Assembly: GCA_963796495.1 (NCBI GenBank)
Contig: CAWCLU010000001.1
Span: forward strand, 1,470,631 to 1,534,630
DNA: 64,000 nucleotides
Source: an uncultured Acidobacteriota bacterium
Lineage (GTDB): Bacteria > Acidobacteriota > Terriglobia > Acidiferrales > UBA7541
Direction: 5' to 3'
The notes below the pieces were generated by a model that was not told the origin of the DNA, made no database searches, and saw only the letters and a program-made list of their open reading frames with translations. Position numbers and translations under genes: made by a program. Numbering within the stretch: the stretch's first letter is position 1; every line of letters starts with the position of its first letter. This document shows, one piece after another, positions 1 to 64,000 of this stretch.

Positions 1-32
1 TGCCCTCATCGGCCCTCGAGGAGGCAGTTGCG

Positions 33-407
33 ATGTTTGTGATAGGAGAACGTCTCCGCACATTGCGCGAGGCGAAAGGAATGCCACAGAGTGAAATCGA
101 GCGGCGCACCGGTTTGCTGCGGTGTTACGTCTCGCGGGTGGAAAACGGGCACACGGTTCCGTCGATCGAGACCCTGGAGAAGCTGGCACGGGCGCTCGAA
201 GTGCCGCTATATCAACTATTTTACGACTTGGAGAACCCGCCCCAACTGACCAACTTGCCCGACCGGAAGACGGCGGAGGACATTGTGTCGGCGACCAATC
301 CGGAAGAGACGCGTTTTCTGCACCGGATGGCGGGCCTGCTCGAACGGTTGAGCGAGAACGACCGGCGGCTGCTGCTGCACGTGGCGCAGCGCATGGCCGA
401 CCAATAG
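33..407 (+). CDS. XRE-family helix-turn-helix transcriptional regulator
   Basis: 124-aa ORF. The N-terminus IGERLRTLREAKGMPQSEIERRTGLLRCYVSRVENGHTVPSIETLEKLARAL is a canonical Cro/C1-type HTH. Confidence 0.85.
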   Translation: MFVIGERLRTLREAKGMPQSEIERRTGLLRCYVSRVENGHTVPSIETLEKLARALEVPLYQLFYDLENPPQLTNLPDRKTAEDIVSATNPEETRFLHRMAGLLERLSENDRRLLLHVAQRMADQ

Positions 408-713
408 ACGTGCCACGGCAAGGCGGCGCGATGCCCGCGGATCGACAGTCCGCGTAGTTCGGACTCGGTATTTTCGCGGGATCGCGTTCGCGGAGCGTGA
501 AGCGATTCTGATGTCGGCGGCCAAATGGCCTGAAACGGCCTGCTCAACAGGCCCCTCTGCTTTTTTCTCTCGCGTCCTCTCCCTTCCCTGGGTTTGGCGC
601 GGCTCGGGGAGGCAACCCTGGCGCCGGCTTCCCCGGACCGGCTGGACGGAAATAATCCCCGCATCGTTTGGTTCTTTTTGAAGCTATCCTATGGACATGA
701 ATATTTCAGGGAA

Positions 714-1973
714 ATGGATACTGCTGTCCGAGGACTCCGCCCTGCGGCCGTCCGGGGCGTGGTGACCGTGGCGCGCATCGCTTCTCGCATCAGCCAACTG
801 GAAGGCGAAGGGGCCATGGCCGTCTTCGCCCGGGCACGCGAGTTGGAACGTGCCGGCCGGTCCATCATTCATCTTGAATTGGGCGAGCCTGATTTTCATC
901 CCTCGGCTCCCGTGCTCGAAGCGGCGAAACGGGCTCTCGACGCGGGCCGGGATCGCTACTGCCCGCCGGCCGGTCTGCCGGAACTTCGCGAGGCGATTGC
1001 CGAATACTTGAAGCGAACACGGGCATTGGAGACGCATTCGGATCGCGTTTTGATCGGGCCGGGGTGCAAAGCGGTGCTGTTTCTGGTCCTGCTCGCGCTG
1101 GTCGAGCCTGGCGACGAAGTGCTCTACCCCGATCCAGGCTTCCCACTTTACGCTTCCCTTACCCGCGGGCTCGGCGGCATTCCTCGGCCTTTCCGCCTGG
1201 CGGAGGCGCATCGATTCCAGGCCGATCCGGAGGAGATCGAGGCCGCGATTACGCCACGCACGCGCGTGCTTATCCTGAACTCACCGAACAATCCCACCGG
1301 CTCGGTCGATGACGAGGCGGTGCTTGCGAAGCTGGCGCGCCTGGCGATCGAGCACGACTTTTTCGTTGTCTCTGACGAAATCTATGCCCGCATCGTTTAT
1401 AACGTCACTTACCGGTCGATTGCCGGGTTTCCGGGCATGGCGGACAGGACGGTCATCGTGGACGGGTTCTCGAAAAGCTTTGCGATGACGGGATGGCGGC
1501 TGGGATATGCGGTTGCGCCGCCGGAGGTGCACGCGGCGCTCCGGATGTTGGTGGAAAATTCGTACACGTGCGCATCGGAATTCATTCAGTGGGCGGCGAT
1601 CGAGGCTTTGCAAGACACCGCCGGAGCGGTACCGGCGATGGTCGCCGAATATCGGCGGCGCCGTGAGCTTCTGGTTGGGGGCTTGAGCAAGATTCCCGGA
1701 TTCCGCTGCCGGCCGCCCGAGGGCGCTTTCTACGCGTGGGCGGATATCACCGAGACCGGCCTGAATGATCGCGCCATGGCCGAATTTCTGCTCGAAGAAG
1801 CGGGAGTTGCGGCGATACCTGGTTCCGCGTTCGGCGCCGGAGGATCGGGATTTCTGCGGTTCTCGTTTGCCGCAAATTCCGCGTCGCTCGAGCAGGCCGC
1901 CACGCGCATTCGCAATGTTTCCTCCCGATGGGCTTCGGTTCCTACCGCCAGTTCTCCAACAAGGTCGTCATGA
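714..1973 (+). CDS. PLP-dependent aminotransferase, class I/II (aspartate/aromatic type)
   Basis: ORF 594..1973. Motifs LELGEPDF, NSPNNPTG and the PLP-lysine box FSKSFAMTGWRLGY. Start placed at ATG 714, which gives a typical N-terminus; the exact start is uncertain. Confidence 0.85.
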   Translation: MDTAVRGLRPAAVRGVVTVARIASRISQLEGEGAMAVFARARELERAGRSIIHLELGEPDFHPSAPVLEAAKRALDAGRDRYCPPAGLPELREAIAEYLKRTRALETHSDRVLIGPGCKAVLFLVLLALVEPGDEVLYPDPGFPLYASLTRGLGGIPRPFRLAEAHRFQADPEEIEAAITPRTRVLILNSPNNPTGSVDDEAVLAKLARLAIEHDFFVVSDEIYARIVYNVTYRSIAGFPGMADRTVIVDGFSKSFAMTGWRLGYAVAPPEVHAALRMLVENSYTCASEFIQWAAIEALQDTAGAVPAMVAEYRRRRELLVGGLSKIPGFRCRPPEGAFYAWADITETGLNDRAMAEFLLEEAGVAAIPGSAFGAGGSGFLRFSFAANSASLEQAATRIRNVSSRWASVPTASSPTRSS

Positions 1974-3304
1974 AATTCAAACAGAGATACGTTTGGCTGA
2001 TTTTGCTGGGATGGCTCGGTTTCGCGCCGGCATTGGGCGGCCAGTCGCGACCACTTCCAGGGAGCGATGTTTCCTCGCTCTACCAAAACTTGCTCGAGCA
2101 AATCGATCGCATTCCCATCATCGACAATCACTCCCACCCCGGCTACCCGAACGATTCCGACGTCGACGCGATGGCCTTGCCGCCCAACGAATCCATCCCG
2201 TTTCGTCTGCGCGCTTCGAACCCCGAGTGGGTCGAGGCGGATAAGGCGCTCTTCGGTTATCCCTACGATGACTACTCCCCGGCGCACGTTCGCTGGCTCG
2301 ATCAGAAGAAGGCCGGGCTCGAGAAGACCTATGGCAACGAGTACTTTTCGCACATTCTCGACGAGGTCGGCATTCAGTACGTCGTCGCCAATCGCGTCGC
2401 CATGCCCGCCTATCTCGATCCGGCGCGGTTTCGCTGGGTGTTTTTCGTCGACTCGTTCTTGTTTCCGCTGAACAACCGCCGATTCATCGCGCTGAATCCC
2501 GACGAGGCCGTTTACATTCCACTCCAGGAAAAGGTGCTGCACCGCTACATGAAACAGGCCGGCATCACGGGCCTGCCCGCCACGCTCTCCGGCTATGAAG
2601 CCTTCATTCGCCGAATTGTGGAAGAAAACAAGAAGCGCGGCGCGCTCGGCATGAAATTCGAAGCTGCCTATTTCCGCTCGCTGCATTTTTCCGATCCGCC
2701 GCGGGCCCGCGCGCTGGCCATCTACGAGAAGTACCGCTCGGGCGGAGTGCCTTCCGCGGAGGAGTATCGCGTTTTTCAGGATTACATTTTCCGGTACCTG
2801 ATCGCGCAGGCGGGGCGCGTGCACCTCACCGTTCATTTCCACACGGCGGTCGGCGTGGGCGACTATTTCAATCTCACGACCGGCAACGTGATGAATCTCG
2901 AGAACGTGCTGCGCGACCCGCGCTACCGCGACGTAACGTTCGTCCTGCTGCACGGCGGCTACCCGCTCGAGCGCGAGGCCATCTGGCTGGCCGCCTTGCC
3001 CAACGTCTATCTCGATTCCTCGCTGATGGAACTCTATATGTATCCGTGGCAGTTCCGGCGCTCGCTGCGCGAGTGGCTCGAGCTGTATCCGGACAAGATA
3101 ATGTTCGGCTCCGATGCCTTTCCGTTCGGTGGGGGGCTCGGCGCGGAGGAAGTCTATTGGCTCGCGGTGCAGTCGGTCCGAACCGCTCTGGCGGCCGACC
3201 TGGCGGATATGGTTTCCGAGGGTGAGGTGAACGAGGCTCAGGCTCTCGAACTCGCCCGCGGCTACCTGCACGACAATGCCGCGCGCCTCTATGGGCTCCA
3301 TTAG
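1970..3304 (+). CDS. amidohydrolase-family (Amidohydro_2-like) metal-dependent hydrolase, secreted
   Basis: ORF 1928..3304. Start at ATG 1970 (MKFKQRYVWLILLGWLGF.. signal-like) overlaps the upstream stop as ATGA. Motifs IIDNHSHPG, HFHTAVG and GSDAFPF are typical of the family. Confidence 0.8.
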   Translation: MKFKQRYVWLILLGWLGFAPALGGQSRPLPGSDVSSLYQNLLEQIDRIPIIDNHSHPGYPNDSDVDAMALPPNESIPFRLRASNPEWVEADKALFGYPYDDYSPAHVRWLDQKKAGLEKTYGNEYFSHILDEVGIQYVVANRVAMPAYLDPARFRWVFFVDSFLFPLNNRRFIALNPDEAVYIPLQEKVLHRYMKQAGITGLPATLSGYEAFIRRIVEENKKRGALGMKFEAAYFRSLHFSDPPRARALAIYEKYRSGGVPSAEEYRVFQDYIFRYLIAQAGRVHLTVHFHTAVGVGDYFNLTTGNVMNLENVLRDPRYRDVTFVLLHGGYPLEREAIWLAALPNVYLDSSLMELYMYPWQFRRSLREWLELYPDKIMFGSDAFPFGGGLGAEEVYWLAVQSVRTALAADLADMVSEGEVNEAQALELARGYLHDNAARLYGLH

Positions 3305-3451
3305 ACCGCGCTTCTGAGATCCCGCCGAAACGCCGCTCGCCTGTGGGCGCTCCCAGGCGGCCCTGGCCCGTGCTAGGCTGAGAAGCGTGAGGGGCCATGC
3401 AGGGACGGCGCGTGCGCGTGGATCCGCCCGGCAAGCCAGGGAGTGCGCGAG

Positions 3452-5512
3452 ATGGACGACGGCTCCTTTTTCAATCTCTACCGGCACAATTTCGCGCGGG
3501 TGGCCGTTGCGATTCCAGAAGTGCGCGTTGCCGATCCCGGCTTCAACGCTACGCAGACCATCTCTCTGATCGAGCAGGCCGCTGAACGGAAGACGCTGCT
3601 GGTGGTATTCCCGGAGTTGGGGCTCTCGGCGTATTCGTGCGAGGACCTGTTTCAGCAGCAGGCGCTGCTCGATGCGAGCCACGAGGCGCTCGGCAGAATC
3701 CTCGATGCTTCGCGCCAATTCCCTGTTGTCGCGGTCGTTGGGTTGCCGCTGGTTTTCGACAACATGCTCTTCAATTGCGCGGCTGTGGTGCATGGCGGGC
3801 GGCTGCTGGGGCTTGTGCCGAAGAGCTACCTGCCGAATTACCGGGAGTTTTACGAGATGAGGCAATTTGCGCCGGCGGATCATCGGCTGCGCGATGAAGT
3901 CGATCTCGCAGGCCAGCAGGGCGTGCCGTTTGGAACTCGGCTGCTGTTCCAGGCGGAAGACCAGCCGCTTTTCACCTTTTTTATCGAGATCTGCGAAGAC
4001 CTTTGGGTGCCGATTCCGCCTTCGTCCTACGCCTCGCTGGCCGGAGCAACCGTACTCATCAACCAGTCGGCTTCGAACGCCACGATTGGGAAAGAGGATT
4101 TTCGGCGGCTGCTGGTCGCCAGCCAATCGGGGCGCGCGATTGCGGGCTATCTCTACTGCGCGGCCGGGCCCGGCGAATCGACCACCGATCTCGCCTGGGA
4201 CGGGCACGGGCTCATCTACGAAAACGCGACGCGGATTGCCGAATCGGAGCGTTTCCGCTATGGCTCGCAGCTTGTGACGGGCGATATCGATCTCGACCGG
4301 CTGTCGCAGGATCGCATGCGACAGAACAGTTTTCACGAAGCGATCCGCATTCATCGCGACGAGCTGGAGTGCTTTCGCACGATTCGCTTTGCCGCGCGCC
4401 CGCCCGTCGCGGAGCGGCTTCCGCTCGAGCGAGCGTACGAGCGATTTCCTTACGTGCCATCGGTGCCCGCTCGACGCGACGAGCGCTGCCGCGAAGTCTA
4501 TGAAATCCAGGTGCAGGGATTGGTCAAGCGTCTGCAATCGACTGGATTGCAGAAAGTCGTAATCGGAGTTTCTGGCGGGCTCGATTCGACGCAGGCGCTG
4601 CTCGTCTGCGCCCGCGCCATGGATGTGCTCGATCTGCCTCGCCGGAACATCCTCGGCATCACGATGCCCGGTTTCGCGACTACCACGCGCACGCTCGGCC
4701 AGGCGCATCGGCTGATGGCCGCGGTCGGCTGCGAGGACCGGGAAATCGACATTCGGCCCAGCTGCATGCAAATGCTGAAGGATATTGGCCATCCGTACGC
4801 CGCGGGACAGCCCGTATTCGATATCACTTTTGAAAACGTGCAGGCGGGCGAGCGGACGAGCCATCTGTTTCGCCTGGCGAATCTGAATGGGGCGCTGGTC
4901 GTGGGCACGAGCGATTTGAGTGAACTCGCGCTCGGCTACTGCACTTACGGCGTCGGGGATCAGATGGCGCATTACCACGTGAATGCCAGCGTGCCGAAAA
5001 CGCTGGTGCAGTATCTGATCGGCTGGGTGGCGCGAACGGGGCAACTGGGGCCGGAAGGCAGCGGCGTTCTCGACGAAGTGCTGGCGACGAGCATCAGTCC
5101 GGAACTTGTGCCTGGCGAGGCCGGCGAGCAACCCGCACAGCGCGCCGAGGAACTCATCGGGCCTTACGAGCTGCAGGATTTTCATCTCTACTACATCCTG
5201 CGCTTCGGCTACGCGCCGCCGAAAGTGGCGTTCCTCGCGTGGTCCGCCTGGCACGACCGCGAACGCGGCAGTTGGCCCGACACTCCGGAATTGAAGGGGC
5301 GCCAGTACAGCATCGGCGAAATCAAGCGGTGGCTGGGCATCTTCCTCGAACGCTACTTCCATTTCAGCCAGTTCAAGCGCAGCGCGATTCCGAACGCGCC
5401 GAAAGTGGGCTCGGGCGGGTCGCTTTCGCCGCGCGGCGATTACCGCGCACCGAGCGACTCCGAGGCCACGGCGTGGCTGGCGCAGCTTGGTCAAATCCCC
5501 GATGCGGAATGA
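3452..5512 (+). CDS. nadE: glutamine-dependent NAD+ synthetase (long form, CN-hydrolase plus synthetase domains)
   Basis: About 686 aa. N-terminal nitrilase-like domain ([24 protein letters not shown]) and C-terminal NAD synthase domain ([15 protein letters not shown]). ATG 3452 is preferred over GTG 3443 because of its spacing to AGGGAG. Confidence 0.92.
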
Positions 5513-5546
5513 GTGCCCAGTGACCGGTCTCTGGCGGGAGAAAAGA

Positions 5547-5564
5547 GCACAGCCAGGATTGTGT
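5547..5564. repeat. left half of the REP-like hairpin split by the IS
   Basis: GCACAGCCAGGATTGTGT. It pairs with 6865..6882 (ACACAGGATTGGCTGTGC): a 9-bp outer stem plus a 5-bp inner stem. Confidence 0.6.
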
Positions 5565-5575
5565 CAAGTTCCAGG

Positions 5576-5613
5576 ACATCCTTTACAGAGTGTTATCAGG
5601 ACATTCTTTACAC
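5576..5613. repeat. left terminal inverted repeat of the IS
   Basis: GACATCCTTTACAGAGTGTTATCAGGACATTCTTTACAC. Its reverse complement recurs at 6816..6854 with a few mismatches. Confidence 0.85.
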
Positions 5614-6765
5614 TTGCGGGTCAGTGTCGCTCAGCCAGCGGTCCACCGCGGTGGACCGCTGGCTGAGCGGGTCGAGCTCGCGGACCAGGCTGCGGCAGTA
5701 GTAGACCAGGATCCGTCCTTCGACCCGGATCAGTTCCACCCATTCGCCGGCCAGGGCCCGGCTGATGTCCCAGCGGCGGCCCTCGAGGCAGAGCTGACCC
5801 TCAGCCTGCAACTTGCGCACCTCGGCTCCCGCGTCGTATTCCCAGGCCGGCGGATTCGGCTGATACCGTTTCGTGCTCTTGCTCCACACCGAAGCCGGGG
5901 TCCGCATGCCCAGCGCTTCATGGGGACGCACGTGGTTGTATTCCTGCCGGAACGCGTCCAGCCACACCTGGCGCTGCTCGCCGACCGGCACGCCGCGCCG
6001 CCGCATCGCCGCTTCCAGCGTTCCATGGAAACGCTCCACCTTCCCTTGCGTCTGCGGATGCCGATAGCCGCTGAAGTGCATCCGAATGCCCTGCTTCATC
6101 AGCCACACCGTCAGCCAGGTCCAACCCGTCGCCGCCCGCATGTTCCACCACGGCGTGCCGTGATCCATCAGCATCGCCTCCGGCACGCCGGACTGCGTGA
6201 ACACCGCTTCCAGACACTCGCGCACCGCATCGGCTCGCGTCGACCAGGTCCCGGTGAGCGTCACGGCGTAGCGGCTGTGATCGTCGAGCAGCGAGAGCGG
6301 GCCGACCGGCGCGTCCCAGCCCACCGGGCTCTTGAAATCCATCTGCCAGAGCTGGTTCGGCGCGCCGCGCTCGAACCGCTTCGTCGCCGCGCGATGCCGG
6401 TCCTGCGGCCGCACCAGATCATGGCGATGCAGAATCCGCTGCACCGTGATCACCGGCAGGTCCACGCCCTCGCCCGCCAACAGATGCCGCAGCTTGCGCG
6501 CTCCCCAGTCGGGCCGCTGCTCGCGCAGTTCGACAACGCGCTGCTCGATCCCCACCGGCGTCCGCGCCGGACTGTGGCGCGGACGCCGGCTCCGCTCGGC
6601 CATGGCGACCAGCCCGCCCTCCTGATAGCGCCGCAGCCAGACGTAGCCGGTTGGCCGCGAGATCTCGAACTCCCGGCACAGTGCCTGCATCGTCTTCTCG
6701 CGCCGGCTGGCGCAAACCACAAACCGCATCCGCTGCTCGTCTACGTCCACGGTCCCCCAAGCCAT
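5608..6765 (-). CDS. IS481-family transposase (HTH plus integrase-core/rve domain)
   Basis: 385 aa. N-terminal HTH (MQALCREFEISRPTGYVWLRRYQEGG, RSRRPRHSP). Catalytic core has WQMDFK ... LLDDHSRYAV ... MLMDHGTPWW ... HPQTQGKVERFH. Confidence 0.9.
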   Translation of the reverse strand: MAWGTVDVDEQRMRFVVCASRREKTMQALCREFEISRPTGYVWLRRYQEGGLVAMAERSRRPRHSPARTPVGIEQRVVELREQRPDWGARKLRHLLAGEGVDLPVITVQRILHRHDLVRPQDRHRAATKRFERGAPNQLWQMDFKSPVGWDAPVGPLSLLDDHSRYAVTLTGTWSTRADAVRECLEAVFTQSGVPEAMLMDHGTPWWNMRAATGWTWLTVWLMKQGIRMHFSGYRHPQTQGKVERFHGTLEAAMRRRGVPVGEQRQVWLDAFRQEYNHVRPHEALGMRTPASVWSKSTKRYQPNPPAWEYDAGAEVRKLQAEGQLCLEGRRWDISRALAGEWVELIRVEGRILVYYCRSLVRELDPLSQRSTAVDRWLSDTDPQV

Positions 6766-6815
6766 CCTCGCCCCCGTCCGAGGGCGGTCACCGCCCTCGT
6801 CACAAACCGGGGCGA

Positions 6816-6854
6816 GTGTAAAGGATGTCCTGATAACACCGTGTAAAGGATGTC
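6816..6854. repeat. right terminal inverted repeat of the IS
   Basis: GTGTAAAGGATGTCCTGATAACACCGTGTAAAGGATGTC, inverted copy of 5576..5613. Confidence 0.85.
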
Positions 6855-6864
6855 ATGAGTCTGA

Positions 6865-6882
6865 ACACAGGATTGGCTGTGC
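6865..6882. repeat. right half of the REP-like hairpin split by the IS
   Basis: ACACAGGATTGGCTGTGC, followed by CACC as in other GGTGGCACAG-type units. Confidence 0.6.
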
Positions 6883-6918
6883 CACCCAGCGAGTTATCTG
6901 AGTTCCGCGCCCTCTCCG

Positions 6919-6949
6919 CTTTCTCGGCGTTCTCTGCGCCTCTGCGGTG
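6919..6949 (-). repeat. REP family D copy (yACCGCAGAGrCGCnGAGrnCGCyGAGAAAG)
   Basis: The reverse complement reads CACCGCAGAGGCGCAGAGAACGCCGAGAAAG. Confidence 0.7.
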
Positions 6950-6968
6950 AGGCCTTCATCTTTGCAGC

Positions 6969-7721
6969 TCAACTCGAAGCGATCACGCTCTCGATAAAAC
7001 GCCGCATTCGCCAATAGTGAAAGCCTTTCCAGTAGATCTGCCCGCACCCAGGACAAAGGAGAAATTCATCGTAGTGTTTGCTGGTTTCCGGCGGAAGGCG
7101 ATCGGCGACCGACTCCTTCGTGGCGGGCTGCAGGATGGCGTTGCAATGAAGGCAGCGCCGGAATGGCTGCATCCTCGGGACCAGATCGAATCGTCGCAGC
7201 ACTTCGACCAGCTGCCTCATCGGATCCGTCGTGTGAACGAAGTAACCACGCGTGACGATGTTTCGCTTGAGGAGCCCGCGGTCACGCGTCAACACAATCC
7301 GCTGCTCGTCCGCGGAAATGGCGGCCAGTTCCTCATCGCCGGCATCCCGCCGATACCAGGTATCGAAGCCGAGCATGCGGAGGTAAGCGGCGAGCCGGCC
7401 CAGGTGCGCGTCGGCGACAAAACGGAATTCCGCCGGCGGCTCCGGCCGCAGAGGGTTGAGGAGTGAAATGTCCAGCGATCGGAACGGAGGATAGACGCTG
7501 ATCCGGTCGCCATCCTGCACGCGATAGGCGAAATTCACCGGCTCGCCATTCACCAGGATCAATTCCACTTCCGTGTGCGGCACGCCAAGCGATTCGATCA
7601 GGTCTTTCACCGATCCGCTGACGTAAAAGGAGCAGGTGCTGGCGCGCGCCCGTCTCTCGAGCGCCAGAAAATCGTTCAGCGCCGCGTAGAACCGAACCTG
7701 GGCATGCTTCATCGTGGACAC
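6969..7721 (-). CDS. Mut7-C RNase-domain protein with N-terminal ubiquitin-like (beta-grasp) domain and C-terminal zinc ribbon
   Basis: 250 aa. N-terminus VRFYAALNDFL...SVKDLIESLGVPHTEVELILVNGEPV is ThiS/MoaD-like. The middle FVADAHLGRLAAYLRMLGFDT ... IVLTRDRGLL is PIN-like Mut7-C. The C-terminus has CLHCN...CPGCG. Confidence 0.8.
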   Translation of the reverse strand: MSTMKHAQVRFYAALNDFLALERRARASTCSFYVSGSVKDLIESLGVPHTEVELILVNGEPVNFAYRVQDGDRISVYPPFRSLDISLLNPLRPEPPAEFRFVADAHLGRLAAYLRMLGFDTWYRRDAGDEELAAISADEQRIVLTRDRGLLKRNIVTRGYFVHTTDPMRQLVEVLRRFDLVPRMQPFRRCLHCNAILQPATKESVADRLPPETSKHYDEFLLCPGCGQIYWKGFHYWRMRRFIESVIASS

Positions 7722-8001
7722 GCCTACGAGCGGGAATTTCGCCTGGCTCCATCTTAACGAAAAACCACATGTTCCGAAGGGCTTCGGAGCGGGGTTGAAG
7801 TGTTACTTGAAGTGCAGAAGCACGTACTCCTAGGCATGGGGTGCGAAAGTTCTAGTCAGGTACTCGCCAGCTATTAGGAGTGAGGAGTGTATTTACCGCA
7901 CCGGCACTTATTCCGGATGCGGCCATGGAGCATCCTGTCCGTAGATTCCGGGCACCGCGACAGCCGCAAAAACCAACTTGCTGCCAGGAAAGGACACCGC
8001 G

Positions 8002-8469
8002 ATGAGCCGGCGTCTTTCGGCGAAGATTTCTTCGGGTTCAAGGCATATCGCCAAAGAACGGGCGCTTTCCCGTCAACCCGAAATTATCGAACTCAAGCAA
8101 CTGGTCTCGGACATTCGAGTGCGGTTGTCCCGACTATCCGAGACGTATGGTGAGCCAATGAGCTTTCGCTTCCAGCAACGTTATGCGCGTCCCCGTTCGT
8201 ATCGCTCTCCAGCCCGCGTCGAGGCTGAGGCCCTCTTTCACATGGTCCAGGCCGGGCGGGATTCCGTCGACAATGTCCGGGCGCTGATCGCCGTTCCGTC
8301 GAATCTCGAGGCGTACGTGCGGGATATCAACTTTCCCAATCCCGGCGAGCAGAAGAAATTGCTCGCTTCGCTGAAATTTCGGAAGCAGGTGATGAAGGAA
8401 TTCGACGATCTGGTCGTGGGAGAGCGGATGGCTGCCGTGGCGGCGGGCGCCGGCTCGGGCAACTCCTGA
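8002..8469 (+). CDS. hypothetical protein
   Basis: ORF 7978..8469. ATG 8002 is preceded by GGAAAGGA. Composition looks coding and GC is lower than in the neighbours. No recognisable motif. Confidence 0.5.
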   Translation: MSRRLSAKISSGSRHIAKERALSRQPEIIELKQLVSDIRVRLSRLSETYGEPMSFRFQQRYARPRSYRSPARVEAEALFHMVQAGRDSVDNVRALIAVPSNLEAYVRDINFPNPGEQKKLLASLKFRKQVMKEFDDLVVGERMAAVAAGAGSGNS

Positions 8470-8556
8470 GCGGCGCCCGCTTCACGAGCTAGACATGGGA
8501 TTGCGGCGACGATCGAGAGCTACGTCTCCCGGAGGGAGTATTCTCCAGTCACAATC

Positions 8557-8582
8557 GCACGGGTAGGAGTGCCCGTGCCACC
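8557..8582. repeat. REP family B palindrome (GCACGGGnA..TGCCCGTGCCAC)
   Basis: GCACGGGTAGGAGTGCCCGTGCCACC. The arms GCACGGG/CCCGTGC are self-complementary. Confidence 0.65.
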
Positions 8583-8603
8583 ACCTGGCGCCTGATTCGC
8601 GCG

Positions 8604-8876
8604 CTAACCTGCCAAATCCTTCTCGACGTGGAATATCATCGGATCGATCACGCCGTGGGCCTGCTTGCCTGCAGCGACCTCAGGCGAGTTGATCGCCGCC
8701 TGCAATTTCGCCATATCGTGAACGTCAACGAGCACGGCGACATTGTTGCTGCCGTCGGCGGCGAGGTATTCGACTGCATTCGATCCCCAAGGCGCGAAGA
8801 TCGCGACTCTTTCCGCATGCTTGCTTGCCCAATCGGCCCGATCGCGGACGGCGTGAGTGACTACGACTCGTGGCAT
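8604..8876 (-). CDS. hypothetical small protein (about 90 aa)
   Basis: ORF 8604..8948. The internal start MPRVVVTHAVRDRADW.. at 8876 is more plausible. No recognisable motif. Confidence 0.45.
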   Translation of the reverse strand: MPRVVVTHAVRDRADWASKHAERVAIFAPWGSNAVEYLAADGSNNVAVLVDVHDMAKLQAAINSPEVAAGKQAHGVIDPMIFHVEKDLAG

Positions 8877-9173
8877 GGCTTCTCCTTTAATCAGTTTTTT
8901 TCGAATGCCGAATTTCGAGTGGCAGAGAGCATACGCCTGACAGGGCATGATGGCAAGGCGATCGGTTCGCGGTTAAGAAGCCGGAGAAATCGAAAAAGCG
9001 GGGGAATTCACTCGCTCCGTGCCCGCGCGCCCCAGGCGCAACGCTTCCTCTCTGAGAAACAGCTTCGCCCACCCGAACGCTGCGACTTCGCACACAACGC
9101 CTGCACCAGGTAGTCCGCGCGACCGTATGATCGCGCGGACTGCCTTTTCGTTGTTGTTAGGTGCAGAAGGTTT

Positions 9174-11162
9174 CTATGGCTTGCCGAGGCTGGCGGCACC
9201 TACCAGCGGGAGGTCGATGTAGGTGTCGTGGGGGGCCGTGCGGTACACCCGCTGCGTGGCTTTCACGTAGTCGGACGGCTTGGCGTAGAAGATGTTCTTG
9301 ACGAAGGTCTGCGGGTTGCGGTCATAGAGCGGGAACCAGCTCGACTGGATCTGCACCATGATCCGGTGCCCCGGCTCGAACACGTGATCCGCCGCCGGCA
9401 GATAGAAGTGGTACAGCAGCGGCTCGTTGGGCGTCAGCGGTGAGGGGTGCGAATAACTCTCGCGGTACCGGCCGCGGAAGATGTCCATCGCGACCGCCAG
9501 TTGGTAACCGCCCATGTCCGGGGCGGATGCATCCTGCTGCGGGTAGACGTCGATCAGCTTCACGACCCAGTCGGAGTCCGTGCCGCTCGTCGAGGCCCAC
9601 AGGTGCACCAGCGGACGCCCCGTAATGCGCACGGGATTCTTCAGCACCGGCGTTTCGTAGGTCAGCACGTCCGGCCGTCCGTCCGCGGGGCGCTGGTCCG
9701 TGACCAGCCAGGTATGCCAGGGCGGCGTTTGTGCCGCGGGAACCGGACGCGGGCGGTAAGGCACGGGATTCGCCGGGTCCGATACGTACTGGTCGTAGCC
9801 GTCTTTCTGGTTGTTGCCAGGCTTGCTGAATCCCAGACCCGAGTCGGGCTCGAGGTACAGCGGCGTCTCGTTGATCGTGCACTCCGGCTCGCAGCCTGGC
9901 CACGACTGGAAGCTCTCCCAGCGGTTGGGACCGGTTACGTAGGCCGTCACCGGCGCCACGTGATCCGGCGGCGCACTGTCTTTCAGGTAGTGCGCGAGCA
10001 GAGGCCTGACGATGTGCTGCTGGTAATAAAGCGCCGTGTCGGACCCGAACTCGAGCGGGCCCAGGTGACTCGCGCTCCGGCTTTCCTGGCCGTGATACCA
10101 GGGGCCCAGGGTCAGGAAGAGTTTCTGGTGGTCGGGATCCTTGGCCTTGAGCGCGCGGTAGGCGGCAAGCGCGCCGTAAATGTCTTCCTGGTCCCATTCG
10201 CCGGCGACGATCATGAGCGGAACCTCCAGCGGCTGTTTGGCCATAATCTTGTCCACCGCCTGATCGCTCCAGAACGCGTCGTAGGAAGGGTGCTCGACGA
10301 TCTTGTTCCAGAAGCCGAGTTGCTGCATGCCGTGCTCGTCGGCCACCTTCGTCGCCGTGCCGGCCTTCAGGTACATGGTGTAATCGTCGAGGTAGTTGGT
10401 CCACCAGGGTTCGGTGTTGGCACGGGTGGCTTCCTGTTCGTAGATATAGGGGATCATCTGTTCACGGAAGGCTCCGTAATGGAACCAGTCGTCGCCGATC
10501 CAACCGTCCACCATCGGGTTTTCCGCGATGACGACTTTCAATGCTTTATCGGGATCGACTTCGCACATCAGCGACTCGAAACCATCGTACGATGTGCCGA
10601 TGACGGCAACTTTGCCGTTGCTCTGCGGCACGTGGGTAGCAAGCCATGCGATCGTGTCGTGGCAGTCCGTCGCATCGGACACCGGCGTCGGGTTCTGCGG
10701 TCCCTGGACCGGGCGGTTCATCACGTAGTCGCCTTCGGAACCGTATTTGCCGCGAACGTCCTGCACGACGCGGATGAACCCTTCCTGAATCAGAACCGGG
10801 GTCACATCATCATCGTGACTCAATTCCACGGCCAGCCGGCCGCTGTTGCCGCCCGAGGTCATGCCGGCCGCATTGTAGGGCGTGCGCGTCAGCACCATTC
10901 CCGCGTGCTCGGCGCCCTTGGGAATCATGATCTCGGTATGCAACTTCACGCCGTCGCGCATCGGGATCATGACGTCGCGGCGGACGTAGTCGAAGCTGCC
11001 CGTTGCCTTCTTGAAGTGTGCCGGCGTCTCGCTGGGCAGGTTGGGATACCGCTCCTTCTGCTGGTGGGGAGCCGCCCAAGCGGTAACGGATAAGGTGAAG
11101 GCCAGTACGCTGAACATGACTGCGACGCACACCGGCAGGCGCGTCCTGGATAGCGGTTTCAT
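9174..11162 (-). CDS. CocE/NonD-family hydrolase (X-Pro dipeptidyl-peptidase S15-like), secreted
   Basis: 662 aa with a signal peptide. Segments VMIPMRDGVKLHTEIMIPKG, VLTRTPYNA, GKVAVIGTSYDGF (nucleophile elbow) and a C-terminal beta-sandwich part are typical of the family. Confidence 0.88.
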   Translation of the reverse strand: MKPLSRTRLPVCVAVMFSVLAFTLSVTAWAAPHQQKERYPNLPSETPAHFKKATGSFDYVRRDVMIPMRDGVKLHTEIMIPKGAEHAGMVLTRTPYNAAGMTSGGNSGRLAVELSHDDDVTPVLIQEGFIRVVQDVRGKYGSEGDYVMNRPVQGPQNPTPVSDATDCHDTIAWLATHVPQSNGKVAVIGTSYDGFESLMCEVDPDKALKVVIAENPMVDGWIGDDWFHYGAFREQMIPYIYEQEATRANTEPWWTNYLDDYTMYLKAGTATKVADEHGMQQLGFWNKIVEHPSYDAFWSDQAVDKIMAKQPLEVPLMIVAGEWDQEDIYGALAAYRALKAKDPDHQKLFLTLGPWYHGQESRSASHLGPLEFGSDTALYYQQHIVRPLLAHYLKDSAPPDHVAPVTAYVTGPNRWESFQSWPGCEPECTINETPLYLEPDSGLGFSKPGNNQKDGYDQYVSDPANPVPYRPRPVPAAQTPPWHTWLVTDQRPADGRPDVLTYETPVLKNPVRITGRPLVHLWASTSGTDSDWVVKLIDVYPQQDASAPDMGGYQLAVAMDIFRGRYRESYSHPSPLTPNEPLLYHFYLPAADHVFEPGHRIMVQIQSSWFPLYDRNPQTFVKNIFYAKPSDYVKATQRVYRTAPHDTYIDLPLVGAASLGKP

Positions 11163-11503
11163 TGGACCTCCTTGCCACGTTTCAGAGCCTGAACATCATA
11201 CTCCGAGCCCAAAGCGGTGTGGGATCGAAAACCATGAACCCGCAGCTGTAGGTTCATGCGCTAAGCTCGCGCGGGATTTCGACGCGGGCTTGCATCATCC
11301 CGCTCCACAACCCGCGATAGTCACCGGCCAGCACGTTCCCGCTGCGCGTCGGTTTCCGGCTGCAACAGGGGCATACGGGCATCCAGCCGTCAACACGAAC
11401 CGGGCATGGCAGTCTCCGGTGCTGAAGGTCGAAGCGAGAAAAAACGATTTGCTATACTCGGCCAGGCGCCGAGTGTACAAGTAGGAATATCCGGGAGGTC
11501 AAA

Positions 11504-12088
11504 ATGGAAACCTCAGATCCTAACCGCAAGGGAGATCGACAGGCCGATTCGAAGCCCAAGAGCCGGGTGGACTTGGACAAGATGCGCGTGGAGTACGAGA
11601 AGTTCCGCGAGAGCGCGAGGACACGACCGAATCGCGGGCAAATCACGATTCGCGCCGTGGCGAATATCCTGGAAAACGTTCACCTGGAAGGCAGGGCGCG
11701 CGGTTTTCGCTTCGAAAGCGACGAACCCGAGGAGCGCGGCGGCACCAACCTGGGCCCGGCTCCCCTGTCGTTTTTCGTCATCGGCGCCGCTTTTTGACTG
11801 CTCACCCAGATTGCGCGGTTCGCGCATCTTTACGATGTTCCCATCGAAGAGGGCAAGGTTGAGGTTCGCTGCGGCTTTGATGTCTCGGACAAGCTCGGCC
11901 TGGACGGCCCCGGCGCCGCCTTTGACAGCATCAGTTTCGCCGTCGACTTGCAAAGTCCCGCACCGCCCGAGCAGGTGAAAAAACTGATCGAACACGCGCG
12001 GCGCGGCTGCCATGCAGAGCAAAGTTTCGGGCATCCAATCCCGGTCACCGCTTCGGCCAAGCTGAACGGGAGTGACCTGGAGCTTTAA
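11504..12088 (+). CDS. OsmC/Ohr-family peroxiredoxin-like protein with in-frame TGA (candidate selenocysteine) at codon 98
   Basis: The ORF track stops at TGA 11795..11797. The same frame continues with no further stop to TAA 12086..12088. N-part ...GTNLGPAPLSFFVIGAAF and C-part LLTQIARFAHLY...EHARRGCHAEQSF together make one OsmC fold. The TGA sits where the first conserved Cys lies. GGGAGG Shine-Dalgarno precedes ATG 11504. Confidence 0.6.
11808..11830 (+). promoter_or_regulatory. candidate bacterial SECIS hairpin
   Basis: AGAUUGCGCG-GUU-CGCGCAUCU starts 10 nt after the UGA. It has a 6-bp GC-rich upper stem, one bulged U, a 3-bp lower stem and a GU-containing apical loop about 21 nt from the UGA. 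Confidence 0.45.
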
Positions 12089-12287
12089 CGCGCTCCAGCC
12101 CGGCCTTCAGAATGCGTGTGCGGGTCCAGTGCTGCGCCTCAACCGCGCCTGACCCACATCGCCCTCACTCGCCTTCTAGAGGCTGTCGAATCCCTCACGG
12201 CCGCGCTGGCTGACACCACTCCTGACACCGGCCATTTTCCGCGCGCACGCCGCAAACCGCGATTGCTACCTAACTGGAAAGGAATGC

Positions 12288-12375
12288 TGGTGCCGGAGGA
12301 GGGGGTCGAACCCACACGGTGCTAAGCACCACGAGATTTTGAGTCTCGCGCGTCTGCCAGTTCCGCCACTCCGGC
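12288..12375 (-). tRNA. tRNA-Leu (anticodon CAA), type II with long variable arm, CCA encoded
   Basis: The reverse complement GCCGGAGTGGCGGAACTGGCAGACGCGCGAGACTCAAAATCTCGTGGTGCTTAGCACCGTGTGGGTTCGACCCCCTCCTCCGGCACCA folds into a cloverleaf. Acceptor GCCGGAG/CTCCGGC, anticodon stem CGAGA/TCTCG with loop CTCAAAA, T-loop TTCGACC. There is one U-U mismatch in the T stem. Confidence 0.88.
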
Positions 12376-12576
12376 CTAGTTGACGGGCAAGGATTTAGTG
12401 GCTTCCTCACCGCCCTGTCGCCGAGCAATTCTAGCAGCGTTCGAATGGCAGTGCCAGACATCACCAGCCGACTTGCAAACGTTTGCCTCAAATCAGGCCA
12501 ACCCTCGCGGCCTGCCGGCAAACGTAACCCTGCTCGACTTGACGCAACCGCGCCGCTCGGCTAGCTTTTCTAACCC

Positions 12577-13192
12577 ATGCCCACGCTCCAGGAGCAATTC
12601 GGCCAGATCGACATCTATCTTTTCGACCAGCTTCTGAAAGGCCGCATCTCACCCGGAATGCGAATCTTGGACGCCGGATGCGGTTCCGGCCGAAACCTCG
12701 TCTACTTCCTGCGGGAAGGGTACGAAGTTTACGCCGCGGACTCGGACGCGCAGTCCGTGGAAAGCGTCCGCTCCCTCGCCCGGAAGTTCGCGCCCGCGCT
12801 TCCGGCGTCGAATTTTCGAGTCGAAGCCGTCGAACAAATGTCTTTCGACGATGCCTGCGCGGACGTGGTCATCAGCAACACCGTCCTCCATCTCGCTCGC
12901 GACGACGCGCAGTTCGAGTCCATGCTGCTGGGATCCTGGCGCGTTCTGAAGCCCGGCGGGCTCTTCTTCTGCCGCCTCGCATCCTCGATCGGCATGGAGA
13001 GCCAGTTCAAACGCATCCAGGGACGCCGCTTTCAATGCGCCGGATGGCGCGGAGCGGTATCTGGTGGACGAAGCGCTGCTCGCCTCGCTAACCGAACGGC
13101 TTGGCGGCGAACTGGTCGAGCCGCTGAAGACCACCGTTGTCCAAAATCAACGCTCGATGACCACATGGGTCGTGCGGAAGAAACCGCTGTGA
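12577..13192 (+). pseudogene. class I SAM-dependent methyltransferase, reading frame broken by a +1 shift near 13035
   Basis: N-part has ILDAGCGSGRNLVYF (motif I) and LKPGGLFF. After ..KRIQGRRFQ the homologous continuation PDGAERYLVDEALLASLTERLGGELVEPLKTTVVQNQRSMTTWVVRKKPL* lies in the next frame and ends at TGA 13190..13192. Confidence 0.75.
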
Positions 13193-13458
13193 GGGCGATT
13201 CCGGGCGTTTGTACGCGAGCCCCAAAATCTCCGCGACGGTCCTTGCGCTAAACTGCGTAAAACTGAAACTTATTGCATCCATCGGCATGGGTGGCATGGG
13301 CGAAGTGTGGAAGGCGCATGATCCCCGCCTTCCGTTCGGCGCGCTGAGCTTCGCGGCGGGGATTCGTTGATGCCGGAGCGGGGTTCAAGACACGCGTCGG
13401 ACGCGGCGGGGCCGGTAGCGCGGAGTGGCGCACGTTCGATAGAATCAACGATTGGGCT

Positions 13459-13485
13459 GTAGGGGCGGGTTTCAAACCCGCCCTC
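13459..13485. repeat. GC-rich palindrome
   Basis: GTAGGGGCGGGTTTCAAACCCGCCCTC. 10-bp arms GGGCGGGTTT/AAACCCGCCC. Confidence 0.6.
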
Positions 13486-13504
13486 GGCGGCGCAATAAAT
13501 CGAT

Positions 13505-14830
13505 ATGAGCGAATCGCACAACCAGAACTCGCCGGATTCCGCGGCGCCGATTCGGGCGCGGCGGGCGACCGTGGGCGTCCAGGTGGGCCGCGTGACGGTG
13601 GGCGGCGGCGCGCCGGTCGTCGTGCAGTCGATGACGAACACGGACACGGCCGACGCAGCAGGCACCGCGCGGCAGTGCATCGAGCTGGCGCAGGCCGGCT
13701 CGGAGATGGTGCGCGTCACGGTGAACGTGCCGGAAGCGGCGGCGGCGGTGCCGGAGATCAAGCAGCGCATGCTCGACGCCGGGTGCCACGCTCCGCTCAT
13801 CGGCGATTTCCATTACAACGGACACGTGCTGCTGACCAAGTACCCGGAATGTGCGCGGGCGCTCGACAAGTACCGGATCAATCCCGGCAACGTCGGCAAG
13901 GGCACGCGGCGCGACGAACAGTTTTCGACGATTTGCAAGGTCGCCGTCGACAACCAGAAACCAGTTCGCATCGGCGTCAACGCCGGTTCGCTGAACCAGG
14001 AACTGGTGATGCAGAAAATGCAGGAGAATACCGACCGTAATCTGGGCCGCACGTCGGAAGAGATCATCAACGAGTGCATGGTGCTTTCGGCGCTCCAATC
14101 GACCGAACTGGCCATCGCCTCCGGCCTGCGCAAGGACCAGATCATCATCTCCTGCAAGATTTCGCGGCCACGCGATCTCATCTCCATCTACCGCGACCTT
14201 TCCGCCAAAACCGATCAACCGCTGCATCTGGGGCTGACCGAAGCCGGCATGGGCGCGAAAGGATTGATTTGGTCCGCGGGATCGATGGCGGTGCTGCTCG
14301 CCGAAGGGATTGGCGATACGATCCGGATTTCGCTCACGCCGCGTCCCGGCGGCGATCGCCGCGAAGAAGTCTACGCGGCGTGCGAATTGCTCCAGGCCTT
14401 GGGCCTGCGCTCGTTCGCGCCGTCGGTGACGGCCTGCCCCGGCTGCGGCCGCACCACCAGCAGCACGTTCCAGGAACTCGCCGAGCGCGTTCAAGACTAC
14501 ATCCGCGACCGCATGCCGGAATGGAAGCGGCAATACGAAGGCGTCGAGGAACTGACGCTCGCGGTGATGGGCTGCATCGTGAACGGGCCGGGCGAATCGA
14601 AAGCCGCGAACATCGGAATCAGCCTGCCGGGAACGGGCGAGGAACCCGCCTGCCCGGTCTACATCGACGGCCAGAAAGTCACCACGCTGCGCGGGACGTA
14701 CGACGAATTGTCGGCCGCGTTTCGCGCGCTGCTGGAAGATTACGTTGCTTCGAAGTATCGGCGGCGCACTGTGGATTCGCCGGAACCCGTTGCGCCCGCG
14801 CCTACCAATACCCTCCGCATCGTTTCCTAA
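13505..14830 (+). CDS. ispG: 4-hydroxy-3-methylbut-2-en-1-yl diphosphate synthase (flavodoxin)
   Basis: 441 aa. Segments [27 protein letters not shown] and the Fe-S cysteines in ACPGCGRT ... [11 protein letters not shown]. Confidence 0.93.
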
Positions 14831-14850
14831 GGTGCCGAGCTTTGTGGAAG

Positions 14851-14882
14851 GCCCACGGTCAGGAAGGCACTGACCGCGGCTA
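14851..14882 (+). repeat. REP family C palindrome
   Basis: GCCCACGGTCAGGAAGGCACTGACCGCGGCTA. Nearly identical to 20590..20621. Confidence 0.75.
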
Positions 14883-15082
14883 CCAAAGCCATTACGCTGC
14901 GTGCGTTGGTGTTCCTGGAAGCTGATTCCTGGCGGCGCTAATCGCGCCAATCACTTCGTAAGAGCCCAGCCTCGTTCCCGGTTTCAATTCCATTGCGCGG
15001 CATTTAGGGGCTGAGCACCCGATTTTCCAGTTCAGTGAATGCGGCGATGTTTGCACGTGGCCAGATGTGGTGGCACACAAGC

Positions 15083-15107
15083 GCACGGGCAGCAGTGCCC
15101 GTGCCAC
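15083..15107. repeat. REP family B palindrome
   Basis: GCACGGGCAGCAGTGCCCGTGCCAC. Confidence 0.65.
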
Positions 15108-15121
15108 TTACAACCCAGGCT

Positions 15122-16063
15122 TCAGCGATGGAGGAGGGATTCTACTTCGCCTAACGGAGACATGGCGCGGGCGCCGACGTGGGTGCAGCAGAGGGCGGCG
15201 CAGGCGTTGGCGAAGCGGCCGGCATCGGCGGGGGCGCGGCCTTTCAGCAATGCGTAGGAGAAGCCGCCGAGGAAAGCATCGCCCGCACCGGTGGTATCGA
15301 CGACCTGAACGCGGAAGCCCGGGCAATGCGCGACCCCCTCGCGCGTTGCGACGAGACACCCTTCGGCGCCCATTGTTAGCGCGACCATAGCCGGGCCGCT
15401 ATCGAGCAGATTTTCCGCCATGCGAGCCGGATCCTCGTCGCCTGTGAGTTCGCGCGCGGCGGCTTTGCAAGGTTTCAGCACGTCGGTGAGCGCGAGCGCT
15501 TCGCCGAGTTCGGCTTCGGTGCCGAGGCCGGCGGCGAGGAAATCGCGCGGGCTTACGTCGAGATCGAAGAAGACGCGGACGCCGGCATGGTGGGCAACTC
15601 GCATGGCTTCGATGACGGGCGCGAGGGGGAGCTGCGAGGCTTCGGTGTGGAAATGGCGCGCGGCGCGGATGTGCGGGGCGAAGCGGTCGCGAATCTGCGC
15701 GGCGGTGACGCGGGCGGTGATGTTCGGGAACATGTAGATCAGGCGGTCGCCTTGCGCGTCGACGGGAATCCACGTGAAGGAAGACCGTTCGCCGGGAACG
15801 ACCTCGAGGCCCGTGATGTCCATTCCGTCCTCGACGAACTGGCTGCGAATGATTTCAGCGTTGGCGTCGTCGCCGAGGAGGCCAATCCAGCCGGAACGCG
15901 CCCCTAGACGGGCTACCTGCGTGAGATTATTCGCGGTGACTCCGCCGGCGTAGATTTCGAGGCGCGGCACGTTGATTTTTTCTTCCGCGCCGATCAGGCG
16001 CGGCACCAAGGCGAAAAAATCCACCGTGCAACTGCCGAGCCCAACCACTTCGGCTGCGTCCAT
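15122..16063 (-). CDS. PfkB-family carbohydrate kinase (ribokinase-like)
   Basis: 313 aa. Segments GGVTANNL, GDDANAE and the C-terminal signature DTTGAGDAFLGGF. Confidence 0.85.
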   Translation of the reverse strand: MDAAEVVGLGSCTVDFFALVPRLIGAEEKINVPRLEIYAGGVTANNLTQVARLGARSGWIGLLGDDANAEIIRSQFVEDGMDITGLEVVPGERSSFTWIPVDAQGDRLIYMFPNITARVTAAQIRDRFAPHIRAARHFHTEASQLPLAPVIEAMRVAHHAGVRVFFDLDVSPRDFLAAGLGTEAELGEALALTDVLKPCKAAARELTGDEDPARMAENLLDSGPAMVALTMGAEGCLVATREGVAHCPGFRVQVVDTTGAGDAFLGGFSYALLKGRAPADAGRFANACAALCCTHVGARAMSPLGEVESLLHR

Positions 16064-16312
16064 GAATGTGTCTCCCGTTCTTGCACTGAATTACCCGCAG
16101 GGCTCCCGGGCGGTTACTCTATCAGCGAGACAAGGCCTCCGCCAGAGGTCCGCGGCGTGCTAAGGAAACCAGGTCCCCTGGGCCGGCCTCCCGTAGCTAG
16201 TCCTTGCCTTAGCTACGGGTCAACGCCCGCACGACATCAGTAAATTCTTAGAAAAAATGATTGACTTCCTGACCAGGGGGGGTAAGGTCCGGGGCAATTC
16301 AGGGGAGGCGCT

Positions 16313-17189
16313 ATGACAAGACGGCTTGGGCCTTCCACTTGGTTGTTCTTGGTTCCCCTTGCGGCAATTGCACTCTACTTCGGCCCGGGAAGAGGGGCAG
16401 CACCCTCTGTTGTCCAGGCGAGTTCCGGGGGCTCTTTCGATCCGTCTGTGGCCCTCGAGAACACGAACAGCGGCAGCACGGGCGGCATGGCTCAATATGG
16501 AACCGCCGAGCAAGTATCCACGTCTCTCTCCGCCACCCAACAGGCGGTCAACAACTGGAACGGATATATCGGCAGCAGAGCGGACTGGTACTTCTCCAGC
16601 AGCGACGTGACCACGATCGCTGATGCTGACTGGAACGCACGGCAGGCGGGTTCCCCAACGATCACGGCAAGCCAGATGGCATCGGCCGCGAACCAGCTCA
16701 TCGTCAATACCCTGGCCACGATGAGCGCTTCCAACCAAGAATCCCTCTTTAACCAGTACGCCTATGTAAGTTCGCCCAACGGGGGCGACCCCCCCGAACA
16801 ACAGTGCCGGGGGGAGTTTCTACACAAACTGGCCGGACCCGAACGTTTCGGCGACGCAGAACTCCAACGGTACCTGGACCGTGACGGTAAGTGCCAACGA
16901 GTTTTCCTCCCTCAAATCGTTCTTTCAGCAGTACGCCCCTGGGATGGTGAGCTCCGGTTCCAATTTCTACCCGGGTGAGGCGATGCTCGTATTCTACAGC
17001 GCGGCCACGGGCGACTTAGGATACGGAGGCTCTTTCACGACAAACATGTCGCAGATCTACGGGGCGATGACGGGACTTTACCCCGGGACGTACCCTTTCG
17101 GGGACGGCGGATATACCTGCAAGCGTCCCCTAAATGCTTTCCTGACGGAGGCTAACCTAGGCCAGCTTTTCTCCAGCCTGGGTTTCTGA
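16313..17189 (+). pseudogene. secreted hypothetical protein, split by a +1 shift at a C7/G-run region (16781..16814)
   Basis: ORFs 16313..16978 and 16881..17189. Removing one C from the C7 run (16789..16795) joins ...YAYVSSPNGGDPP to NNSAGGSFYTNWPDPNVSATQNSNGTWTVTVSANEFSSLKS... N-terminal signal/TM segment present. No known domain recognised. Confidence 0.55.
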
Positions 17190-17210
17190 GCCCGGCAGGG
17201 GGAGGATACG

Positions 17211-17921
17211 ATGCGCCGTCGGCTACTTCAGGTCGCACTGTTCACCATGCTTGCTGTCGTGTTTGGGGCCTGCACCGTGCCCTGTAATACCGGAATTCAG
17301 ATGGAAATCACGGGACCGCCGAACGATATCGGCACATGGACGTCCGATCATTACGGAACCGGCTGCTCAGAGTGCGGCCAAGCCGGCGACCCGTTCAAAC
17401 TGGACTCAGGCGGCGTAGCCTACATTCCGAACATCGCCGTCGCCCTAACGGCCAACACCTGGACCGTCTATGGCAATGACGGCTGTATGGGAACGAGTAC
17501 GTGGGGCAATAGCTGTCCGGCGGTGATCCGCGTCACTTGTTTGCTGCCCGCGGTGGGGGCAGCCCGCGGCGACGCGACGGTTAACGGTACAGAATCCGAA
17601 ACATACGTCAGCGGTCATCCTATCTGGAATATGGGGTCTGTAGGCATTACCATGGACGGCCAAACGGTCAGCGCCTCCTATGGACGGTATTCAACCGCAA
17701 CAAGCGTTGCGCTGAATTTGGCTGGGGCCATTCAAGCCAACCCCACTCTGGCGGCCCAGTTCACTTCGGCCGGCTTGGGTACGGACACCAAGCTCGCAGC
17801 GCTCAACGGAGGGAGCCAGTATGCCTATCCTTGGCAGACATCATGCACATACGGTCCTGGCTTCCACTCCTGCTCGTTTTGGGTCACGCTCCAGCCGTCA
17901 GGCTCGCTCACGACCCAGTAG
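17211..17921 (+). CDS. Cys-rich lipoprotein, hypothetical
   Basis: 236 aa. Signal peptide with lipobox AVVFGAC. Many cysteines in the mature part. No recognisable domain. Lower GC than the flanks. Confidence 0.6.
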   Translation: MRRRLLQVALFTMLAVVFGACTVPCNTGIQMEITGPPNDIGTWTSDHYGTGCSECGQAGDPFKLDSGGVAYIPNIAVALTANTWTVYGNDGCMGTSTWGNSCPAVIRVTCLLPAVGAARGDATVNGTESETYVSGHPIWNMGSVGITMDGQTVSASYGRYSTATSVALNLAGAIQANPTLAAQFTSAGLGTDTKLAALNGGSQYAYPWQTSCTYGPGFHSCSFWVTLQPSGSLTTQ

Positions 17922-17952
17922 GGATGCCTTGCCAAGGCAGACATTACAGACC

Positions 17953-18612
17953 ATGGCTTGCTCCCGGGGTAGAGGCCGCTTTCTGAAGTACTGGGGATCG
18001 CTGATTTGCGTCTTGGCGTTACCGCTGGCCAGTCTGGCCCAAGCGAAAGGGCACCGGTCGAGATTCGACCTCTTCGTTGAGGGCGGCGGATCGTTCATGA
18101 TGCCGAAAACTGCATCTCAAGTAATCGGGTTCGCGGCTCCGATCTTAGGCCCAATTGTCGCTCGCGAAACGGTGACGTTGCAGGACTCGGGCCGACTGTT
18201 CGCCGGCGCTGACTTTTGGTTCACGCAGCACGACGCGATTCAGGCGAGCTACGCCTACAACTCAGCCGACATGACCGAATCGACCAAACCTCTCGATCCC
18301 CCGATCGGAGGGGGCTGGGGCTTGTTCATCGAGAGAGCGCACACGCTATCCTTCGACTATATGCACTCGTTTCCGGCCGGCTCGCGCTGGCAAATTCTCC
18401 TGATGGCCGGAATTGGAAAGATTTGGAGGACCTCACACGAGCCCGGATCATTCGTAGGCAATTTGGGCGCCGGAGCGGAGTTCTCTCTCACACGCCACTG
18501 GGGCATTCGTGCGGAGTATAGAGACTTCATGATGCCTTACCCCACGGCGGGGTTTGTCGGCGGCATGGCGAACAACCACGCTCCCACGATTGGGCTTGTC
18601 TACCATTTCTGA
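17953..18612 (+). CDS. outer-membrane beta-barrel protein (OmpW/OmpA-beta-barrel-like)
   Basis: ORF 17821..18612. Start at ATG 17953 gives the signal peptide ...ALPLASLAQA. Alternating hydrophobic strands and a terminal aromatic residue (...TIGLVYHF) are typical of OM barrels. Confidence 0.65.
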   Translation: MACSRGRGRFLKYWGSLICVLALPLASLAQAKGHRSRFDLFVEGGGSFMMPKTASQVIGFAAPILGPIVARETVTLQDSGRLFAGADFWFTQHDAIQASYAYNSADMTESTKPLDPPIGGGWGLFIERAHTLSFDYMHSFPAGSRWQILLMAGIGKIWRTSHEPGSFVGNLGAGAEFSLTRHWGIRAEYRDFMMPYPTAGFVGGMANNHAPTIGLVYHF

Positions 18613-18747
18613 AAGCACCCCTTCAGTAGTCCTCGGCGAATGACGCCATACCCTTTCTTCCTCGCTTCACGTTCACACCAACAGCAATGCGGTATTGTTT
18701 CGGTGGCAATCGCGGCCTAAACTGGCGCGCGGATTCGGAGGTCAAAG

Positions 18748-18773
18748 TCGCCGGCGAGACGCCGGCGCTACAG
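18748..18773 (+). repeat. REP family E hairpin (GCCGGCGrGACGyCGGCGyTACAG)
   Basis: TCGCCGGCGAGACGCCGGCGCTACAG. Confidence 0.7.
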
Positions 18774-18833
18774 TGGATTGGACAGTGGCATACGGCCAGG
18801 AAATCGCGGACCGTGTATCGAAGCTGACAAAAC

Positions 18834-20534
18834 GTGCGCACCATGAACGCTACGCGACAAGTCGATAACGGCGAAGGCTCCTGGAAAGGCGGATTCTGGA
18901 GCTTGATTGGGGTGCAGTTTCAGGGGGCGTTCAGCGACAACCTGCTGAAGTGGCTGGTCACGTTCCTCGTGCTGGAGATGAGCATCAGCGCGGCCGAGCG
19001 CGACCGGTTGGTGGTGCTGCTGATTCCGCTGCTGTTTTCAGTTCCCTTCCTTCTTTTTTCGATGGCCGGAGGGTATCTGGCCGACCGGTACAGCAAGCGC
19101 CACGTGACGATTGCGACGAAGCAGTTCGAGATCGGCGTCGCGCTCGTCGCGCTCACCGGACTGACGCTCAACAATCTGGGAATTGAATGCACGGCAGTTT
19201 TTCTGCTCAGCGTGCAGGCGGCGCTCTTCGGGCCCTCGAAGTACGGGCTTTTGCCGGAAGTGTTGCCGGAGAAGCGGCTGTCGTGGGGCAACGGCATTCT
19301 GGAACTGGGAACGTTCATCGCGATCATCACGGGAACGATGGCGGCGGGCGTGCTGGCGGACCGGTTTCGCGGACGCGAATATTGGCCGGGGATGCTTCTG
19401 GTGGCGCTTGGAATCATGGGCCTCGCGATCAGCGCGGGGATTACCCGCGTGCCGGCGGCTGACCCCGCTCGGCGATTCGAGTGGAACCCGGCGGCTGACC
19501 TCTGGGACCAGATCGGGCGGATACGGCGGGACCGGCTGTTGCTGCTCGCCGTCGTGGGTAACGTATTTTTCTGGTTTCTTGGCGCGCTGGTGCTGATCAA
19601 TACGGCGCTCTACGCCAACGATGTGCTGCGGATTTCCGAAACGAAGACGAGCCTGCTGCTGGCGGCGATTTCGATCGGGATCGGGGTGGGCAGCTTCGCC
19701 GCGGGCTATCTTTCGGCCGGCAAGGTGGAATATGGACTCGTGCCAATAGGAGCGGTCGGCATCGCGCTGATGCTGGTGCTGCTTGCGCGGACCGGGCTCA
19801 CCTTCGCGGACGTGGCGTGGGACCTGGGCTGGGTGGGATTCTTCGGGGGATTTTTCGCCGTGCCGCTGAACGCGATGATTCAGCACCGGCCGCATCCGGA
19901 GGAGAAGGGCGGAATCATTGCGGCGGCGAATCTGCTGTCGTTCGTGGGAATCGCGCTGCAGCCGGTGGCGCAGTACCTGCTGATTTTCTTCGGGCATCCT
20001 AGCCCGCCGCGCGTCTTTTTCCTGACCGGGCTGCTTACGCTCGTGGCGACGGCTGTGGCGTTGATGCTGCAGCCGGATTCGCTGTTGCGGCTGGCATTAT
20101 GGGCGGCGACGCGCACGGCGTGGCCGCTGCGCGTCGAAGGCCGCGCGAACCTGCCGGCGCGGGGCCCGGCGATGGTCGTCTTTCCCAGCATGCGATTGAG
20201 CGAGGCAATGTGGCTGGTGGCGGCGACCGATCGCACGCTCCGTTTTCTGCTGCCGCCAAGTTCGGCGCGTACATTCGGGAAATGGCTTGGCGGGATCGCT
20301 TACGATGCCAGTCCGGAGGGGATGCGGCAGGCGGGGCGCGCGGCAGCCGAGGCGCTCGCGCGCGGCGAGGTGGTATGTCTGCCGGAAGAGGCGCGCGCGA
20401 TTGCGGTGTCGGCTGACGGGACGAAGGCGCCGGTGATTCCCGTGACGATTGCGTTTGCCGGGCCGTTCGCGCGAAGCGTGGTGCGGTTTGGGCCGGCCGT
20501 GGCTGTTGCTTCCGATTCTTCGCGGGAAAGCTGA
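18834..20534 (+). CDS. MFS transporter (LplT-like) fused to a degenerate PlsC-type acyltransferase-like domain
   Basis: 566 aa. The N-terminal ~420 aa are a 12-TM MFS (GGYLADRYSKR, LFGPSKYGLLPE). The C-terminal ~140 aa align to lysophospholipid acyltransferases, but the HX4D block reads FPSMRLSEA. Confidence 0.75.
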   Translation: MRTMNATRQVDNGEGSWKGGFWSLIGVQFQGAFSDNLLKWLVTFLVLEMSISAAERDRLVVLLIPLLFSVPFLLFSMAGGYLADRYSKRHVTIATKQFEIGVALVALTGLTLNNLGIECTAVFLLSVQAALFGPSKYGLLPEVLPEKRLSWGNGILELGTFIAIITGTMAAGVLADRFRGREYWPGMLLVALGIMGLAISAGITRVPAADPARRFEWNPAADLWDQIGRIRRDRLLLLAVVGNVFFWFLGALVLINTALYANDVLRISETKTSLLLAAISIGIGVGSFAAGYLSAGKVEYGLVPIGAVGIALMLVLLARTGLTFADVAWDLGWVGFFGGFFAVPLNAMIQHRPHPEEKGGIIAAANLLSFVGIALQPVAQYLLIFFGHPSPPRVFFLTGLLTLVATAVALMLQPDSLLRLALWAATRTAWPLRVEGRANLPARGPAMVVFPSMRLSEAMWLVAATDRTLRFLLPPSSARTFGKWLGGIAYDASPEGMRQAGRAAAEALARGEVVCLPEEARAIAVSADGTKAPVIPVTIAFAGPFARSVVRFGPAVAVASDSSRES

Positions 20535-20589
20535 GCGGGGAAATTCTCACCGAAAATAAAACGCAGGGCGATTGCGGGGCCAGCGAAAA

Positions 20590-20621
20590 GCCCACGGTCA
20601 GGAAGGCACTGACCGTGGCTA
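20590..20621 (+). repeat. REP family C palindrome
   Basis: GCCCACGGTCAGGAAGGCACTGACCGTGGCTA. One mismatch to 14851..14882. Confidence 0.75.
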
Positions 20622-20742
20622 TCCAACCTGAGAACCGTGGGTCCTGAGATGTTCCTCCCTTCCCGCGGTCACGCCGGGGTGCACTCTTGCGGCGGGATTC
20701 GGGATACCATGGCGTCAACCCCCTTGGGGCCGGAGGACAACC

Positions 20743-22372
20743 ATGAGACGAACCTTTCGCGCATTCGCAGCGTGTGCCCTGCTCGCCCTGCTGGCGGGGC
20801 CCGTGCGGGCGCAGCAAAAAGCGCCGAGCGCTCCCGCCGCCGCGGCGGTGACTCTGAAGGGTCAAACGCTGTTCAAGCTGCATGCCGGAGTGGGAAGCAT
20901 CACGCCCGCCGAGCGAGCCGACGTGATCAACGACCGACTGGCGAAGCTGACGAGCACGCCACTGCACGGAACGACGCCGAGCATCCAGAAGACCGACGTC
21001 GGGTGGGTAATCTCGGTCAGCGGGAAGCCGATTCTTTCGGTGACCGAGGGGGACGCGAGAGCCGAGAAGATGGACGGTGAGGCGCTGGCGAAGCGTTGGG
21101 CGGCCATCCTTGGCATAGCTCTGACGCAGAGCCGGGGAGCGTCGGTGCGCGATCTGCTCTGGCGGCTGGCGGCAACGTTCATCGTGCTTGCGTGCGGCCT
21201 GGGCCTGCTCCTGGGATTTCGTTGGGGGCGCAAGCGGCTGGAGGCATGGCTAGAGCAGCGGCGGGAACGTCTGCCGGCAATAAAGGTGCGTGAATTGGAG
21301 TTGGTTTCGAACCAGAAGGTATTCGCCGGGATACGGACGGCGCTGCGGTTCGCGACGCTGTTCCTGATGCTGGTGGTGGTGGTCGCGGCGGCGCTGCTGG
21401 TTTTCGAACAGTTTCCGGCGACGCAGGGATACGCCGAGGCGGTGCTGCTGTGGACCTGGCGTCCGCTGCGCAACATCCTCATCGGGATTCTGAACTATCT
21501 GCCGGACCTGTTTTACATCCTGGTGATCGTGGCGGTGACGCGGGTGGTGCTGCGCGTGGTGTCGTTCATCATGCTGCAGGCCGAGCGCGGGGTGATCAGC
21601 CTGGCGCCGTGGATTCATCGCGACGTGGCCCGGCCGACCGGAACGCTGATCAAGGCGATCATCGTGATCCTTTCGCTCTTTTTCATCGCCCCGCTGATTC
21701 CGGGCACGGGGAGCCGGGCGGCGCAGGCGATCACCCTGATCCTCGGCCTGATGGTCTCCTTCGGTTCGACCTCGACGGTGGGAAACGTGATCGCGGGGAT
21801 TGTGCTGACCTACATGCGGCCGTTCCGGCTGGGCGAACGGGTGAACGTCGGTGGGGTCACCGGGGACGTTGTGGAGAAGACGTTCCTCTACACGAAAGTG
21901 CGCACGATCAAAAACGAGGAGGTGATCGTGCCCGAGCCTGCAGGCGATCGGCGCCGCGATCACCAATTACAGCGCGCTCGCTCCGCGGCAGGGGCTGATC
22001 CTTCACACGACGGTGACGATCGGCTACGACGCGCCGTGGCGCAAGGTGCACGAACTGCTGCTCGAGGCCGCGGCGAAAACCGAGGACGTGGAGAAGGATC
22101 CGGCACCATTCGTCTGGCAGACGGCGCTCAACGACTTCTTCGTGAGCTACCAGTTGAACGTGTACACGCACCGGGCCGACCGGATGATGGGCACCTACGC
22201 CCATTTGCACCAGAACATCCAGGAGGCCTTCAATGCCGGCGGCGTGGAGATTCTCTCGCCGCACTACTTCCAGTTGCGCGACGGCAACGCCACGTCCATT
22301 CCCGATCCGCATGCGCAGCCGGCGCCGCGGCGCTTCCTGGTGGACGCGCGCGTGACCACAGAGACGCCGTAG
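20743..22372 (+). pseudogene. mechanosensitive ion channel (MscS family), +1 frameshift near 21931..21940
   Basis: N-part 20743..~21935 has a signal peptide, TM helices and the MscS core GSTSTVGNVIAGIVLTYMRPFRLGERVNVGGVTGDVVEKTFLYTKVRTIKNEEVIVP. The C-terminal continuation ..AITNYSALAPRQGLILHTTVTIGYDAPWRKVHELL.. is in the next frame (ORF 22013..22372). Confidence 0.8.
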
Positions 22373-22462
22373 GGAGGTGCTTTCGCCGTGCAACTGCCGG
22401 GCATGCCGGGCGACTGACTGGTGCCGGCGTACAAGGCATGAGATTCGAACAGGGGCGAAAAA

Positions 22463-22486
22463 CGCCGGCGGGACGTCGGCGTTACA
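22463..22486 (+). repeat. REP family E hairpin
   Basis: CGCCGGCGGGACGTCGGCGTTACAG. Confidence 0.65.
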
Positions 22487-22585
22487 GGTGTCCGCATGGG
22501 GACAACAGGTTGTTTCTAGTCCTTGGCACGGACAAGTTTCGCCCGGATCTTTCACGAACGGCATCTGCGGCGCTTGCGCGAGCTT

Positions 22586-22613
22586 CTTGTAGCGCCGGCG
22601 TCTCGCCGGCGGG
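22586..22613 (-). repeat. REP family E hairpin
   Basis: The reverse complement reads CCCGCCGGCGAGACGCCGGCGCTACAAG. It forms an inverted pair with 22463..22486. Confidence 0.7.
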
Positions 22614-22710
22614 TTTGACGTGGGGCCGTCGCACCAGGCCGCGGCCATGACCGGCTGCGCTACGAACACCGGAGCGCACTCACGGCCGCGTACTCCTCGA
22701 GTACTTCAGA

Positions 22711-23784
22711 TCAGAAGATCGTCATTTTCACGTGCAGATATTTTTTGGGGTGGCTGCGGAAATCGCCGATCAGCAGGCGCAGATCGCCGGAGAGGCCGGT
22801 GAGATTATTGTAGAGATCGGGATCGGTGAAGAATTTTCCGAAGGTGCCCTGACCGTGGCTCATGTCCCCGGTGAGATCGCGGAGATTCGCCGACGTCTGG
22901 GTGAGGTTGTTGTAGAGGGCGGGGTTGGTGGCGAGCTGGCCCAGGCTGCCCTTGCCGGCTTCGACGTTCGAGAGCAGCGTGTTGCCCTTGGTGAGGAACG
23001 CGTTGGCGTTGTTGTAGAGCGCAGGGTTGTAGATCATCTTGCCGAGCGATCCCTTCTGGGCCTGCAGGTCGTCGAGAACCGCATCGATGCGGCCGACGGC
23101 GGAATTGAGGCGGTTGTAGAGGACGTCGGAGGTGACGAGCTTGCCGGCGGTGCCGCGGCCGCTCTGAATCTGCGCCATGATGTCGTTGGCGCGGGCGATG
23201 GTGCTGTTGAGCTGATTGGAGAGCTTATCGCTGAAGAGCATTTCGCCGAGCGTGCCCTTGCCGGAGTGGATCTGATCGGTGATCGAGCGGAGATTGATGG
23301 CGAGTCCGTTCAGGTTGTTCATCAGCACGGCGCTATTCGAGACGACCGTCTGAATGGTGGAGGCGGGAACGCCCTGGATGACGCCACGGGGCGGGATGAC
23401 CGGAGCGGGCGGGGTGCCGCGGGTGATGGTGACGTAGCGGCTGCCGAGCGCGCCCTGGGTGACGAGGGTCGCGGTGGAATTGCCCCGAATCCAGTCCTGA
23501 TATTGCTTGAAGATGTTCATGTTGACTTCGATGTTTTGGTCGGGTGTTTTCGCGTCCGGATTGATCCGCAGAGACGCAACGTTGCCGACATGGACGCCGC
23601 CCATGCTGACCGGCGCGCCGTCGACGACGCCCTCGGCCTCGGGCAGGTAGGTCTTCAAGGGGTACTTGGCCTGCCAGGCGCCCTGTCCGGTGACGTAGAA
23701 GATGCCGACGATCAGCAACGCCACGGTCACGAGCACGAACAGCGCGACGCGAAGCTCGGTGTAGGTCAATTGTCTGCGTGCCAT
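22711..23784 (-). CDS. mlaD: MlaD/MCE-domain protein with long C-terminal repeat region
   Basis: ORF 22711..24048. Start at ATG 23784 (MARRQLTYTELRVALFVL..) is preceded by GGAGAGGGG. MCE domain, then about 7 repeats of the G-x-G-[ST]-x-G-x-[LMF] ... LYNNL type. Confidence 0.85.
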   Translation of the reverse strand: MARRQLTYTELRVALFVLVTVALLIVGIFYVTGQGAWQAKYPLKTYLPEAEGVVDGAPVSMGGVHVGNVASLRINPDAKTPDQNIEVNMNIFKQYQDWIRGNSTATLVTQGALGSRYVTITRGTPPAPVIPPRGVIQGVPASTIQTVVSNSAVLMNNLNGLAINLRSITDQIHSGKGTLGEMLFSDKLSNQLNSTIARANDIMAQIQSGRGTAGKLVTSDVLYNRLNSAVGRIDAVLDDLQAQKGSLGKMIYNPALYNNANAFLTKGNTLLSNVEAGKGSLGQLATNPALYNNLTQTSANLRDLTGDMSHGQGTFGKFFTDPDLYNNLTGLSGDLRLLIGDFRSHPKKYLHVKMTIF

Positions 23785-23863
23785 ATTCCCCTCTCCTCGT
23801 TGCCGAAATGCCCGGTGCGGCTCCGGCGGCGGACGCTCGCGGGTTTCGACCGCCCGGACGACC

Positions 23864-24679
23864 TCATTCGAGAAACCTTGCCAGATAGGAGTCCTGCGTA
23901 TCACGAATTTGATGCTGATCGCCCTCGAAATAGATGCGGCCTTCGCGCAGGACGAAGAACCCGGTTTTCGGTCCGCCGCGGGCGCCGTCCTCGGCCGCAC
24001 GGACCACGCGGCACTCTTTCGGATCGAAGCGGAAATTGGCCAGGGCAAAAGCGTCCTGGAGGCGATGGGTGGCGAGCAGGGCGGTAACGCCTTGCAGGTC
24101 GCGCAGGCGAAGGATCAGCGTGATGATCCTCTGCGAGGTGACCGGGTCGAGCCCGGCGGTTGGCGAGTCGTAGAGCACGATGGGCGGGCGGCTGACCAGG
24201 GCGCGGGCGATCGAGACGCGGCGGCGCATGCCGCCGGAAAGCTCGCCGGGAAGTTTCGCGATGGCATCGGCCATTTCGACGAACTCGAGCGATTCGCGGA
24301 CGCGCGCGGCGATCTCGTCCTCGGGAACGTCCTCTTCCCGCAGCCGGAATGCGACGTTTTCCTCGACCGTGAGCGAGTCGAAGAGCGCGCCCTCCTGGAA
24401 GACGAAGCCGATCTGGCGCCGGAAATCGAGCAGGTCGCGCTCGCTCATCGCGCTTAGGTCGCGTCCGAGCACCTCGACGCGCCCGGCGTCGGGCTGGATG
24501 AGCCCAGCGGCCAGTTTGAGGATCAGCGTCTTGCCCGTCCCGGTTTCACCGAGCAGAACCGCCGTCTCGCGCGGCGCGACGGCGAAACTGACGCCTCGGA
24601 GCACGTCGCCTTCCTCGAAGCCGAGCCGGACGTTTTCGAAGACGATGGCGGGCCGGGCGGTGTCAGCAGTGCTGGTCAT
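23864..24679 (-). CDS. mlaF: ABC transporter ATP-binding protein (MlaF-like)
   Basis: 271 aa. Walker A GETGTGKT, signature LSGGMRRRVSIARAL, Walker B IVLYDSPTAGLD. Confidence 0.88.
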   Translation of the reverse strand: MTSTADTARPAIVFENVRLGFEEGDVLRGVSFAVAPRETAVLLGETGTGKTLILKLAAGLIQPDAGRVEVLGRDLSAMSERDLLDFRRQIGFVFQEGALFDSLTVEENVAFRLREEDVPEDEIAARVRESLEFVEMADAIAKLPGELSGGMRRRVSIARALVSRPPIVLYDSPTAGLDPVTSQRIITLILRLRDLQGVTALLATHRLQDAFALANFRFDPKECRVVRAAEDGARGGPKTGFFVLREGRIYFEGDQHQIRDTQDSYLARFLE

Positions 24680-24830
24680 TTACGCTCGTGGGCGCACAAC
24701 TGAGAATTATAAGGTGAAACACGCGGCCCGCCTACGACAAGGCTTCCGCCTCGGCCGAAGCTACGGCGGACGAGTCCGGCTCGACTGTTGCTGCGGCGGG
24801 CAGGGCCGCTCGTTGCATCGGCCGGGCGCG

Positions 24831-25661
24831 TCAGGGAAAGAGCCACAGGAGCAGTTTGTCGAGAAAGAAGCCCGAGACGAGGATCGAGACCGAAGCGATG
24901 ACGACGGCGCTGGTGGTTGCGCGGCCGACGCCCTGCGTGCCGCCCCGCACCTTTAATCCCTTGAAGCACCCGACGGTCGCAATGATGAATCCGAAGACGA
25001 GCGGTTTCGACAGCCCCTGGATCAGGTCATTCGTGCCGGGGGCGTTGATCGCATGATTCCAGAATTCGGGGCCGCTCAATCCGAGCGTGGTGTGCGCGAC
25101 GATGAATGCGCCGATCAGGCCAACGAAATCGGCGACACCGGTGAGCAGCGGGAGGACGATGATCGTCGCCAGCATCCGCGGGGTAACCAGTTTCCTGCCC
25201 GGGTCGGTGCCCATCGCCCGCATGGCATCCACCTGTTCGGTGACCACCATGGAGCCGAGCTCCGAGGCGATGCCCGAGGAGCTGCGGCCGGCGACGAGCA
25301 GCGCGGTAATGGTCGGGCCGAGTTCGCGGATCAGGGCGAGCGAGACGGCGTCACCGGTGAGCGCGGTGGTGCCGAAGCGGGCGAATTGCGTGGCGGTCTG
25401 CAGAACGAGAATGGCGCCGATGAAAAAACCGGTCAGGACGACGATCGGGAGCGACCCGACACCGATGATGTCCATCTGATCGAGAAGATCGCGGAAATAG
25501 AAGGGCGGAGAGAAGACGTCGACGAGGGCTTTCCAGGAGAGGACGGAATAGTCCTGCACGGCGAGCAGGCGGAGCTTGATCGCGTCGTTCACGACCGCCA
25601 TGAGCGGACGCGGCTCGGGCTCGGTCTGCTGGCCGGTACGGTTTGGTGTCAGCGTGGCCAT
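24831..25661 (-). CDS. mlaE: ABC transporter permease (MlaE family)
   Basis: ORF 24831..25763. Start at ATG 25661. Multi-TM protein with segments typical of MlaE permeases (RELGPTITALLVAGRSSSGIASELGSM, VDAMRAMG). Confidence 0.85.
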   Translation of the reverse strand: MATLTPNRTGQQTEPEPRPLMAVVNDAIKLRLLAVQDYSVLSWKALVDVFSPPFYFRDLLDQMDIIGVGSLPIVVLTGFFIGAILVLQTATQFARFGTTALTGDAVSLALIRELGPTITALLVAGRSSSGIASELGSMVVTEQVDAMRAMGTDPGRKLVTPRMLATIIVLPLLTGVADFVGLIGAFIVAHTTLGLSGPEFWNHAINAPGTNDLIQGLSKPLVFGFIIATVGCFKGLKVRGGTQGVGRATTSAVVIASVSILVSGFFLDKLLLWLFP

Positions 25662-25886
25662 GGAGCGTGTTTGAGCGTGCCTTTCCCCTTCCGGGCAAGC
25701 GTATGCCGCGCGCCATTTGCCGTCAAGGAAGGCGGCGCGGCACGGGATCCGCCCGAGGCGCAAACCACGACGGCAGGATGGGTGGGAGCGGGCCGTGGGA
25801 GCCCGCGCGGAGGGACTTTCGCAACGCGAAATTTCGTCCTATACTCCGCGCGGCGGAACTGGCCGCGAGGGCGGCGCACAAACAGG

Positions 25887-28719
25887 ATGAGTTTCAGTCG
25901 GCGGGAATTTCTGAAGACGGCAGCGGGAGCGACGATCCTGACCGGCGTGGGATGCTGGGCCACGGTTCGCTTGCCGGGCATTCTCGATGACGGGCGTCCT
26001 GTTTCGACGACAGTGCCGACGCTGTTCCCCGCCCCGCACATCATCCGCTACGATTCCCGCTGCTTCACCATCCACGACCGCGACGAATTTCTTTTCAGCG
26101 CCTGTTTCCATTACACGCGCTGCCCCGAGCCGCTCTGGCGCGACCGCCTCGAAAAGCTCCGCCGCGCCGGATTCAACGCGATTGAAAGCTACGTCTTCTG
26201 GAACTATCACGAGCCCGTGGAGGGCCAGGCGGATCTCGGCGAGTTCGAGCGGTTCATCAAGCTCGTCGGCGAAATGGGATTCCGGATGATCGCGCGGCCG
26301 GGGCCGTACGTCTGCTCCGAATGGGACGCGGGCGGATTTCCGCATTGGGTAATCGCGAAGCGGTTTCCGCTGCGTTCGGGTGATCCCGAGAGCATCCGAA
26401 CTTCGCGGCACTGGTTCGATCTGGTGCTGCCGGTGATCGCTCGGCATCAGATCACGCGCGGCGGGCCGATCGTGCTGATGCAGATCGAAAACGAATACGA
26501 TTACTGGAAGCTCGACGAACCCTCGAAGGTCGCCTACGTCACCGCGCTCGCCGAAATGGCCTGGAGCGCGGGCATCGACGTTCCGCTGCTGACTTGCTGG
26601 ACGCATCAGGTGCGCGAGCACCCGAATCCGGCCCTCGGCCACGTTTTCGACTGCTGCAATTTCTATCCGCGCTGGAACATCTTGAAAGTAGTTCCGCCGG
26701 CGCTCGCGCAGCTTCGCCAGGCGCAGCCGAATGCTCCCCAGGCCGTCACCGAGCTGCAGGGCGGCTAGTACAGCGAGGTGGGCGGGAAGCTCTCGGCGGA
26801 CCAGGAGGGTCTTGGACCGCCGCAGATCAACATGCTTTCGAAAACGGTGATCGAGCAGGGTGTCACCTTTTTCAGCTATTACATGGGCTTCGGCGGGACG
26901 AACTTCGACTGGGCGGGCAAGGGGCTCACCACCACCTACGATTACGACGCGCCGCTGCACGAGCCCGGCGGCATGGGCGACAAATACTACGTCGCGCGCG
27001 GCATCGGCGAATCGCTGCGGCTGCTGGGCGGCGCGCTCACCCGCGCCGAAGAGGCCGAAACCCAGCCGGAATCGACGAATCCCGCCGTGAGCGCGAGGCT
27101 GCGGCTGAACCGGGCACAGGGACGGGCGAGCGGCGCGATCTTCCTGCGCGAAAACGAGAATGCCGACCAGAACGTTCCGGTTGCGGCTGCCCGATCCGGC
27201 CGAACCGGCCAACCGGGCCGATCGGGCGCGGCGGCTGCTGGTGCCGCGGCGCGGCACGCTGATGCTCGGCGCGCGCGAGATGAAGATGTGCCCGGTCGGG
27301 TTGGCACTCGATGGCGGCGAACTGCGCTATTCGACGGCGGAAGTGCTGGCGCAGGGAGAAGCGGGACGCGCGTGGGTCATCCTCTACGAGCAGCCGGGAC
27401 GGCCGGTGGAGATCGCGCTCGCGGCCGAGCGACTGCCGCGCATCGTGGGCGAAACAGCGTATCGCGATTGGGAGCCGGAGTCTCGCGCCGCAGTGATCGG
27501 GCTGCGCACGGACGAAGACCCTCGCATGGTGCTGGTCGACGACCGCCTGCAAGTGATTCTGCTCCAGCGCGAGAATGCATTGCGCAGTTGGGTCGGGAAG
27601 TTTCCGCGGGCGACCGTGGCCGGAGAAACGAGCGCGGCCGCGGATGTCTCGATTCCCTTCCTCACCGATGCGGCGCTGCTCGGGGAGACCGGGCACAGCG
27701 CGAGCGGAATCTGGGCGGATATGGAGTTTCTGCCAGGCGAGCATACCGTCACCACTCTGCTGCCGCGGCGACCCGCAAGTTGCCGGATCAATGGCGAGGC
27801 TGCGGAGGTTTCCTACGATTCGATGTGGCAGACGGCTCGCGTCGGCCTGACGGCGCCGGCGCTGCCGGTCCAGCCGGTGGAAATCCGGTCGGTCGAAACC
27901 TGGGTGGAACGGTTCGATCCGGTGCTCGGAGATTGGCTGCTGAGCCCGCTGAAACCACTCGAGGAACTGGGCCAGATTCCCTACGGCTACGTGAAATACC
28001 GGCACGAATTCAATGCGAGCGGCGAAGGAACGGTCTCGATCGCCTCTTTTGCCGACGACGGCAAGAAAGTGTTTTTAAATGGCAAGCCGGTTCCCGAAGC
28101 GTCGACGCCCACGACACACACCGTTTTCCCGCTGACCGCGGCGGCAAAACCGGGGATCCATACGCTCGAAATCGTCTACGAACTGTTTGGGAGCCCGAAT
28201 TTCGGGCCGAAGATCGCCGAGCTGAAAGGAATCGAATCGGCGACGCTGATGAGCGATAACGGCCAGGTGCCGCTCGATGGACCGTGGCATATTCAGCGAG
28301 TGCCAGCCGCGATGCGCGGACGCGAAGTCGATCCCGATTTTCATTCCGGCCCGTGGACGCACGCGCCGCTTGCCGAACGCGGCCTTGCGGCGGCTCCCGT
28401 GGCCGCGTTCACCTGGTGCCGAGCGGAATTCTCGCTCGCGAAGACGCCCGGGAACTGGCAGGTCCCCTGGCGAGCGGAATTTCGCGCCGATTGCGACGCG
28501 TTGATCTACCTCAATGGCAAATTCGTGGGACGTTATGCGACAGTCGGGCCGCAAACGCATTTCTTTCTCCCCGACTCGTATCTGCGCTTCGGCGGGCAGC
28601 CGAACGTACTCACGGTTGTTCTGGCGTACGCGCAGGATGCGCGGCCAATTCGCGAATTGCGAATCGCGCCGTATTGGGAGTTCGCCACCTATCGCGCGAG
28701 GGTCGGATTCGAGTGGTAG
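25887..28719 (+). pseudogene. glycoside hydrolase family 35 beta-galactosidase, disrupted by an in-frame TAG (26766..26768) and a +1 frameshift (~27155..27175)
   Basis: Twin-arginine-like signal MSFSRREFLKTAAGA. GH35 core FNAIESYVFWNYHEP, GPYVCSEWDAGGFP, MQIENEY. ...VTELQGG-TAG-YSEVGGKLS continues in the same frame (ORF 26778..). The C-terminal beta-sandwich domains lie in the next frame (ORF 27160..28719). Confidence 0.8.
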
Positions 28720-28770
28720 AGGCGAAGTTTTCGAAGCAGCGTGCCTGTGAGGGCGGGCCGAACTGCTTCA

Positions 28771-28823
28771 GGGGCTAAAGCCCCTCTGTGCTGCGGATTA
28801 TATGTCGCGGCTGAAGCCGCGAC
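28771..28823 (+). repeat. REP family F (two-hairpin unit)
   Basis: GGGGCTAAAGCCCCTCTGTGCTGCGGATTATATGTCGCGGCTGAAGCCGCGAC. Related copy at 48568..48621. Confidence 0.7.
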
Positions 28824-28937
28824 GCACAAGGCTGAACGGGAGTAGCGACCCGTGAGGTCTCGACACGGGGCATTTCAGCGGTTTTTCCGCCGGCTGCGGG
28901 GTCGGGGCGGCGGGGTGGGCGGGGTAAGACATATTCC

Positions 28938-29453
28938 ATGCAGGACTTCCGGCAACAAGCGGTGAAGAACGGCGTCACGCTGGTCGAGAGCGGTGCGTGC
29001 CAGTTTTGCGGCGCGGCGGTGGAGCGCGGAGTGGCGCAGTGCCTTGACCTCCTGGGCGAACTGGCAGGTCGTGTGCGCCATGAGCGGGCATACGGCGCGG
29101 CGCACCTGTTTCCCGTGGACGCTCACGCGTTGCAGCATCCCGAAATTCACGGGCGGCTGAACAATCACGTTCACCTGCTGAGCCTTTGCCTGATGCTCGA
29201 GCGCGGCGCGAGCGCTGCCATGGGTTCGCGCAAACCCGCTGTAGAGAAATTCCTGGCGCTTGGCCGGGAATGGCCGCCGCTAGCGCCGCCGCCAGTTGGC
29301 GAGCGCGGCACGCTGACTGTCAAGGACGTTGTGGACGCTTCGATCGAGGACCGCGCGGAGCTTGCCCGGCGATGGGGCGAACAGGTGTGGGACGCCTGGC
29401 GAGCGCATCAGCCTTGGGTGCGGCGAACGCTCGATCGAATGATGCACGACTGA
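28938..29453 (+). CDS. hypothetical protein with CxxC and HPExHG motifs (resembles the DUF5946 family, from memory)
   Basis: 171-aa ORF with coding-like composition. Segments CQFCGAAV ... DAHALQHPEIHGRLNNHVHL. Confidence 0.6.
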   Translation: MQDFRQQAVKNGVTLVESGACQFCGAAVERGVAQCLDLLGELAGRVRHERAYGAAHLFPVDAHALQHPEIHGRLNNHVHLLSLCLMLERGASAAMGSRKPAVEKFLALGREWPPLAPPPVGERGTLTVKDVVDASIEDRAELARRWGEQVWDAWRAHQPWVRRTLDRMMHD

Positions 29454-29511
29454 ACAGCCGCGTACCGTGATTCGCGTCCCGTGCTTTGCGCGACAACCCC
29501 TTGGCCGTTCC

Positions 29512-30684
29512 TTAGTGAATTCCCGAACTCTGGTCGGGAGTCGCACTGGGCTTGGTCCCGTCTACGGGCTGCTTGCCGCTGACAAACCGGATGGCCAGCT
29601 TGCCATCGGGTTGGCGGGAGAGCAATTCGAAACCGGCGGGTGTGGTGCAGCCGAGGGAGCCGGTGGTTTCCGGCGTTGCCTGGTAATCGGTCAGGCGAAT
29701 CCCGGAGTCGGCATCGATGACCGAGAACACGGCATGGCTGTCGTCGATGCCACTGCCGTTCGTGCGCCTGGCGAACTCAACGACGAACTTGCTGGGGCCG
29801 TCCGGTGCGATTCCCGTCGCGACCGCGTTTGGGAACGGCGCGGTGACGCTTACCGAGTCCACCGTGGCGCCGCTATCGGTGATGACGTAGATGGCCAGAC
29901 CGGGCGTGTGCCGCATGACGTAAATGGTTCCATCGTAAGCCGCGGCCACGAAGGCCGGATCGGAGTCTTTGCGCTGGTCATCGGCCGTGGTGGCGGCCAC
30001 GGTGGAAAGCGTGGGCGTCGTGGTGTCCGGAAGGGCGATTTCCCTGACAAGCTTTCCGGTGGAGTTGAAGAACAGTCCCACGGGGTAAACGAAAGAGGAC
30101 TCGGCGAATTTGCCGCTCTGGCCGGGGACAGAGAAATCGCGATCGAGCGCCAGGAGAAAGTAACTTCCTCCGGTGAGGACGGCGAAGCGGCGTGGGAGAA
30201 AGAAATGCGAGAGCCTCAGCGTCGAAAGATAGCGCGCGCCGGAACTGAAGCGAATCAAGTCGAGTTCGGGATCCGGCCCGTTGATCGCCGCTTTGGAGGC
30301 GAGGAAATAGACCTGACCGTCGCCGGTGACGAGGAAGTCGGTGATCGACGCGGTGGTCGAGAGATCGTAGCCCGGAACCGAGGTCAACGAAAAGGTCCGG
30401 CTCGGAAAACCGGTGGAGGAAACCTCGACGACCGGAGTCCGCTGCGGGCTGGAAGAGCCGTCCTGGCTCGCACGGAAATAAAGAGCGCCGTTGTTATCGC
30501 ACTGCGGCGTGCCGGGCAGTGGAGACGTGGAGGATGGCAGGCGAACAGGGATCTCCTGGAGGAGGCGCAGGGTTTTCTTCGGTACCTGCTGCGCCGCGGC
30601 GCCGACGACCAGCAATGCAAGCGCGCCGCAAAGCGCCGACAGCGCCGGGAAAACAGGAAAGGGCCCAAACTTCCTCATTACCAC
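29512..30684 (-). CDS. secreted hypothetical protein (possibly beta-propeller-like)
   Basis: 390 aa. N-terminal signal peptide (..LALLVVGAAAQQ). Repeated strand-like segments (GQVYFLA, GSYFLLA, GTIYVM). No catalytic motif recognised. Confidence 0.6.
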   Translation of the reverse strand: MVMRKFGPFPVFPALSALCGALALLVVGAAAQQVPKKTLRLLQEIPVRLPSSTSPLPGTPQCDNNGALYFRASQDGSSSPQRTPVVEVSSTGFPSRTFSLTSVPGYDLSTTASITDFLVTGDGQVYFLASKAAINGPDPELDLIRFSSGARYLSTLRLSHFFLPRRFAVLTGGSYFLLALDRDFSVPGQSGKFAESSFVYPVGLFFNSTGKLVREIALPDTTTPTLSTVAATTADDQRKDSDPAFVAAAYDGTIYVMRHTPGLAIYVITDSGATVDSVSVTAPFPNAVATGIAPDGPSKFVVEFARRTNGSGIDDSHAVFSVIDADSGIRLTDYQATPETTGSLGCTTPAGFELLSRQPDGKLAIRFVSGKQPVDGTKPSATPDQSSGIH

Positions 30685-31078
30685 CTCCAGGGACGAGTCT
30701 CGACATTATAAGACGGTGGTTATGGACCCCGGGGTTGGCGCGGGACTTCGAACAGGTGTTGCTACTGCAGAACGGGACCTCGGCGCGGGCAGTTCAAGGG
30801 AAATTCTATGCCTACAGGCTCCGTCCTTCGATTTCAACCGAAAAATACCCGCCCTTAAAGCCGAAGGGCGGGGCACCCGCTGCGCTTGAAGCGCCGGGAG
30901 AAAATCCGGCCTGACCCCGGCGACACGGTCCGCCGCGTGACTTTGAAAGTATCGGGGCAGCGCGAGAACGAAACAGGAGTTTCTCGACGGGTTGCGTGCC
31001 GGGCGCGGGCGCGTCTGCGGCGAAGCTGGCGGTTATGCGAAGCTGACCCGCGACGTGCTGCTGATCGCCGCCGAGGCG

Positions 31079-31255
31079 ATGCGGGAGAAATGGTGGACGG
31101 CGCTGCTTGTGCCGCTTACACTCGCCGTGCCGGTGATAACACTGTTAAACTACACGCGGGAAATGGCGTTTGGCCGCATGTGGGCCAGACGTGTCTTTCA
31201 CGAACAGCGGATCAGGCATCAAAGCTTTAGGGTGGTTTTGGGAGAAGAAGGATGA
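31079..31255 (+). CDS. small membrane protein, hypothetical
   Basis: Internal start of ORF 30992..31255 (MREKWWTALLVPLTLAVPVITLL..). Its stop overlaps the PAP2 start as ATGA, which suggests translational coupling. Confidence 0.3.
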   Translation: MREKWWTALLVPLTLAVPVITLLNYTREMAFGRMWARRVFHEQRIRHQSFRVVLGEEG

Positions 31256-31806
31256 CCGTCCGGGCGGTTTGGCGGCAAGTGGAGGCCGGTGATTACGGCC
31301 TGATGCTGCGCGTTCACCGCTGGCTCGCTCCGCGCCCCTTGCGGGTGCTGATGGTCGCGGCCACTCGCCTCGGAGACGGCTGGCTGTGGTGGGCGCTGGG
31401 CGTGGCGCTGTTCCTGTTTGGCGGGCCGCACCGTTTCGTCGCCATTTCGGCAGGCGCTGCGGCGGCCGCGGCCGGAATTCTCATCTTCTGCAGCCTGAAA
31501 CACGCCAGCCGGCGCAAGCGGCCGTTTGAAATCGTGCCGCATTGCTGGTGTACGATTCCTCCCCCGGACCGCTATTCCTTCCCTTCGGGCCACACGATCA
31601 CGGCGTTTGCCGTGGCGCTGTCGATCGGGCCGTTCTACCCGCCGCTGATGATGGCGCTGCTGGTGACGGCGGTGCTGATCGCCATGTCGCGCATCCTGCT
31701 GGGCATGCATTTTCTGACCGACGTGCTGGCCGGCTCGATCATCGGGATCACGCTGGGGCGCCTTAGCTTCCACATTTTCCGCTTCCACTTTTTCCACCTG
31801 CTCTGA
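31252..31806 (+). CDS. PAP2-family phosphatase (phosphatidic acid phosphatase type 2 / undecaprenyl-PP phosphatase-like)
   Basis: 184 aa, multi-TM. The three PAP2 motifs are KHASRRKRP, PSGH and SRILLGMHFLTD. Confidence 0.85.
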   Translation: MTVRAVWRQVEAGDYGLMLRVHRWLAPRPLRVLMVAATRLGDGWLWWALGVALFLFGGPHRFVAISAGAAAAAAGILIFCSLKHASRRKRPFEIVPHCWCTIPPPDRYSFPSGHTITAFAVALSIGPFYPPLMMALLVTAVLIAMSRILLGMHFLTDVLAGSIIGITLGRLSFHIFRFHFFHLL

Positions 31807-31899
31807 CCCCGTCCCTTTCCGAGAGCCTGCTCCGGCGCTTCCGTACGCGCGACAGAGAGTCCGGGGAAAGCCCTCGCGGGCGCAATTCGGCGCAGCCGA

Positions 31900-32787
31900 T
31901 CAGTCTGGCCGCCGCCCTGCTTCCTTCGGCTTCCGACTGGAGAAATGGAGAGGGTCGCGCAGGCTCTGCAATTCGCGGTAATAATAAAGCGCGGTCGGTC
32001 GCTTCCCCCCGAATCTCAGCTTTTTCAGAAAATCGATCTCTTCTTCCGTCGCGCCGCCGCTCAGGCGGGCGTCCCTCAAAAACTCCTTGAGCCCCGGCTC
32101 TTCCTCGCTGATTTCTTCCGCGTCCCTTTCCACGAACTCAAATCTCCTCGGACGTCCCGGTGCCAGGCTCCGATTGAGAGTGATTTCCATGCTGAAATTC
32201 CCCAAGTCGATATCCCAGGATTCGATCAGCGGTTCGAGAAAGGAAACGCAGTTTTGCGCCGAAAGGTGGAAGATATCCGTATCGAGGAACTCCAGGATCA
32301 GAACGCGCATCTCCCGATAGCTTCGCCCACTCAGTCGCGACGCCCGGCGCAGCCAGGCTTCGCTTCGCAGTTCCCTCCGGGCGACTCCCTTGGCAACGTC
32401 CAGCAGCTTCTGCGTCACCAGGCGCTCGACCTCGCCGAAGGGCTCCTTCCCGAAAATCTCCCGCAACTGCTTTTCCCTGGCCGGATCGCACTTGGCCAGG
32501 ATCAGTTCCCGGACCTCCTGGAACAGGGGCGCCAATGGACCTTCCAGCTCCCTCCTCCATTCCTCCTCGCGTTGCAGCTCCGCCAGCTTGGCTAGCTGCG
32601 ATTCCGGAAGCTTCAGGAATTTCTCCATCTTCTCGTAGATATCGGTGCGCTCGGGCGCTGGCGGCGATTTTTTCCGGGTGAGCAACTGAGAAATGTAGGA
32701 CTCGGTCACCTCCGCCGCCACCGCCAAGTCCCTCTGCTCGAGCCCCAGCTCTTCGAGCCGCTGCTTGATCATCAGACAGACATCCAT
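31900..32787 (-). CDS. XRE-type HTH protein with long uncharacterised C-terminal domain
   Basis: 295 aa. The N-terminus IKQRLEELGLEQRDLAVAAEVTESYISQLL is an HTH. The remaining ~230 aa have no recognised motif. GGGAGG precedes ATG 32787. Confidence 0.7.
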   Translation of the reverse strand: MDVCLMIKQRLEELGLEQRDLAVAAEVTESYISQLLTRKKSPPAPERTDIYEKMEKFLKLPESQLAKLAELQREEEWRRELEGPLAPLFQEVRELILAKCDPAREKQLREIFGKEPFGEVERLVTQKLLDVAKGVARRELRSEAWLRRASRLSGRSYREMRVLILEFLDTDIFHLSAQNCVSFLEPLIESWDIDLGNFSMEITLNRSLAPGRPRRFEFVERDAEEISEEEPGLKEFLRDARLSGGATEEEIDFLKKLRFGGKRPTALYYYRELQSLRDPLHFSSRKPKEAGRRPD

Positions 32788-32964
32788 GCCGCCTCCCGAG
32801 ACTTTACTGTTCCTGCTTAACTATTCCCATGGTTGTCGATTACGCTTGACACGTCAAGTAACTTAACCTATATTGGTTATGTACTGAGGGAGTCATACGG
32901 TAGCCTAAACTCCACCGGGTTATCTGGAAACCGCCCTTGGCCAAGACAACCAGGGAGGTTGCCC

Positions 32965-33285
32965 ATGTTTGCACGCAAGGTCCTGATGCAGTTGAAACCG
33001 AAGACCGCCCACGAACTCACCGAACGCCTCGAGAAGGAAGTTATCCCCATGCTGCGCAAGCAGAAGGGTTTTCTCGACGAAATCACCTTCGTCAATGTCG
33101 AAGGCACGCACGGATTCGCCATCAGTCTCTGGGACAACGCGGAAAGCGCGGAAGCCTACAACCGTGGCGCGTACGCGGAAGTCAACAAGGTCATTTCGAA
33201 ATTCATCGAAGGAACTCCCAAGGTCGAGAACTACCAGGTTCTCAATTCGACCTTTCACAAGATCGCCGCAAGCGTAGCCGCCTAA
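32965..33285 (+). CDS. ABM-like (dimeric alpha/beta barrel) small protein
   Basis: ORF 32833..33285. ATG 32965 is preceded by GGGAGG. Segments GFLDEITFVNVEGTHGFAISLWDNAESAEAY are typical of antibiotic-biosynthesis-monooxygenase-like folds. Confidence 0.6.
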   Translation: MFARKVLMQLKPKTAHELTERLEKEVIPMLRKQKGFLDEITFVNVEGTHGFAISLWDNAESAEAYNRGAYAEVNKVISKFIEGTPKVENYQVLNSTFHKIAASVAA

Positions 33286-33501
33286 ATCACGGCGACTCCG
33301 CTTCGCGGACGGGTGAGGGGGCAGGCTCCAGCCTGCTCCCTTCTCGCGCTCCCTCCCCTCCCGCCGAATCCATCCTGCATCCTTCCCCAACCAACCGTGA
33401 CTCGTCCCGGCCCGCCGTTCCGATTGGCCTGGCCGGCATTCCCCGCCCCGCGTTTTCCGACGCGATACGCTTGCCGCGCTTCGGCTGGACTCGCGCTTTT
33501 C

Positions 33502-33530
33502 TTGACACGCTTCCGGGCGCATGCTACGTT
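33502..33530 (+). promoter_or_regulatory. candidate sigma-70 promoter of the gcv operon
   Basis: TTGACA (33502..33507), 17-nt spacer, TACGTT (33525..33530) with an upstream TG (extended -10). It lies about 35 nt before the gcvT start. Confidence 0.3.
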
Positions 33531-33566
33531 TCGATTTCTTCTTGAATTCACGCGACGCGGGTATCT

Positions 33567-34688
33567 GTGAGCACTCCGGGAACGAAAGAAACACTCCGAA
33601 AAACTGCTCTTAACGCCGTCCATCGCCGGATGGGGGCGAAGATGGTGAATTTTGGCGGCTGGGACATGCCGGTCGAGTATTCCGTTATTACGGCCGAGCA
33701 TCTGGCGGTGCGCACGGCGGCGGGAATCTTCGACGTCAGCCACATGGGCGAAATCGAGATCCGCGGGCCGCATGCGCTGGACCTCATCCAGTGGGTCACA
33801 TCCAACAACGCCGCGAAACTCGCCGTCGGCCAGGCGCAATATTCCGGCCTGATGAACGAGCGGGGCGGGTTTGTCGACGATCTGCTGGTGCACAAGCGAT
33901 CCGACACCCACTATTTCCTCTGCGTGAACGCCTCGAATCAGGACAAGGATTTCGAGCATTTCGTGCGGCACAACCGCTTCGGCGCCGAACTCGAAAACGC
34001 CGGGCCGCGCTATACCCAACTGGCCATTCAGGGGCCCCGGGCGCTCGAAATCGTCGAGCGATTCACCCGGCTGGATCTTTCGGTGATCCGCTACTACCAC
34101 TTCGCGATGGGACAGGTGGACGGCGTCGATTGCCTGGTGGCGCGCACCGGCTACACGGGCGAGGACGGGATCGAACTCTATTTCTCGCCGGAACATTCCG
34201 AAAAGCTCTGGAACGATCTGCTGGAATCCGGCAAGCCCGAGGGCCTGATTCCCTGCGGGCTGGGCGCGCGGAACACGCTGCGCATGGAAGCGGCAATGTG
34301 CCTCTACGGGCACGAAATCGATGAAACGACCACGCCGCTCGAAGCGAACCTCGGCTGGATCACGAAACTCGACAAGGGCGAATTCCTGGGGCGCGAGGTG
34401 ATCGGGCGGCAGAAAGAACAGGGATTGACGCGGCGCCTGGTCGGTTTTGAGATGATCGACAAGCTGATCGCTCGCGAGGAGTATCCGATCCTCGATCCGG
34501 CGAACGGTCCCGATCCGGTGGGGCGAGTGACGAGCGGAGGGCCGGCGCCTTTTCTGAAGAAGAATATCGGGATGGCGTACGTGCCGCTCGCGATGGCCGA
34601 GCCGGGTACGGAGCTGAAGATCGGGATTCGCAAGCATGAGGCGCCGGCGCGCGTGGTGCCGCTGCCGTTTTACAAGCGGGCTCGATAG
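33567..34688 (+). CDS. gcvT: glycine cleavage system aminomethyltransferase T
   Basis: 373 aa. Segments GAKMVNFGGWDMPVEY, GIFDVSHMGEIEIRG, ARTGYTGEDGIELY. Confidence 0.93.
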   Translation: MSTPGTKETLRKTALNAVHRRMGAKMVNFGGWDMPVEYSVITAEHLAVRTAAGIFDVSHMGEIEIRGPHALDLIQWVTSNNAAKLAVGQAQYSGLMNERGGFVDDLLVHKRSDTHYFLCVNASNQDKDFEHFVRHNRFGAELENAGPRYTQLAIQGPRALEIVERFTRLDLSVIRYYHFAMGQVDGVDCLVARTGYTGEDGIELYFSPEHSEKLWNDLLESGKPEGLIPCGLGARNTLRMEAAMCLYGHEIDETTTPLEANLGWITKLDKGEFLGREVIGRQKEQGLTRRLVGFEMIDKLIAREEYPILDPANGPDPVGRVTSGGPAPFLKKNIGMAYVPLAMAEPGTELKIGIRKHEAPARVVPLPFYKRAR

Positions 34689-34709
34689 CGGGCGCGGCAC
34701 GGACTGGCG

Positions 34710-34740
34710 CACCGCAGAGACGCTGAGGACGCCGAGAAAG
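34710..34740 (+). repeat. REP family D copy
   Basis: CACCGCAGAGACGCTGAGGACGCCGAGAAAG, in the gcvT-gcvH spacer. Confidence 0.7.
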
Positions 34741-34830
34741 CATCGAGCGCTGATGGAAACCGTGGGGGCGGAGTTAACCTGCCCTTACAAGCACCGCTAC
34801 AGGGAATAACAGGCAGGATCGAGGCGAACC

Positions 34831-35232
34831 ATGTATCCGACCGATTTCCGCTACACCAAGGAACATGAGTGGGTAAGACTCGAAGGTGATATCGCGACCG
34901 TGGGCATCACCGATTACGCCCAGCACGAACTGGGCGACGTCGTCTACGTCGAACTGCCGGCCGCCGGCGCGAAGGTGGAAGCCGGGCAGGCGTTCGGGAC
35001 GGTGGAATCGGTGAAATCGGTGAGCGAGATTTTCAGCCCGGTGACGGGCGAAGTGACCGAGGCGAATGCCGTGCTCGCCGACCATCCGGAAACCATCAAC
35101 CAGGACGCTCACGGAGCGGCATGGCTCGTGCGGATTCGCGCGTCGAGCGCGGCGAGCGACATCCAGTCGCTGATGGACGCCGCCGCTTACGAAGCCTATA
35201 TCGCCGAACAACAGAAGGAAGCCTCCGCCTGA
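34831..35232 (+). CDS. gcvH: glycine cleavage system H protein
   Basis: 133 aa. Segments [30 protein letters not shown] and the lipoyl-lysine box VESVKSVSE. Confidence 0.93.
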
Positions 35233-36626
35233 TGCGCTACCTCCCGAAGAGCGACGCCGAACGCCGGGCGATGCTCGAGACGATCGGCGCGAAATCCATC
35301 GAAGACCTGTTCGGATCGATCCCCGAAGAGTTCCGGCTGAAGCAACCGCTTGCGATCCCCGGACCGCTGTCGGAAGCCGAGATCATCTGCTATTTCCGCG
35401 AGCGCGCCGGCGAGAATTCCGTCGGCTACGCCTCATTTCTCGGCGCGGGCGTCTACCGGCACTTGCGATCCGTGGTCGCCGATGCCCTGCTCCAGCGCGG
35501 CGAATTCCTCACCGCCTACACTCCCTATCAGGCGGAAATCAGCCAGGGCACGCTGCAGTGGATTTTCGAGTTTCAGACGATGGTGAGCCAGCTCACCGGG
35601 CAGGAAGTGGCGAACGCTTCCATGTACGACGGCTCGACGGCGCTGGCCGAAGCGGCGCTGATGGCCGAGCGGCTGACCGGCCGGCATCGGCTGGTGGCGG
35701 CGCGGTCGCTGCATCCCGAGTACCGGCAGGTGCTCGAAACGTACGCGCAGCACGCGGGACTCGAGATCGAATCGTTCGGCTACGCCTCCTCGGGGCGCGT
35801 CGATCTCGACGCGCTGCGCGCCGCGATTGACGATAAGACGGCGGCGGTTGTGGTTCAATCGCCGAATTTCTTTGGCGTCGTCGAGGAGATTGCCGCGGCG
35901 GCGGAGATTGCGCACGCTGCCGGCGCGTTGCTCGTGGTCGCGATCGCCGAAGCCGTATCGCTCGGCATCCTACGGCCGCCGGCCGAGGCCGATATCGTCG
36001 CGATGGAGGGGCAGAGCTACGGATTGCCGCCATCCTACGGCGGACCGTTTGTTGGCGTGATGGCGACGCGGGAGAAATTCGTGCGCCAGATGCCGGGACG
36101 CCTGGTCGGGCAGACGACCGACGCAAAAAGCCAGCGCGGCTTTTGCCTGACCCTCGCGACGCGCGAACAGCATATCCGCCGCGAGAAGGCGACTTCGAAC
36201 ATCTGCACGAACCAGGCGCTCTGCGCGCTGGCGATGACGATGCACCTTACGTTGCTCGGCCGCCAGGGCGTGCGCGAGTTGGCAGAGCAAAACCTGGCGA
36301 AAGCGCGCTACGCGCGGGAGAAACTCGAGGCGATTCCCGGCGTCGAGCGCGTCTTCCCCGCCCCGACGTTCAATGAATTCGTTTTGCGCCTGCCGCGCTC
36401 GGTGCGGCTGGTCAACCAGGCGCTGCTCGAAGACAAGATCATTGGCCCGCTCGCGCTCGGCCGTTTCTATCCCGAACTCGCCAAGTGCGGGCTGTTCTGC
36501 GTCACGGAGACGACCACGCGGGAGGAGATCGACCGGCTGGCCGATTCTCTCGCCCGAATTCTGGGCGCGGAAAGCGCGGCCGAACCGGGCGCCGAACTCA
36601 AGGGCGCGGCCGGACGAAAGTCCTAG
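35232..36626 (+). CDS. gcvPA: glycine dehydrogenase (decarboxylating) subunit 1
   Basis: ORF 35121..36626. Start at ATG 35232 overlaps the gcvH stop (TGATG). Segments [19 protein letters not shown]..., [14 protein letters not shown]. Confidence 0.92.
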
Positions 36627-36639
36627 GGAGAACGGAACC

Positions 36640-38130
36640 TTGTCCGACGATCGCATCAAGAAGGCACGACGGCACGTCAACCAATCGGAAGGGCTGATTT
36701 TCGAGGTTTCCGGCGCCGGCAAGCGGGGCATGGAACTGCCGAAACTGGACGTGCCGGCCGCCGACGCAAAGCGGGAACTGGGCTCGGACATCGTGCGCGA
36801 CGACGTCGAAGGATTCCCCGAGGTCAGCGAGATCGAGGTGGTGCGCCACTTCACGCGGATCTCCACCTGGAACTACGCGATCGATTACGGCATGTACCCG
36901 CTCGGCTCGTGCACCATGAAGTACAACCCGCGCGTGAATGAATTCGTCGCGCGGCTCGAAGGCATCGCCACCGAGCATCCCTATCAGCCGGCCGAACTCG
37001 CCCAGGGCTGCCTGCGCATCCTGCGCGATCTCGAAGAGGCGCTCGTCGCGATCACCGGCATGGATGCGGTTACGCTCGAACCGGCGGCCGGCGCGCAGGG
37101 CGAGCTGACCGGGCTGCTCGTCATCCACGCCTATTTGAAGGACACGCAGGGCAATCCCCGCAAGAAAGTTCTGATCCCCGATTCGGCGCACGGAACGAAT
37201 CCCGCGAGCGTCTCGCTGACCGGCTACCAGGTGGAGAACATCCGCTCGAATGCCTCCGGGCAGATCGATTTCGCGGAGCTCGAGCGCCTCGTGACCGAAG
37301 ACGTCGCGGCGCTCATGATCACGAATCCGAATACGCTCGGCGTGTTCGAGGAGCGCATGGCCGACGTCGCCCGCCTGCTGCACGAGCGCGGCGCGCTGCT
37401 CTACATGGACGGCGCGAACATGAACGCGCTGACGGGAGTGGCCCGGCCGGGCGATCTGGGCGTCGACGTGATGCACCTGAACCTGCACAAGACGTTCTCG
37501 ACGCCGCATGGCGGCGGCGGGCCGGGCGCGGGACCGGTGGCCGTGAAAAAGCGGCTTGAGCCGTACCTGCCGGTACCGGTGATCGTCGAAGATGGCAGCG
37601 GTGGCTTGAAACTCGATACCGAGCGGCCGAAATCGGTGGGCCGGGTGAAGGCCTTTGGCGGGAACTTTGGAGTGCTGGTGCGGGCGCTGTCCTACATCCT
37701 GGCTTACGGGCCGGGTGTCCGCCAGGCGACCGAAGACGCGGTGCTCAACGCGAACTACATCCGCAAGAATCTCGAAGACGTCTACGAGCTGCCCTACCAG
37801 TCGCCGTCGATGCACGAGGTGGTCTTCAGCGATGCGCGGCAGAAGAAGAACGGCGTCGGCACCATCGATATCGCCAAGCGGCTGATCGATTACGGCTTCC
37901 ATCCGTACACGACCGCGTTTCCGCTCATCGTGCACGGCGCGCTGATGATCGAGCCGACCGAATCGGAGTCGAAAGAAGAGTGCGACCTGTTCGTCGACGC
38001 GATGCGCGCGATTGCCGAGGAAGCCGAGAGCGATCCGAACCTCGTGAAAACTGCGCCGCACAATACGCGCATCGGGCGGCTCGATGAAGTGACCGCGGCA
38101 CGCAAACCCATCCTCCGCTGGAAGCCGTAG
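36640..38130 (+). CDS. gcvPB: glycine dehydrogenase (decarboxylating) subunit 2
   Basis: ORF 36373..38130. TTG 36640 follows GGGAGA just after the gcvPA stop. Segments YPLGSCTMKYNP and the PLP site NLHKTFSTPHGGGGPG. Confidence 0.9.
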   Translation: MSDDRIKKARRHVNQSEGLIFEVSGAGKRGMELPKLDVPAADAKRELGSDIVRDDVEGFPEVSEIEVVRHFTRISTWNYAIDYGMYPLGSCTMKYNPRVNEFVARLEGIATEHPYQPAELAQGCLRILRDLEEALVAITGMDAVTLEPAAGAQGELTGLLVIHAYLKDTQGNPRKKVLIPDSAHGTNPASVSLTGYQVENIRSNASGQIDFAELERLVTEDVAALMITNPNTLGVFEERMADVARLLHERGALLYMDGANMNALTGVARPGDLGVDVMHLNLHKTFSTPHGGGGPGAGPVAVKKRLEPYLPVPVIVEDGSGGLKLDTERPKSVGRVKAFGGNFGVLVRALSYILAYGPGVRQATEDAVLNANYIRKNLEDVYELPYQSPSMHEVVFSDARQKKNGVGTIDIAKRLIDYGFHPYTTAFPLIVHGALMIEPTESESKEECDLFVDAMRAIAEEAESDPNLVKTAPHNTRIGRLDEVTAARKPILRWKP

Positions 38131-38184
38131 CCGTTTCCGGACCTTCGTCCGCGCTCATTCATTGCCTGGCTGCATGTAGCGGCG

Positions 38185-38213
38185 GGATCCTTCGCTTCGC
38201 TCAGGATGACACC
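38185..38213 (-). repeat. REP-like unit of the 'SEAKDP' type
   Basis: The reverse complement GGTGTCATCCTGAGCGAAGCGAAGGATCC is a motif I recognise as widely dispersed in soil-bacterial genomes. Single copy here. Confidence 0.5.
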
Positions 38214-38520
38214 TGCGGTTCGTGGGTTGTCCGGGACCGCACTCTGGACATCTCCCAAAGAACATCGCTTGAAAGGTTGTGCCACCGATGCTATTCCGGC
38301 TTGCAAAAAGCCCCGCCATTTGACGCCGCCTGTCCACCCAGACTGATTTGATGATGTTGCGCTTTCGGCCTCGCCCTCCAAACCGGCCCAGCCGCGTTGC
38401 TCATCGCAGCGGGCAGCGGTCATTTGTCTTTGACAACACCTCGACCCTTATCGATGATACAAACCGTCGGGCAGGCCGGCAGCTTCGTGCTGTCGAGTAC
38501 TCCACTTCAGGGTATGACGC

Positions 38521-40430
38521 ATGAAACGATGGTCATTGCTTCTGGGCGCGGTAGCTCTCGTCGCGTCCGTGTCTTGCTTCGGTCAGACGGATGTGAAGGG
38601 CGCAGCCGGCGCCGTTGCGCTAACGGTGCGATTACCCAATCCGAAGCAAAAGATTCTATATGTGCATGAGGTGATGCCGGTCAGGCCGGGGCCGCTGACG
38701 CTTTACTACCCGAAATACATTCCCGGTGATCACTCGCCGGACGGGCCGATCGGCACAATGATGGGTCTGGAAATCACGGCCGGCGGCAAACGGATCGCAT
38801 GGCTCCGTGACGAAGTGGACATGTTCACGTTTCATTTGACCGTGCCGGCGGGCGTCGACCGGATCGATATCCGCTTCCAGTTCCCGGCACGTGACCGGGT
38901 CACACCGCATCTCATGGGTCTCGAGTGGAATACATGTGGCGCTGTACCAGGCCGGTTATCCGACCAAGGTGCAGATCGTATCGAACCGACACTGGTGATC
39001 CCCGCCAGCTGGCGCTATGCGAGTGCGCTGACGACAGAAGAACGCAGCGGCGGGCGCATCACGTTCAAGCCCGTACCGTTCAACACGCTGGTCGATTCAC
39101 CGGTGATTGCCGGGAAATATTTCCGGGAGATTGATCTCACCCCAGCCGGCTCGTCGGTGCATCGTTATCTCGATATGGTCGGGCGATGACGCGGCGGCAC
39201 TGGATATTTCCGATGCCCAAGTCGCCGATTATCGTCATCTGGTCGAGCAGGCACAGGCACTGTTTCACTCGCATCACTACGGCGACTATCACTTCCTTCT
39301 GACGTTGAGCGACTACGTCTCGACGGGTGGTCTGGAGCACCACCAGTCGAGTGATGACCGCGCGCGCAGCGGCGCGAAGATGTTTGCCGACGCCGACCAT
39401 TTCATGCTCGATGCCTCGCTGTTGCCGCATGAATACACACACTCATGGAACGGCAAATTCATGCGTCCGGCAGAACTGTGGCAGCCCGACTTCGAGCGTC
39501 CCGAACATACGCAGATGGTGTGGGTGTATGAGGGCCTCACGGTCTACCTCGGCGACATGTTGACGGCGCGAAGCGGGTTGTGGTCGCCGGATACCTGGCG
39601 TCAGGTGGTCGCCTACCGGGCGGCGGTACATGGCGCACCAAACCGGTCGCGAGTGGCGGCCGCTGATCGACACCACCGCCGCCGCGCAGTTGCTCTACGG
39701 CTCGCCGAGCGCATGGTCGAACTGGCGCCGGCAAACCGATTTTTATCGTGAAGGCCAACTGCTGTGGCTCGCCGTCGACATGAAGATCCGCACGTTAAGC
39801 CACGATCGGCATTCGATTGACGATTTTGCCCGGCAATTTTTCGGCGTCGACAACGGCAGTTTCATGACCCATACCTACACCTTCAACGATGTCGTCGCCG
39901 CGCTCAATGCGGTCCAGCCGTATGACTGGGCGAGCTTCCTGCACAACTGGCTGTACGGCGTGGGCCAACAGGTTCCGCTGCTGTCCGGCATCGACGCCAG
40001 CGGTTGGCGTTTGGTCTATTCCGATCAGCCTTCGCGGTACCAGAAGGCGCTCGAGAACGTCGGCGAGGGTGAACTCAGCAGAAAAGGTGTCAACGCAATG
40101 TTCTCGGTGGGCTTGTTCCTCGATCGGCAAGGCAAGGTCGAGGACGTGTTATGGAACGGACCGGCTTTCAAGGCCGGGCTCGCGCCGGGCATGAAGCTCG
40201 TGGCCATCGACGGCCACCCGTACAGCACCGGCGTGTTGCGAAGCGAAATCGCCCAGGCGCAGAAGAGCAGGAAGCCGTTGCAGATAATCGCGAAGGGCGA
40301 CGGCGTCACCGCGCTCTACACGGTCTATTACGACGGTGGACTGAGGTACCCGCATCTTGTCCGCGTGCCGGGCACGACCGATTACCTGCAGCAGATCCTC
40401 GCACCAAAGCCGTTGGACAATGGCTCGTAA
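38521..40430 (+). pseudogene. M61-family glycyl aminopeptidase with C-terminal PDZ domain, multiple frameshifts
   Basis: Three overlapping ORFs (38521..39189, 39107..39751, 39630..40430) together give signal peptide, M61 N-domain, zinc site HEYTHSWNGK and PDZ (GLAPGMKLVAIDG). Frame breaks near 39181..39185 and 39628..39630. A probable compensated pair lies near 38932 and 38982. Confidence 0.8.
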
Positions 40431-40510
40431 AGCTTCCTGGGTCTCGGCGGTGTGATAAGCGTGTTCGAACAGCAATCCCGGTTGAAAACCCGAGCGAAGG
40501 AGGTTGCGCC

Positions 40511-40909
40511 GTGTTTCCTCAGCTTGGCCAATTCAATGACCTCGCCCTGCTGATCCTGCGTGTGATGGTGGCAGCGGTCTTCATCGACAGCGGGTGGAAG
40601 CACGTGAGGGATCCGGAGGCGCGCGGCAAGAGCATCGGGATGAGCAAGTCGGCCACGGCGGTGGTGGGCGCGGCGGAAATTCTGGGCGGTCTGGGCGTCT
40701 TGTTCGGGGTGCTGACGCAACTGGCTGCGATCGGACTGATCCTCGTGATGCTTGGCGCGATCCAGAAAAAGATATTTGTCTGGCACACGGGCTTTTGGGG
40801 CAAGGTGGGCCAGGGCTGGCATTACGACTTGATGTTCGTGGTGATGAACCTGGTGATTCTCACAAGCAACGGTGGAGCATACGTCCTGCTTAAAGGGAGC
40901 GGCTGGTGA
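40511..40909 (+). CDS. DoxX-family membrane protein
   Basis: ORF 40151..40909. GTG 40511 is preceded by AGGAGG. Four TM segments with LALLILRVMVAAVFIDSGWKH ... EILGGLGVLFG, typical of DoxX. Confidence 0.75.
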   Translation: MFPQLGQFNDLALLILRVMVAAVFIDSGWKHVRDPEARGKSIGMSKSATAVVGAAEILGGLGVLFGVLTQLAAIGLILVMLGAIQKKIFVWHTGFWGKVGQGWHYDLMFVVMNLVILTSNGGAYVLLKGSGW

Positions 40910-40956
40910 GTCGCGCCCGCCGGTCGCCCTGCCGGCGTGGGGACTGACGCTGCTCT

Positions 40957-40987
40957 CACCGCAGAGGCGCGGAGGACGCTGAGAAAG
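40957..40987 (+). repeat. REP family D copy
   Basis: CACCGCAGAGGCGCGGAGGACGCTGAGAAAG, between DoxX and the M48 gene. Confidence 0.7.
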
Positions 40988-41009
40988 GATTGAGAAGCGG
41001 CAGACGGAG

Positions 41010-41894
41010 CTATTGTGGCTGCGGGGTTTGCTTTTTGGGCGGGGGTGGGAGTTTGTCGACGTATTTCTGGATTTCGTGGAACTCGCGGGAATCTTCCTTG
41101 TAGCCGGATTCGGGGCCGCCGAGATTGTTGACTTCCTCCATCACTCGTTCGACGCGATGCTCGGGATTCGGGTGGTTGCTGAAAAATTCGATTGGCTGGG
41201 ATTTGCTTTTCGCTTCGATCATCTCGAAGAAGCGGGCCAGGGCGCGGGGATCGTATCCGGAATCGTAGAGAATCTGGGTACCCAGAACGTCGGCCTGGGT
41301 TTCGTCCTCGCGGGAATATTTCAGGAAGACGGAGTTCATCACGAAGCCGGTGGTCATCTGGACGATCGAGGAGCCGAGAGAAGAATTGTTGCCGAGCCAG
41401 CCGCTGAGCAGCGCCGCGGGAATTTCGGCCACATAGGCCTTCGACGCCTGGCTGGTGCCGTGCCGCAGGGCAACGTGGGCCGTTTCGTGGGCCATCACGC
41501 CGGCCAGCTCGGATTCGCTCGAAGCGGCCTCGATCACGCCGCGATCGATGTAGATGGAGCCGCCGGGCAGCGCGAAGGCGTTGATCGCCGCGCTGTTCAC
41601 GCAGCGGTACTCGTAGGGATATTTGTAGCCGGGCGCGTGAGCGGCCAGGCGCTGGCCGAGTTGGTTCAGATACTTGTCGACGCGGGGATCATCGAGCAGC
41701 GTCATCTGTTTGGGAACTTCGGCGGCGAGGCGCTTGCCAATCTGGATGTCCTGGTCGGGCGAAAAAAGGTCCCAGCCGGGCTGCAGGCGGGTGCGGTCGG
41801 CGGAAACGGCCGGGGCAAGGCTTATGGCGAGCGAGGCCGCAAGCGCCAGCGCGCCGGCGAGCAGCACCTTCGCCAAGCTCCTGCCCATCACCAT
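41010..41894 (-). CDS. M48-family zinc metallopeptidase, secreted
   Basis: 294 aa with a signal peptide. Segments INAFALPGGSIYIDRG and the zinc site MAHETAHVALRH. Confidence 0.88.
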   Translation of the reverse strand: MVMGRSLAKVLLAGALALAASLAISLAPAVSADRTRLQPGWDLFSPDQDIQIGKRLAAEVPKQMTLLDDPRVDKYLNQLGQRLAAHAPGYKYPYEYRCVNSAAINAFALPGGSIYIDRGVIEAASSESELAGVMAHETAHVALRHGTSQASKAYVAEIPAALLSGWLGNNSSLGSSIVQMTTGFVMNSVFLKYSREDETQADVLGTQILYDSGYDPRALARFFEMIEAKSKSQPIEFFSNHPNPEHRVERVMEEVNNLGGPESGYKEDSREFHEIQKYVDKLPPPPKKQTPQPQ

Positions 41895-42133
41895 CCGATC
41901 TTCTCCCGGATCGAGTCGCGAGCCTCAGGCTGTCCTGCTAGCGCCGACTCCGGCAGCCGGGGCAAGGCGGACCCGTGCGGTTGTATAGGGAAATTCTAGC
42001 AGATGGAGGGCGGCGCAACGCCCGGCCCTCGCCAGGCAACCGGGACGAACGCCGCGGAGCCGGATTCCGGCGAACACATCACGACTCCCGGCTCATGTAA
42101 CGAAGCGTATCGCTCGCGGGCCGCGCCGCCGCC

Positions 42134-43343
42134 TCAGGTTTCGTCGTGAGACTGGGGGCTGGGCGTGTGGCAGACGACCGGCGTGGATTTCGCCACCGCG
42201 ACGGCGGGAAGCTCCACCGGACGGCCATGGCCCGCAGTGTCGATTTCCTCCGTCAATGGCGCCGGGACGGCGGGAATCGGCACCAGGGCGCCCTCACCTT
42301 CCTTCCAGAAATCCAGGTGGCCGTCGCACGAGCCGGCAACCGACTGGTCGACGCGGACGATGTCGCCGGTCGCGATCTGGCCGGTAGCGAGAGGTTCGCC
42401 AACGGATAGACCACGATGCGCTCGATGGCGCGCTTCAGGTGGCGCGCTCCGAAGCGGATGTCGGTGCCTTCGCGCAGCAGGAAGTCGCGCGCCGCCGCGG
42501 TGACGCGGAAGACGAAGGGGCGGCTGCCACCTCCGGCGCCGTGGCGAGTATGCGCTCCTGCAGCCGGCGCAGCTCGATATCGAGAACCTTCTCCAGCTGT
42601 TCTGGCTGGAGCGCGCGGAACACGATGACCTTGTCGATGCGGTTCAGGAATTCGGGCGAGAACTTCCGCCGCGCCGCCTCCGTGGCCGCGCGATAGATCT
42701 TCGGTATCGAGTTCGTCCTCGTCTCGGTTGCTCGGGCTGGAAAAATCCCAGGCCGCCGGTCATCAGCTTGGTGACCTCGATGGAGCCGAGGTTCGAGGTC
42801 ATGAAGATCATGGCCTGGGAGAGATCCACGCGGCGGTTGTCGCCCAGCGTCAGCGTGGCCTTGTCGAGAATGCCGAGCAGGAGCTGCCAGAGAGCGTCGG
42901 AAGCCTTCTCGATCTCGTCGAAGAGCACGAGCGAGAGCTTGAGGTTGTCGCGATAATGCTGCGTCGAGCGACTCCTGCGTGATCAGCGGATGAGTCTCGC
43001 GGTGGCCGAGGTAGCCCGGAGGGGAGCCGATCAGCTTGGCGATCTCGTGGCAGTGCTGGAATTCGGCGCAATCCACCTTGAGGACGGCGCGCGGATCGCC
43101 GAAAAGCACCTCCGCGGTGGCTTCCACGATGCGCGTCTTGCCCGAACCGGTCGGCCCGAGGAACAGCAGGTTGCCGATCGGCCGGCCCGGCACGTTCATT
43201 CCGGCGCGGAACACCTGATACAGGTCGACAACGGCCTGGACGCCTTCTTCCTGGCCGACGATCGACCGCCGCAGAGCAAGGGCGAACTCCGCCGCCTCGG
43301 CGCTGCGCCGGGTAGGATCCAGTCTTTCCACCATGGTTGCCAC
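42134..43343 (-). pseudogene. stand-alone ClpA/ClpB-D2-like AAA+ ATPase, at least four frameshifts
   Basis: Pieces in three frames: IVGQEEGVQAVV..LLFLGPTGSGKT (Walker A) ... VLFDEIEKAS (Walker B) ... MIFMTSNLG (sensor-1) ... FSPEFLNRIDKVIVFRAL ... IRFGARHLKRAIERIVVYPLANL ... ATGQIATGDIVRVD. Breaks near 42955, 42720, 42535 and 42400. Confidence 0.75.
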
Positions 43344-43358
43344 GGTGCCTCCTCCGTG

Positions 43359-43784
43359 CTAGGGCCTTCTTGCGCCCGGGACCAGTGAAGCATGGTCAAA
43401 CTGCCGAAGTTTGATTTCCACCGTGGATCGCAACAATTTGAGCAAGGCGACCAGTTCCGAAGTCGCCTCCGGCCCGGCACCCCAGCCCAGCCATTGGGGA
43501 GCCAAGTCGGCAAGTTCCAGATTCATCTTGCGCAAGTGTTCAACCAACCGCTTCACGTAGTTGGAATCGGTCACCAAAAGGTCAACGCGGTTATCGAGCC
43601 GCTTTCGCAACTCGTTCCAATTGAGCTCGAGCAGGGGGTAGTCGCGGCGCACCTTGCGAATAACGTTATCCGTAAGGCGCGGGCGGTCGCCGAGGCAGGC
43701 CAGATGCAACTGCTTCACCTTACCGCGGCGGCGGATGTTGTGGACCAAGTAGTACGCGTTCCCTCGTCGGCGAAGAAAAGCCAC
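43359..43784 (-). CDS. hypothetical protein, upstream partner of the AAA+ gene
   Basis: 141 aa (MAFLRRRGNAYYLVHNIRRRGKVKQLHLACLG...). It ends 15 bp before the ATPase start. Lower GC. No recognised domain. Confidence 0.55.
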   Translation of the reverse strand: MAFLRRRGNAYYLVHNIRRRGKVKQLHLACLGDRPRLTDNVIRKVRRDYPLLELNWNELRKRLDNRVDLLVTDSNYVKRLVEHLRKMNLELADLAPQWLGWGAGPEATSELVALLKLLRSTVEIKLRQFDHASLVPGARRP

Positions 43785-44083
43785 GATGGAGCTCCGAAAA
43801 ACGGTGTAGTGTAGGGCACATCCACTACAGGGTCAAGAAAAAGTGCGCGGGAACCGTGGAGGGTGAATCCAAATGGTAACGCTGCGGTGTCTCGCTCGCG
43901 ACGCCCGCCTGCCCTTGCAGAACGCCGCCCCCTCGAGCATCCTCAAACCTGACCCTTGGCCTTTCGGGCCATTCCACCTCATTAGATGAGGTGAGAGGCA
44001 CCCTTGGTTTCAGAACCTACGCCGGCGGGCGCGCTCGCGGCGGAAAACAGGATTTCGGGTGGCCCCAGCCGTTCAGGACGGCT

Positions 44084-44278
44084 ATGATGAACGGTCAAGA
44101 GGAGTTCCGGCAGTTGGCAGGCAGGCTCCGCGAAGGTTTCCCCGACCCGGCCGGGGAGCCGCCCCGATCGTGGGCGGGCAAGGATTCCGTGGGCGCCAGG
44201 CGCGTTCGAAGCGGAATCGCCGGACTTGCAGAAAGCATTTTCAGCGGTGATTTCTGGATCGTGCGGGAGCATTCGTGA
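44084..44278 (+). CDS. small hypothetical protein possibly coupled to the ABC ATPase
   Basis: Internal ATG of ORF 43991..44278 (MMNGQEEFRQLAGRLREGF...). Its TGA overlaps the GTG start of the next gene (GTGA). Confidence 0.25.
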   Translation: MMNGQEEFRQLAGRLREGFPDPAGEPPRSWAGKDSVGARRVRSGIAGLAESIFSGDFWIVREHS

Positions 44279-45194
44279 GTGAAGCCATCATAAAAGTGGT
44301 CAATCTGGTGAAAAGCTACGGCGCGGTGCAGGCGGTCCGCGGCGTCAGCTTCGAGGTAGGCGAAGGGGAAGTTTTCGGTCTGCTGGGGCCAAACGGGGCC
44401 GGCAAGACCTCGACGGTGGAGATTCTGGAGGGGCTGCGGCGGCCGGACAGCGGAAAAGTGACGGTCTGCGAGCTCGATCCCGAGCGGGACAGCGCCGAGT
44501 TGAAGCAGAAGGTTGGCGCCGTTCTGCAGCTCACTTCCCTGCCCGACAAGATACGGGTGGAAGAGGCGCTCAACCTGTTTACCGGCTTCTACCGGAAGAG
44601 AAGCAATCCGGAGACGCTGCTCGAACGCTTCCAGCTCACCGAGAAGCGGCGAGCCTTCTATCACCAGCTCAGCGGCGGCCAGAAGCAGCGTTTGGCCCTG
44701 GCCATGGCGCTGGTCAACGACCCGCAGGTGTTGTTCCTGGACGAGCCGACGGCGGGCTCGATCCGCAGGTGCGGCGGGAGATCTATTCCATCATCGACGA
44801 GCTGCGTCAGGAGAAGAAAACGATTTTGCTGACCACACATTACATCGAGGAAGCCGAGCGGCTCTGCGACCGGGTCGCGATCATCGACCACGGGCAGGTG
44901 ATCGCGCTCGGCACGCCGCGCGAGTTGAAGAACCGCTCGGCCGGAACGACGCGCATCGAGGTGCGCCTGGCTCGTTCGGAGCCTGATGGCACGCTTCGAA
45001 ATCTCGACGCCGTCGCGGACCTGTACGAATTCGACGGCACTTACGTGCTCCACTCCACCCGGGTTCCCTCGACCATCGTTTCTCTGGTGAAGCATCTCGA
45101 AAGCGAGGGAAACGAGCTGCAGGGCCTGGAAATCGCGACGCCGACGCTCGAGGATGTGTTCATCGAGCTGACCGGCCGGCGGCTGAGGGAGTAG
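44275..45194 (+). pseudogene. ABC transporter ATP-binding protein (ABC-2/DrrA-like), -1 frameshift at GGG 44754..44756
   Basis: ORFs 44275..44832 and 44769..45194. Walker A GPNGAGKT, signature LSGGQKQRLALAMAL, Walker B LFLDEPTAG. Adding one G restores ..LDPQVRREIYSIIDELR.. and the H-loop LLTTHY. Confidence 0.82.
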
Positions 45195-45198
45195 CGCG

Positions 45199-46086
45199 AT
45201 GACGGCAACCATGGCACTTACCGGCGTTCGCATGCGGCTGGCCCTGCGCAACCGCGCCTTCATCTTCTTCACCGTCGTCATGCCGATCGCTTTCCTCTTC
45301 GGCTTCTTCCTGATTTTCGGACGTGGCGGGCCGCTGGCGATTACCTACCTGCTCGCCGTGGTGCTGGCGCTTTCGGTGATGGGCAGCTTCTGGGGCCTCA
45401 GCATGCAGCTGGTCTCATTTCGCGAGCAAGGGATTCTGCGGCGATTCCGGCTGACGCCGATCGGCGCCGGTCCGCTGCTCGCCTCGAGCATCTTTTCGAA
45501 CTACATGCTGACGCTGCCGACGATCGTGATCGAGTTCCTGGCGGCGTGGTGGCTGTTCGGCATGAAGCAGTGGGGCAACATGTTGAGCATCGTCCTGCTG
45601 CTGACGATTGGCTCGGCGGCGTTTTCGGCGCTGGGGCTGATCGTGGCGAGCGTCACGAACTCGATGCAGGAAACCCAGGCCATTAATAACGTGCTCTGGT
45701 CGGTTTTCTTCTTCCTTTCCGGAGCGACGATTCCGCTGCCGGTATTTCCGCTCTGGATTCAGCATGCGGCGTTCTACCTGCCGGCGACGTATCTGGTGAG
45801 CGGGCTGGAACGGGCGATGGTGCTGGGAACGGGCGTGGCGGGCGTGGCCGGGGACCTGTTGGCGCTCGCGGCCTCGGTTCTCGTGGCGTTCGAGGTTTCG
45901 CGGCGGCTGTTCCGCTGGGAGCCGGAAGAGAAGGTGTCGTCGCGAGCGAAAGTGTGGGTGCTCGTCGCGGTCATCCCGTTCCTGCTGCTTGGCGCGATCG
46001 AGAGCCATTCGAAGACGCAGGTCACCCAGATGCAGCAGATTTTCCACGCGATCGCGCCGCACGGACTGTCGTTCACGGGCAAGTGA
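45199..46086 (+). CDS. ABC-2 type transporter permease
   Basis: 295 aa with six predicted TM segments, directly downstream of the ATPase. Confidence 0.8.
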   Translation: MTATMALTGVRMRLALRNRAFIFFTVVMPIAFLFGFFLIFGRGGPLAITYLLAVVLALSVMGSFWGLSMQLVSFREQGILRRFRLTPIGAGPLLASSIFSNYMLTLPTIVIEFLAAWWLFGMKQWGNMLSIVLLLTIGSAAFSALGLIVASVTNSMQETQAINNVLWSVFFFLSGATIPLPVFPLWIQHAAFYLPATYLVSGLERAMVLGTGVAGVAGDLLALAASVLVAFEVSRRLFRWEPEEKVSSRAKVWVLVAVIPFLLLGAIESHSKTQVTQMQQIFHAIAPHGLSFTGK

Positions 46087-46335
46087 AGTTGCGGCAGTTC
46101 CAGGACGCCAAGAGCCGATGGAATGAGCAATACCGACGATCGAACGGCGGCCGCGGGCGCGGGCCCCTATGCTATAATCGCGACGCGAGCCGGGACACGG
46201 CGCGCGCAGCCCGGGGACGAAAGAGCGTGCACTCCGGAAGCGCCTTCAATACGTTCCAATTTGGCCCTTTTCTTAGAGTTCATTCCCAGCCATCCTGTAC
46301 TTCGGCAGTGAAATTTCCTCAAGCGGAGTGACCCC

Positions 46336-47281
46336 ATGGCAGTGTCGAAAACGGAAAAAATCTGGCACAACGGCAAGATGGTGGCGTGGGATGACGCGCA
46401 GATTCATGTTCTCTCGCACGTAGTGAGCTACGGCTCGGCCGTCTTCGAGGGCATTCGCTGCTACAAGACGCCGCAAGGTCCGGTGGTTTTCCGGCTGCGC
46501 GAGCACATGCAGCGCCTGTGGCGCTCGGCGCACATCTACCGGATGGAGATTCCGTTTTCGCTCGACGATCTGTCGAATGCCGCCCTCGAACTCGTCCGCG
46601 CCAACCACATGGATTCCTGCTACGTGCGCCCGGTCGTCTTACGCGGCTACGGCGAGATGGGCGTGAACCCGTACGGCTGCCCGATCGAGACCTACATGGC
46701 GTGCTGGGAGTGGGGAACGCTACTTGGGCGAGGAAGCGCTGCGGGAGGGAGTCGACGTGTGCGTCAGCTCCTGGCGGCGCCCGGCTCCTGACACGCTGCC
46801 GCAGATGTCGAAAGCCGCGGCCAATTACATGAACTCGCAGCTCATCCGCATGGAGGCGATGGCGAACGGCTACACGGAAGGCATCGCGCTCGACACGCAG
46901 GGTTACGTGGCCGAAGGATCGGGCGAGAACCTCTTCGTCGTTTACGACGGCCGCGTGTGGACGGCCCCGCTGGCCAATTCCGTGCTTCCGGGAATCACCC
47001 GCTCGACCATCCTCACCTTCTGCCAGGACTTCGATATTCCCGTCGTCGAGCAGGCCATGCCTCGCGAAATGCTGTACGTCGCCGACGAACTCTTCTTCTG
47101 CGGCACCGCCGTCGAAGTCACGCCGATCCGTTCGGTGGACAAGGTGAAAGTCGGCGCCGGGCATCGCGGCCCGATCACCGAGCGGCTCCAGAAGGAATTT
47201 TTCGCCACCACCAGCGGCGAAAAACCGGATACGCGCGGCTGGCTGACCCCGGTCAACGCCGCCGTCAGCGCGGGCCGCTAG
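46336..47281 (+). pseudogene. ilvE: branched-chain amino acid aminotransferase, +1 frameshift at G4 run 46712..46715
   Basis: ORFs 46336..46791 and 46724..47281. Segments IWHNGKMVAWDDAQIHVLSHVVSYGSAVFEGIRCY ... YLGEEALREGVDV ... AAANYMNSQL ... GSGENLFVV ... LPGITR. The frame switches inside tggggaacgctac. Confidence 0.85.
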
Positions 47282-47347
47282 GGCCGGTGCGCTGAAGAGG
47301 GGACCCGCGCCTCGCTGCCCTGACGTCCTAGGCAGGTTCAAGTCCGA

Positions 47348-47447
47348 GTAGCACAGGCATTCCTGCCTGTGCGGTTTCTGGTCCGATGTGAATCGGGGAC
47401 GCGGCCGCAGCATCACACGGGCGCACAGGCAGGAATGCCTGTGCTAC
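47348..47447. repeat. inverted pair of REP family A units
   Basis: GTAGCACAGGCATTCCTGCCTGTGCGG (47348..47374) and its reverse complement GCGCACAGGCAGGAATGCCTGTGCTAC (47421..47447), separated by 46 bp. Confidence 0.75.
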
Positions 47448-47820
47448 CCCAATCCCAAGCGCGGCGTCGCTCCCAGTGACGCGGGCACTCTTGCCCGCGC
47501 GATCGTGTCCCGCCAGAGCAAGAGCTTCCAGTCATCAAATTTTTCTCAGGATTCATTCGTCACTCCGAGCGAGACGGGGATGCGGTGCGTCTTGCCGAGT
47601 TCTCGAGAAAGGCTGGCGGGCTGAAGCCCGCCGCTACACGACTTTTCCCCGTGCTTCCGCCAGATTCCTTGCGAGACTTCACGATCAGGGCGATTGTGCC
47701 CCGGTCGGCGTCATTATCCAGACTCTGAGGGCTGGGAGCACTGATGAGGGCCGATCTTCTCTTTTGACGCGTTCGGTCGCGATTGACTACAATCCCGGCG
47801 CTCGGGAAAATGATCGCGCC

Positions 47821-48507
47821 GTGCGCCGCGCCGCCCAACAACTCGCCATCGAATTTGCCGGCACCTTCCTCGTCGTCTTTTTCGCCGCCGGGGCGCTGGC
47901 CGTCGATCCGTGGCTGAAGACCGCCGGCGAGCCGGTGCTGGGCACGCTCGGCGCGGCGCTCGCCTATGGCCTCGCGGTCGCGGCGATGACGGAAATTGCC
48001 GGGCCGGTTTCGGGCGGCCATCTGAATCCGGCCATCTCGCTGGGCTCGTGGGCGACGCGAAAGATGGGGATGTGGCGGCTGCTAGGCTACGTGCTGGCGC
48101 AACTTGCCGGCGGCCTGGCCGCCGCGCACGCACTCACCGCCGTCATGCCGGAAGCAGCGTGGCAGGCGGCCGGACTCGGCACGCCGGCGCTGGCTTCGAG
48201 TCTCACGCGGGCGCAGGGGATGACGCTCGAAGCCATTCTGACCTTCGCCGTATCGCTGGTTTTCTTCCGCACGACCGCCGTTTCGGGCCGGGCTTCGGGA
48301 TGGGCCGTTGGGGCCGCGGTGGCCGCGGCGGCGCTTGTGGCGCTACCGGTCACGGGCGCTGCGCTGAATCCGGCGCGGGCCTTCGGGCCGGCTCTGGTGT
48401 CCAGGCAGTGGGCCAATCACGGCGTCTGGTGGGTGGGGCCGCTGGTTGGCGGCGTGCTTGGCGCGTGGCTCAGCAGCGCGCTGGGCTCGGCTGAGCGCTC
48501 TTCCTAG
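47821..48507 (+). CDS. MIP/aquaporin-family channel
   Basis: ORF 47476..48507. The GTG 47821 start is tentative. Two NPA boxes (GGHLNPAIS and GAALNPARA) and six TM segments. Confidence 0.82.
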   Translation: MRRAAQQLAIEFAGTFLVVFFAAGALAVDPWLKTAGEPVLGTLGAALAYGLAVAAMTEIAGPVSGGHLNPAISLGSWATRKMGMWRLLGYVLAQLAGGLAAAHALTAVMPEAAWQAAGLGTPALASSLTRAQGMTLEAILTFAVSLVFFRTTAVSGRASGWAVGAAVAAAALVALPVTGAALNPARAFGPALVSRQWANHGVWWVGPLVGGVLGAWLSSALGSAERSS

Positions 48508-48520
48508 AACAGGAAATATC

Positions 48521-48549
48521 GGTGGCACAGGCTTTCCTGCTTGTGCGCC
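48521..48549. repeat. REP family A unit
   Basis: GGTGGCACAGGCTTTCCTGCTTGTGCGCC. Confidence 0.6.
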
Positions 48550-48567
48550 ATTTCTCTCGAGCCATCG

Positions 48568-48621
48568 GAGACTAAAGCCCCTCTCATCACGCAGGATTGA
48601 TGTCGCGGCTGAAGGCGCGAC
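48568..48621 (+). repeat. REP family F
   Basis: GAGACTAAAGCCCCTCTCATCACGCAGGATTGATGTCGCGGCTGAAGGCGCGAC. Confidence 0.7.
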
Positions 48622-48748
48622 CCCCGAAGTCCTACCCATTTTTCCGCAACTTGTGAAGCCGGACCCTCACGAAGCAGGCGTCACCACGGAGACGCCCTCT
48701 GCTGTGTGTTTTGCGCACGTCGAAAAACGTTGCTGCCGGCTGCGCCGG

Positions 48749-51700
48749 TTATTTCTGGAGGCTGCTGATTGTTGGGTTGGCTTGGCCGGGCGTCATATCG
48801 GCCACGATCGCCTTGGACGGCGAGATCAGATAGACGACCGCGCTGCCGCTCCCGAGCGGGGCACGGCCGTCGGGCGACACCGAATACGTATCCGAGAAGC
48901 TCGCGAGTGGAACGCGGCCGCCGGCTGGACTGATGCTGCCGGCCGTTCCGTCGAGCTTTCCAGGGACGGTGCTCGTCACCACGCCCCATTCGACCGAAGA
49001 GGCGCTGGCCGGCGCGGCGACGGTGCCGAGAACGTAATTTCCGGAAAGCGACGCATTGCTGAAAACGCCGGGCGCACGCGGCGCGAGGGCGCCGATCGAG
49101 GCGGCGGGTCCGGTGCCAACGAGAAGCGCCTGATTCTGCGCCACCAGATAGGAGACCAGCGACTCGCCGAGAGCGGGAAAGCTCATCTTCACGCGGCCAT
49201 CCGGGGCGACGCTGTAGGTCCCGGAACCCGAGAGCGTTCTGGACCTTCCCCGCGTCGTTCCGGTCGATGCGGAATTGGAGTCCGCCCGAACCATCGAATG
49301 TCACCAGCCCCGCCGCGATGCTGGACGAGTTCGCCTTGGTGCCCGCGCCGGCGAAGTCGATCACGCTGGCGCCGTCGAGCGAGGCGGCCGAGAAACCGGT
49401 GGGATCAGAGGGCGACTGGGCGAGTGCCTTGCCGCTGCTGAGAGGCTGGACGAGCCGGTCGCCGGTGCTGACCAGGAACACTTTCTTCGGAGAGACAACG
49501 TAAAAGGCCCAGTTCAAAACACCACCGGGCGTCGCGAGCGCGAGCGTGCCCCGGCCGGCGGAAGAGACGGCATAGCTGCCCGTGAGCGGCAATTCGGGAG
49601 CGACGGCGCCCGCGTCGTTCGTGTCGAGCGTACCGGCGCTGATCTTGCCGTTGCCGTCGGCGCGGAACGCGCCGGCAAGACTGAGGCGACCGCCGGCGGC
49701 GCCGGCGCCCGAGGCGCTGAAGGCGTAATTGCCAAGGACGGACGCCGGTGAAAATCCGGATACGGTCTGCTTTTCGAAGGTCCCCGAACCGCGAGTTCCC
49801 GAATCGTCGTACTCGACGAATTGCGCTCCATCTCCGGCGGAATTCAGAGCGAACTGGAACGTGCCAAGCGCGGTTCCCTGCGAACTGGTCAGGGTGAGTG
49901 TGCCGACGTTGTCCGCGCCGACGGTATAGGCGCCGGTGATGGTCTGGGAGGTCGTCACTCCGGAGGCGCGATTGATGTCGGCGGTGCCTCCGGTGACGTT
50001 ACCGGCGCCATCGGCCGTGAAACTGCCGGCGGCGGCGACCGCGCCGCTCGAATCGTAACCATTGAAGAGGAAAGCGTAGCTGCCGGTAAGCTTCGACTGG
50101 GTGGCCGAAGAACTGACGGTAATCGTGGCCGACCCCGTGCTTTTGATGGCAACCGCCGAGGTCGCCATCAGGGTAACCGTGGTGGGATTCGGCACCGTGC
50201 TCGGCGCGAAATAGGTGGTGGCGACGCCGCTGGCCGTGCTCGGCGGAGAAACACCGCCGCAGGCCGGCGAGCAAACCTTTCCGCTCTGGAGCAGGCTCCA
50301 GGTGACGCCCGAGCCGGTCGGATCGTTCGCGACCGTCGCGGTGAAGGTCGCGCGGGAGTTCACCGCGACCGTGCCCGTCGTCGGGGAAACGGAAACAGCG
50401 ATTGGCGGATAGAGATTGAGCGTGGCCGATGCCGAAACCGTCTTGTCGGTGACGGAGGTGGCGACGGCGGCAAGCGTGGCGGGGTTCTGAACCGTGCTCG
50501 GAGCGGTGTAGGTGGTGGCGACGCCGCCGGCGGTCTGCGTGGGCGAAATCGTTCCGCAGGTGGGGGAACACGATTGGCCGTTTTCGGTCAGAGTCCAGTT
50601 CACGCCCTTCTCGGAGACGTCGTTGTTCACCGTCGCGACCAGCGAAAGCGTCTGGCTTGGATAGACGTTCGCGAAAGTGGGGTAAACCGAGACCGTGATC
50701 GGCTGAACGATGATGGTCGCCGATCCGGTCAACTTGGTATCGGCCGTCGAGGTGGCCACCAGAGTGATGGTCGCCGGCGATCCGGGGGCGGTATAGGTGA
50801 CGGAGGAGCTTGTCGTGCCGGTGGTGGAACCCGAAAGCGTGCCGCAGCCGGACGAGCAGGCGGTGCCATTCTGCACGAGTTGCCAGGTCACGGCCTGGTT
50901 GCCCGAGCCGCCGGTGACGGTTGCGGTGAATTTCTGCGTGCCATTGACGGGCACGTTCACATAGGTCGGAGAGACGGAAACGGAGGTGCTGCCCTGAATG
51001 GTGATGGTGGCGGAGGAAGTGGCGCTCGGCGCGGACACGGAACTGGCCGTCAGCGTCACGATATTGTTGGACGGGGCGGCCGTCGGCGCGGTGTAGGTGA
51101 GGATCTTGCCGCTGGAAGTGCTGGTGGCCGAAATCTTGCCGCACGCCGGCGAGCAGGCGACTCCGTTCTGCGTGACTTGCCAGTTGACGCCCTTGTTCGC
51201 GGTGTCGTTGACGACCGACGCTATGAAATCGTAGGTGGCGCCGAGCGGGACCGCGGCGGAGGCCGGCGAGACGAGCACCGAGATGCCTCCGGCGACCGAA
51301 ACCGGCGCCGAGGCGAAAACGCCGGGGTTGGCGATCGAGGTGGCCGTCAGCGTGGCACTGACGGGAGCGCCGGGCGCGGTGTAGGTGGTGGAGGCGCCGC
51401 TGGCGGTGGTCGTGATGGAAACCGTTCCGCAGCCGGGCGAGCAGAGCACTCCGCCCGCGCTAAGGGACCAGGTGACTCCCTGATGGCTCGAGTCATTGGT
51501 CACAGTCGCGGTGAATTGTTGCGTGCCGCCCTCGGCCAGCGATGCCGACTTCGGCGAGATGCTAACCGTGAGCGAGGTAGAGCCGCTGCTGCTACTGCTG
51601 CCGCCGCTGCTGCCGGTGTTGCCGCCACATCCGAAGGTAAGCCCCAGAGCCAGAAAGAGCCCGCCGACGAGCAGTCTTCCCGGCGTCGCCGCGGGCGCGG

Positions 51701-51770
51701 GCCGAAACCGGCGCCCTGTCGTGCGCGGACCGCCGAGAAAAGAGCGCAAAGAACCCAGTAGCATGAACAA
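48749..51770 (-). pseudogene. large lipoprotein with five Ig-like (Cys-pair) repeats and four C-terminal beta-rich repeats; one frameshift near 49233..49245
   Basis: ORFs 48681..51770 and 48749..49294. Lipobox LTFGC. Five ~95-aa modules each carry GV[TN]W ... CSPxCG ... TYTAP. They are followed by four ~110-aa modules (G-x-Y-x-F ... F-x-ADG-x-G ... GSY-x-V). The last module is in the other frame. Confidence 0.75.
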
Positions 51771-51871
51771 TCCCCTTCACCCCATCCGGAAGCGGACAAG
51801 AATCGAACACACCGCCGCCTTCCGTCAAATTCGCACTTGCCAGGAAACGCCCTGTTCGCGCTCTGCCTTGC

Positions 51872-52255
51872 TTATTTCCGGCGCATGGCGGTCCAATCGA
51901 TGTCGAAGCTGCGCACCTGGGCGCTGCCTTTCATCGCGTCGCCATCGACCTTCCCGCTGTAATCCATCTCGAATTCACCGCGCGGCGTCTCGCGCTTGAC
52001 GGCGAACCGGACGTCGTCGCCTTTTACCGTACCCTCGAAATTGCTCGATCCGCGAGGCCCCTCGAGGGTGCCCCTGATCTTATCGCCGTCCTGTTCGATC
52101 GTCAGCGTTTGCGTCACGGTGCCGCGGCGGCCTTGCATGGAAAGCTCCCACGTGCCGGCAACGTTTGCGGCCTTGGGAGCCGCGACAGCCTTTACCATGC
52201 CGAGCGACAACACGAGCGCGCAGGCGCCCGCCGCCCAACCCAATCTTCCATGCAT
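51872..52255 (-). CDS. small secreted hypothetical protein
   Basis: ORF 51872..52465. ATG 52255 gives a signal peptide (..LSLGMVKAVAAP). Mature part ~100 aa, beta-rich. Confidence 0.55.
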   Translation of the reverse strand: MHGRLGWAAGACALVLSLGMVKAVAAPKAANVAGTWELSMQGRRGTVTQTLTIEQDGDKIRGTLEGPRGSSNFEGTVKGDDVRFAVKRETPRGEFEMDYSGKVDGDAMKGSAQVRSFDIDWTAMRRK

Positions 52256-52412
52256 CGATTTGCTCCTGCCCCGCCCTTTCGCGTACTGAGACGCGGCCGG
52301 CCCGGCAGGGGTTTCTCGCGCATGGCACTTCGCCATTGTACAGCAAGGGCTTCCGGTCGTGGTCTGGTCCGCGTGGATTGCTTCCGGGCGGCGTCGTCCG
52401 GCCGCCGAGCCT

Positions 52413-52949
52413 CTATTCTTCATCCTCACCATCCGCTTCAGGGAGCGCATTCGACGGGTCGCCACGGCGTCTCATCTCGGCGCGGATACGGTCGCCAGGG
52501 AAACCCGCCCGGAGCAGGTTCTGGTAAAGCGAAGCGGCTTGGGCGCGGTCGAGCGCGGAGGGGTCGGAGGCGGCATGACGGCGCAGCCAGATTTCGATAC
52601 GGCGGCGAATCATCGCCGATTCGTCGGCCTGGGAGGCAAGTTCCTCGATCGCGGCCGCAATGTGGGTATCGGCGACGCCACGCGCCCGCAGTTCTCGAGC
52701 GATGCGGAAGCGGCCCTGGCGGCGATTGGAGGAGCGGTCCCGGGCGAATTGGCGCGCGTACCGCGCATCGTCGACGAGGCCCTCCGCCCGCAGACGCGAA
52801 AGCACCAAAGCGGCCATGGCGCGATCGTCCGAGCGCCGCTCGAGATATTGGCGCATCTCGTGAACCGAATGCGCGCGCCGGGCAAGCGCGCCGATAGCCG
52901 CGGCGTAGAGTTCGACTTCGGTCGAAATCAGGCGGGGCTTTCGGGCCAT
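52413..52949 (-). CDS. recX: recombination regulator RecX
   Basis: 178 aa. Repeated three-helix pattern with LVDDARYARQFARDR ... RIARELRARGV, typical of RecX. Confidence 0.8.
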   Translation of the reverse strand: MARKPRLISTEVELYAAAIGALARRAHSVHEMRQYLERRSDDRAMAALVLSRLRAEGLVDDARYARQFARDRSSNRRQGRFRIARELRARGVADTHIAAAIEELASQADESAMIRRRIEIWLRRHAASDPSALDRAQAASLYQNLLRAGFPGDRIRAEMRRRGDPSNALPEADGEDEE

Positions 52950-53090
52950 GGACAGAACAGCATAGGAACGTGCCGCGCCGCGCGCAAGCGGCGATCGCCA
53001 GGCGGAAGCGTTTTCCGCGCCGTGCGCGAAGCGGTGGGCGGCCTTGCCGGGGACCAGCGGGCGCCCGCATCGTTTGCCGGACGCCAGGGC

Positions 53091-54809
53091 CTATTTCTTC
53101 TTGTAGCTTCCAAAAATCGGTTCCGGCTCGGGAATCGCCGCGCCATCCTTGCGCGGCGAGGAGGCCGCGTACTTCATTCCCGTTGCCGAATCGTACATGA
53201 CCGCGTGGCCGCCGCCCATGATGGAGCTTGCGAACGCGCCACGCAGGTGGAGCACGTAGCCCATCTGGATGAGCTTTTGACGCACCGCCTCCGGCACGCG
53301 ATCCTCGATGAAGAAATCGCAGCCGTCGAGACCCGCATTCCGGAATCGCGGCGCTTCGAGCGCGCCCTGCAGATCCATCCCGAAATCGACGACGTTCGAG
53401 ACGAATTGCGCGTGGGCCTGCGGTTGGTTCAGCCCGCCCATGATGCCGAAGCCGACGTGCAGCGGACCCTTCTGCATGAAGCCGGGAATGATGGTGTGGA
53501 ACGGGCGCTTGCGCGGGGCGAGGACGTCGGGGCTTTTCGGGTCGAGATCGAAGAGCGCGCCGCGATCCTGAAGGGCGAAGCCATACTCGGGGACGACGAC
53601 CGCCGAGCCGAATTCGTTGTAGAGGCTCTGAATCAGCGAAACGATGTTCCCGTCGCTATCGACGACGGTCATGTAGCTGGTATCGCCGGCGAAGCGCATC
53701 GGATCGCCTGGCGCGACGTGGCAGGCGGCCTTGTCCGGGGAGATCAGCTTGGCGCGCTCGGCGGCGTAGGCTTTCGAGATGATGCCCTTGACCGGGATTT
53801 TCACGAAGCGCGGATCGCCAATGTAACGCCGCAGGTCGGCATAGGCCAGTTGCTGCGCCGCCATCTTGACGTGAAACGCTCTGGCGCTCAGGAACCCGTC
53901 CTTGGCCAGGGGAAAGCGTTCCATGATGTTCAGCATCTCGAGCGCGGCCATGCCCTGCCCGTTCGGCGGCAGCTCGTAGACGGTCCAGCCGTGGTAGGTG
54001 GTGGAAATCGGCGTGACCCATTCCGGCTTGAAATCGGCGAGATCGGCGGCCGACATCACGCCGCCGAGCTTGTCCGAGGTTTTGAGAATCGCCTTGGCGA
54101 TCGGCCCGCGATAGAAGGCCTCCGGGCCCTCGTTGGCGACGAGCTCGAGCGCGCGGGCGTAACCGGGGTTCTTGAACATCTGGCCAACCTTGGGCACCTT
54201 GCCGCCCGGCAGGTACACCTCGGTGTTCACGCCATCCTTGAGCGCCTTGCTCTGGTCGGCCCAGTAGGCCGCGACGAATTGGGTGACCGGAAACCCGTGG
54301 CGGGCGAAATAGATCGCCGGCTGAAAGAGCTCCGTCCATGGCAGGCGGCCGAACCTCTGGTGCAGCGCGGCCCAGCCGGCGACGGCGCCGGGAACGGTCA
54401 CCGAATAGATGCCGCGCATCGGCACTTCCTTGAAGCCCTTCTTATTCATGAACTCGAGCGTGAGTTTTTCGGGCGCCCAGCCGCTCGAGTTGAGACCGGT
54501 GAGCTTGCCTGTCTTCGCGTTGTATTCGATCGCGAAGAGGTCGCCGCCCATGCCGTTCATCATCGGCTCGAGCACACCCATGGCGGCGTTTTCGGCGATG
54601 GCGGCGTCGGCGGCCGAGCCGCCGCGCGCCAGGATTTCCGCCGCCGCCTGCGACGCGATCACCTGATCGCTCGCCGCGATGCCCCCCTGCGAGATGACCA
54701 TCGAGCGCGCGGCGGTGCGGTCGGTGCCGCTGTGCGGAAACTGGGCCAGCAAGGGCAGGGCAAGAGAAGTTGCGAGAAAAAGGCCAAGAAGCACGGTAGC
54801 GTATCTCAT
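53091..54809 (-). CDS. ggt: gamma-glutamyltransferase
   Basis: 572 aa with a signal peptide. Segments GGSAADAAIA, MNGMGGDLFA and the autoprocessing site DTSYMTVVDSDGN, then GGLNQPQ. Confidence 0.92.
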   Translation of the reverse strand: MRYATVLLGLFLATSLALPLLAQFPHSGTDRTAARSMVISQGGIAASDQVIASQAAAEILARGGSAADAAIAENAAMGVLEPMMNGMGGDLFAIEYNAKTGKLTGLNSSGWAPEKLTLEFMNKKGFKEVPMRGIYSVTVPGAVAGWAALHQRFGRLPWTELFQPAIYFARHGFPVTQFVAAYWADQSKALKDGVNTEVYLPGGKVPKVGQMFKNPGYARALELVANEGPEAFYRGPIAKAILKTSDKLGGVMSAADLADFKPEWVTPISTTYHGWTVYELPPNGQGMAALEMLNIMERFPLAKDGFLSARAFHVKMAAQQLAYADLRRYIGDPRFVKIPVKGIISKAYAAERAKLISPDKAACHVAPGDPMRFAGDTSYMTVVDSDGNIVSLIQSLYNEFGSAVVVPEYGFALQDRGALFDLDPKSPDVLAPRKRPFHTIIPGFMQKGPLHVGFGIMGGLNQPQAHAQFVSNVVDFGMDLQGALEAPRFRNAGLDGCDFFIEDRVPEAVRQKLIQMGYVLHLRGAFASSIMGGGHAVMYDSATGMKYAASSPRKDGAAIPEPEPIFGSYKKK

Positions 54810-54979
54810 GGACGGGGAGTGTAGCGGGGCCCGGCGCCGGTGGCAACCTTCTCGTGGCGCCCGGCCAGGGATTGACGGCGACGGCGCGACGGCATAGGGT
54901 TTCGCGGTGATGGAGCCGGGAGTGGCAGTGCCTGTCGTGTCGGGAGCGGTTCGGCGCTGAATTTCGGCAAGGGAACACG

Positions 54980-55666
54980 GTGATGTGGCGAATTCTGGAA
55001 CTGGTTTGGGCGAGCGCGGTGCTCGTCGGATTGCCGCTCTCCTCGCGGTCGCTCGGGCGGCGGCTGCGCGAGGCGCCTGTCGAACGCATGGGCATGTACG
55101 CGAGCGCCGTGCTCAGCCACTTCCTGTTGCTCGCGCCGACGCTGCTCTTTGACCTGAAGGGCGATCGTGCCGGCATTCACCTGCTCCTCGGATCGCTTCC
55201 CTTGCCTCGATTCATCCTCTGGACGCTCGGGACGCTCGCGGTATGCGTCGCGATGTGGGGCGCCATGCTGCTCGAGTCGAAGATGCATCCGGAAATCTCC
55301 GACGCGGTCGTGCTGAGCATGCTGCCGAGAACGCGGCGGGAGATGGCGGCATTCTCCGGCGTTTCCTTGACGGCGGGATTCGCCGAAGAGTATTTGCTGC
55401 GCGGATTCTGCCTGGGAGTTTTGGCTCACTGGACCGGATCGATGTGGCTCGCGGCCGCGGTGACGACGCTCTCGTTCGGGCTCGCGCACCTCTACCAGGG
55501 ACCGCGGGGCGCGGTGCGGGCAACGGTTCTCGGCGCGGTGCTCGCGATCCCCGTCGTCGTGACGGGCTCGCTCGGGCCGTCGATGATCGCCCATGCGGCG
55601 ACGGATCTGGTTTCCGGCCGCTGGACGTTGCGGATCCTGCGCCGTTGGGGCGTCGCGACCGAATAG
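54980..55666 (+). CDS. CPBP-family intramembrane glutamic endopeptidase (CAAX protease-like)
   Basis: 228 aa, multi-TM. Motifs EEYLLRG, FGLAHLY and HAATD. Confidence 0.82.
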   Translation: MMWRILELVWASAVLVGLPLSSRSLGRRLREAPVERMGMYASAVLSHFLLLAPTLLFDLKGDRAGIHLLLGSLPLPRFILWTLGTLAVCVAMWGAMLLESKMHPEISDAVVLSMLPRTRREMAAFSGVSLTAGFAEEYLLRGFCLGVLAHWTGSMWLAAAVTTLSFGLAHLYQGPRGAVRATVLGAVLAIPVVVTGSLGPSMIAHAATDLVSGRWTLRILRRWGVATE

Positions 55667-55780
55667 AACCCGGCTCTCGGCAGCGGACAACGGCAACTCT
55701 CGCTCTTCCGCGGCGGTCAGCCTTCCGTATTCAGCCTTTAACAAGGCACACTTCCGTGCCGGTTGCGGCACTGCCTGGCT

Positions 55781-55810
55781 TTTCTCCGCGGCCTCTGCGT
55801 CTCTGCGGTA
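55781..55810 (-). repeat. REP family D copy
   Basis: The reverse complement reads TACCGCAGAGACGCAGAGGCCGCGGAGAAA. Confidence 0.65.
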
Positions 55811-56389
55811 AAGCCTTTTTCAGTTCTTAATCTTCCGTCGCCAGTCACACGCGGCGATCGATCAGCCGTTCTTCACCCCGCCACAGAAGTACTCGATCCA
55901 TTTCGACATTTTCTACAGAAGTTTAGGCCTCTCGCTTGCTTGACCGCCGGTGTGAGGAGCGCGGAAGTCGAGCGCACCGGATGATGCGAAGCGACAGCAA
56001 AAAACGAACCGGCCCGAGCGACGCGACAACCTCGCGGAGGGCCACGACGAGAGAGCCGAACGGCCATCTGTGGCCGGAGGATTGCCAAGGCGCGACAGCG
56101 TCGATGTTGCTGACCCAGCATGGGTTCGCGCCGGGCGCGCGGAAAATTCGAGACCGGATTTTCCCGCGCATGGCCGCCGCGACGCGACGCCACGCGCATT
56201 CATCCAGCCGCCGTGCGTCACGCGTGATGCGGCCGGATTCGACGGTCTGCCGAGCACCGCGTATGACCGCGTTCAGTTCGCGAATGGAGTTCATCGGCGG
56301 GAATCGGGAATCAATTCGGGAAACGCTGGAAGCTGCCACAAAGCAACGGTCGCCGGTCCCGGCGGCACGGGGATGAGGAGGAAAAAAGA

Positions 56390-57487
56390 ATGAGCTGTCC
56401 CGCCACGCCGCTTGCGGTCAGGAGCGAGCTCGATCTCCCGCCCGAGGAGGTGATTTTCGGCCTCTCGGAGGAGATGCAGGTGGTTCGCCGGCAGGTGGAG
56501 ACCGCGGCGAGCGCGAATGTCCCCGTTCTGATTGGCGGCGAAAGCGGAACGGGCAAGGAGGTCGTGGCGAAGCTGATTCACTTCCGTTCGCCGTGGAGAA
56601 CCGGGGCCTTCGTCAAGGTCAACTGCCCGGCGATTCCCGGGACGCTGCTCGAGAGCGAGCTGTTTGGCTACGAGCGCGGCGCGTTCACCGGCGCCTACGC
56701 GGCGAAACCCGGCCGCGTGGAAACGGCCGAGCGCGGAACGCTGTTCCTCGACGAGATCGCCGAGCTCGAGCCCGCGCTCCAGGCCAAGCTGCTGCAATTG
56801 CTGCAAGACGGCCGCTTCTGCCGCATTGGCGGCCAGCAGGAACGCAAGGTGGAAGTACGCGTCGTTTGCGCCACCAATCACGACCTGGCCGACGATGTCG
56901 AGGCCGGCCTTTTCCGCCGCGATCTCTTCTACCGCATCAACGTGCTTTCGATCGTGCTCCCTCCGCTCACCGAGCGCCGGCGCGACATTCCCGCGCTCGC
57001 GCGGTATCTGGTCGAAAGATACAGCGCGAAATACGGCCGCCCGGCGCCGCCGGTAAACAGCCGGATTCTGCAACTGCTGGAGGCTCGCTTCTGGCCGGGC
57101 AACATTCGCGAACTCGAAAACGTGATGAAGCGATACGTGATTCTCGGTTCCGAGGAAGCCTTCGCCATCCCCGCGAATCCGGTGCGGCCGGGCGGCAACG
57201 TTCACGGCAGCGGCATCGCCAAGTACACGGGACCGAACCTGCCCGGCGACGCGGACGAATCGCTCAAAACCATCGTGCGCCACGCGGTGAAGGAGCTCGA
57301 GCGCGACATCATCCTGCGCACGCTCGAGGCCAACCGCTGGAACCGCCGGATGGCGGCGCGCGCGCTCCGCATCAGCTATGCCGCCCTGCTCTACAAGATG
57401 CGCGAGGCCGGCGTTCCGCCGATGCGCGGGCCGCGGGCCGCGAAACTGCCCGAGCAGCTCGATCTGCCCGAAAACAGCAAGCCCTGA
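56390..57487 (+). CDS. sigma-54-dependent transcriptional activator lacking any N-terminal regulatory domain
   Basis: 365 aa. The AAA+ domain starts about 25 aa from the N-terminus (GESGTGKE, GAFTGA loop, FLDEI, FRRDLFYRI). C-terminal Fis-type HTH (RWNRRMAARALRISYAALLYKM). Confidence 0.88.
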   Translation: MSCPATPLAVRSELDLPPEEVIFGLSEEMQVVRRQVETAASANVPVLIGGESGTGKEVVAKLIHFRSPWRTGAFVKVNCPAIPGTLLESELFGYERGAFTGAYAAKPGRVETAERGTLFLDEIAELEPALQAKLLQLLQDGRFCRIGGQQERKVEVRVVCATNHDLADDVEAGLFRRDLFYRINVLSIVLPPLTERRRDIPALARYLVERYSAKYGRPAPPVNSRILQLLEARFWPGNIRELENVMKRYVILGSEEAFAIPANPVRPGGNVHGSGIAKYTGPNLPGDADESLKTIVRHAVKELERDIILRTLEANRWNRRMAARALRISYAALLYKMREAGVPPMRGPRAAKLPEQLDLPENSKP

Positions 57488-57506
57488 GAAGGAGAGGAGG
57501 AGTCCG

Positions 57507-58172
57507 ATGAAGCACCCCGTTTCGCTCTATCGATCGCTCTGGCTGAGCTTCGCCGCCGCACTGGCGGTGGCCGGCGCCGCGCAGGCGGTGCAGAAGAAAA
57601 GCCCGCCAGTGCGCGTGGCTGAGAATTTCACCGCTACGGCGCGTCCCGCGCCGCCCCCGCCGTCCCGCGCGGTGGATCCGGCGCCCCACGAGTACGTCAT
57701 CGGCCGCGAAGACGTGCTCGCGATCGACGTGTGGCGCGAGCCGGAAATCTCGCGGGTCGAGCCGGTGCGGCCCGACGGCCGGATTACCCTGCCGCTCATC
57801 GGGGAGGTGCGTGCCAGCGGCAAGACGCCGAGCGCGCTCGAGCAGGAGATCGGGGAGAAACTCTCGGGCTACATCCACGATCCCGCCGTGACGGTGATCG
57901 TGCAGCAGGCGAACAGCCACCACTTCAACATCATCGGCGACGTTCTCCGCCCCGGCTCCTATTCGCTCGACGGTCCGATGACGGTGCTCGACGCGATTGC
58001 CGTCGCCGGGGGATTCCGCGAGTTCGCCAAGCTCACCCGCATCTACGTGGTGCGCCACCTGCCCGACGGAAACTCCGCGCGCATCCGGTTCAACTACAAG
58101 GCCGCCGTCCGCGGCAGCCAGCGCGAGCTCAATCTGACACTCGAACCCGGCGACACCGTGATCGTTCCCTGA
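57507..58172 (+). CDS. polysaccharide export protein (Wza/Poly_export plus SLBB)
   Basis: ORF 57378..58172. ATG 57507 follows GGAGAGGAGGAG. Signal peptide, then YVIGREDVLAIDVWREPE ... VRPDGRITLPLIGEVRASGKT ... GDTVIVP. Confidence 0.85.
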   Translation: MKHPVSLYRSLWLSFAAALAVAGAAQAVQKKSPPVRVAENFTATARPAPPPPSRAVDPAPHEYVIGREDVLAIDVWREPEISRVEPVRPDGRITLPLIGEVRASGKTPSALEQEIGEKLSGYIHDPAVTVIVQQANSHHFNIIGDVLRPGSYSLDGPMTVLDAIAVAGGFREFAKLTRIYVVRHLPDGNSARIRFNYKAAVRGSQRELNLTLEPGDTVIVP

Positions 58173-58180
58173 GGAGAAAC

Positions 58181-59557
58181 ATGACGATGACGCGAAGCAC
58201 CTGGAGATGGCTCCTGCTGTTCGTTCTCGTGCCGCTCGCGGCCTGGGGACAGCAAGCCCGGACGCAGGGCGGCGGGACGGCGACGGCGAACGCGCCGGCC
58301 GCGGCGGCGGTGAACACCTATGGCAGCGGAGTCGAGGACGAGCCTTCGCTCACCGATGCCGGCTTCGTCCACAACTTTCTTTTTCTCGGCGCCGACCTGT
58401 CCTCGCGCTACGACGACAACGTCCGCCAAACCAACAGCGGACGGGTTGCCGACACCGGATTCGTCATCTCGCCGGAAATCGCGTTCCGGCGCGAAGGCGG
58501 ACGCGTGGGCGTGGCGTTCCGCTATCGGCCGACGCTGCTCTTCTACCGGCACGAAACAGCCTACAACGAGCAGGATCACGACCTCGGCTTCGACGGCAAC
58601 CTCCGCGCGACACAACAACTGAGCTTCCGCCTGCGGACCGACGTCGTCGACCGCAGCGGACTGCTTCAGTCCTTCTCCGGGCCCGCGGTGATTCCCGCGC
58701 TCGGTTCGCCGGGACATCTGAACGACACGATCGTCACGCCGTTCGCGAACGAGTTCGAGAACAACTCGCGGGCCGACGCGACCTACGAACTCAGTCCGCG
58801 CGCCGAGTTCGGCGTTTTCACGACCTACATGCTGCGATCGTTCGGGCAGCCGGCGCAGTCGCGGGTGGCGTTGTTTGAAACCGAGGGCCGGAGCGCGGGG
58901 GCGCGATACATCTACCGGACGAGCCCGCGGACGACGCTCGGCCTGGTCTACATGCACGAGGAGTTGCACATCGGCCCGCGGACGCGGCTCGGTCTCGACA
59001 CGCCGTCGGTGGGCCTGACGCTCGTGCTGTCGCCAAGCCTCTCCGTGAACGTCTACGGCGGGCCGGTCTACACGCGCCTGCGCGACACGATTCTCGTTCC
59101 TTTCGGGCCGCTCGTCACTCTGGCCTTTCCGAACGACCGGAACGACTGGCGCTGGGCGGCCGGCGGCGGACTCAGCCTGCGCGCGGGACGGACCGCGTTC
59201 CGGGCGAGCGCGTCGCACCAGGTGAGCGACGGCGGAGGCCTGCTGGACGCGGTGACTAGCGACGTGGCCGAGGCGAGCATCGAGCGGCGCATGGCGCGCG
59301 GCTGGACGGTCGAATGGGCGGCGGGATGGGAGCGCAACGCGTCGCTACCCTCGGCGCTCGTCGAAGGCGGGCTCGAAGGCGAGTACGGCCGCATCGTGAT
59401 CCGGCACCCGATTTCGGAAATGGTGAGCGCAGCCATGGGCTACCAGTTCCAGCGGCAGCGGGAAAGCGGGCCGGCGCCGATCGGCTCGAATTTCGACCGC
59501 AACTTCGTCTACGTCACGCTGGCGTATCGGTTCAAAAACATTCCTCTCGGACGGTGA
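58181..59557 (+). CDS. outer-membrane beta-barrel protein of EPS (PEP-CTERM-type) loci
   Basis: ORF 57731..59557. ATG 58181. Signal peptide, alternating-strand pattern and terminal ..VYVTLAYRF. Confidence 0.65.
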   Translation: MTMTRSTWRWLLLFVLVPLAAWGQQARTQGGGTATANAPAAAAVNTYGSGVEDEPSLTDAGFVHNFLFLGADLSSRYDDNVRQTNSGRVADTGFVISPEIAFRREGGRVGVAFRYRPTLLFYRHETAYNEQDHDLGFDGNLRATQQLSFRLRTDVVDRSGLLQSFSGPAVIPALGSPGHLNDTIVTPFANEFENNSRADATYELSPRAEFGVFTTYMLRSFGQPAQSRVALFETEGRSAGARYIYRTSPRTTLGLVYMHEELHIGPRTRLGLDTPSVGLTLVLSPSLSVNVYGGPVYTRLRDTILVPFGPLVTLAFPNDRNDWRWAAGGGLSLRAGRTAFRASASHQVSDGGGLLDAVTSDVAEASIERRMARGWTVEWAAGWERNASLPSALVEGGLEGEYGRIVIRHPISEMVSAAMGYQFQRQRESGPAPIGSNFDRNFVYVTLAYRFKNIPLGR

Positions 59558-61165
59558 GTGATGGACGAAAAGCAAAGGCAGCTCGATTGGCGTGATTACT
59601 GGGAGGTTTTGACGCGGCGGCGGTGGGTCCTCGCGGGCGCGCTGTTCGTTTGCGGCATCGCGGCGACGGTTGGAGCGGACCTGTGGCCGGTGCGTTACCG
59701 CTCCGACGCGCTGGTTCTGGTCGAGCGGCAGGACGTGCCGAAGGAATACGTCCAGCCGAACGTCACCGCCGATGCCAGCGAGCGTCTCGCGAGCATCCGG
59801 CAGCAGGTGCTCAGCCGCACGCGCCTCGAAAGCCTCATCGCCCGCTACCGCCTCTACCCGAACGACTCCGGGCGCCTCGGCCGCGACAAGCTGGTCGACG
59901 AGATGCGCAGGGACATCCGCGTCGTTCCGGTCGCGACGGCCGGGGGCCGCGGCCTGACCGCCTTCCGCATCGAGTACACCTACGATTCCCCGCGCGTGGC
60001 GCAACAGGTGGCCGGCGACCTGACGTCGGAGTTCATCAACGACAGCATCGAGGCGCGCACCGAGGCGTCGGTCGCGACGACGAATTTCCTCGAGGCGCAG
60101 TTGGCCGAGGCGCAGAAGACCTTGACCGGCGAGCAGGCGCGGCTGACCCGGTTCAACGCCCGTTACCTCGGCGAGTTGCCCGACCAGCAGCAGAGCAACG
60201 TGCAGATTGTGAGCGGCCTCGAGTCGCAGCTCTACGCCGAATCGAACGCGCTCGACCAGGCCAGGCAGCAGCGGATTTATCTCGAATCGCTCGCCGCGGC
60301 CTACCGCCGCGCGGCGCGGCAAGCCGCCGACGGAGCCGCCGGCCCCGGCGGCGGCGCGACGCCGCTCGCCGTCATCGACAAGACGATCGCGGGCCTCGAC
60401 GCCCGCCTCACCGCGCTCCAGGCGAAATACACGGCGAAGTTTCCGGACGTCGTCCGGACCCGCCAGCAACTCGAAGAGTGGCAGGCGATGCGCCGCAAGG
60501 CCGCGGCGGCGCGGACCGCTCCCGCCGCGGAGCCGGGACCCGCGGCGGAAACCGCGGATTCGGCCGCGACGGACGGTTCCCTCGCCCCGAATCTCGCCGA
60601 AGTCCAGAGCCGGCTCAAAGCGACCGAGGCGGAAATCGGCTATCACACCCGTCAAATCGCCCAGCTTCGTGGGCGCATCGCCGAGACCGAGACGCGCCTG
60701 CGGCTCACTCCGTTGCGTCAGCAGCAACTCGCCGACCTCACGCGCGACTATCAGAACGCCCGCGACAACTATCAGTCGCTGCTCCAGAAGAAACTGCAGT
60801 CGGCGCTCGCCACCAGTCTCGAAAAGCGCGAGGAGGGTGAGCGGCTGCGCGTGATCGATCCGCCGAGCCTGCCGCAGCAGCCGGTATCGCCGAATCGCCT
60901 GGAAATCATTCTGGCCGGCTGGGCCGCGGGCCTCGCGGCCGGCGTGGGGATTGTTGCCGCCGAGGAGATGACCGACCGAACGCTGCGCGGCACCTGCGAC
61001 GTCCATGGGGTGCTTCCCTGCCCGCTTCTCGCGCGGCTTCCCGTTCTGCGCTCGCCGGCCGACGCACGGCGCCGCGTCTGGATACGAGCCGGGGAGATCG
61101 CCGGGCTTGTGGTCCTGACCGTGGCCGCGGCCGGTTTTGCCGTTTACGTCCTGTTGGCGGCATAG
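59558..61165 (+). CDS. polysaccharide chain-length determinant (Wzz/GumC family)
   Basis: 535 aa. N-terminal TM after DYWEVLTRRRW, long coiled-coil periplasmic region, then IDPPSLPQQPVSPNR and a C-terminal TM. Confidence 0.82.
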   Translation: MMDEKQRQLDWRDYWEVLTRRRWVLAGALFVCGIAATVGADLWPVRYRSDALVLVERQDVPKEYVQPNVTADASERLASIRQQVLSRTRLESLIARYRLYPNDSGRLGRDKLVDEMRRDIRVVPVATAGGRGLTAFRIEYTYDSPRVAQQVAGDLTSEFINDSIEARTEASVATTNFLEAQLAEAQKTLTGEQARLTRFNARYLGELPDQQQSNVQIVSGLESQLYAESNALDQARQQRIYLESLAAAYRRAARQAADGAAGPGGGATPLAVIDKTIAGLDARLTALQAKYTAKFPDVVRTRQQLEEWQAMRRKAAAARTAPAAEPGPAAETADSAATDGSLAPNLAEVQSRLKATEAEIGYHTRQIAQLRGRIAETETRLRLTPLRQQQLADLTRDYQNARDNYQSLLQKKLQSALATSLEKREEGERLRVIDPPSLPQQPVSPNRLEIILAGWAAGLAAGVGIVAAEEMTDRTLRGTCDVHGVLPCPLLARLPVLRSPADARRRVWIRAGEIAGLVVLTVAAAGFAVYVLLAA

Positions 61166-61167
61166 CC

Positions 61168-62127
61168 ATGTATCTCGACCATTTCCAATTGACGCGCAAT
61201 CCGTTCGAGATGAGTCCCGATCCGCATTTCTTTTTCCCCACCGCGCAGCATCGCGAGGCGCTGGCCGGACTCGTCTACGGCATCACGGCGCGGAAGGGGT
61301 TTCTGGTGCTGACGGGCGAGGTGGGCACCGGGAAATCGCTCGTGGTCCGTTGCCTGCTCGACGCGCTCGACAAGCGCCGGGTCGCCTGCGCTTATGTCTT
61401 CAACAGCCTGCTCTCGCCGGGCGAATTCCTTCACTACATCGCCGAGGACCTGGGCGTCACGAGCGGGCCGTGCGCGAAGAACGAACTGCTCCTGCGTTTG
61501 AACCGTCACCTGATCGAGAACCACCTCAAGGGACTGACGACCGTCGCCATCATCGACGAGGCGCACCATCTCGACGCCGCAGTACTCGAGGAGGTTCGCC
61601 TGCTCACGAACCTCGAAACGCCGCAGGGCAAACTGCTGCAGATCGCGCTCGTCGGCCAGCCGGAACTTGACGCGAAGCTCGAAACGCACGACCTGCGCCA
61701 GCTCAAACAGCGCATCACGCTGCGCCTGCGCCTCGGCGGCCTCACCGCGCGGGAAACGTTCCGCTACGTCGAGGCGCGCCTCGCCGCCGCCGGAAACGCC
61801 TCCGGCGCGCTCTTCACCCCGGCCGCTCTGGCGATGATTCACTACTACTCGTCGGGAATCCCGCGCCTGGTGAACACGCTCGCCGACAACAGCCTGCTCG
61901 CCGCCTTCGCGGCGGGCCGGCGGCAGGTTGCGGTCGAGATGGTCGAGGAAGCGGCCGCGGACCTGCGCATGCGGCCCGAGTCGCGGGGCCTTTCGGCCTT
62001 CGCCCGGGAACTCGCCAGGGGTCCCCGTCGCGGCACGACCCTTCGCGCATCGGCCGCCGCGGCCGCCGCCGGAATCTCCCTCCAACGAAACGCACGAAAT
62101 CCCCGTCACCTGCGAGGCACAACATGA
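61168..62127 (+). CDS. ExeA-like AAA ATPase associated with EPS/PEP-CTERM loci
   Basis: 319 aa. Segments MYLDHFQLTRNPFEMSPDP, Walker A GEVGTGKS, Walker B IIDEAHHL, LVGQPEL. Confidence 0.82.
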   Translation: MYLDHFQLTRNPFEMSPDPHFFFPTAQHREALAGLVYGITARKGFLVLTGEVGTGKSLVVRCLLDALDKRRVACAYVFNSLLSPGEFLHYIAEDLGVTSGPCAKNELLLRLNRHLIENHLKGLTTVAIIDEAHHLDAAVLEEVRLLTNLETPQGKLLQIALVGQPELDAKLETHDLRQLKQRITLRLRLGGLTARETFRYVEARLAAAGNASGALFTPAALAMIHYYSSGIPRLVNTLADNSLLAAFAAGRRQVAVEMVEEAAADLRMRPESRGLSAFARELARGPRRGTTLRASAAAAAAGISLQRNARNPRHLRGTT

Positions 62128-63026
62128 GCCGGATTTTTGACGCACTCCGCAAGGCCGAAACCGAGCGCAACGAAGGCCAGGCCGCGACTGCCTTCACGGC
62201 AGCCCCGGCATGGCGCGAGGCGGCCGGCGGCGGCGCCCTTCCCACCGACGCGATCGATCGCCTGCCGGTGGTGCGCTGCGGACAGCCCGGACGCGGCCGC
62301 CGCTCGACGCCGCCCGGCGGCGCCGGCGAGGAGACCTTCCGCGTGCTGCGCCACCGACTGGAACTGATCCGGCGCCGGCGCCCACTCGGGAAACTCCTGG
62401 TGACGAGCGCCATCCCGAAAGAGGGAAAAACGACCGTCGCCACGAATCTCGCGGCGACGCTCGCCCGCACATCGAGCCGCGTGCTGCTCGTCGACGCCGA
62501 CCTCCGCCATCCGGGCGTCGATGGAGCGCTTGGTCTCTCGGGGATGGCCGGCCTCGGCGATTGGCTCGAAGAGCGAGCCGATCTCTCATCCGTTCTCCGG
62601 CGAGTCGAGCCGCACGGCTTCGTCTACCTCGCGGCCGGCGAGGCGCGCGCGAATCCCGCCGAATTGCTGCGCCGCGCCCCGCTTGCCGAATTTCTCGCGG
62701 CCTCGGCGGCGACGTTCGACTGGATCATCATCGATTCCCCGCCGCTCGTGCCGTTTGTTGACGCGCACCACCTGGCTACGCTCGCCGACGGCGTGCTCGT
62801 GGTGCTGCGGCAGGACGTGACGCCGCGCCCGGCGATCGAGCAGGCGTTCGCCGCGCTCGATCGCGCATTCGTTGCCGGGGCGGTGCTGAACGGCGTCCGC
62901 GACACGAACCGGGGCTACTACGACTATTACGGCGAGCAGCGAGTCGCGCGCCGTAGCCGGCCGCCCGACGCGCTCGACGCGCTCGACGCGCGCGCAGCCG
63001 CGGTCGAGGTGAGCGCGAATGATTAA
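62124..63026 (+). CDS. BY-kinase-type (CpsD/CapB) tyrosine autokinase
   Basis: 300 aa. Walker A PKEGKTT, A' LLVDADLRHP, B IIIDSPP, C-terminal Tyr cluster GYYDYYG. The start overlaps the upstream stop (ATGA). Confidence 0.82.
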   Translation: MSRIFDALRKAETERNEGQAATAFTAAPAWREAAGGGALPTDAIDRLPVVRCGQPGRGRRSTPPGGAGEETFRVLRHRLELIRRRRPLGKLLVTSAIPKEGKTTVATNLAATLARTSSRVLLVDADLRHPGVDGALGLSGMAGLGDWLEERADLSSVLRRVEPHGFVYLAAGEARANPAELLRRAPLAEFLAASAATFDWIIIDSPPLVPFVDAHHLATLADGVLVVLRQDVTPRPAIEQAFAALDRAFVAGAVLNGVRDTNRGYYDYYGEQRVARRSRPPDALDALDARAAAVEVSAND

Positions 63027-64000
63027 GGTGTTCCGCGTCCATCTGCCCGCGCGCACTTTGATCCTCGCCGCCTCGGAGGCCGTTCTCTCGGTCGGGCTGT
63101 TCGCGCTTGCCGTCGCCGGATGGCGCGACGGGGCCTGGCCCTGGCTCGTCTACGAAAACGGATTCCTGCGCATCGGCGCCGTCACCACGATCTTTCTTCT
63201 CTGCATGTACTACTACGATCTCTACGATTCGCTTGTCCTCAAGAGCCTGCGCGAAGCGCTCACGCGCCTGCCCGAAGTGCTGGGCACGGCGTGCCTGGCG
63301 CTGGCTGTCCTCTACCTCGCCGAACCGGGCATCCGGCTGCGGCTGGCTACGGTACTGCTGGGCATGGCGCTCGTCGGTCTCGCCATCGCCCTCCTCCGCC
63401 GCTTTTTCCTCGCCGTCAACCACTCGCCGCGACTGGCGGAGAGATTCCTGCTCGTGGGCGAAGGCCCGCTGGCGCAAGCGCTGGCGCGGGCCATCGAGCA
63501 AAGGCCGGAACTCGGGATCCGGGTCGTGAGCCAGGTGACGAAGGGAACGGGCGCGTTTGAAGCGGAAATTTCGGGCGGTGTCTCGCCGGCCTGGGCCGGC
63601 GGGCGAATCGACGGCGTCATTCTGGCGTCGGCGGGCGCGGCCGCGGCCGCGGCCCTCGCGCAATCCACCGGCATCGAGGTGCTCGACGGAATCGAGTTCT
63701 ACGAGATCGTGACGGGAAAGGTGTGGCTCGACGCGCTGCGATCGCGGCAGCCATTGGCGCGGCGCGCCGGGGCCGTTTCGCCCCTTCTGTTCGTGACCGA
63801 GCGACTGACATCGCTGGCGGTTTCGCTTTGCGCCCTGCTGCTGGCGGCTCCGTTCATGGCCGCGATCGCCGCGGCGATCTGGCTCGATTCGGGCGGGCCG
63901 GTCATTTTTCGCCAGCAGCGCGTCGGCAAGAACGGCCGCGTCTTCACACTCTACAAATTCCGTTCCATGCGGAACGGCAATCACGGGCCTTTTCGTCCGG
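63019..64000 (+). CDS. EpsB-type polyprenyl glycosylphosphotransferase (sugar transferase), 3'-partial at window edge
   Basis: Not in the ORF track because no stop falls in the window. ATG 63019 opens MIKVFRVHLPARTLILAASEAV.., with several TM segments. ..GGPVIFRQQRVGKNGRVFTLYKFRSM is the bacterial sugar-transferase signature. Confidence 0.8.
   Translation, partial: MIKVFRVHLPARTLILAASEAVLSVGLFALAVAGWRDGAWPWLVYENGFLRIGAVTTIFLLCMYYYDLYDSLVLKSLREALTRLPEVLGTACLALAVLYLAEPGIRLRLATVLLGMALVGLAIALLRRFFLAVNHSPRLAERFLLVGEGPLAQALARAIEQRPELGIRVVSQVTKGTGAFEAEISGGVSPAWAGGRIDGVILASAGAAAAAALAQSTGIEVLDGIEFYEIVTGKVWLDALRSRQPLARRAGAVSPLLFVTERLTSLAVSLCALLLAAPFMAAIAAAIWLDSGGPVIFRQQRVGKNGRVFTLYKFRSMRNGNHGPFRP

Follow-up and report, generated by a model that had tools for sequence, protein, structure and literature searches.

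The window, by which we mean the whole stretch of DNA that was analysed (64,000 nucleotides), contains on its forward strand an open reading frame of 97 codons (11504..11797), which starts with the ATG at 11504 and is closed by a TGA at 11795-11797. Past this TGA, the same frame continues for 96 further sense codons until a TAA at 12086-12088. This arrangement had been pointed out in an earlier sequence-only reading of the window, and its coordinates were confirmed on the sequence. The gene stands alone, with a divergent S15 peptidase gene on one side and an ordinary tRNA-Leu(CAA) on the other. No conserved operon was detected around the OsmC-like gene among the related loci, the sole shared neighbour being the upstream S15 peptidase, which is common only to L032, the closest relative (92% identity). 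A promoter and terminator scan near the gene returned nothing informative. Elsewhere in the window, some genes look disrupted: a GH35 beta-galactosidase is split at 25053-26765 and 27160-28716, and a gcvP region as well as M61 and ClpB-like fragments have a similar appearance. The features of the gene and of its putative selenocysteine (Sec) signal are listed below.

11493..11498, forward strand: Shine-Dalgarno-like GGGAGG, 5 nt before the ATG, recognized by inspection of the sequence
11504..12088, forward strand: very probable coding sequence of an OsmC-like selenoprotein, 194 aa, with Sec as residue 98 and the TAA at 12086-12088
11795..11797, forward strand: UGA, putative Sec codon (U98), which opens the UxxT motif (U-L-L-T, residues 98-101)
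11808..11829, forward strand: putative SECIS hairpin, AGA-U-UGCGCG/GUU/CGCGCA-UCU, local fold of -10.2 kcal/mol
11808-10 with 11827-29, forward strand: lower stem AGA/UCU of the hairpin
11811 or 11812, forward strand: bulged U of the hairpin
11812-11826, forward strand: U-A pair of the hairpin
11813-11817 with 11821-11825, forward strand: GC stem of the hairpin
11818-11820, forward strand: apical loop GUU of the hairpin, 21 nt after the UGA
11870..11872, forward strand: extra Cys (C123), specific to the Sec-type subclade of the window
12008..12010, forward strand: second conserved Cys (C169, RRG-C-HAE), TGC codon, homologous to the resolving Cys

The two halves of the frame belong to a single protein. 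When the stop was replaced by Cys, the Pfam OsmC domain (PF02566, E 2.7e-13) matched aa 80-182, across the TGA, in agreement with the proposal that one OsmC fold extends over both halves. The product also matched the NCBIfam model NF041052, named 'OsmC-related (seleno)protein', with 140.3 bits against a curated cutoff of 95, and aa 47-189 aligned to positions 2-144 of the 144 positions of this model. Full-length homologues were found at 40-92% identity. OsmC-like selenoproteins were first described from the Sargasso Sea, where three sequences of COG1765 with the motif UxxT were reported (Zhang, Fomenko & Gladyshev 2005, Genome Biol 6:R37; PMC1088965). They were found again in the GOS data (five sequences; PMC2398784) and also appear in reviews of 2022 and 2026. 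Hence, the remark in the sequence-only reading that such proteins occur in marine metagenomes was correct (PMC1088965; NF041052). The U-L-L-T of the window protein fits the published UxxT motif (PMC1088965, PMC2398784, PMC13188914). The gene of the window shares with the known family the OsmC domain, this motif, the pairing of Sec with Cys, and a SECIS-like hairpin directly after the UGA, the small apical loop of which contains a G; it differs in that the known members are a handful of marine sequences, whereas this copy resides in a probably acidobacterial genome.

Based on these findings and on the comparisons below, we consider it very likely that the window contains, at 11504..12088 of the forward strand, a single intact gene, whose product is an OsmC-like selenoprotein of 194 residues (NF041052) from the COG1765/YhfA-type branch of the OsmC/Ohr proteins. 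The gene is a member of an already known and curated selenoprotein family, and is not new in kind. Its product has an N-terminus 12 residues longer than that of P0001, a public relative 80% identical to it. Of 71 Sec-type sequences, 59 had Cys in the column of C123; Ala stood there in the Cys-type sequences and in a deep actinobacterial/chloroflexal Sec-type clade.

Relatives were gathered through a protein search followed by scans of metagenome and genome collections, which contributed 101 further loci and brought the total to 104; the metagenome scan returned 303 confirmed relatives, 80 of which were kept. In the protein alignment, the column of the TGA was occupied by Cys in distant relatives (55% identity or less) and by 'W' in the five closest full-length relatives, and four other proteins stopped exactly at ...AAF. 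Four JGI proteins (P0001-P0004) were deposited with W at the Sec position. The DNA of the two 'W' loci that were checked (L001 and L002) reads TGA, and this 'W' is an artefact of gene calling under code 4. Meanwhile, L003 has a genuine TGG at the Sec column. Automated callers truncate the gene as well, as the sequence-only reading had anticipated: the public protein P0152, which derives from the very contig of the window, is exactly the 97-aa fragment.

The codon at the homologous column, extracted by script from the 104 loci, was TGA in 87, TGC or TGT in 14, and TGG in one, and the motif was not found in the remaining two. The comparison with homologues that had been suggested for this column thus yielded TGA or Cys in all but one of the loci with the motif. 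The loci with TGA share between about 40% and 92% amino acid identity with the window protein and stem from independent metagenomes and MAGs, the latter labelled as Chloroflexi, Actinomycetes, Dormibacterota, Eisenbacteria, and Deltaproteobacteria. A neighbour-joining tree computed without the Sec column displayed two deep TGA-type clades on either side of the Cys-type clades, and the TGG sequence branched within one of the former.

Selection was assessed on 71 distinct TGA-type coding sequences with a median pairwise nucleotide identity of 67%. The entropies of codon positions 1, 2, and 3 were 0.59, 0.41, and 1.42 downstream of the TGA, against 0.68, 0.53, and 1.41 upstream of it. Furthermore, the frame ended 95-101 codons beyond the TGA in 66 of these 71 genes. 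Since the downstream codon-position pattern equals the upstream one and the frame ends consistently, the region downstream of the TGA is translated and under purifying selection at the protein level.

The sequence-only reading had also described a SECIS-like hairpin following the UGA. The structure that it proposed, together with the spacings of 10 nt from the UGA to the start of the hairpin and of 21 nt to the loop, was recovered here, but its end was placed one base too far, at 11830 instead of 11829. The loop can be read as GUU or, if the pair G23-C27 opens, as GGUUC at nucleotides 23-27 (numbers below 100 are counted from the U of the UGA). The hairpin at 11808-11829 falls within the published criterion for bacterial SECIS elements (PMC1088965). 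By thermodynamics, it is unexceptional: the fold of 66 nt has a z of -0.82, with 36 of 200 shuffled sequences folding as well, and the minimum free energy structure of 48 nt favours a different fold by 0.4 kcal/mol. Its significance must therefore rest on comparison with relatives. Rfam 15, searched at gathering and at permissive thresholds, returned no SECIS family at the hairpin and only chance-level unrelated matches; such models have difficulty in recognizing short bacterial SECIS elements inside reading frames.

Because the hairpin sequence also encodes part of the conserved peptide Q-I-A-R-F-A-H-L, nucleotide conservation alone would be weak proof, and we therefore computed the entropy of synonymous codons for each conserved column (94 columns, 71 TGA-type genes). 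The four lowest values of the 94 columns belonged to codons +6 to +9 after the UGA, GCG CGG TTC GCG (11813-11824), which form the upper stem and the loop. Their normalised entropies were 0, 0, 0.11, and 0, whereas the median over the gene was 0.74. At the apex, Ala (4 codons), Arg (6 codons), and Ala displayed zero synonymous variation among the 71 TGA-type sequences, the Arg being CGG in 71 out of 71. In Cys-type genes, the apex amino acids are variably encoded and the Arg, where present, is CGC or CGT, never CGG; the third base of CGG is the first base of the loop (G24), in place of which Cys-type genes have a pyrimidine. Under the codon usage of the window itself, the probability of encoding A-R-F-A as GCG CGG TTC GCG is about 0.05, and an A-R-F-A peptide in a GC-rich genome by itself forces part of the stem. 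The mean local hairpin energy was -11.5 kcal/mol in TGA-type genes vs -8.3 kcal/mol in Cys-type genes, in which a weaker version can form. Collectively, these data demonstrate that an RNA-level constraint acts on the apex of the hairpin, and does so specifically in the UGA-type genes, which sustains the identification of a SECIS-like element made from the sequence alone.

Among 57 distinct Sec-type sequences, the loop GUU and U17 were invariant (57/57), and the pair 18-32 was U-A in 26, G-C in 29, and mismatched in two. In the single sequence with Val-GTT, this codon pairs with His-CAC. The lower stem AGA/UCU varied across the family. The functional core of the hairpin, as judged from this variation, appears to consist of U17, a GC stem of 6-7 bp, and the GUU loop.

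This core resembles the SECIS of Escherichia coli fdhF (taken from NC_000913), a likeness seen in sequence and fold. Both are in-frame hairpins that start about 10-14 nt past the UGA, with a bulged U at nucleotide 17/18 and UGC at 18-20. Both carry a small apical loop with G-U, namely GGUC at 22-25 in fdhF and GUU at 24-26, closed by G23-C27, in the window, so that the G-U lies at 23-24 in the former and at 24-25 in the latter, a shift of about 1 nt. We take the bulged U and the G-U of the loop to be the contacts of SelB in fdhF. The upper stem contains 5-6 GC pairs in the window vs 3-4 mixed pairs in fdhF and, unlike in fdhF, the lower stem of the window is short and is not conserved across its family.

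The genes for the Sec machinery were searched for in the window and around the related loci. Neither selA, selB, and selD nor tRNA-Sec was detected in the 64-kb window by Pfam searches on 40 ORFs, tRNA and Rfam scans, and tblastn with E. coli SelA, SelB, and SelD. Likewise, a scan for tRNA-Sec that took in 55 related loci along with the window found none, and tblastn with the same three proteins against the window and the flanks of related loci (843 kb) returned one weak GTPase match, beside a Cys-type gene. Meanwhile, in three relatives (L002, L026, and L015), the OsmC-like gene has a neighbour that also contains a TGA and displays the deiodinase-type motif FGSIT-U-PPF. Deiodinase-like proteins figure among the listed selenoprotein families of bacteria (PMC1088965), and selenoproteins are on record for Acidobacteria, Chloroflexi, and Actinobacteria (PMC1794560). 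These neighbours and the documented phyla provide indirect support that such organisms decode Sec, and we infer the same for the organism of the window.

The remaining TGA codons and the adjacent tRNA of the window were inspected as well. The PfkB, GCV_H, and Mut7-C genes end in TGA with full-length Pfam coverage. A screen of the window for other genes with read-through of TGA gave no convincing candidate, and the one at 59555 proved to be two adjacent genes in the same frame. The tRNA next to the OsmC-like gene was considered as a suppressor and rejected, as it is an ordinary tRNA-Leu(CAA).

Four explanations compete with Sec decoding at this locus. If the gene were a pseudogene, produced by a TGC->TGA nonsense mutation or by a sequencing or assembly error, only a 97-aa fragment or nothing would be made. 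The broken appearance of GH35, the gcvP region, M61, and the ClpB-like gene in the same window is compatible with this, as are the public gene calls that end at the TGA. However, 87 independent loci share this TGA, with amino acid identities as low as about 40% and with L032 (92%) and its syntenic S15 peptidase among them; purifying selection is equal in the downstream and upstream halves; and only TGA-type genes show the RNA-level constraint on the hairpin. The conserved TGA and the selection on the downstream half rule out a nonsense mutation, which the sequence-only reading had retained as its alternative, as well as a sequencing error, and make a pseudogene extremely improbable. We also regard it as very unlikely that the gene is a relic, that is, a member of a truly Sec-encoding family in an organism that has lost its Sec machinery, where the UGA would terminate translation. 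The missing sel genes and tRNA-Sec in the window, the signs of gene decay elsewhere in it, and the mutation of TGA to TGG in L003 would fit such a loss. Nevertheless, the gene is intact, as are its Shine-Dalgarno site, the SECIS core, and both redox residues, and the sequence fits the family consensus. Moreover, as the genes for the Sec machinery take up about 4 kb in a genome of 4.5 Mb, a window of 64 kb would be expected to miss them.

The UGA could also be recoded without Sec, by a tRNA(Sec)-like tRNA-Cys (selC*) or by an acidobacterial allo-tRNA acting as opal suppressor, which would place Cys or Ser at position 98. Such tRNAs have been reported from delta-proteobacteria and Acidobacteria and shown to suppress in E. 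coli (Mukai et al., PMC5389517), and Cys is functional at this site in the Cys-type relatives. Against this, the window contains no such tRNA; a hairpin of the fdhF type speaks for decoding through SelB, curators have classed the family as a selenoprotein, and the deiodinase-like TGA genes beside the copies of relatives have the canonical Sec motif. Taken together, these points leave recoding without Sec barely credible. A genome-wide alternative code (table 4 or 25, with UGA read as Trp or Gly) would agree with the W of the deposited proteins P0001-P0004 and with the label of one locus (L084), which is that of the Patescibacteria group. Yet many Pfam-complete genes of the window end at TGA, the window has a GC content of 64%, the Sec column alternates with Cys and not with Trp or Gly, and the screen for other read-through TGAs gave no convincing case. 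The full-length genes that end in TGA exclude an alternative genetic code, the probability of which is practically nil. A further scenario has a remote chance at best: the conserved UGA with its fdhF-like hairpin would be decoded, under some conditions at least, by a tRNA(Sec)-like tRNA-Cys or an allo-tRNA opal suppressor. If true, the 'selenoprotein' genes of a major soil phylum would amount to a system of facultative Sec/Cys recoding. In a milder version, the Cys-type clade located between the Sec-type clades may keep a decaying relic of the SECIS (GCG CGC TTC GCG), the trace of a recent conversion of Sec to Cys.

We return to Sec decoding as the preferred reading, under which the position of U98 and C169 within the OsmC/Ohr fold indicates the likely chemistry. 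When compared with the PDB, the family profile matched only OsmC/Ohr proteins, namely 3cje (E 1.4e-17), 2opl, 9wo1, 2onf, and the Ohr structures 6mjn and 3eer. The Sec column aligned with the first conserved Cys of 3cje, 2onf, and 9wo1 and with the peroxidatic Cys of Ohr (AGYAAC-F). C169, invariant in 84 of 84 aligned sequences, aligned with the second Cys of 3cje, 2onf, and 9wo1 and with the resolving Cys of Ohr 6mjn. These alignments bear out two claims made from the sequence alone, that the TGA stands at the first conserved Cys, whose peroxidatic role is assigned by homology only, and that the second Cys (RRGCHAE) is retained, with its TGC at 12008-12010. When the family profile was aligned to E. 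coli OsmC with hhalign, only the region of the C-terminal Cys (Cys125) was aligned, with a probability of 1.5%.

The AlphaFold model of P0001 (pLDDT 83) places the Sec position in a long central helix. In a Foldseek search with this model, the top 50 listed matches were all OsmC/Ohr proteins, with modest TM-scores (0.4-0.67) that plausibly result from modelling a monomer, OsmC/Ohr proteins being intertwined dimers. The closest solved relative by sequence is 3cje (Jann_2040, an OsmC-like protein of Jannaschia sp. CCS1 from structural genomics), which is also the closest by structure among the listed matches (E 4.9e-9, TM 0.67 normalised by target length). It shares with the window protein the motifs DE..GG..PPL and G-C-x-x-TQ and a second Cys in KKG-C, but has Cys in place of Sec, has no counterpart of the N-terminal helix (about 45 residues), and is 26% identical.

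The window protein shares with the Ohr/OsmC hydroperoxide reductases the fold and the two redox positions, U98 corresponding to the peroxidatic Cys (Cp) and C169 to the resolving Cys (Cr). The two residues are 71 positions apart, vs a Cp-Cr spacing of about 60 residues in the Ohr/OsmC family (PMC5384416). R50 and R78 are invariant in the family of the window. Where Ohr/OsmC have their catalytic Glu (NP-E-QLF), the alignment shows an invariant Leu88 (P87-L88), so that the combination of catalytic Glu with Cys as Cp in Ohr/OsmC is replaced by Leu with Sec as Cp in the window. A third, poorly characterised 'Ohr-like' group without the Arg/Glu pair has been described (PMC5384416), and the alignment of the catalytic Glu with an invariant Leu places the family of the window, as far as sequence can tell, in this branch.

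We propose that the UGA at 11795-11797 would be read as selenocysteine, not as a stop, and that translation would then go on for 96 codons to the TAA. The selenol of U98, in the long central helix, would take the place of the peroxidatic Cys, and C169 that of the resolving Cys. This arrangement suggests that a selenol/thiol redox cycle is the most likely chemistry, in which U98 would be oxidised to a selenenic acid, form a selenenylsulfide with C169, and be reduced by a thiol donor. Redox chemistry through such a predicted selenol/thiol pair is well supported by homology. The oxidant would be a hydroperoxide or a related compound. Both hydroperoxide reduction by the window protein and its substrate are matters that we can only infer, and peroxidase activity is not assured because the catalytic Glu is replaced by an invariant Leu.

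These findings leave the current understanding of Sec decoding unchanged, but they provide a clean case of a selenoprotein gene truncated by automated callers. Two annotation artefacts, the truncation to 97 aa at the UGA and the false Trp under code 4, affect this family, and both have spread into protein databases. The OsmC-like selenoprotein, first known as a marine rarity, is frequent among the metagenomes and MAGs of this analysis, where it spans deeply separated lineages, and the family represents a well-sampled natural Sec/Cys pair. Its SECIS can be narrowed to four codons, and Sec-type genes differ from Cys-type genes at one synonymous position (CGG vs CGC). This difference offers a ready-made handle on SECIS function.

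Several genes in the window look disrupted. A GH35 beta-galactosidase is apparently split into two ORFs: its catalytic domain is broken off at position 234 of the 319-position profile, and the following ORF encodes domains 2-4. This suggests that the gene is frameshifted, is a pseudogene or carries an assembly indel. The glycine-cleavage cluster also looks disrupted, as no clean ORF occurs at window 35233-36373, the expected place of the first P-protein subunit, and the ORF of the second subunit is over-extended (585 aa). Further downstream, several ORFs match their Pfam families only in part, as would fit a contig with numerous indels or pseudogenes. Elsewhere, an IS481-type transposase (domains rve, HTH_32 and LZ_Tnp_IS481) adjoins a Mut7-C RNase/ubiquitin-like gene, and three large ORFs had no Pfam match at E <= 0.001. 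GC content at codon position 2 is unusually high (0.63) in the 1029-aa ORF, which therefore may not be a real gene.

Window features (position, strand, description)
1730-5494, -, 1254-aa ORF without Pfam match
5608-6765, -, IS481-type transposase
6969-7721, -, Mut7-C RNase/ubiquitin-like gene
25053-26765 and 27160-28716, +, GH35 beta-galactosidase ORFs
33567-38130, +, glycine-cleavage cluster gcvT, gcvH, gcvP
38521-39189, +, Peptidase_M61, N-domain only
42435-43343, -, AAA_2/ClpB-like fragment
44275-44832, +, short ABC ATPase
46724-47281, +, aminotransferase class IV, C-terminal half
48681-51770, -, 1029-aa ORF without Pfam match
57731-59557, +, 608-aa ORF without Pfam match

The OsmC-like gene encodes a third Cys, C123 (codon at window 11870-11872), 25 residues past Sec. 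This residue, which may be an extra resolving Cys, is a trait of the Sec-type subclade to which the window belongs. Cys occupies the column in 59 of the 71 Sec-type sequences, and Ala is found there in the Cys-type relatives and in the deep actinobacterial/chloroflexal Sec-type clade.

Ten Cys-type loci (L072, L074-L076 and L078-L083), nested between both Sec-type clades, still encode GCG CGC TTC GCG at nt 19-31 past the TGC. This stretch can fold into a hairpin that is weaker and lacks the loop G, and may be a relic SECIS decaying after a Sec-to-Cys conversion, or it may merely encode the A-R-F-A peptide in GC-rich genomes.

One TGA-type gene (77% identical) lies on a 115.9-kb MAG contig (L084, DATLSU010000010.1) labelled 'Patescibacteria group bacterium'. 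This contig matches a JGI metagenome contig of near-equal size (L004), and we suspect that its taxonomic label is wrong.

On three related metagenome contigs, a deiodinase/AhpC-like gene adjoins the OsmC-like gene. Each copy carries the motif FGSIT-U-PPF, in which U is an in-frame TGA of its own; this is a second, already known type of bacterial selenoprotein.

Deiodinase/AhpC-like TGA genes with motif FGSIT-U-PPF
L002:1234-1962, +
L026:150-860, +
L015:3654-4334, -

In a single relative, TGG (Trp) replaces TGA at the Sec position (L003:616-618, GCA_030157165.1, protein P0005). This locus falls within a TGA clade and keeps the SECIS core GCG CGG TTC GCG; its TGG stems from a recent mutation, whether inactivating or escape, or else from an assembly error. 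The JGI-deposited proteins P0001-P0004 also display a 'W' at this position. Behind these proteins, both loci checked have TGA in the DNA (L001:1134 and L002:2377), and the 'W' results from gene calling of the short contigs under genetic code 4. This calling artefact masks selenoproteins as false Trp proteins.
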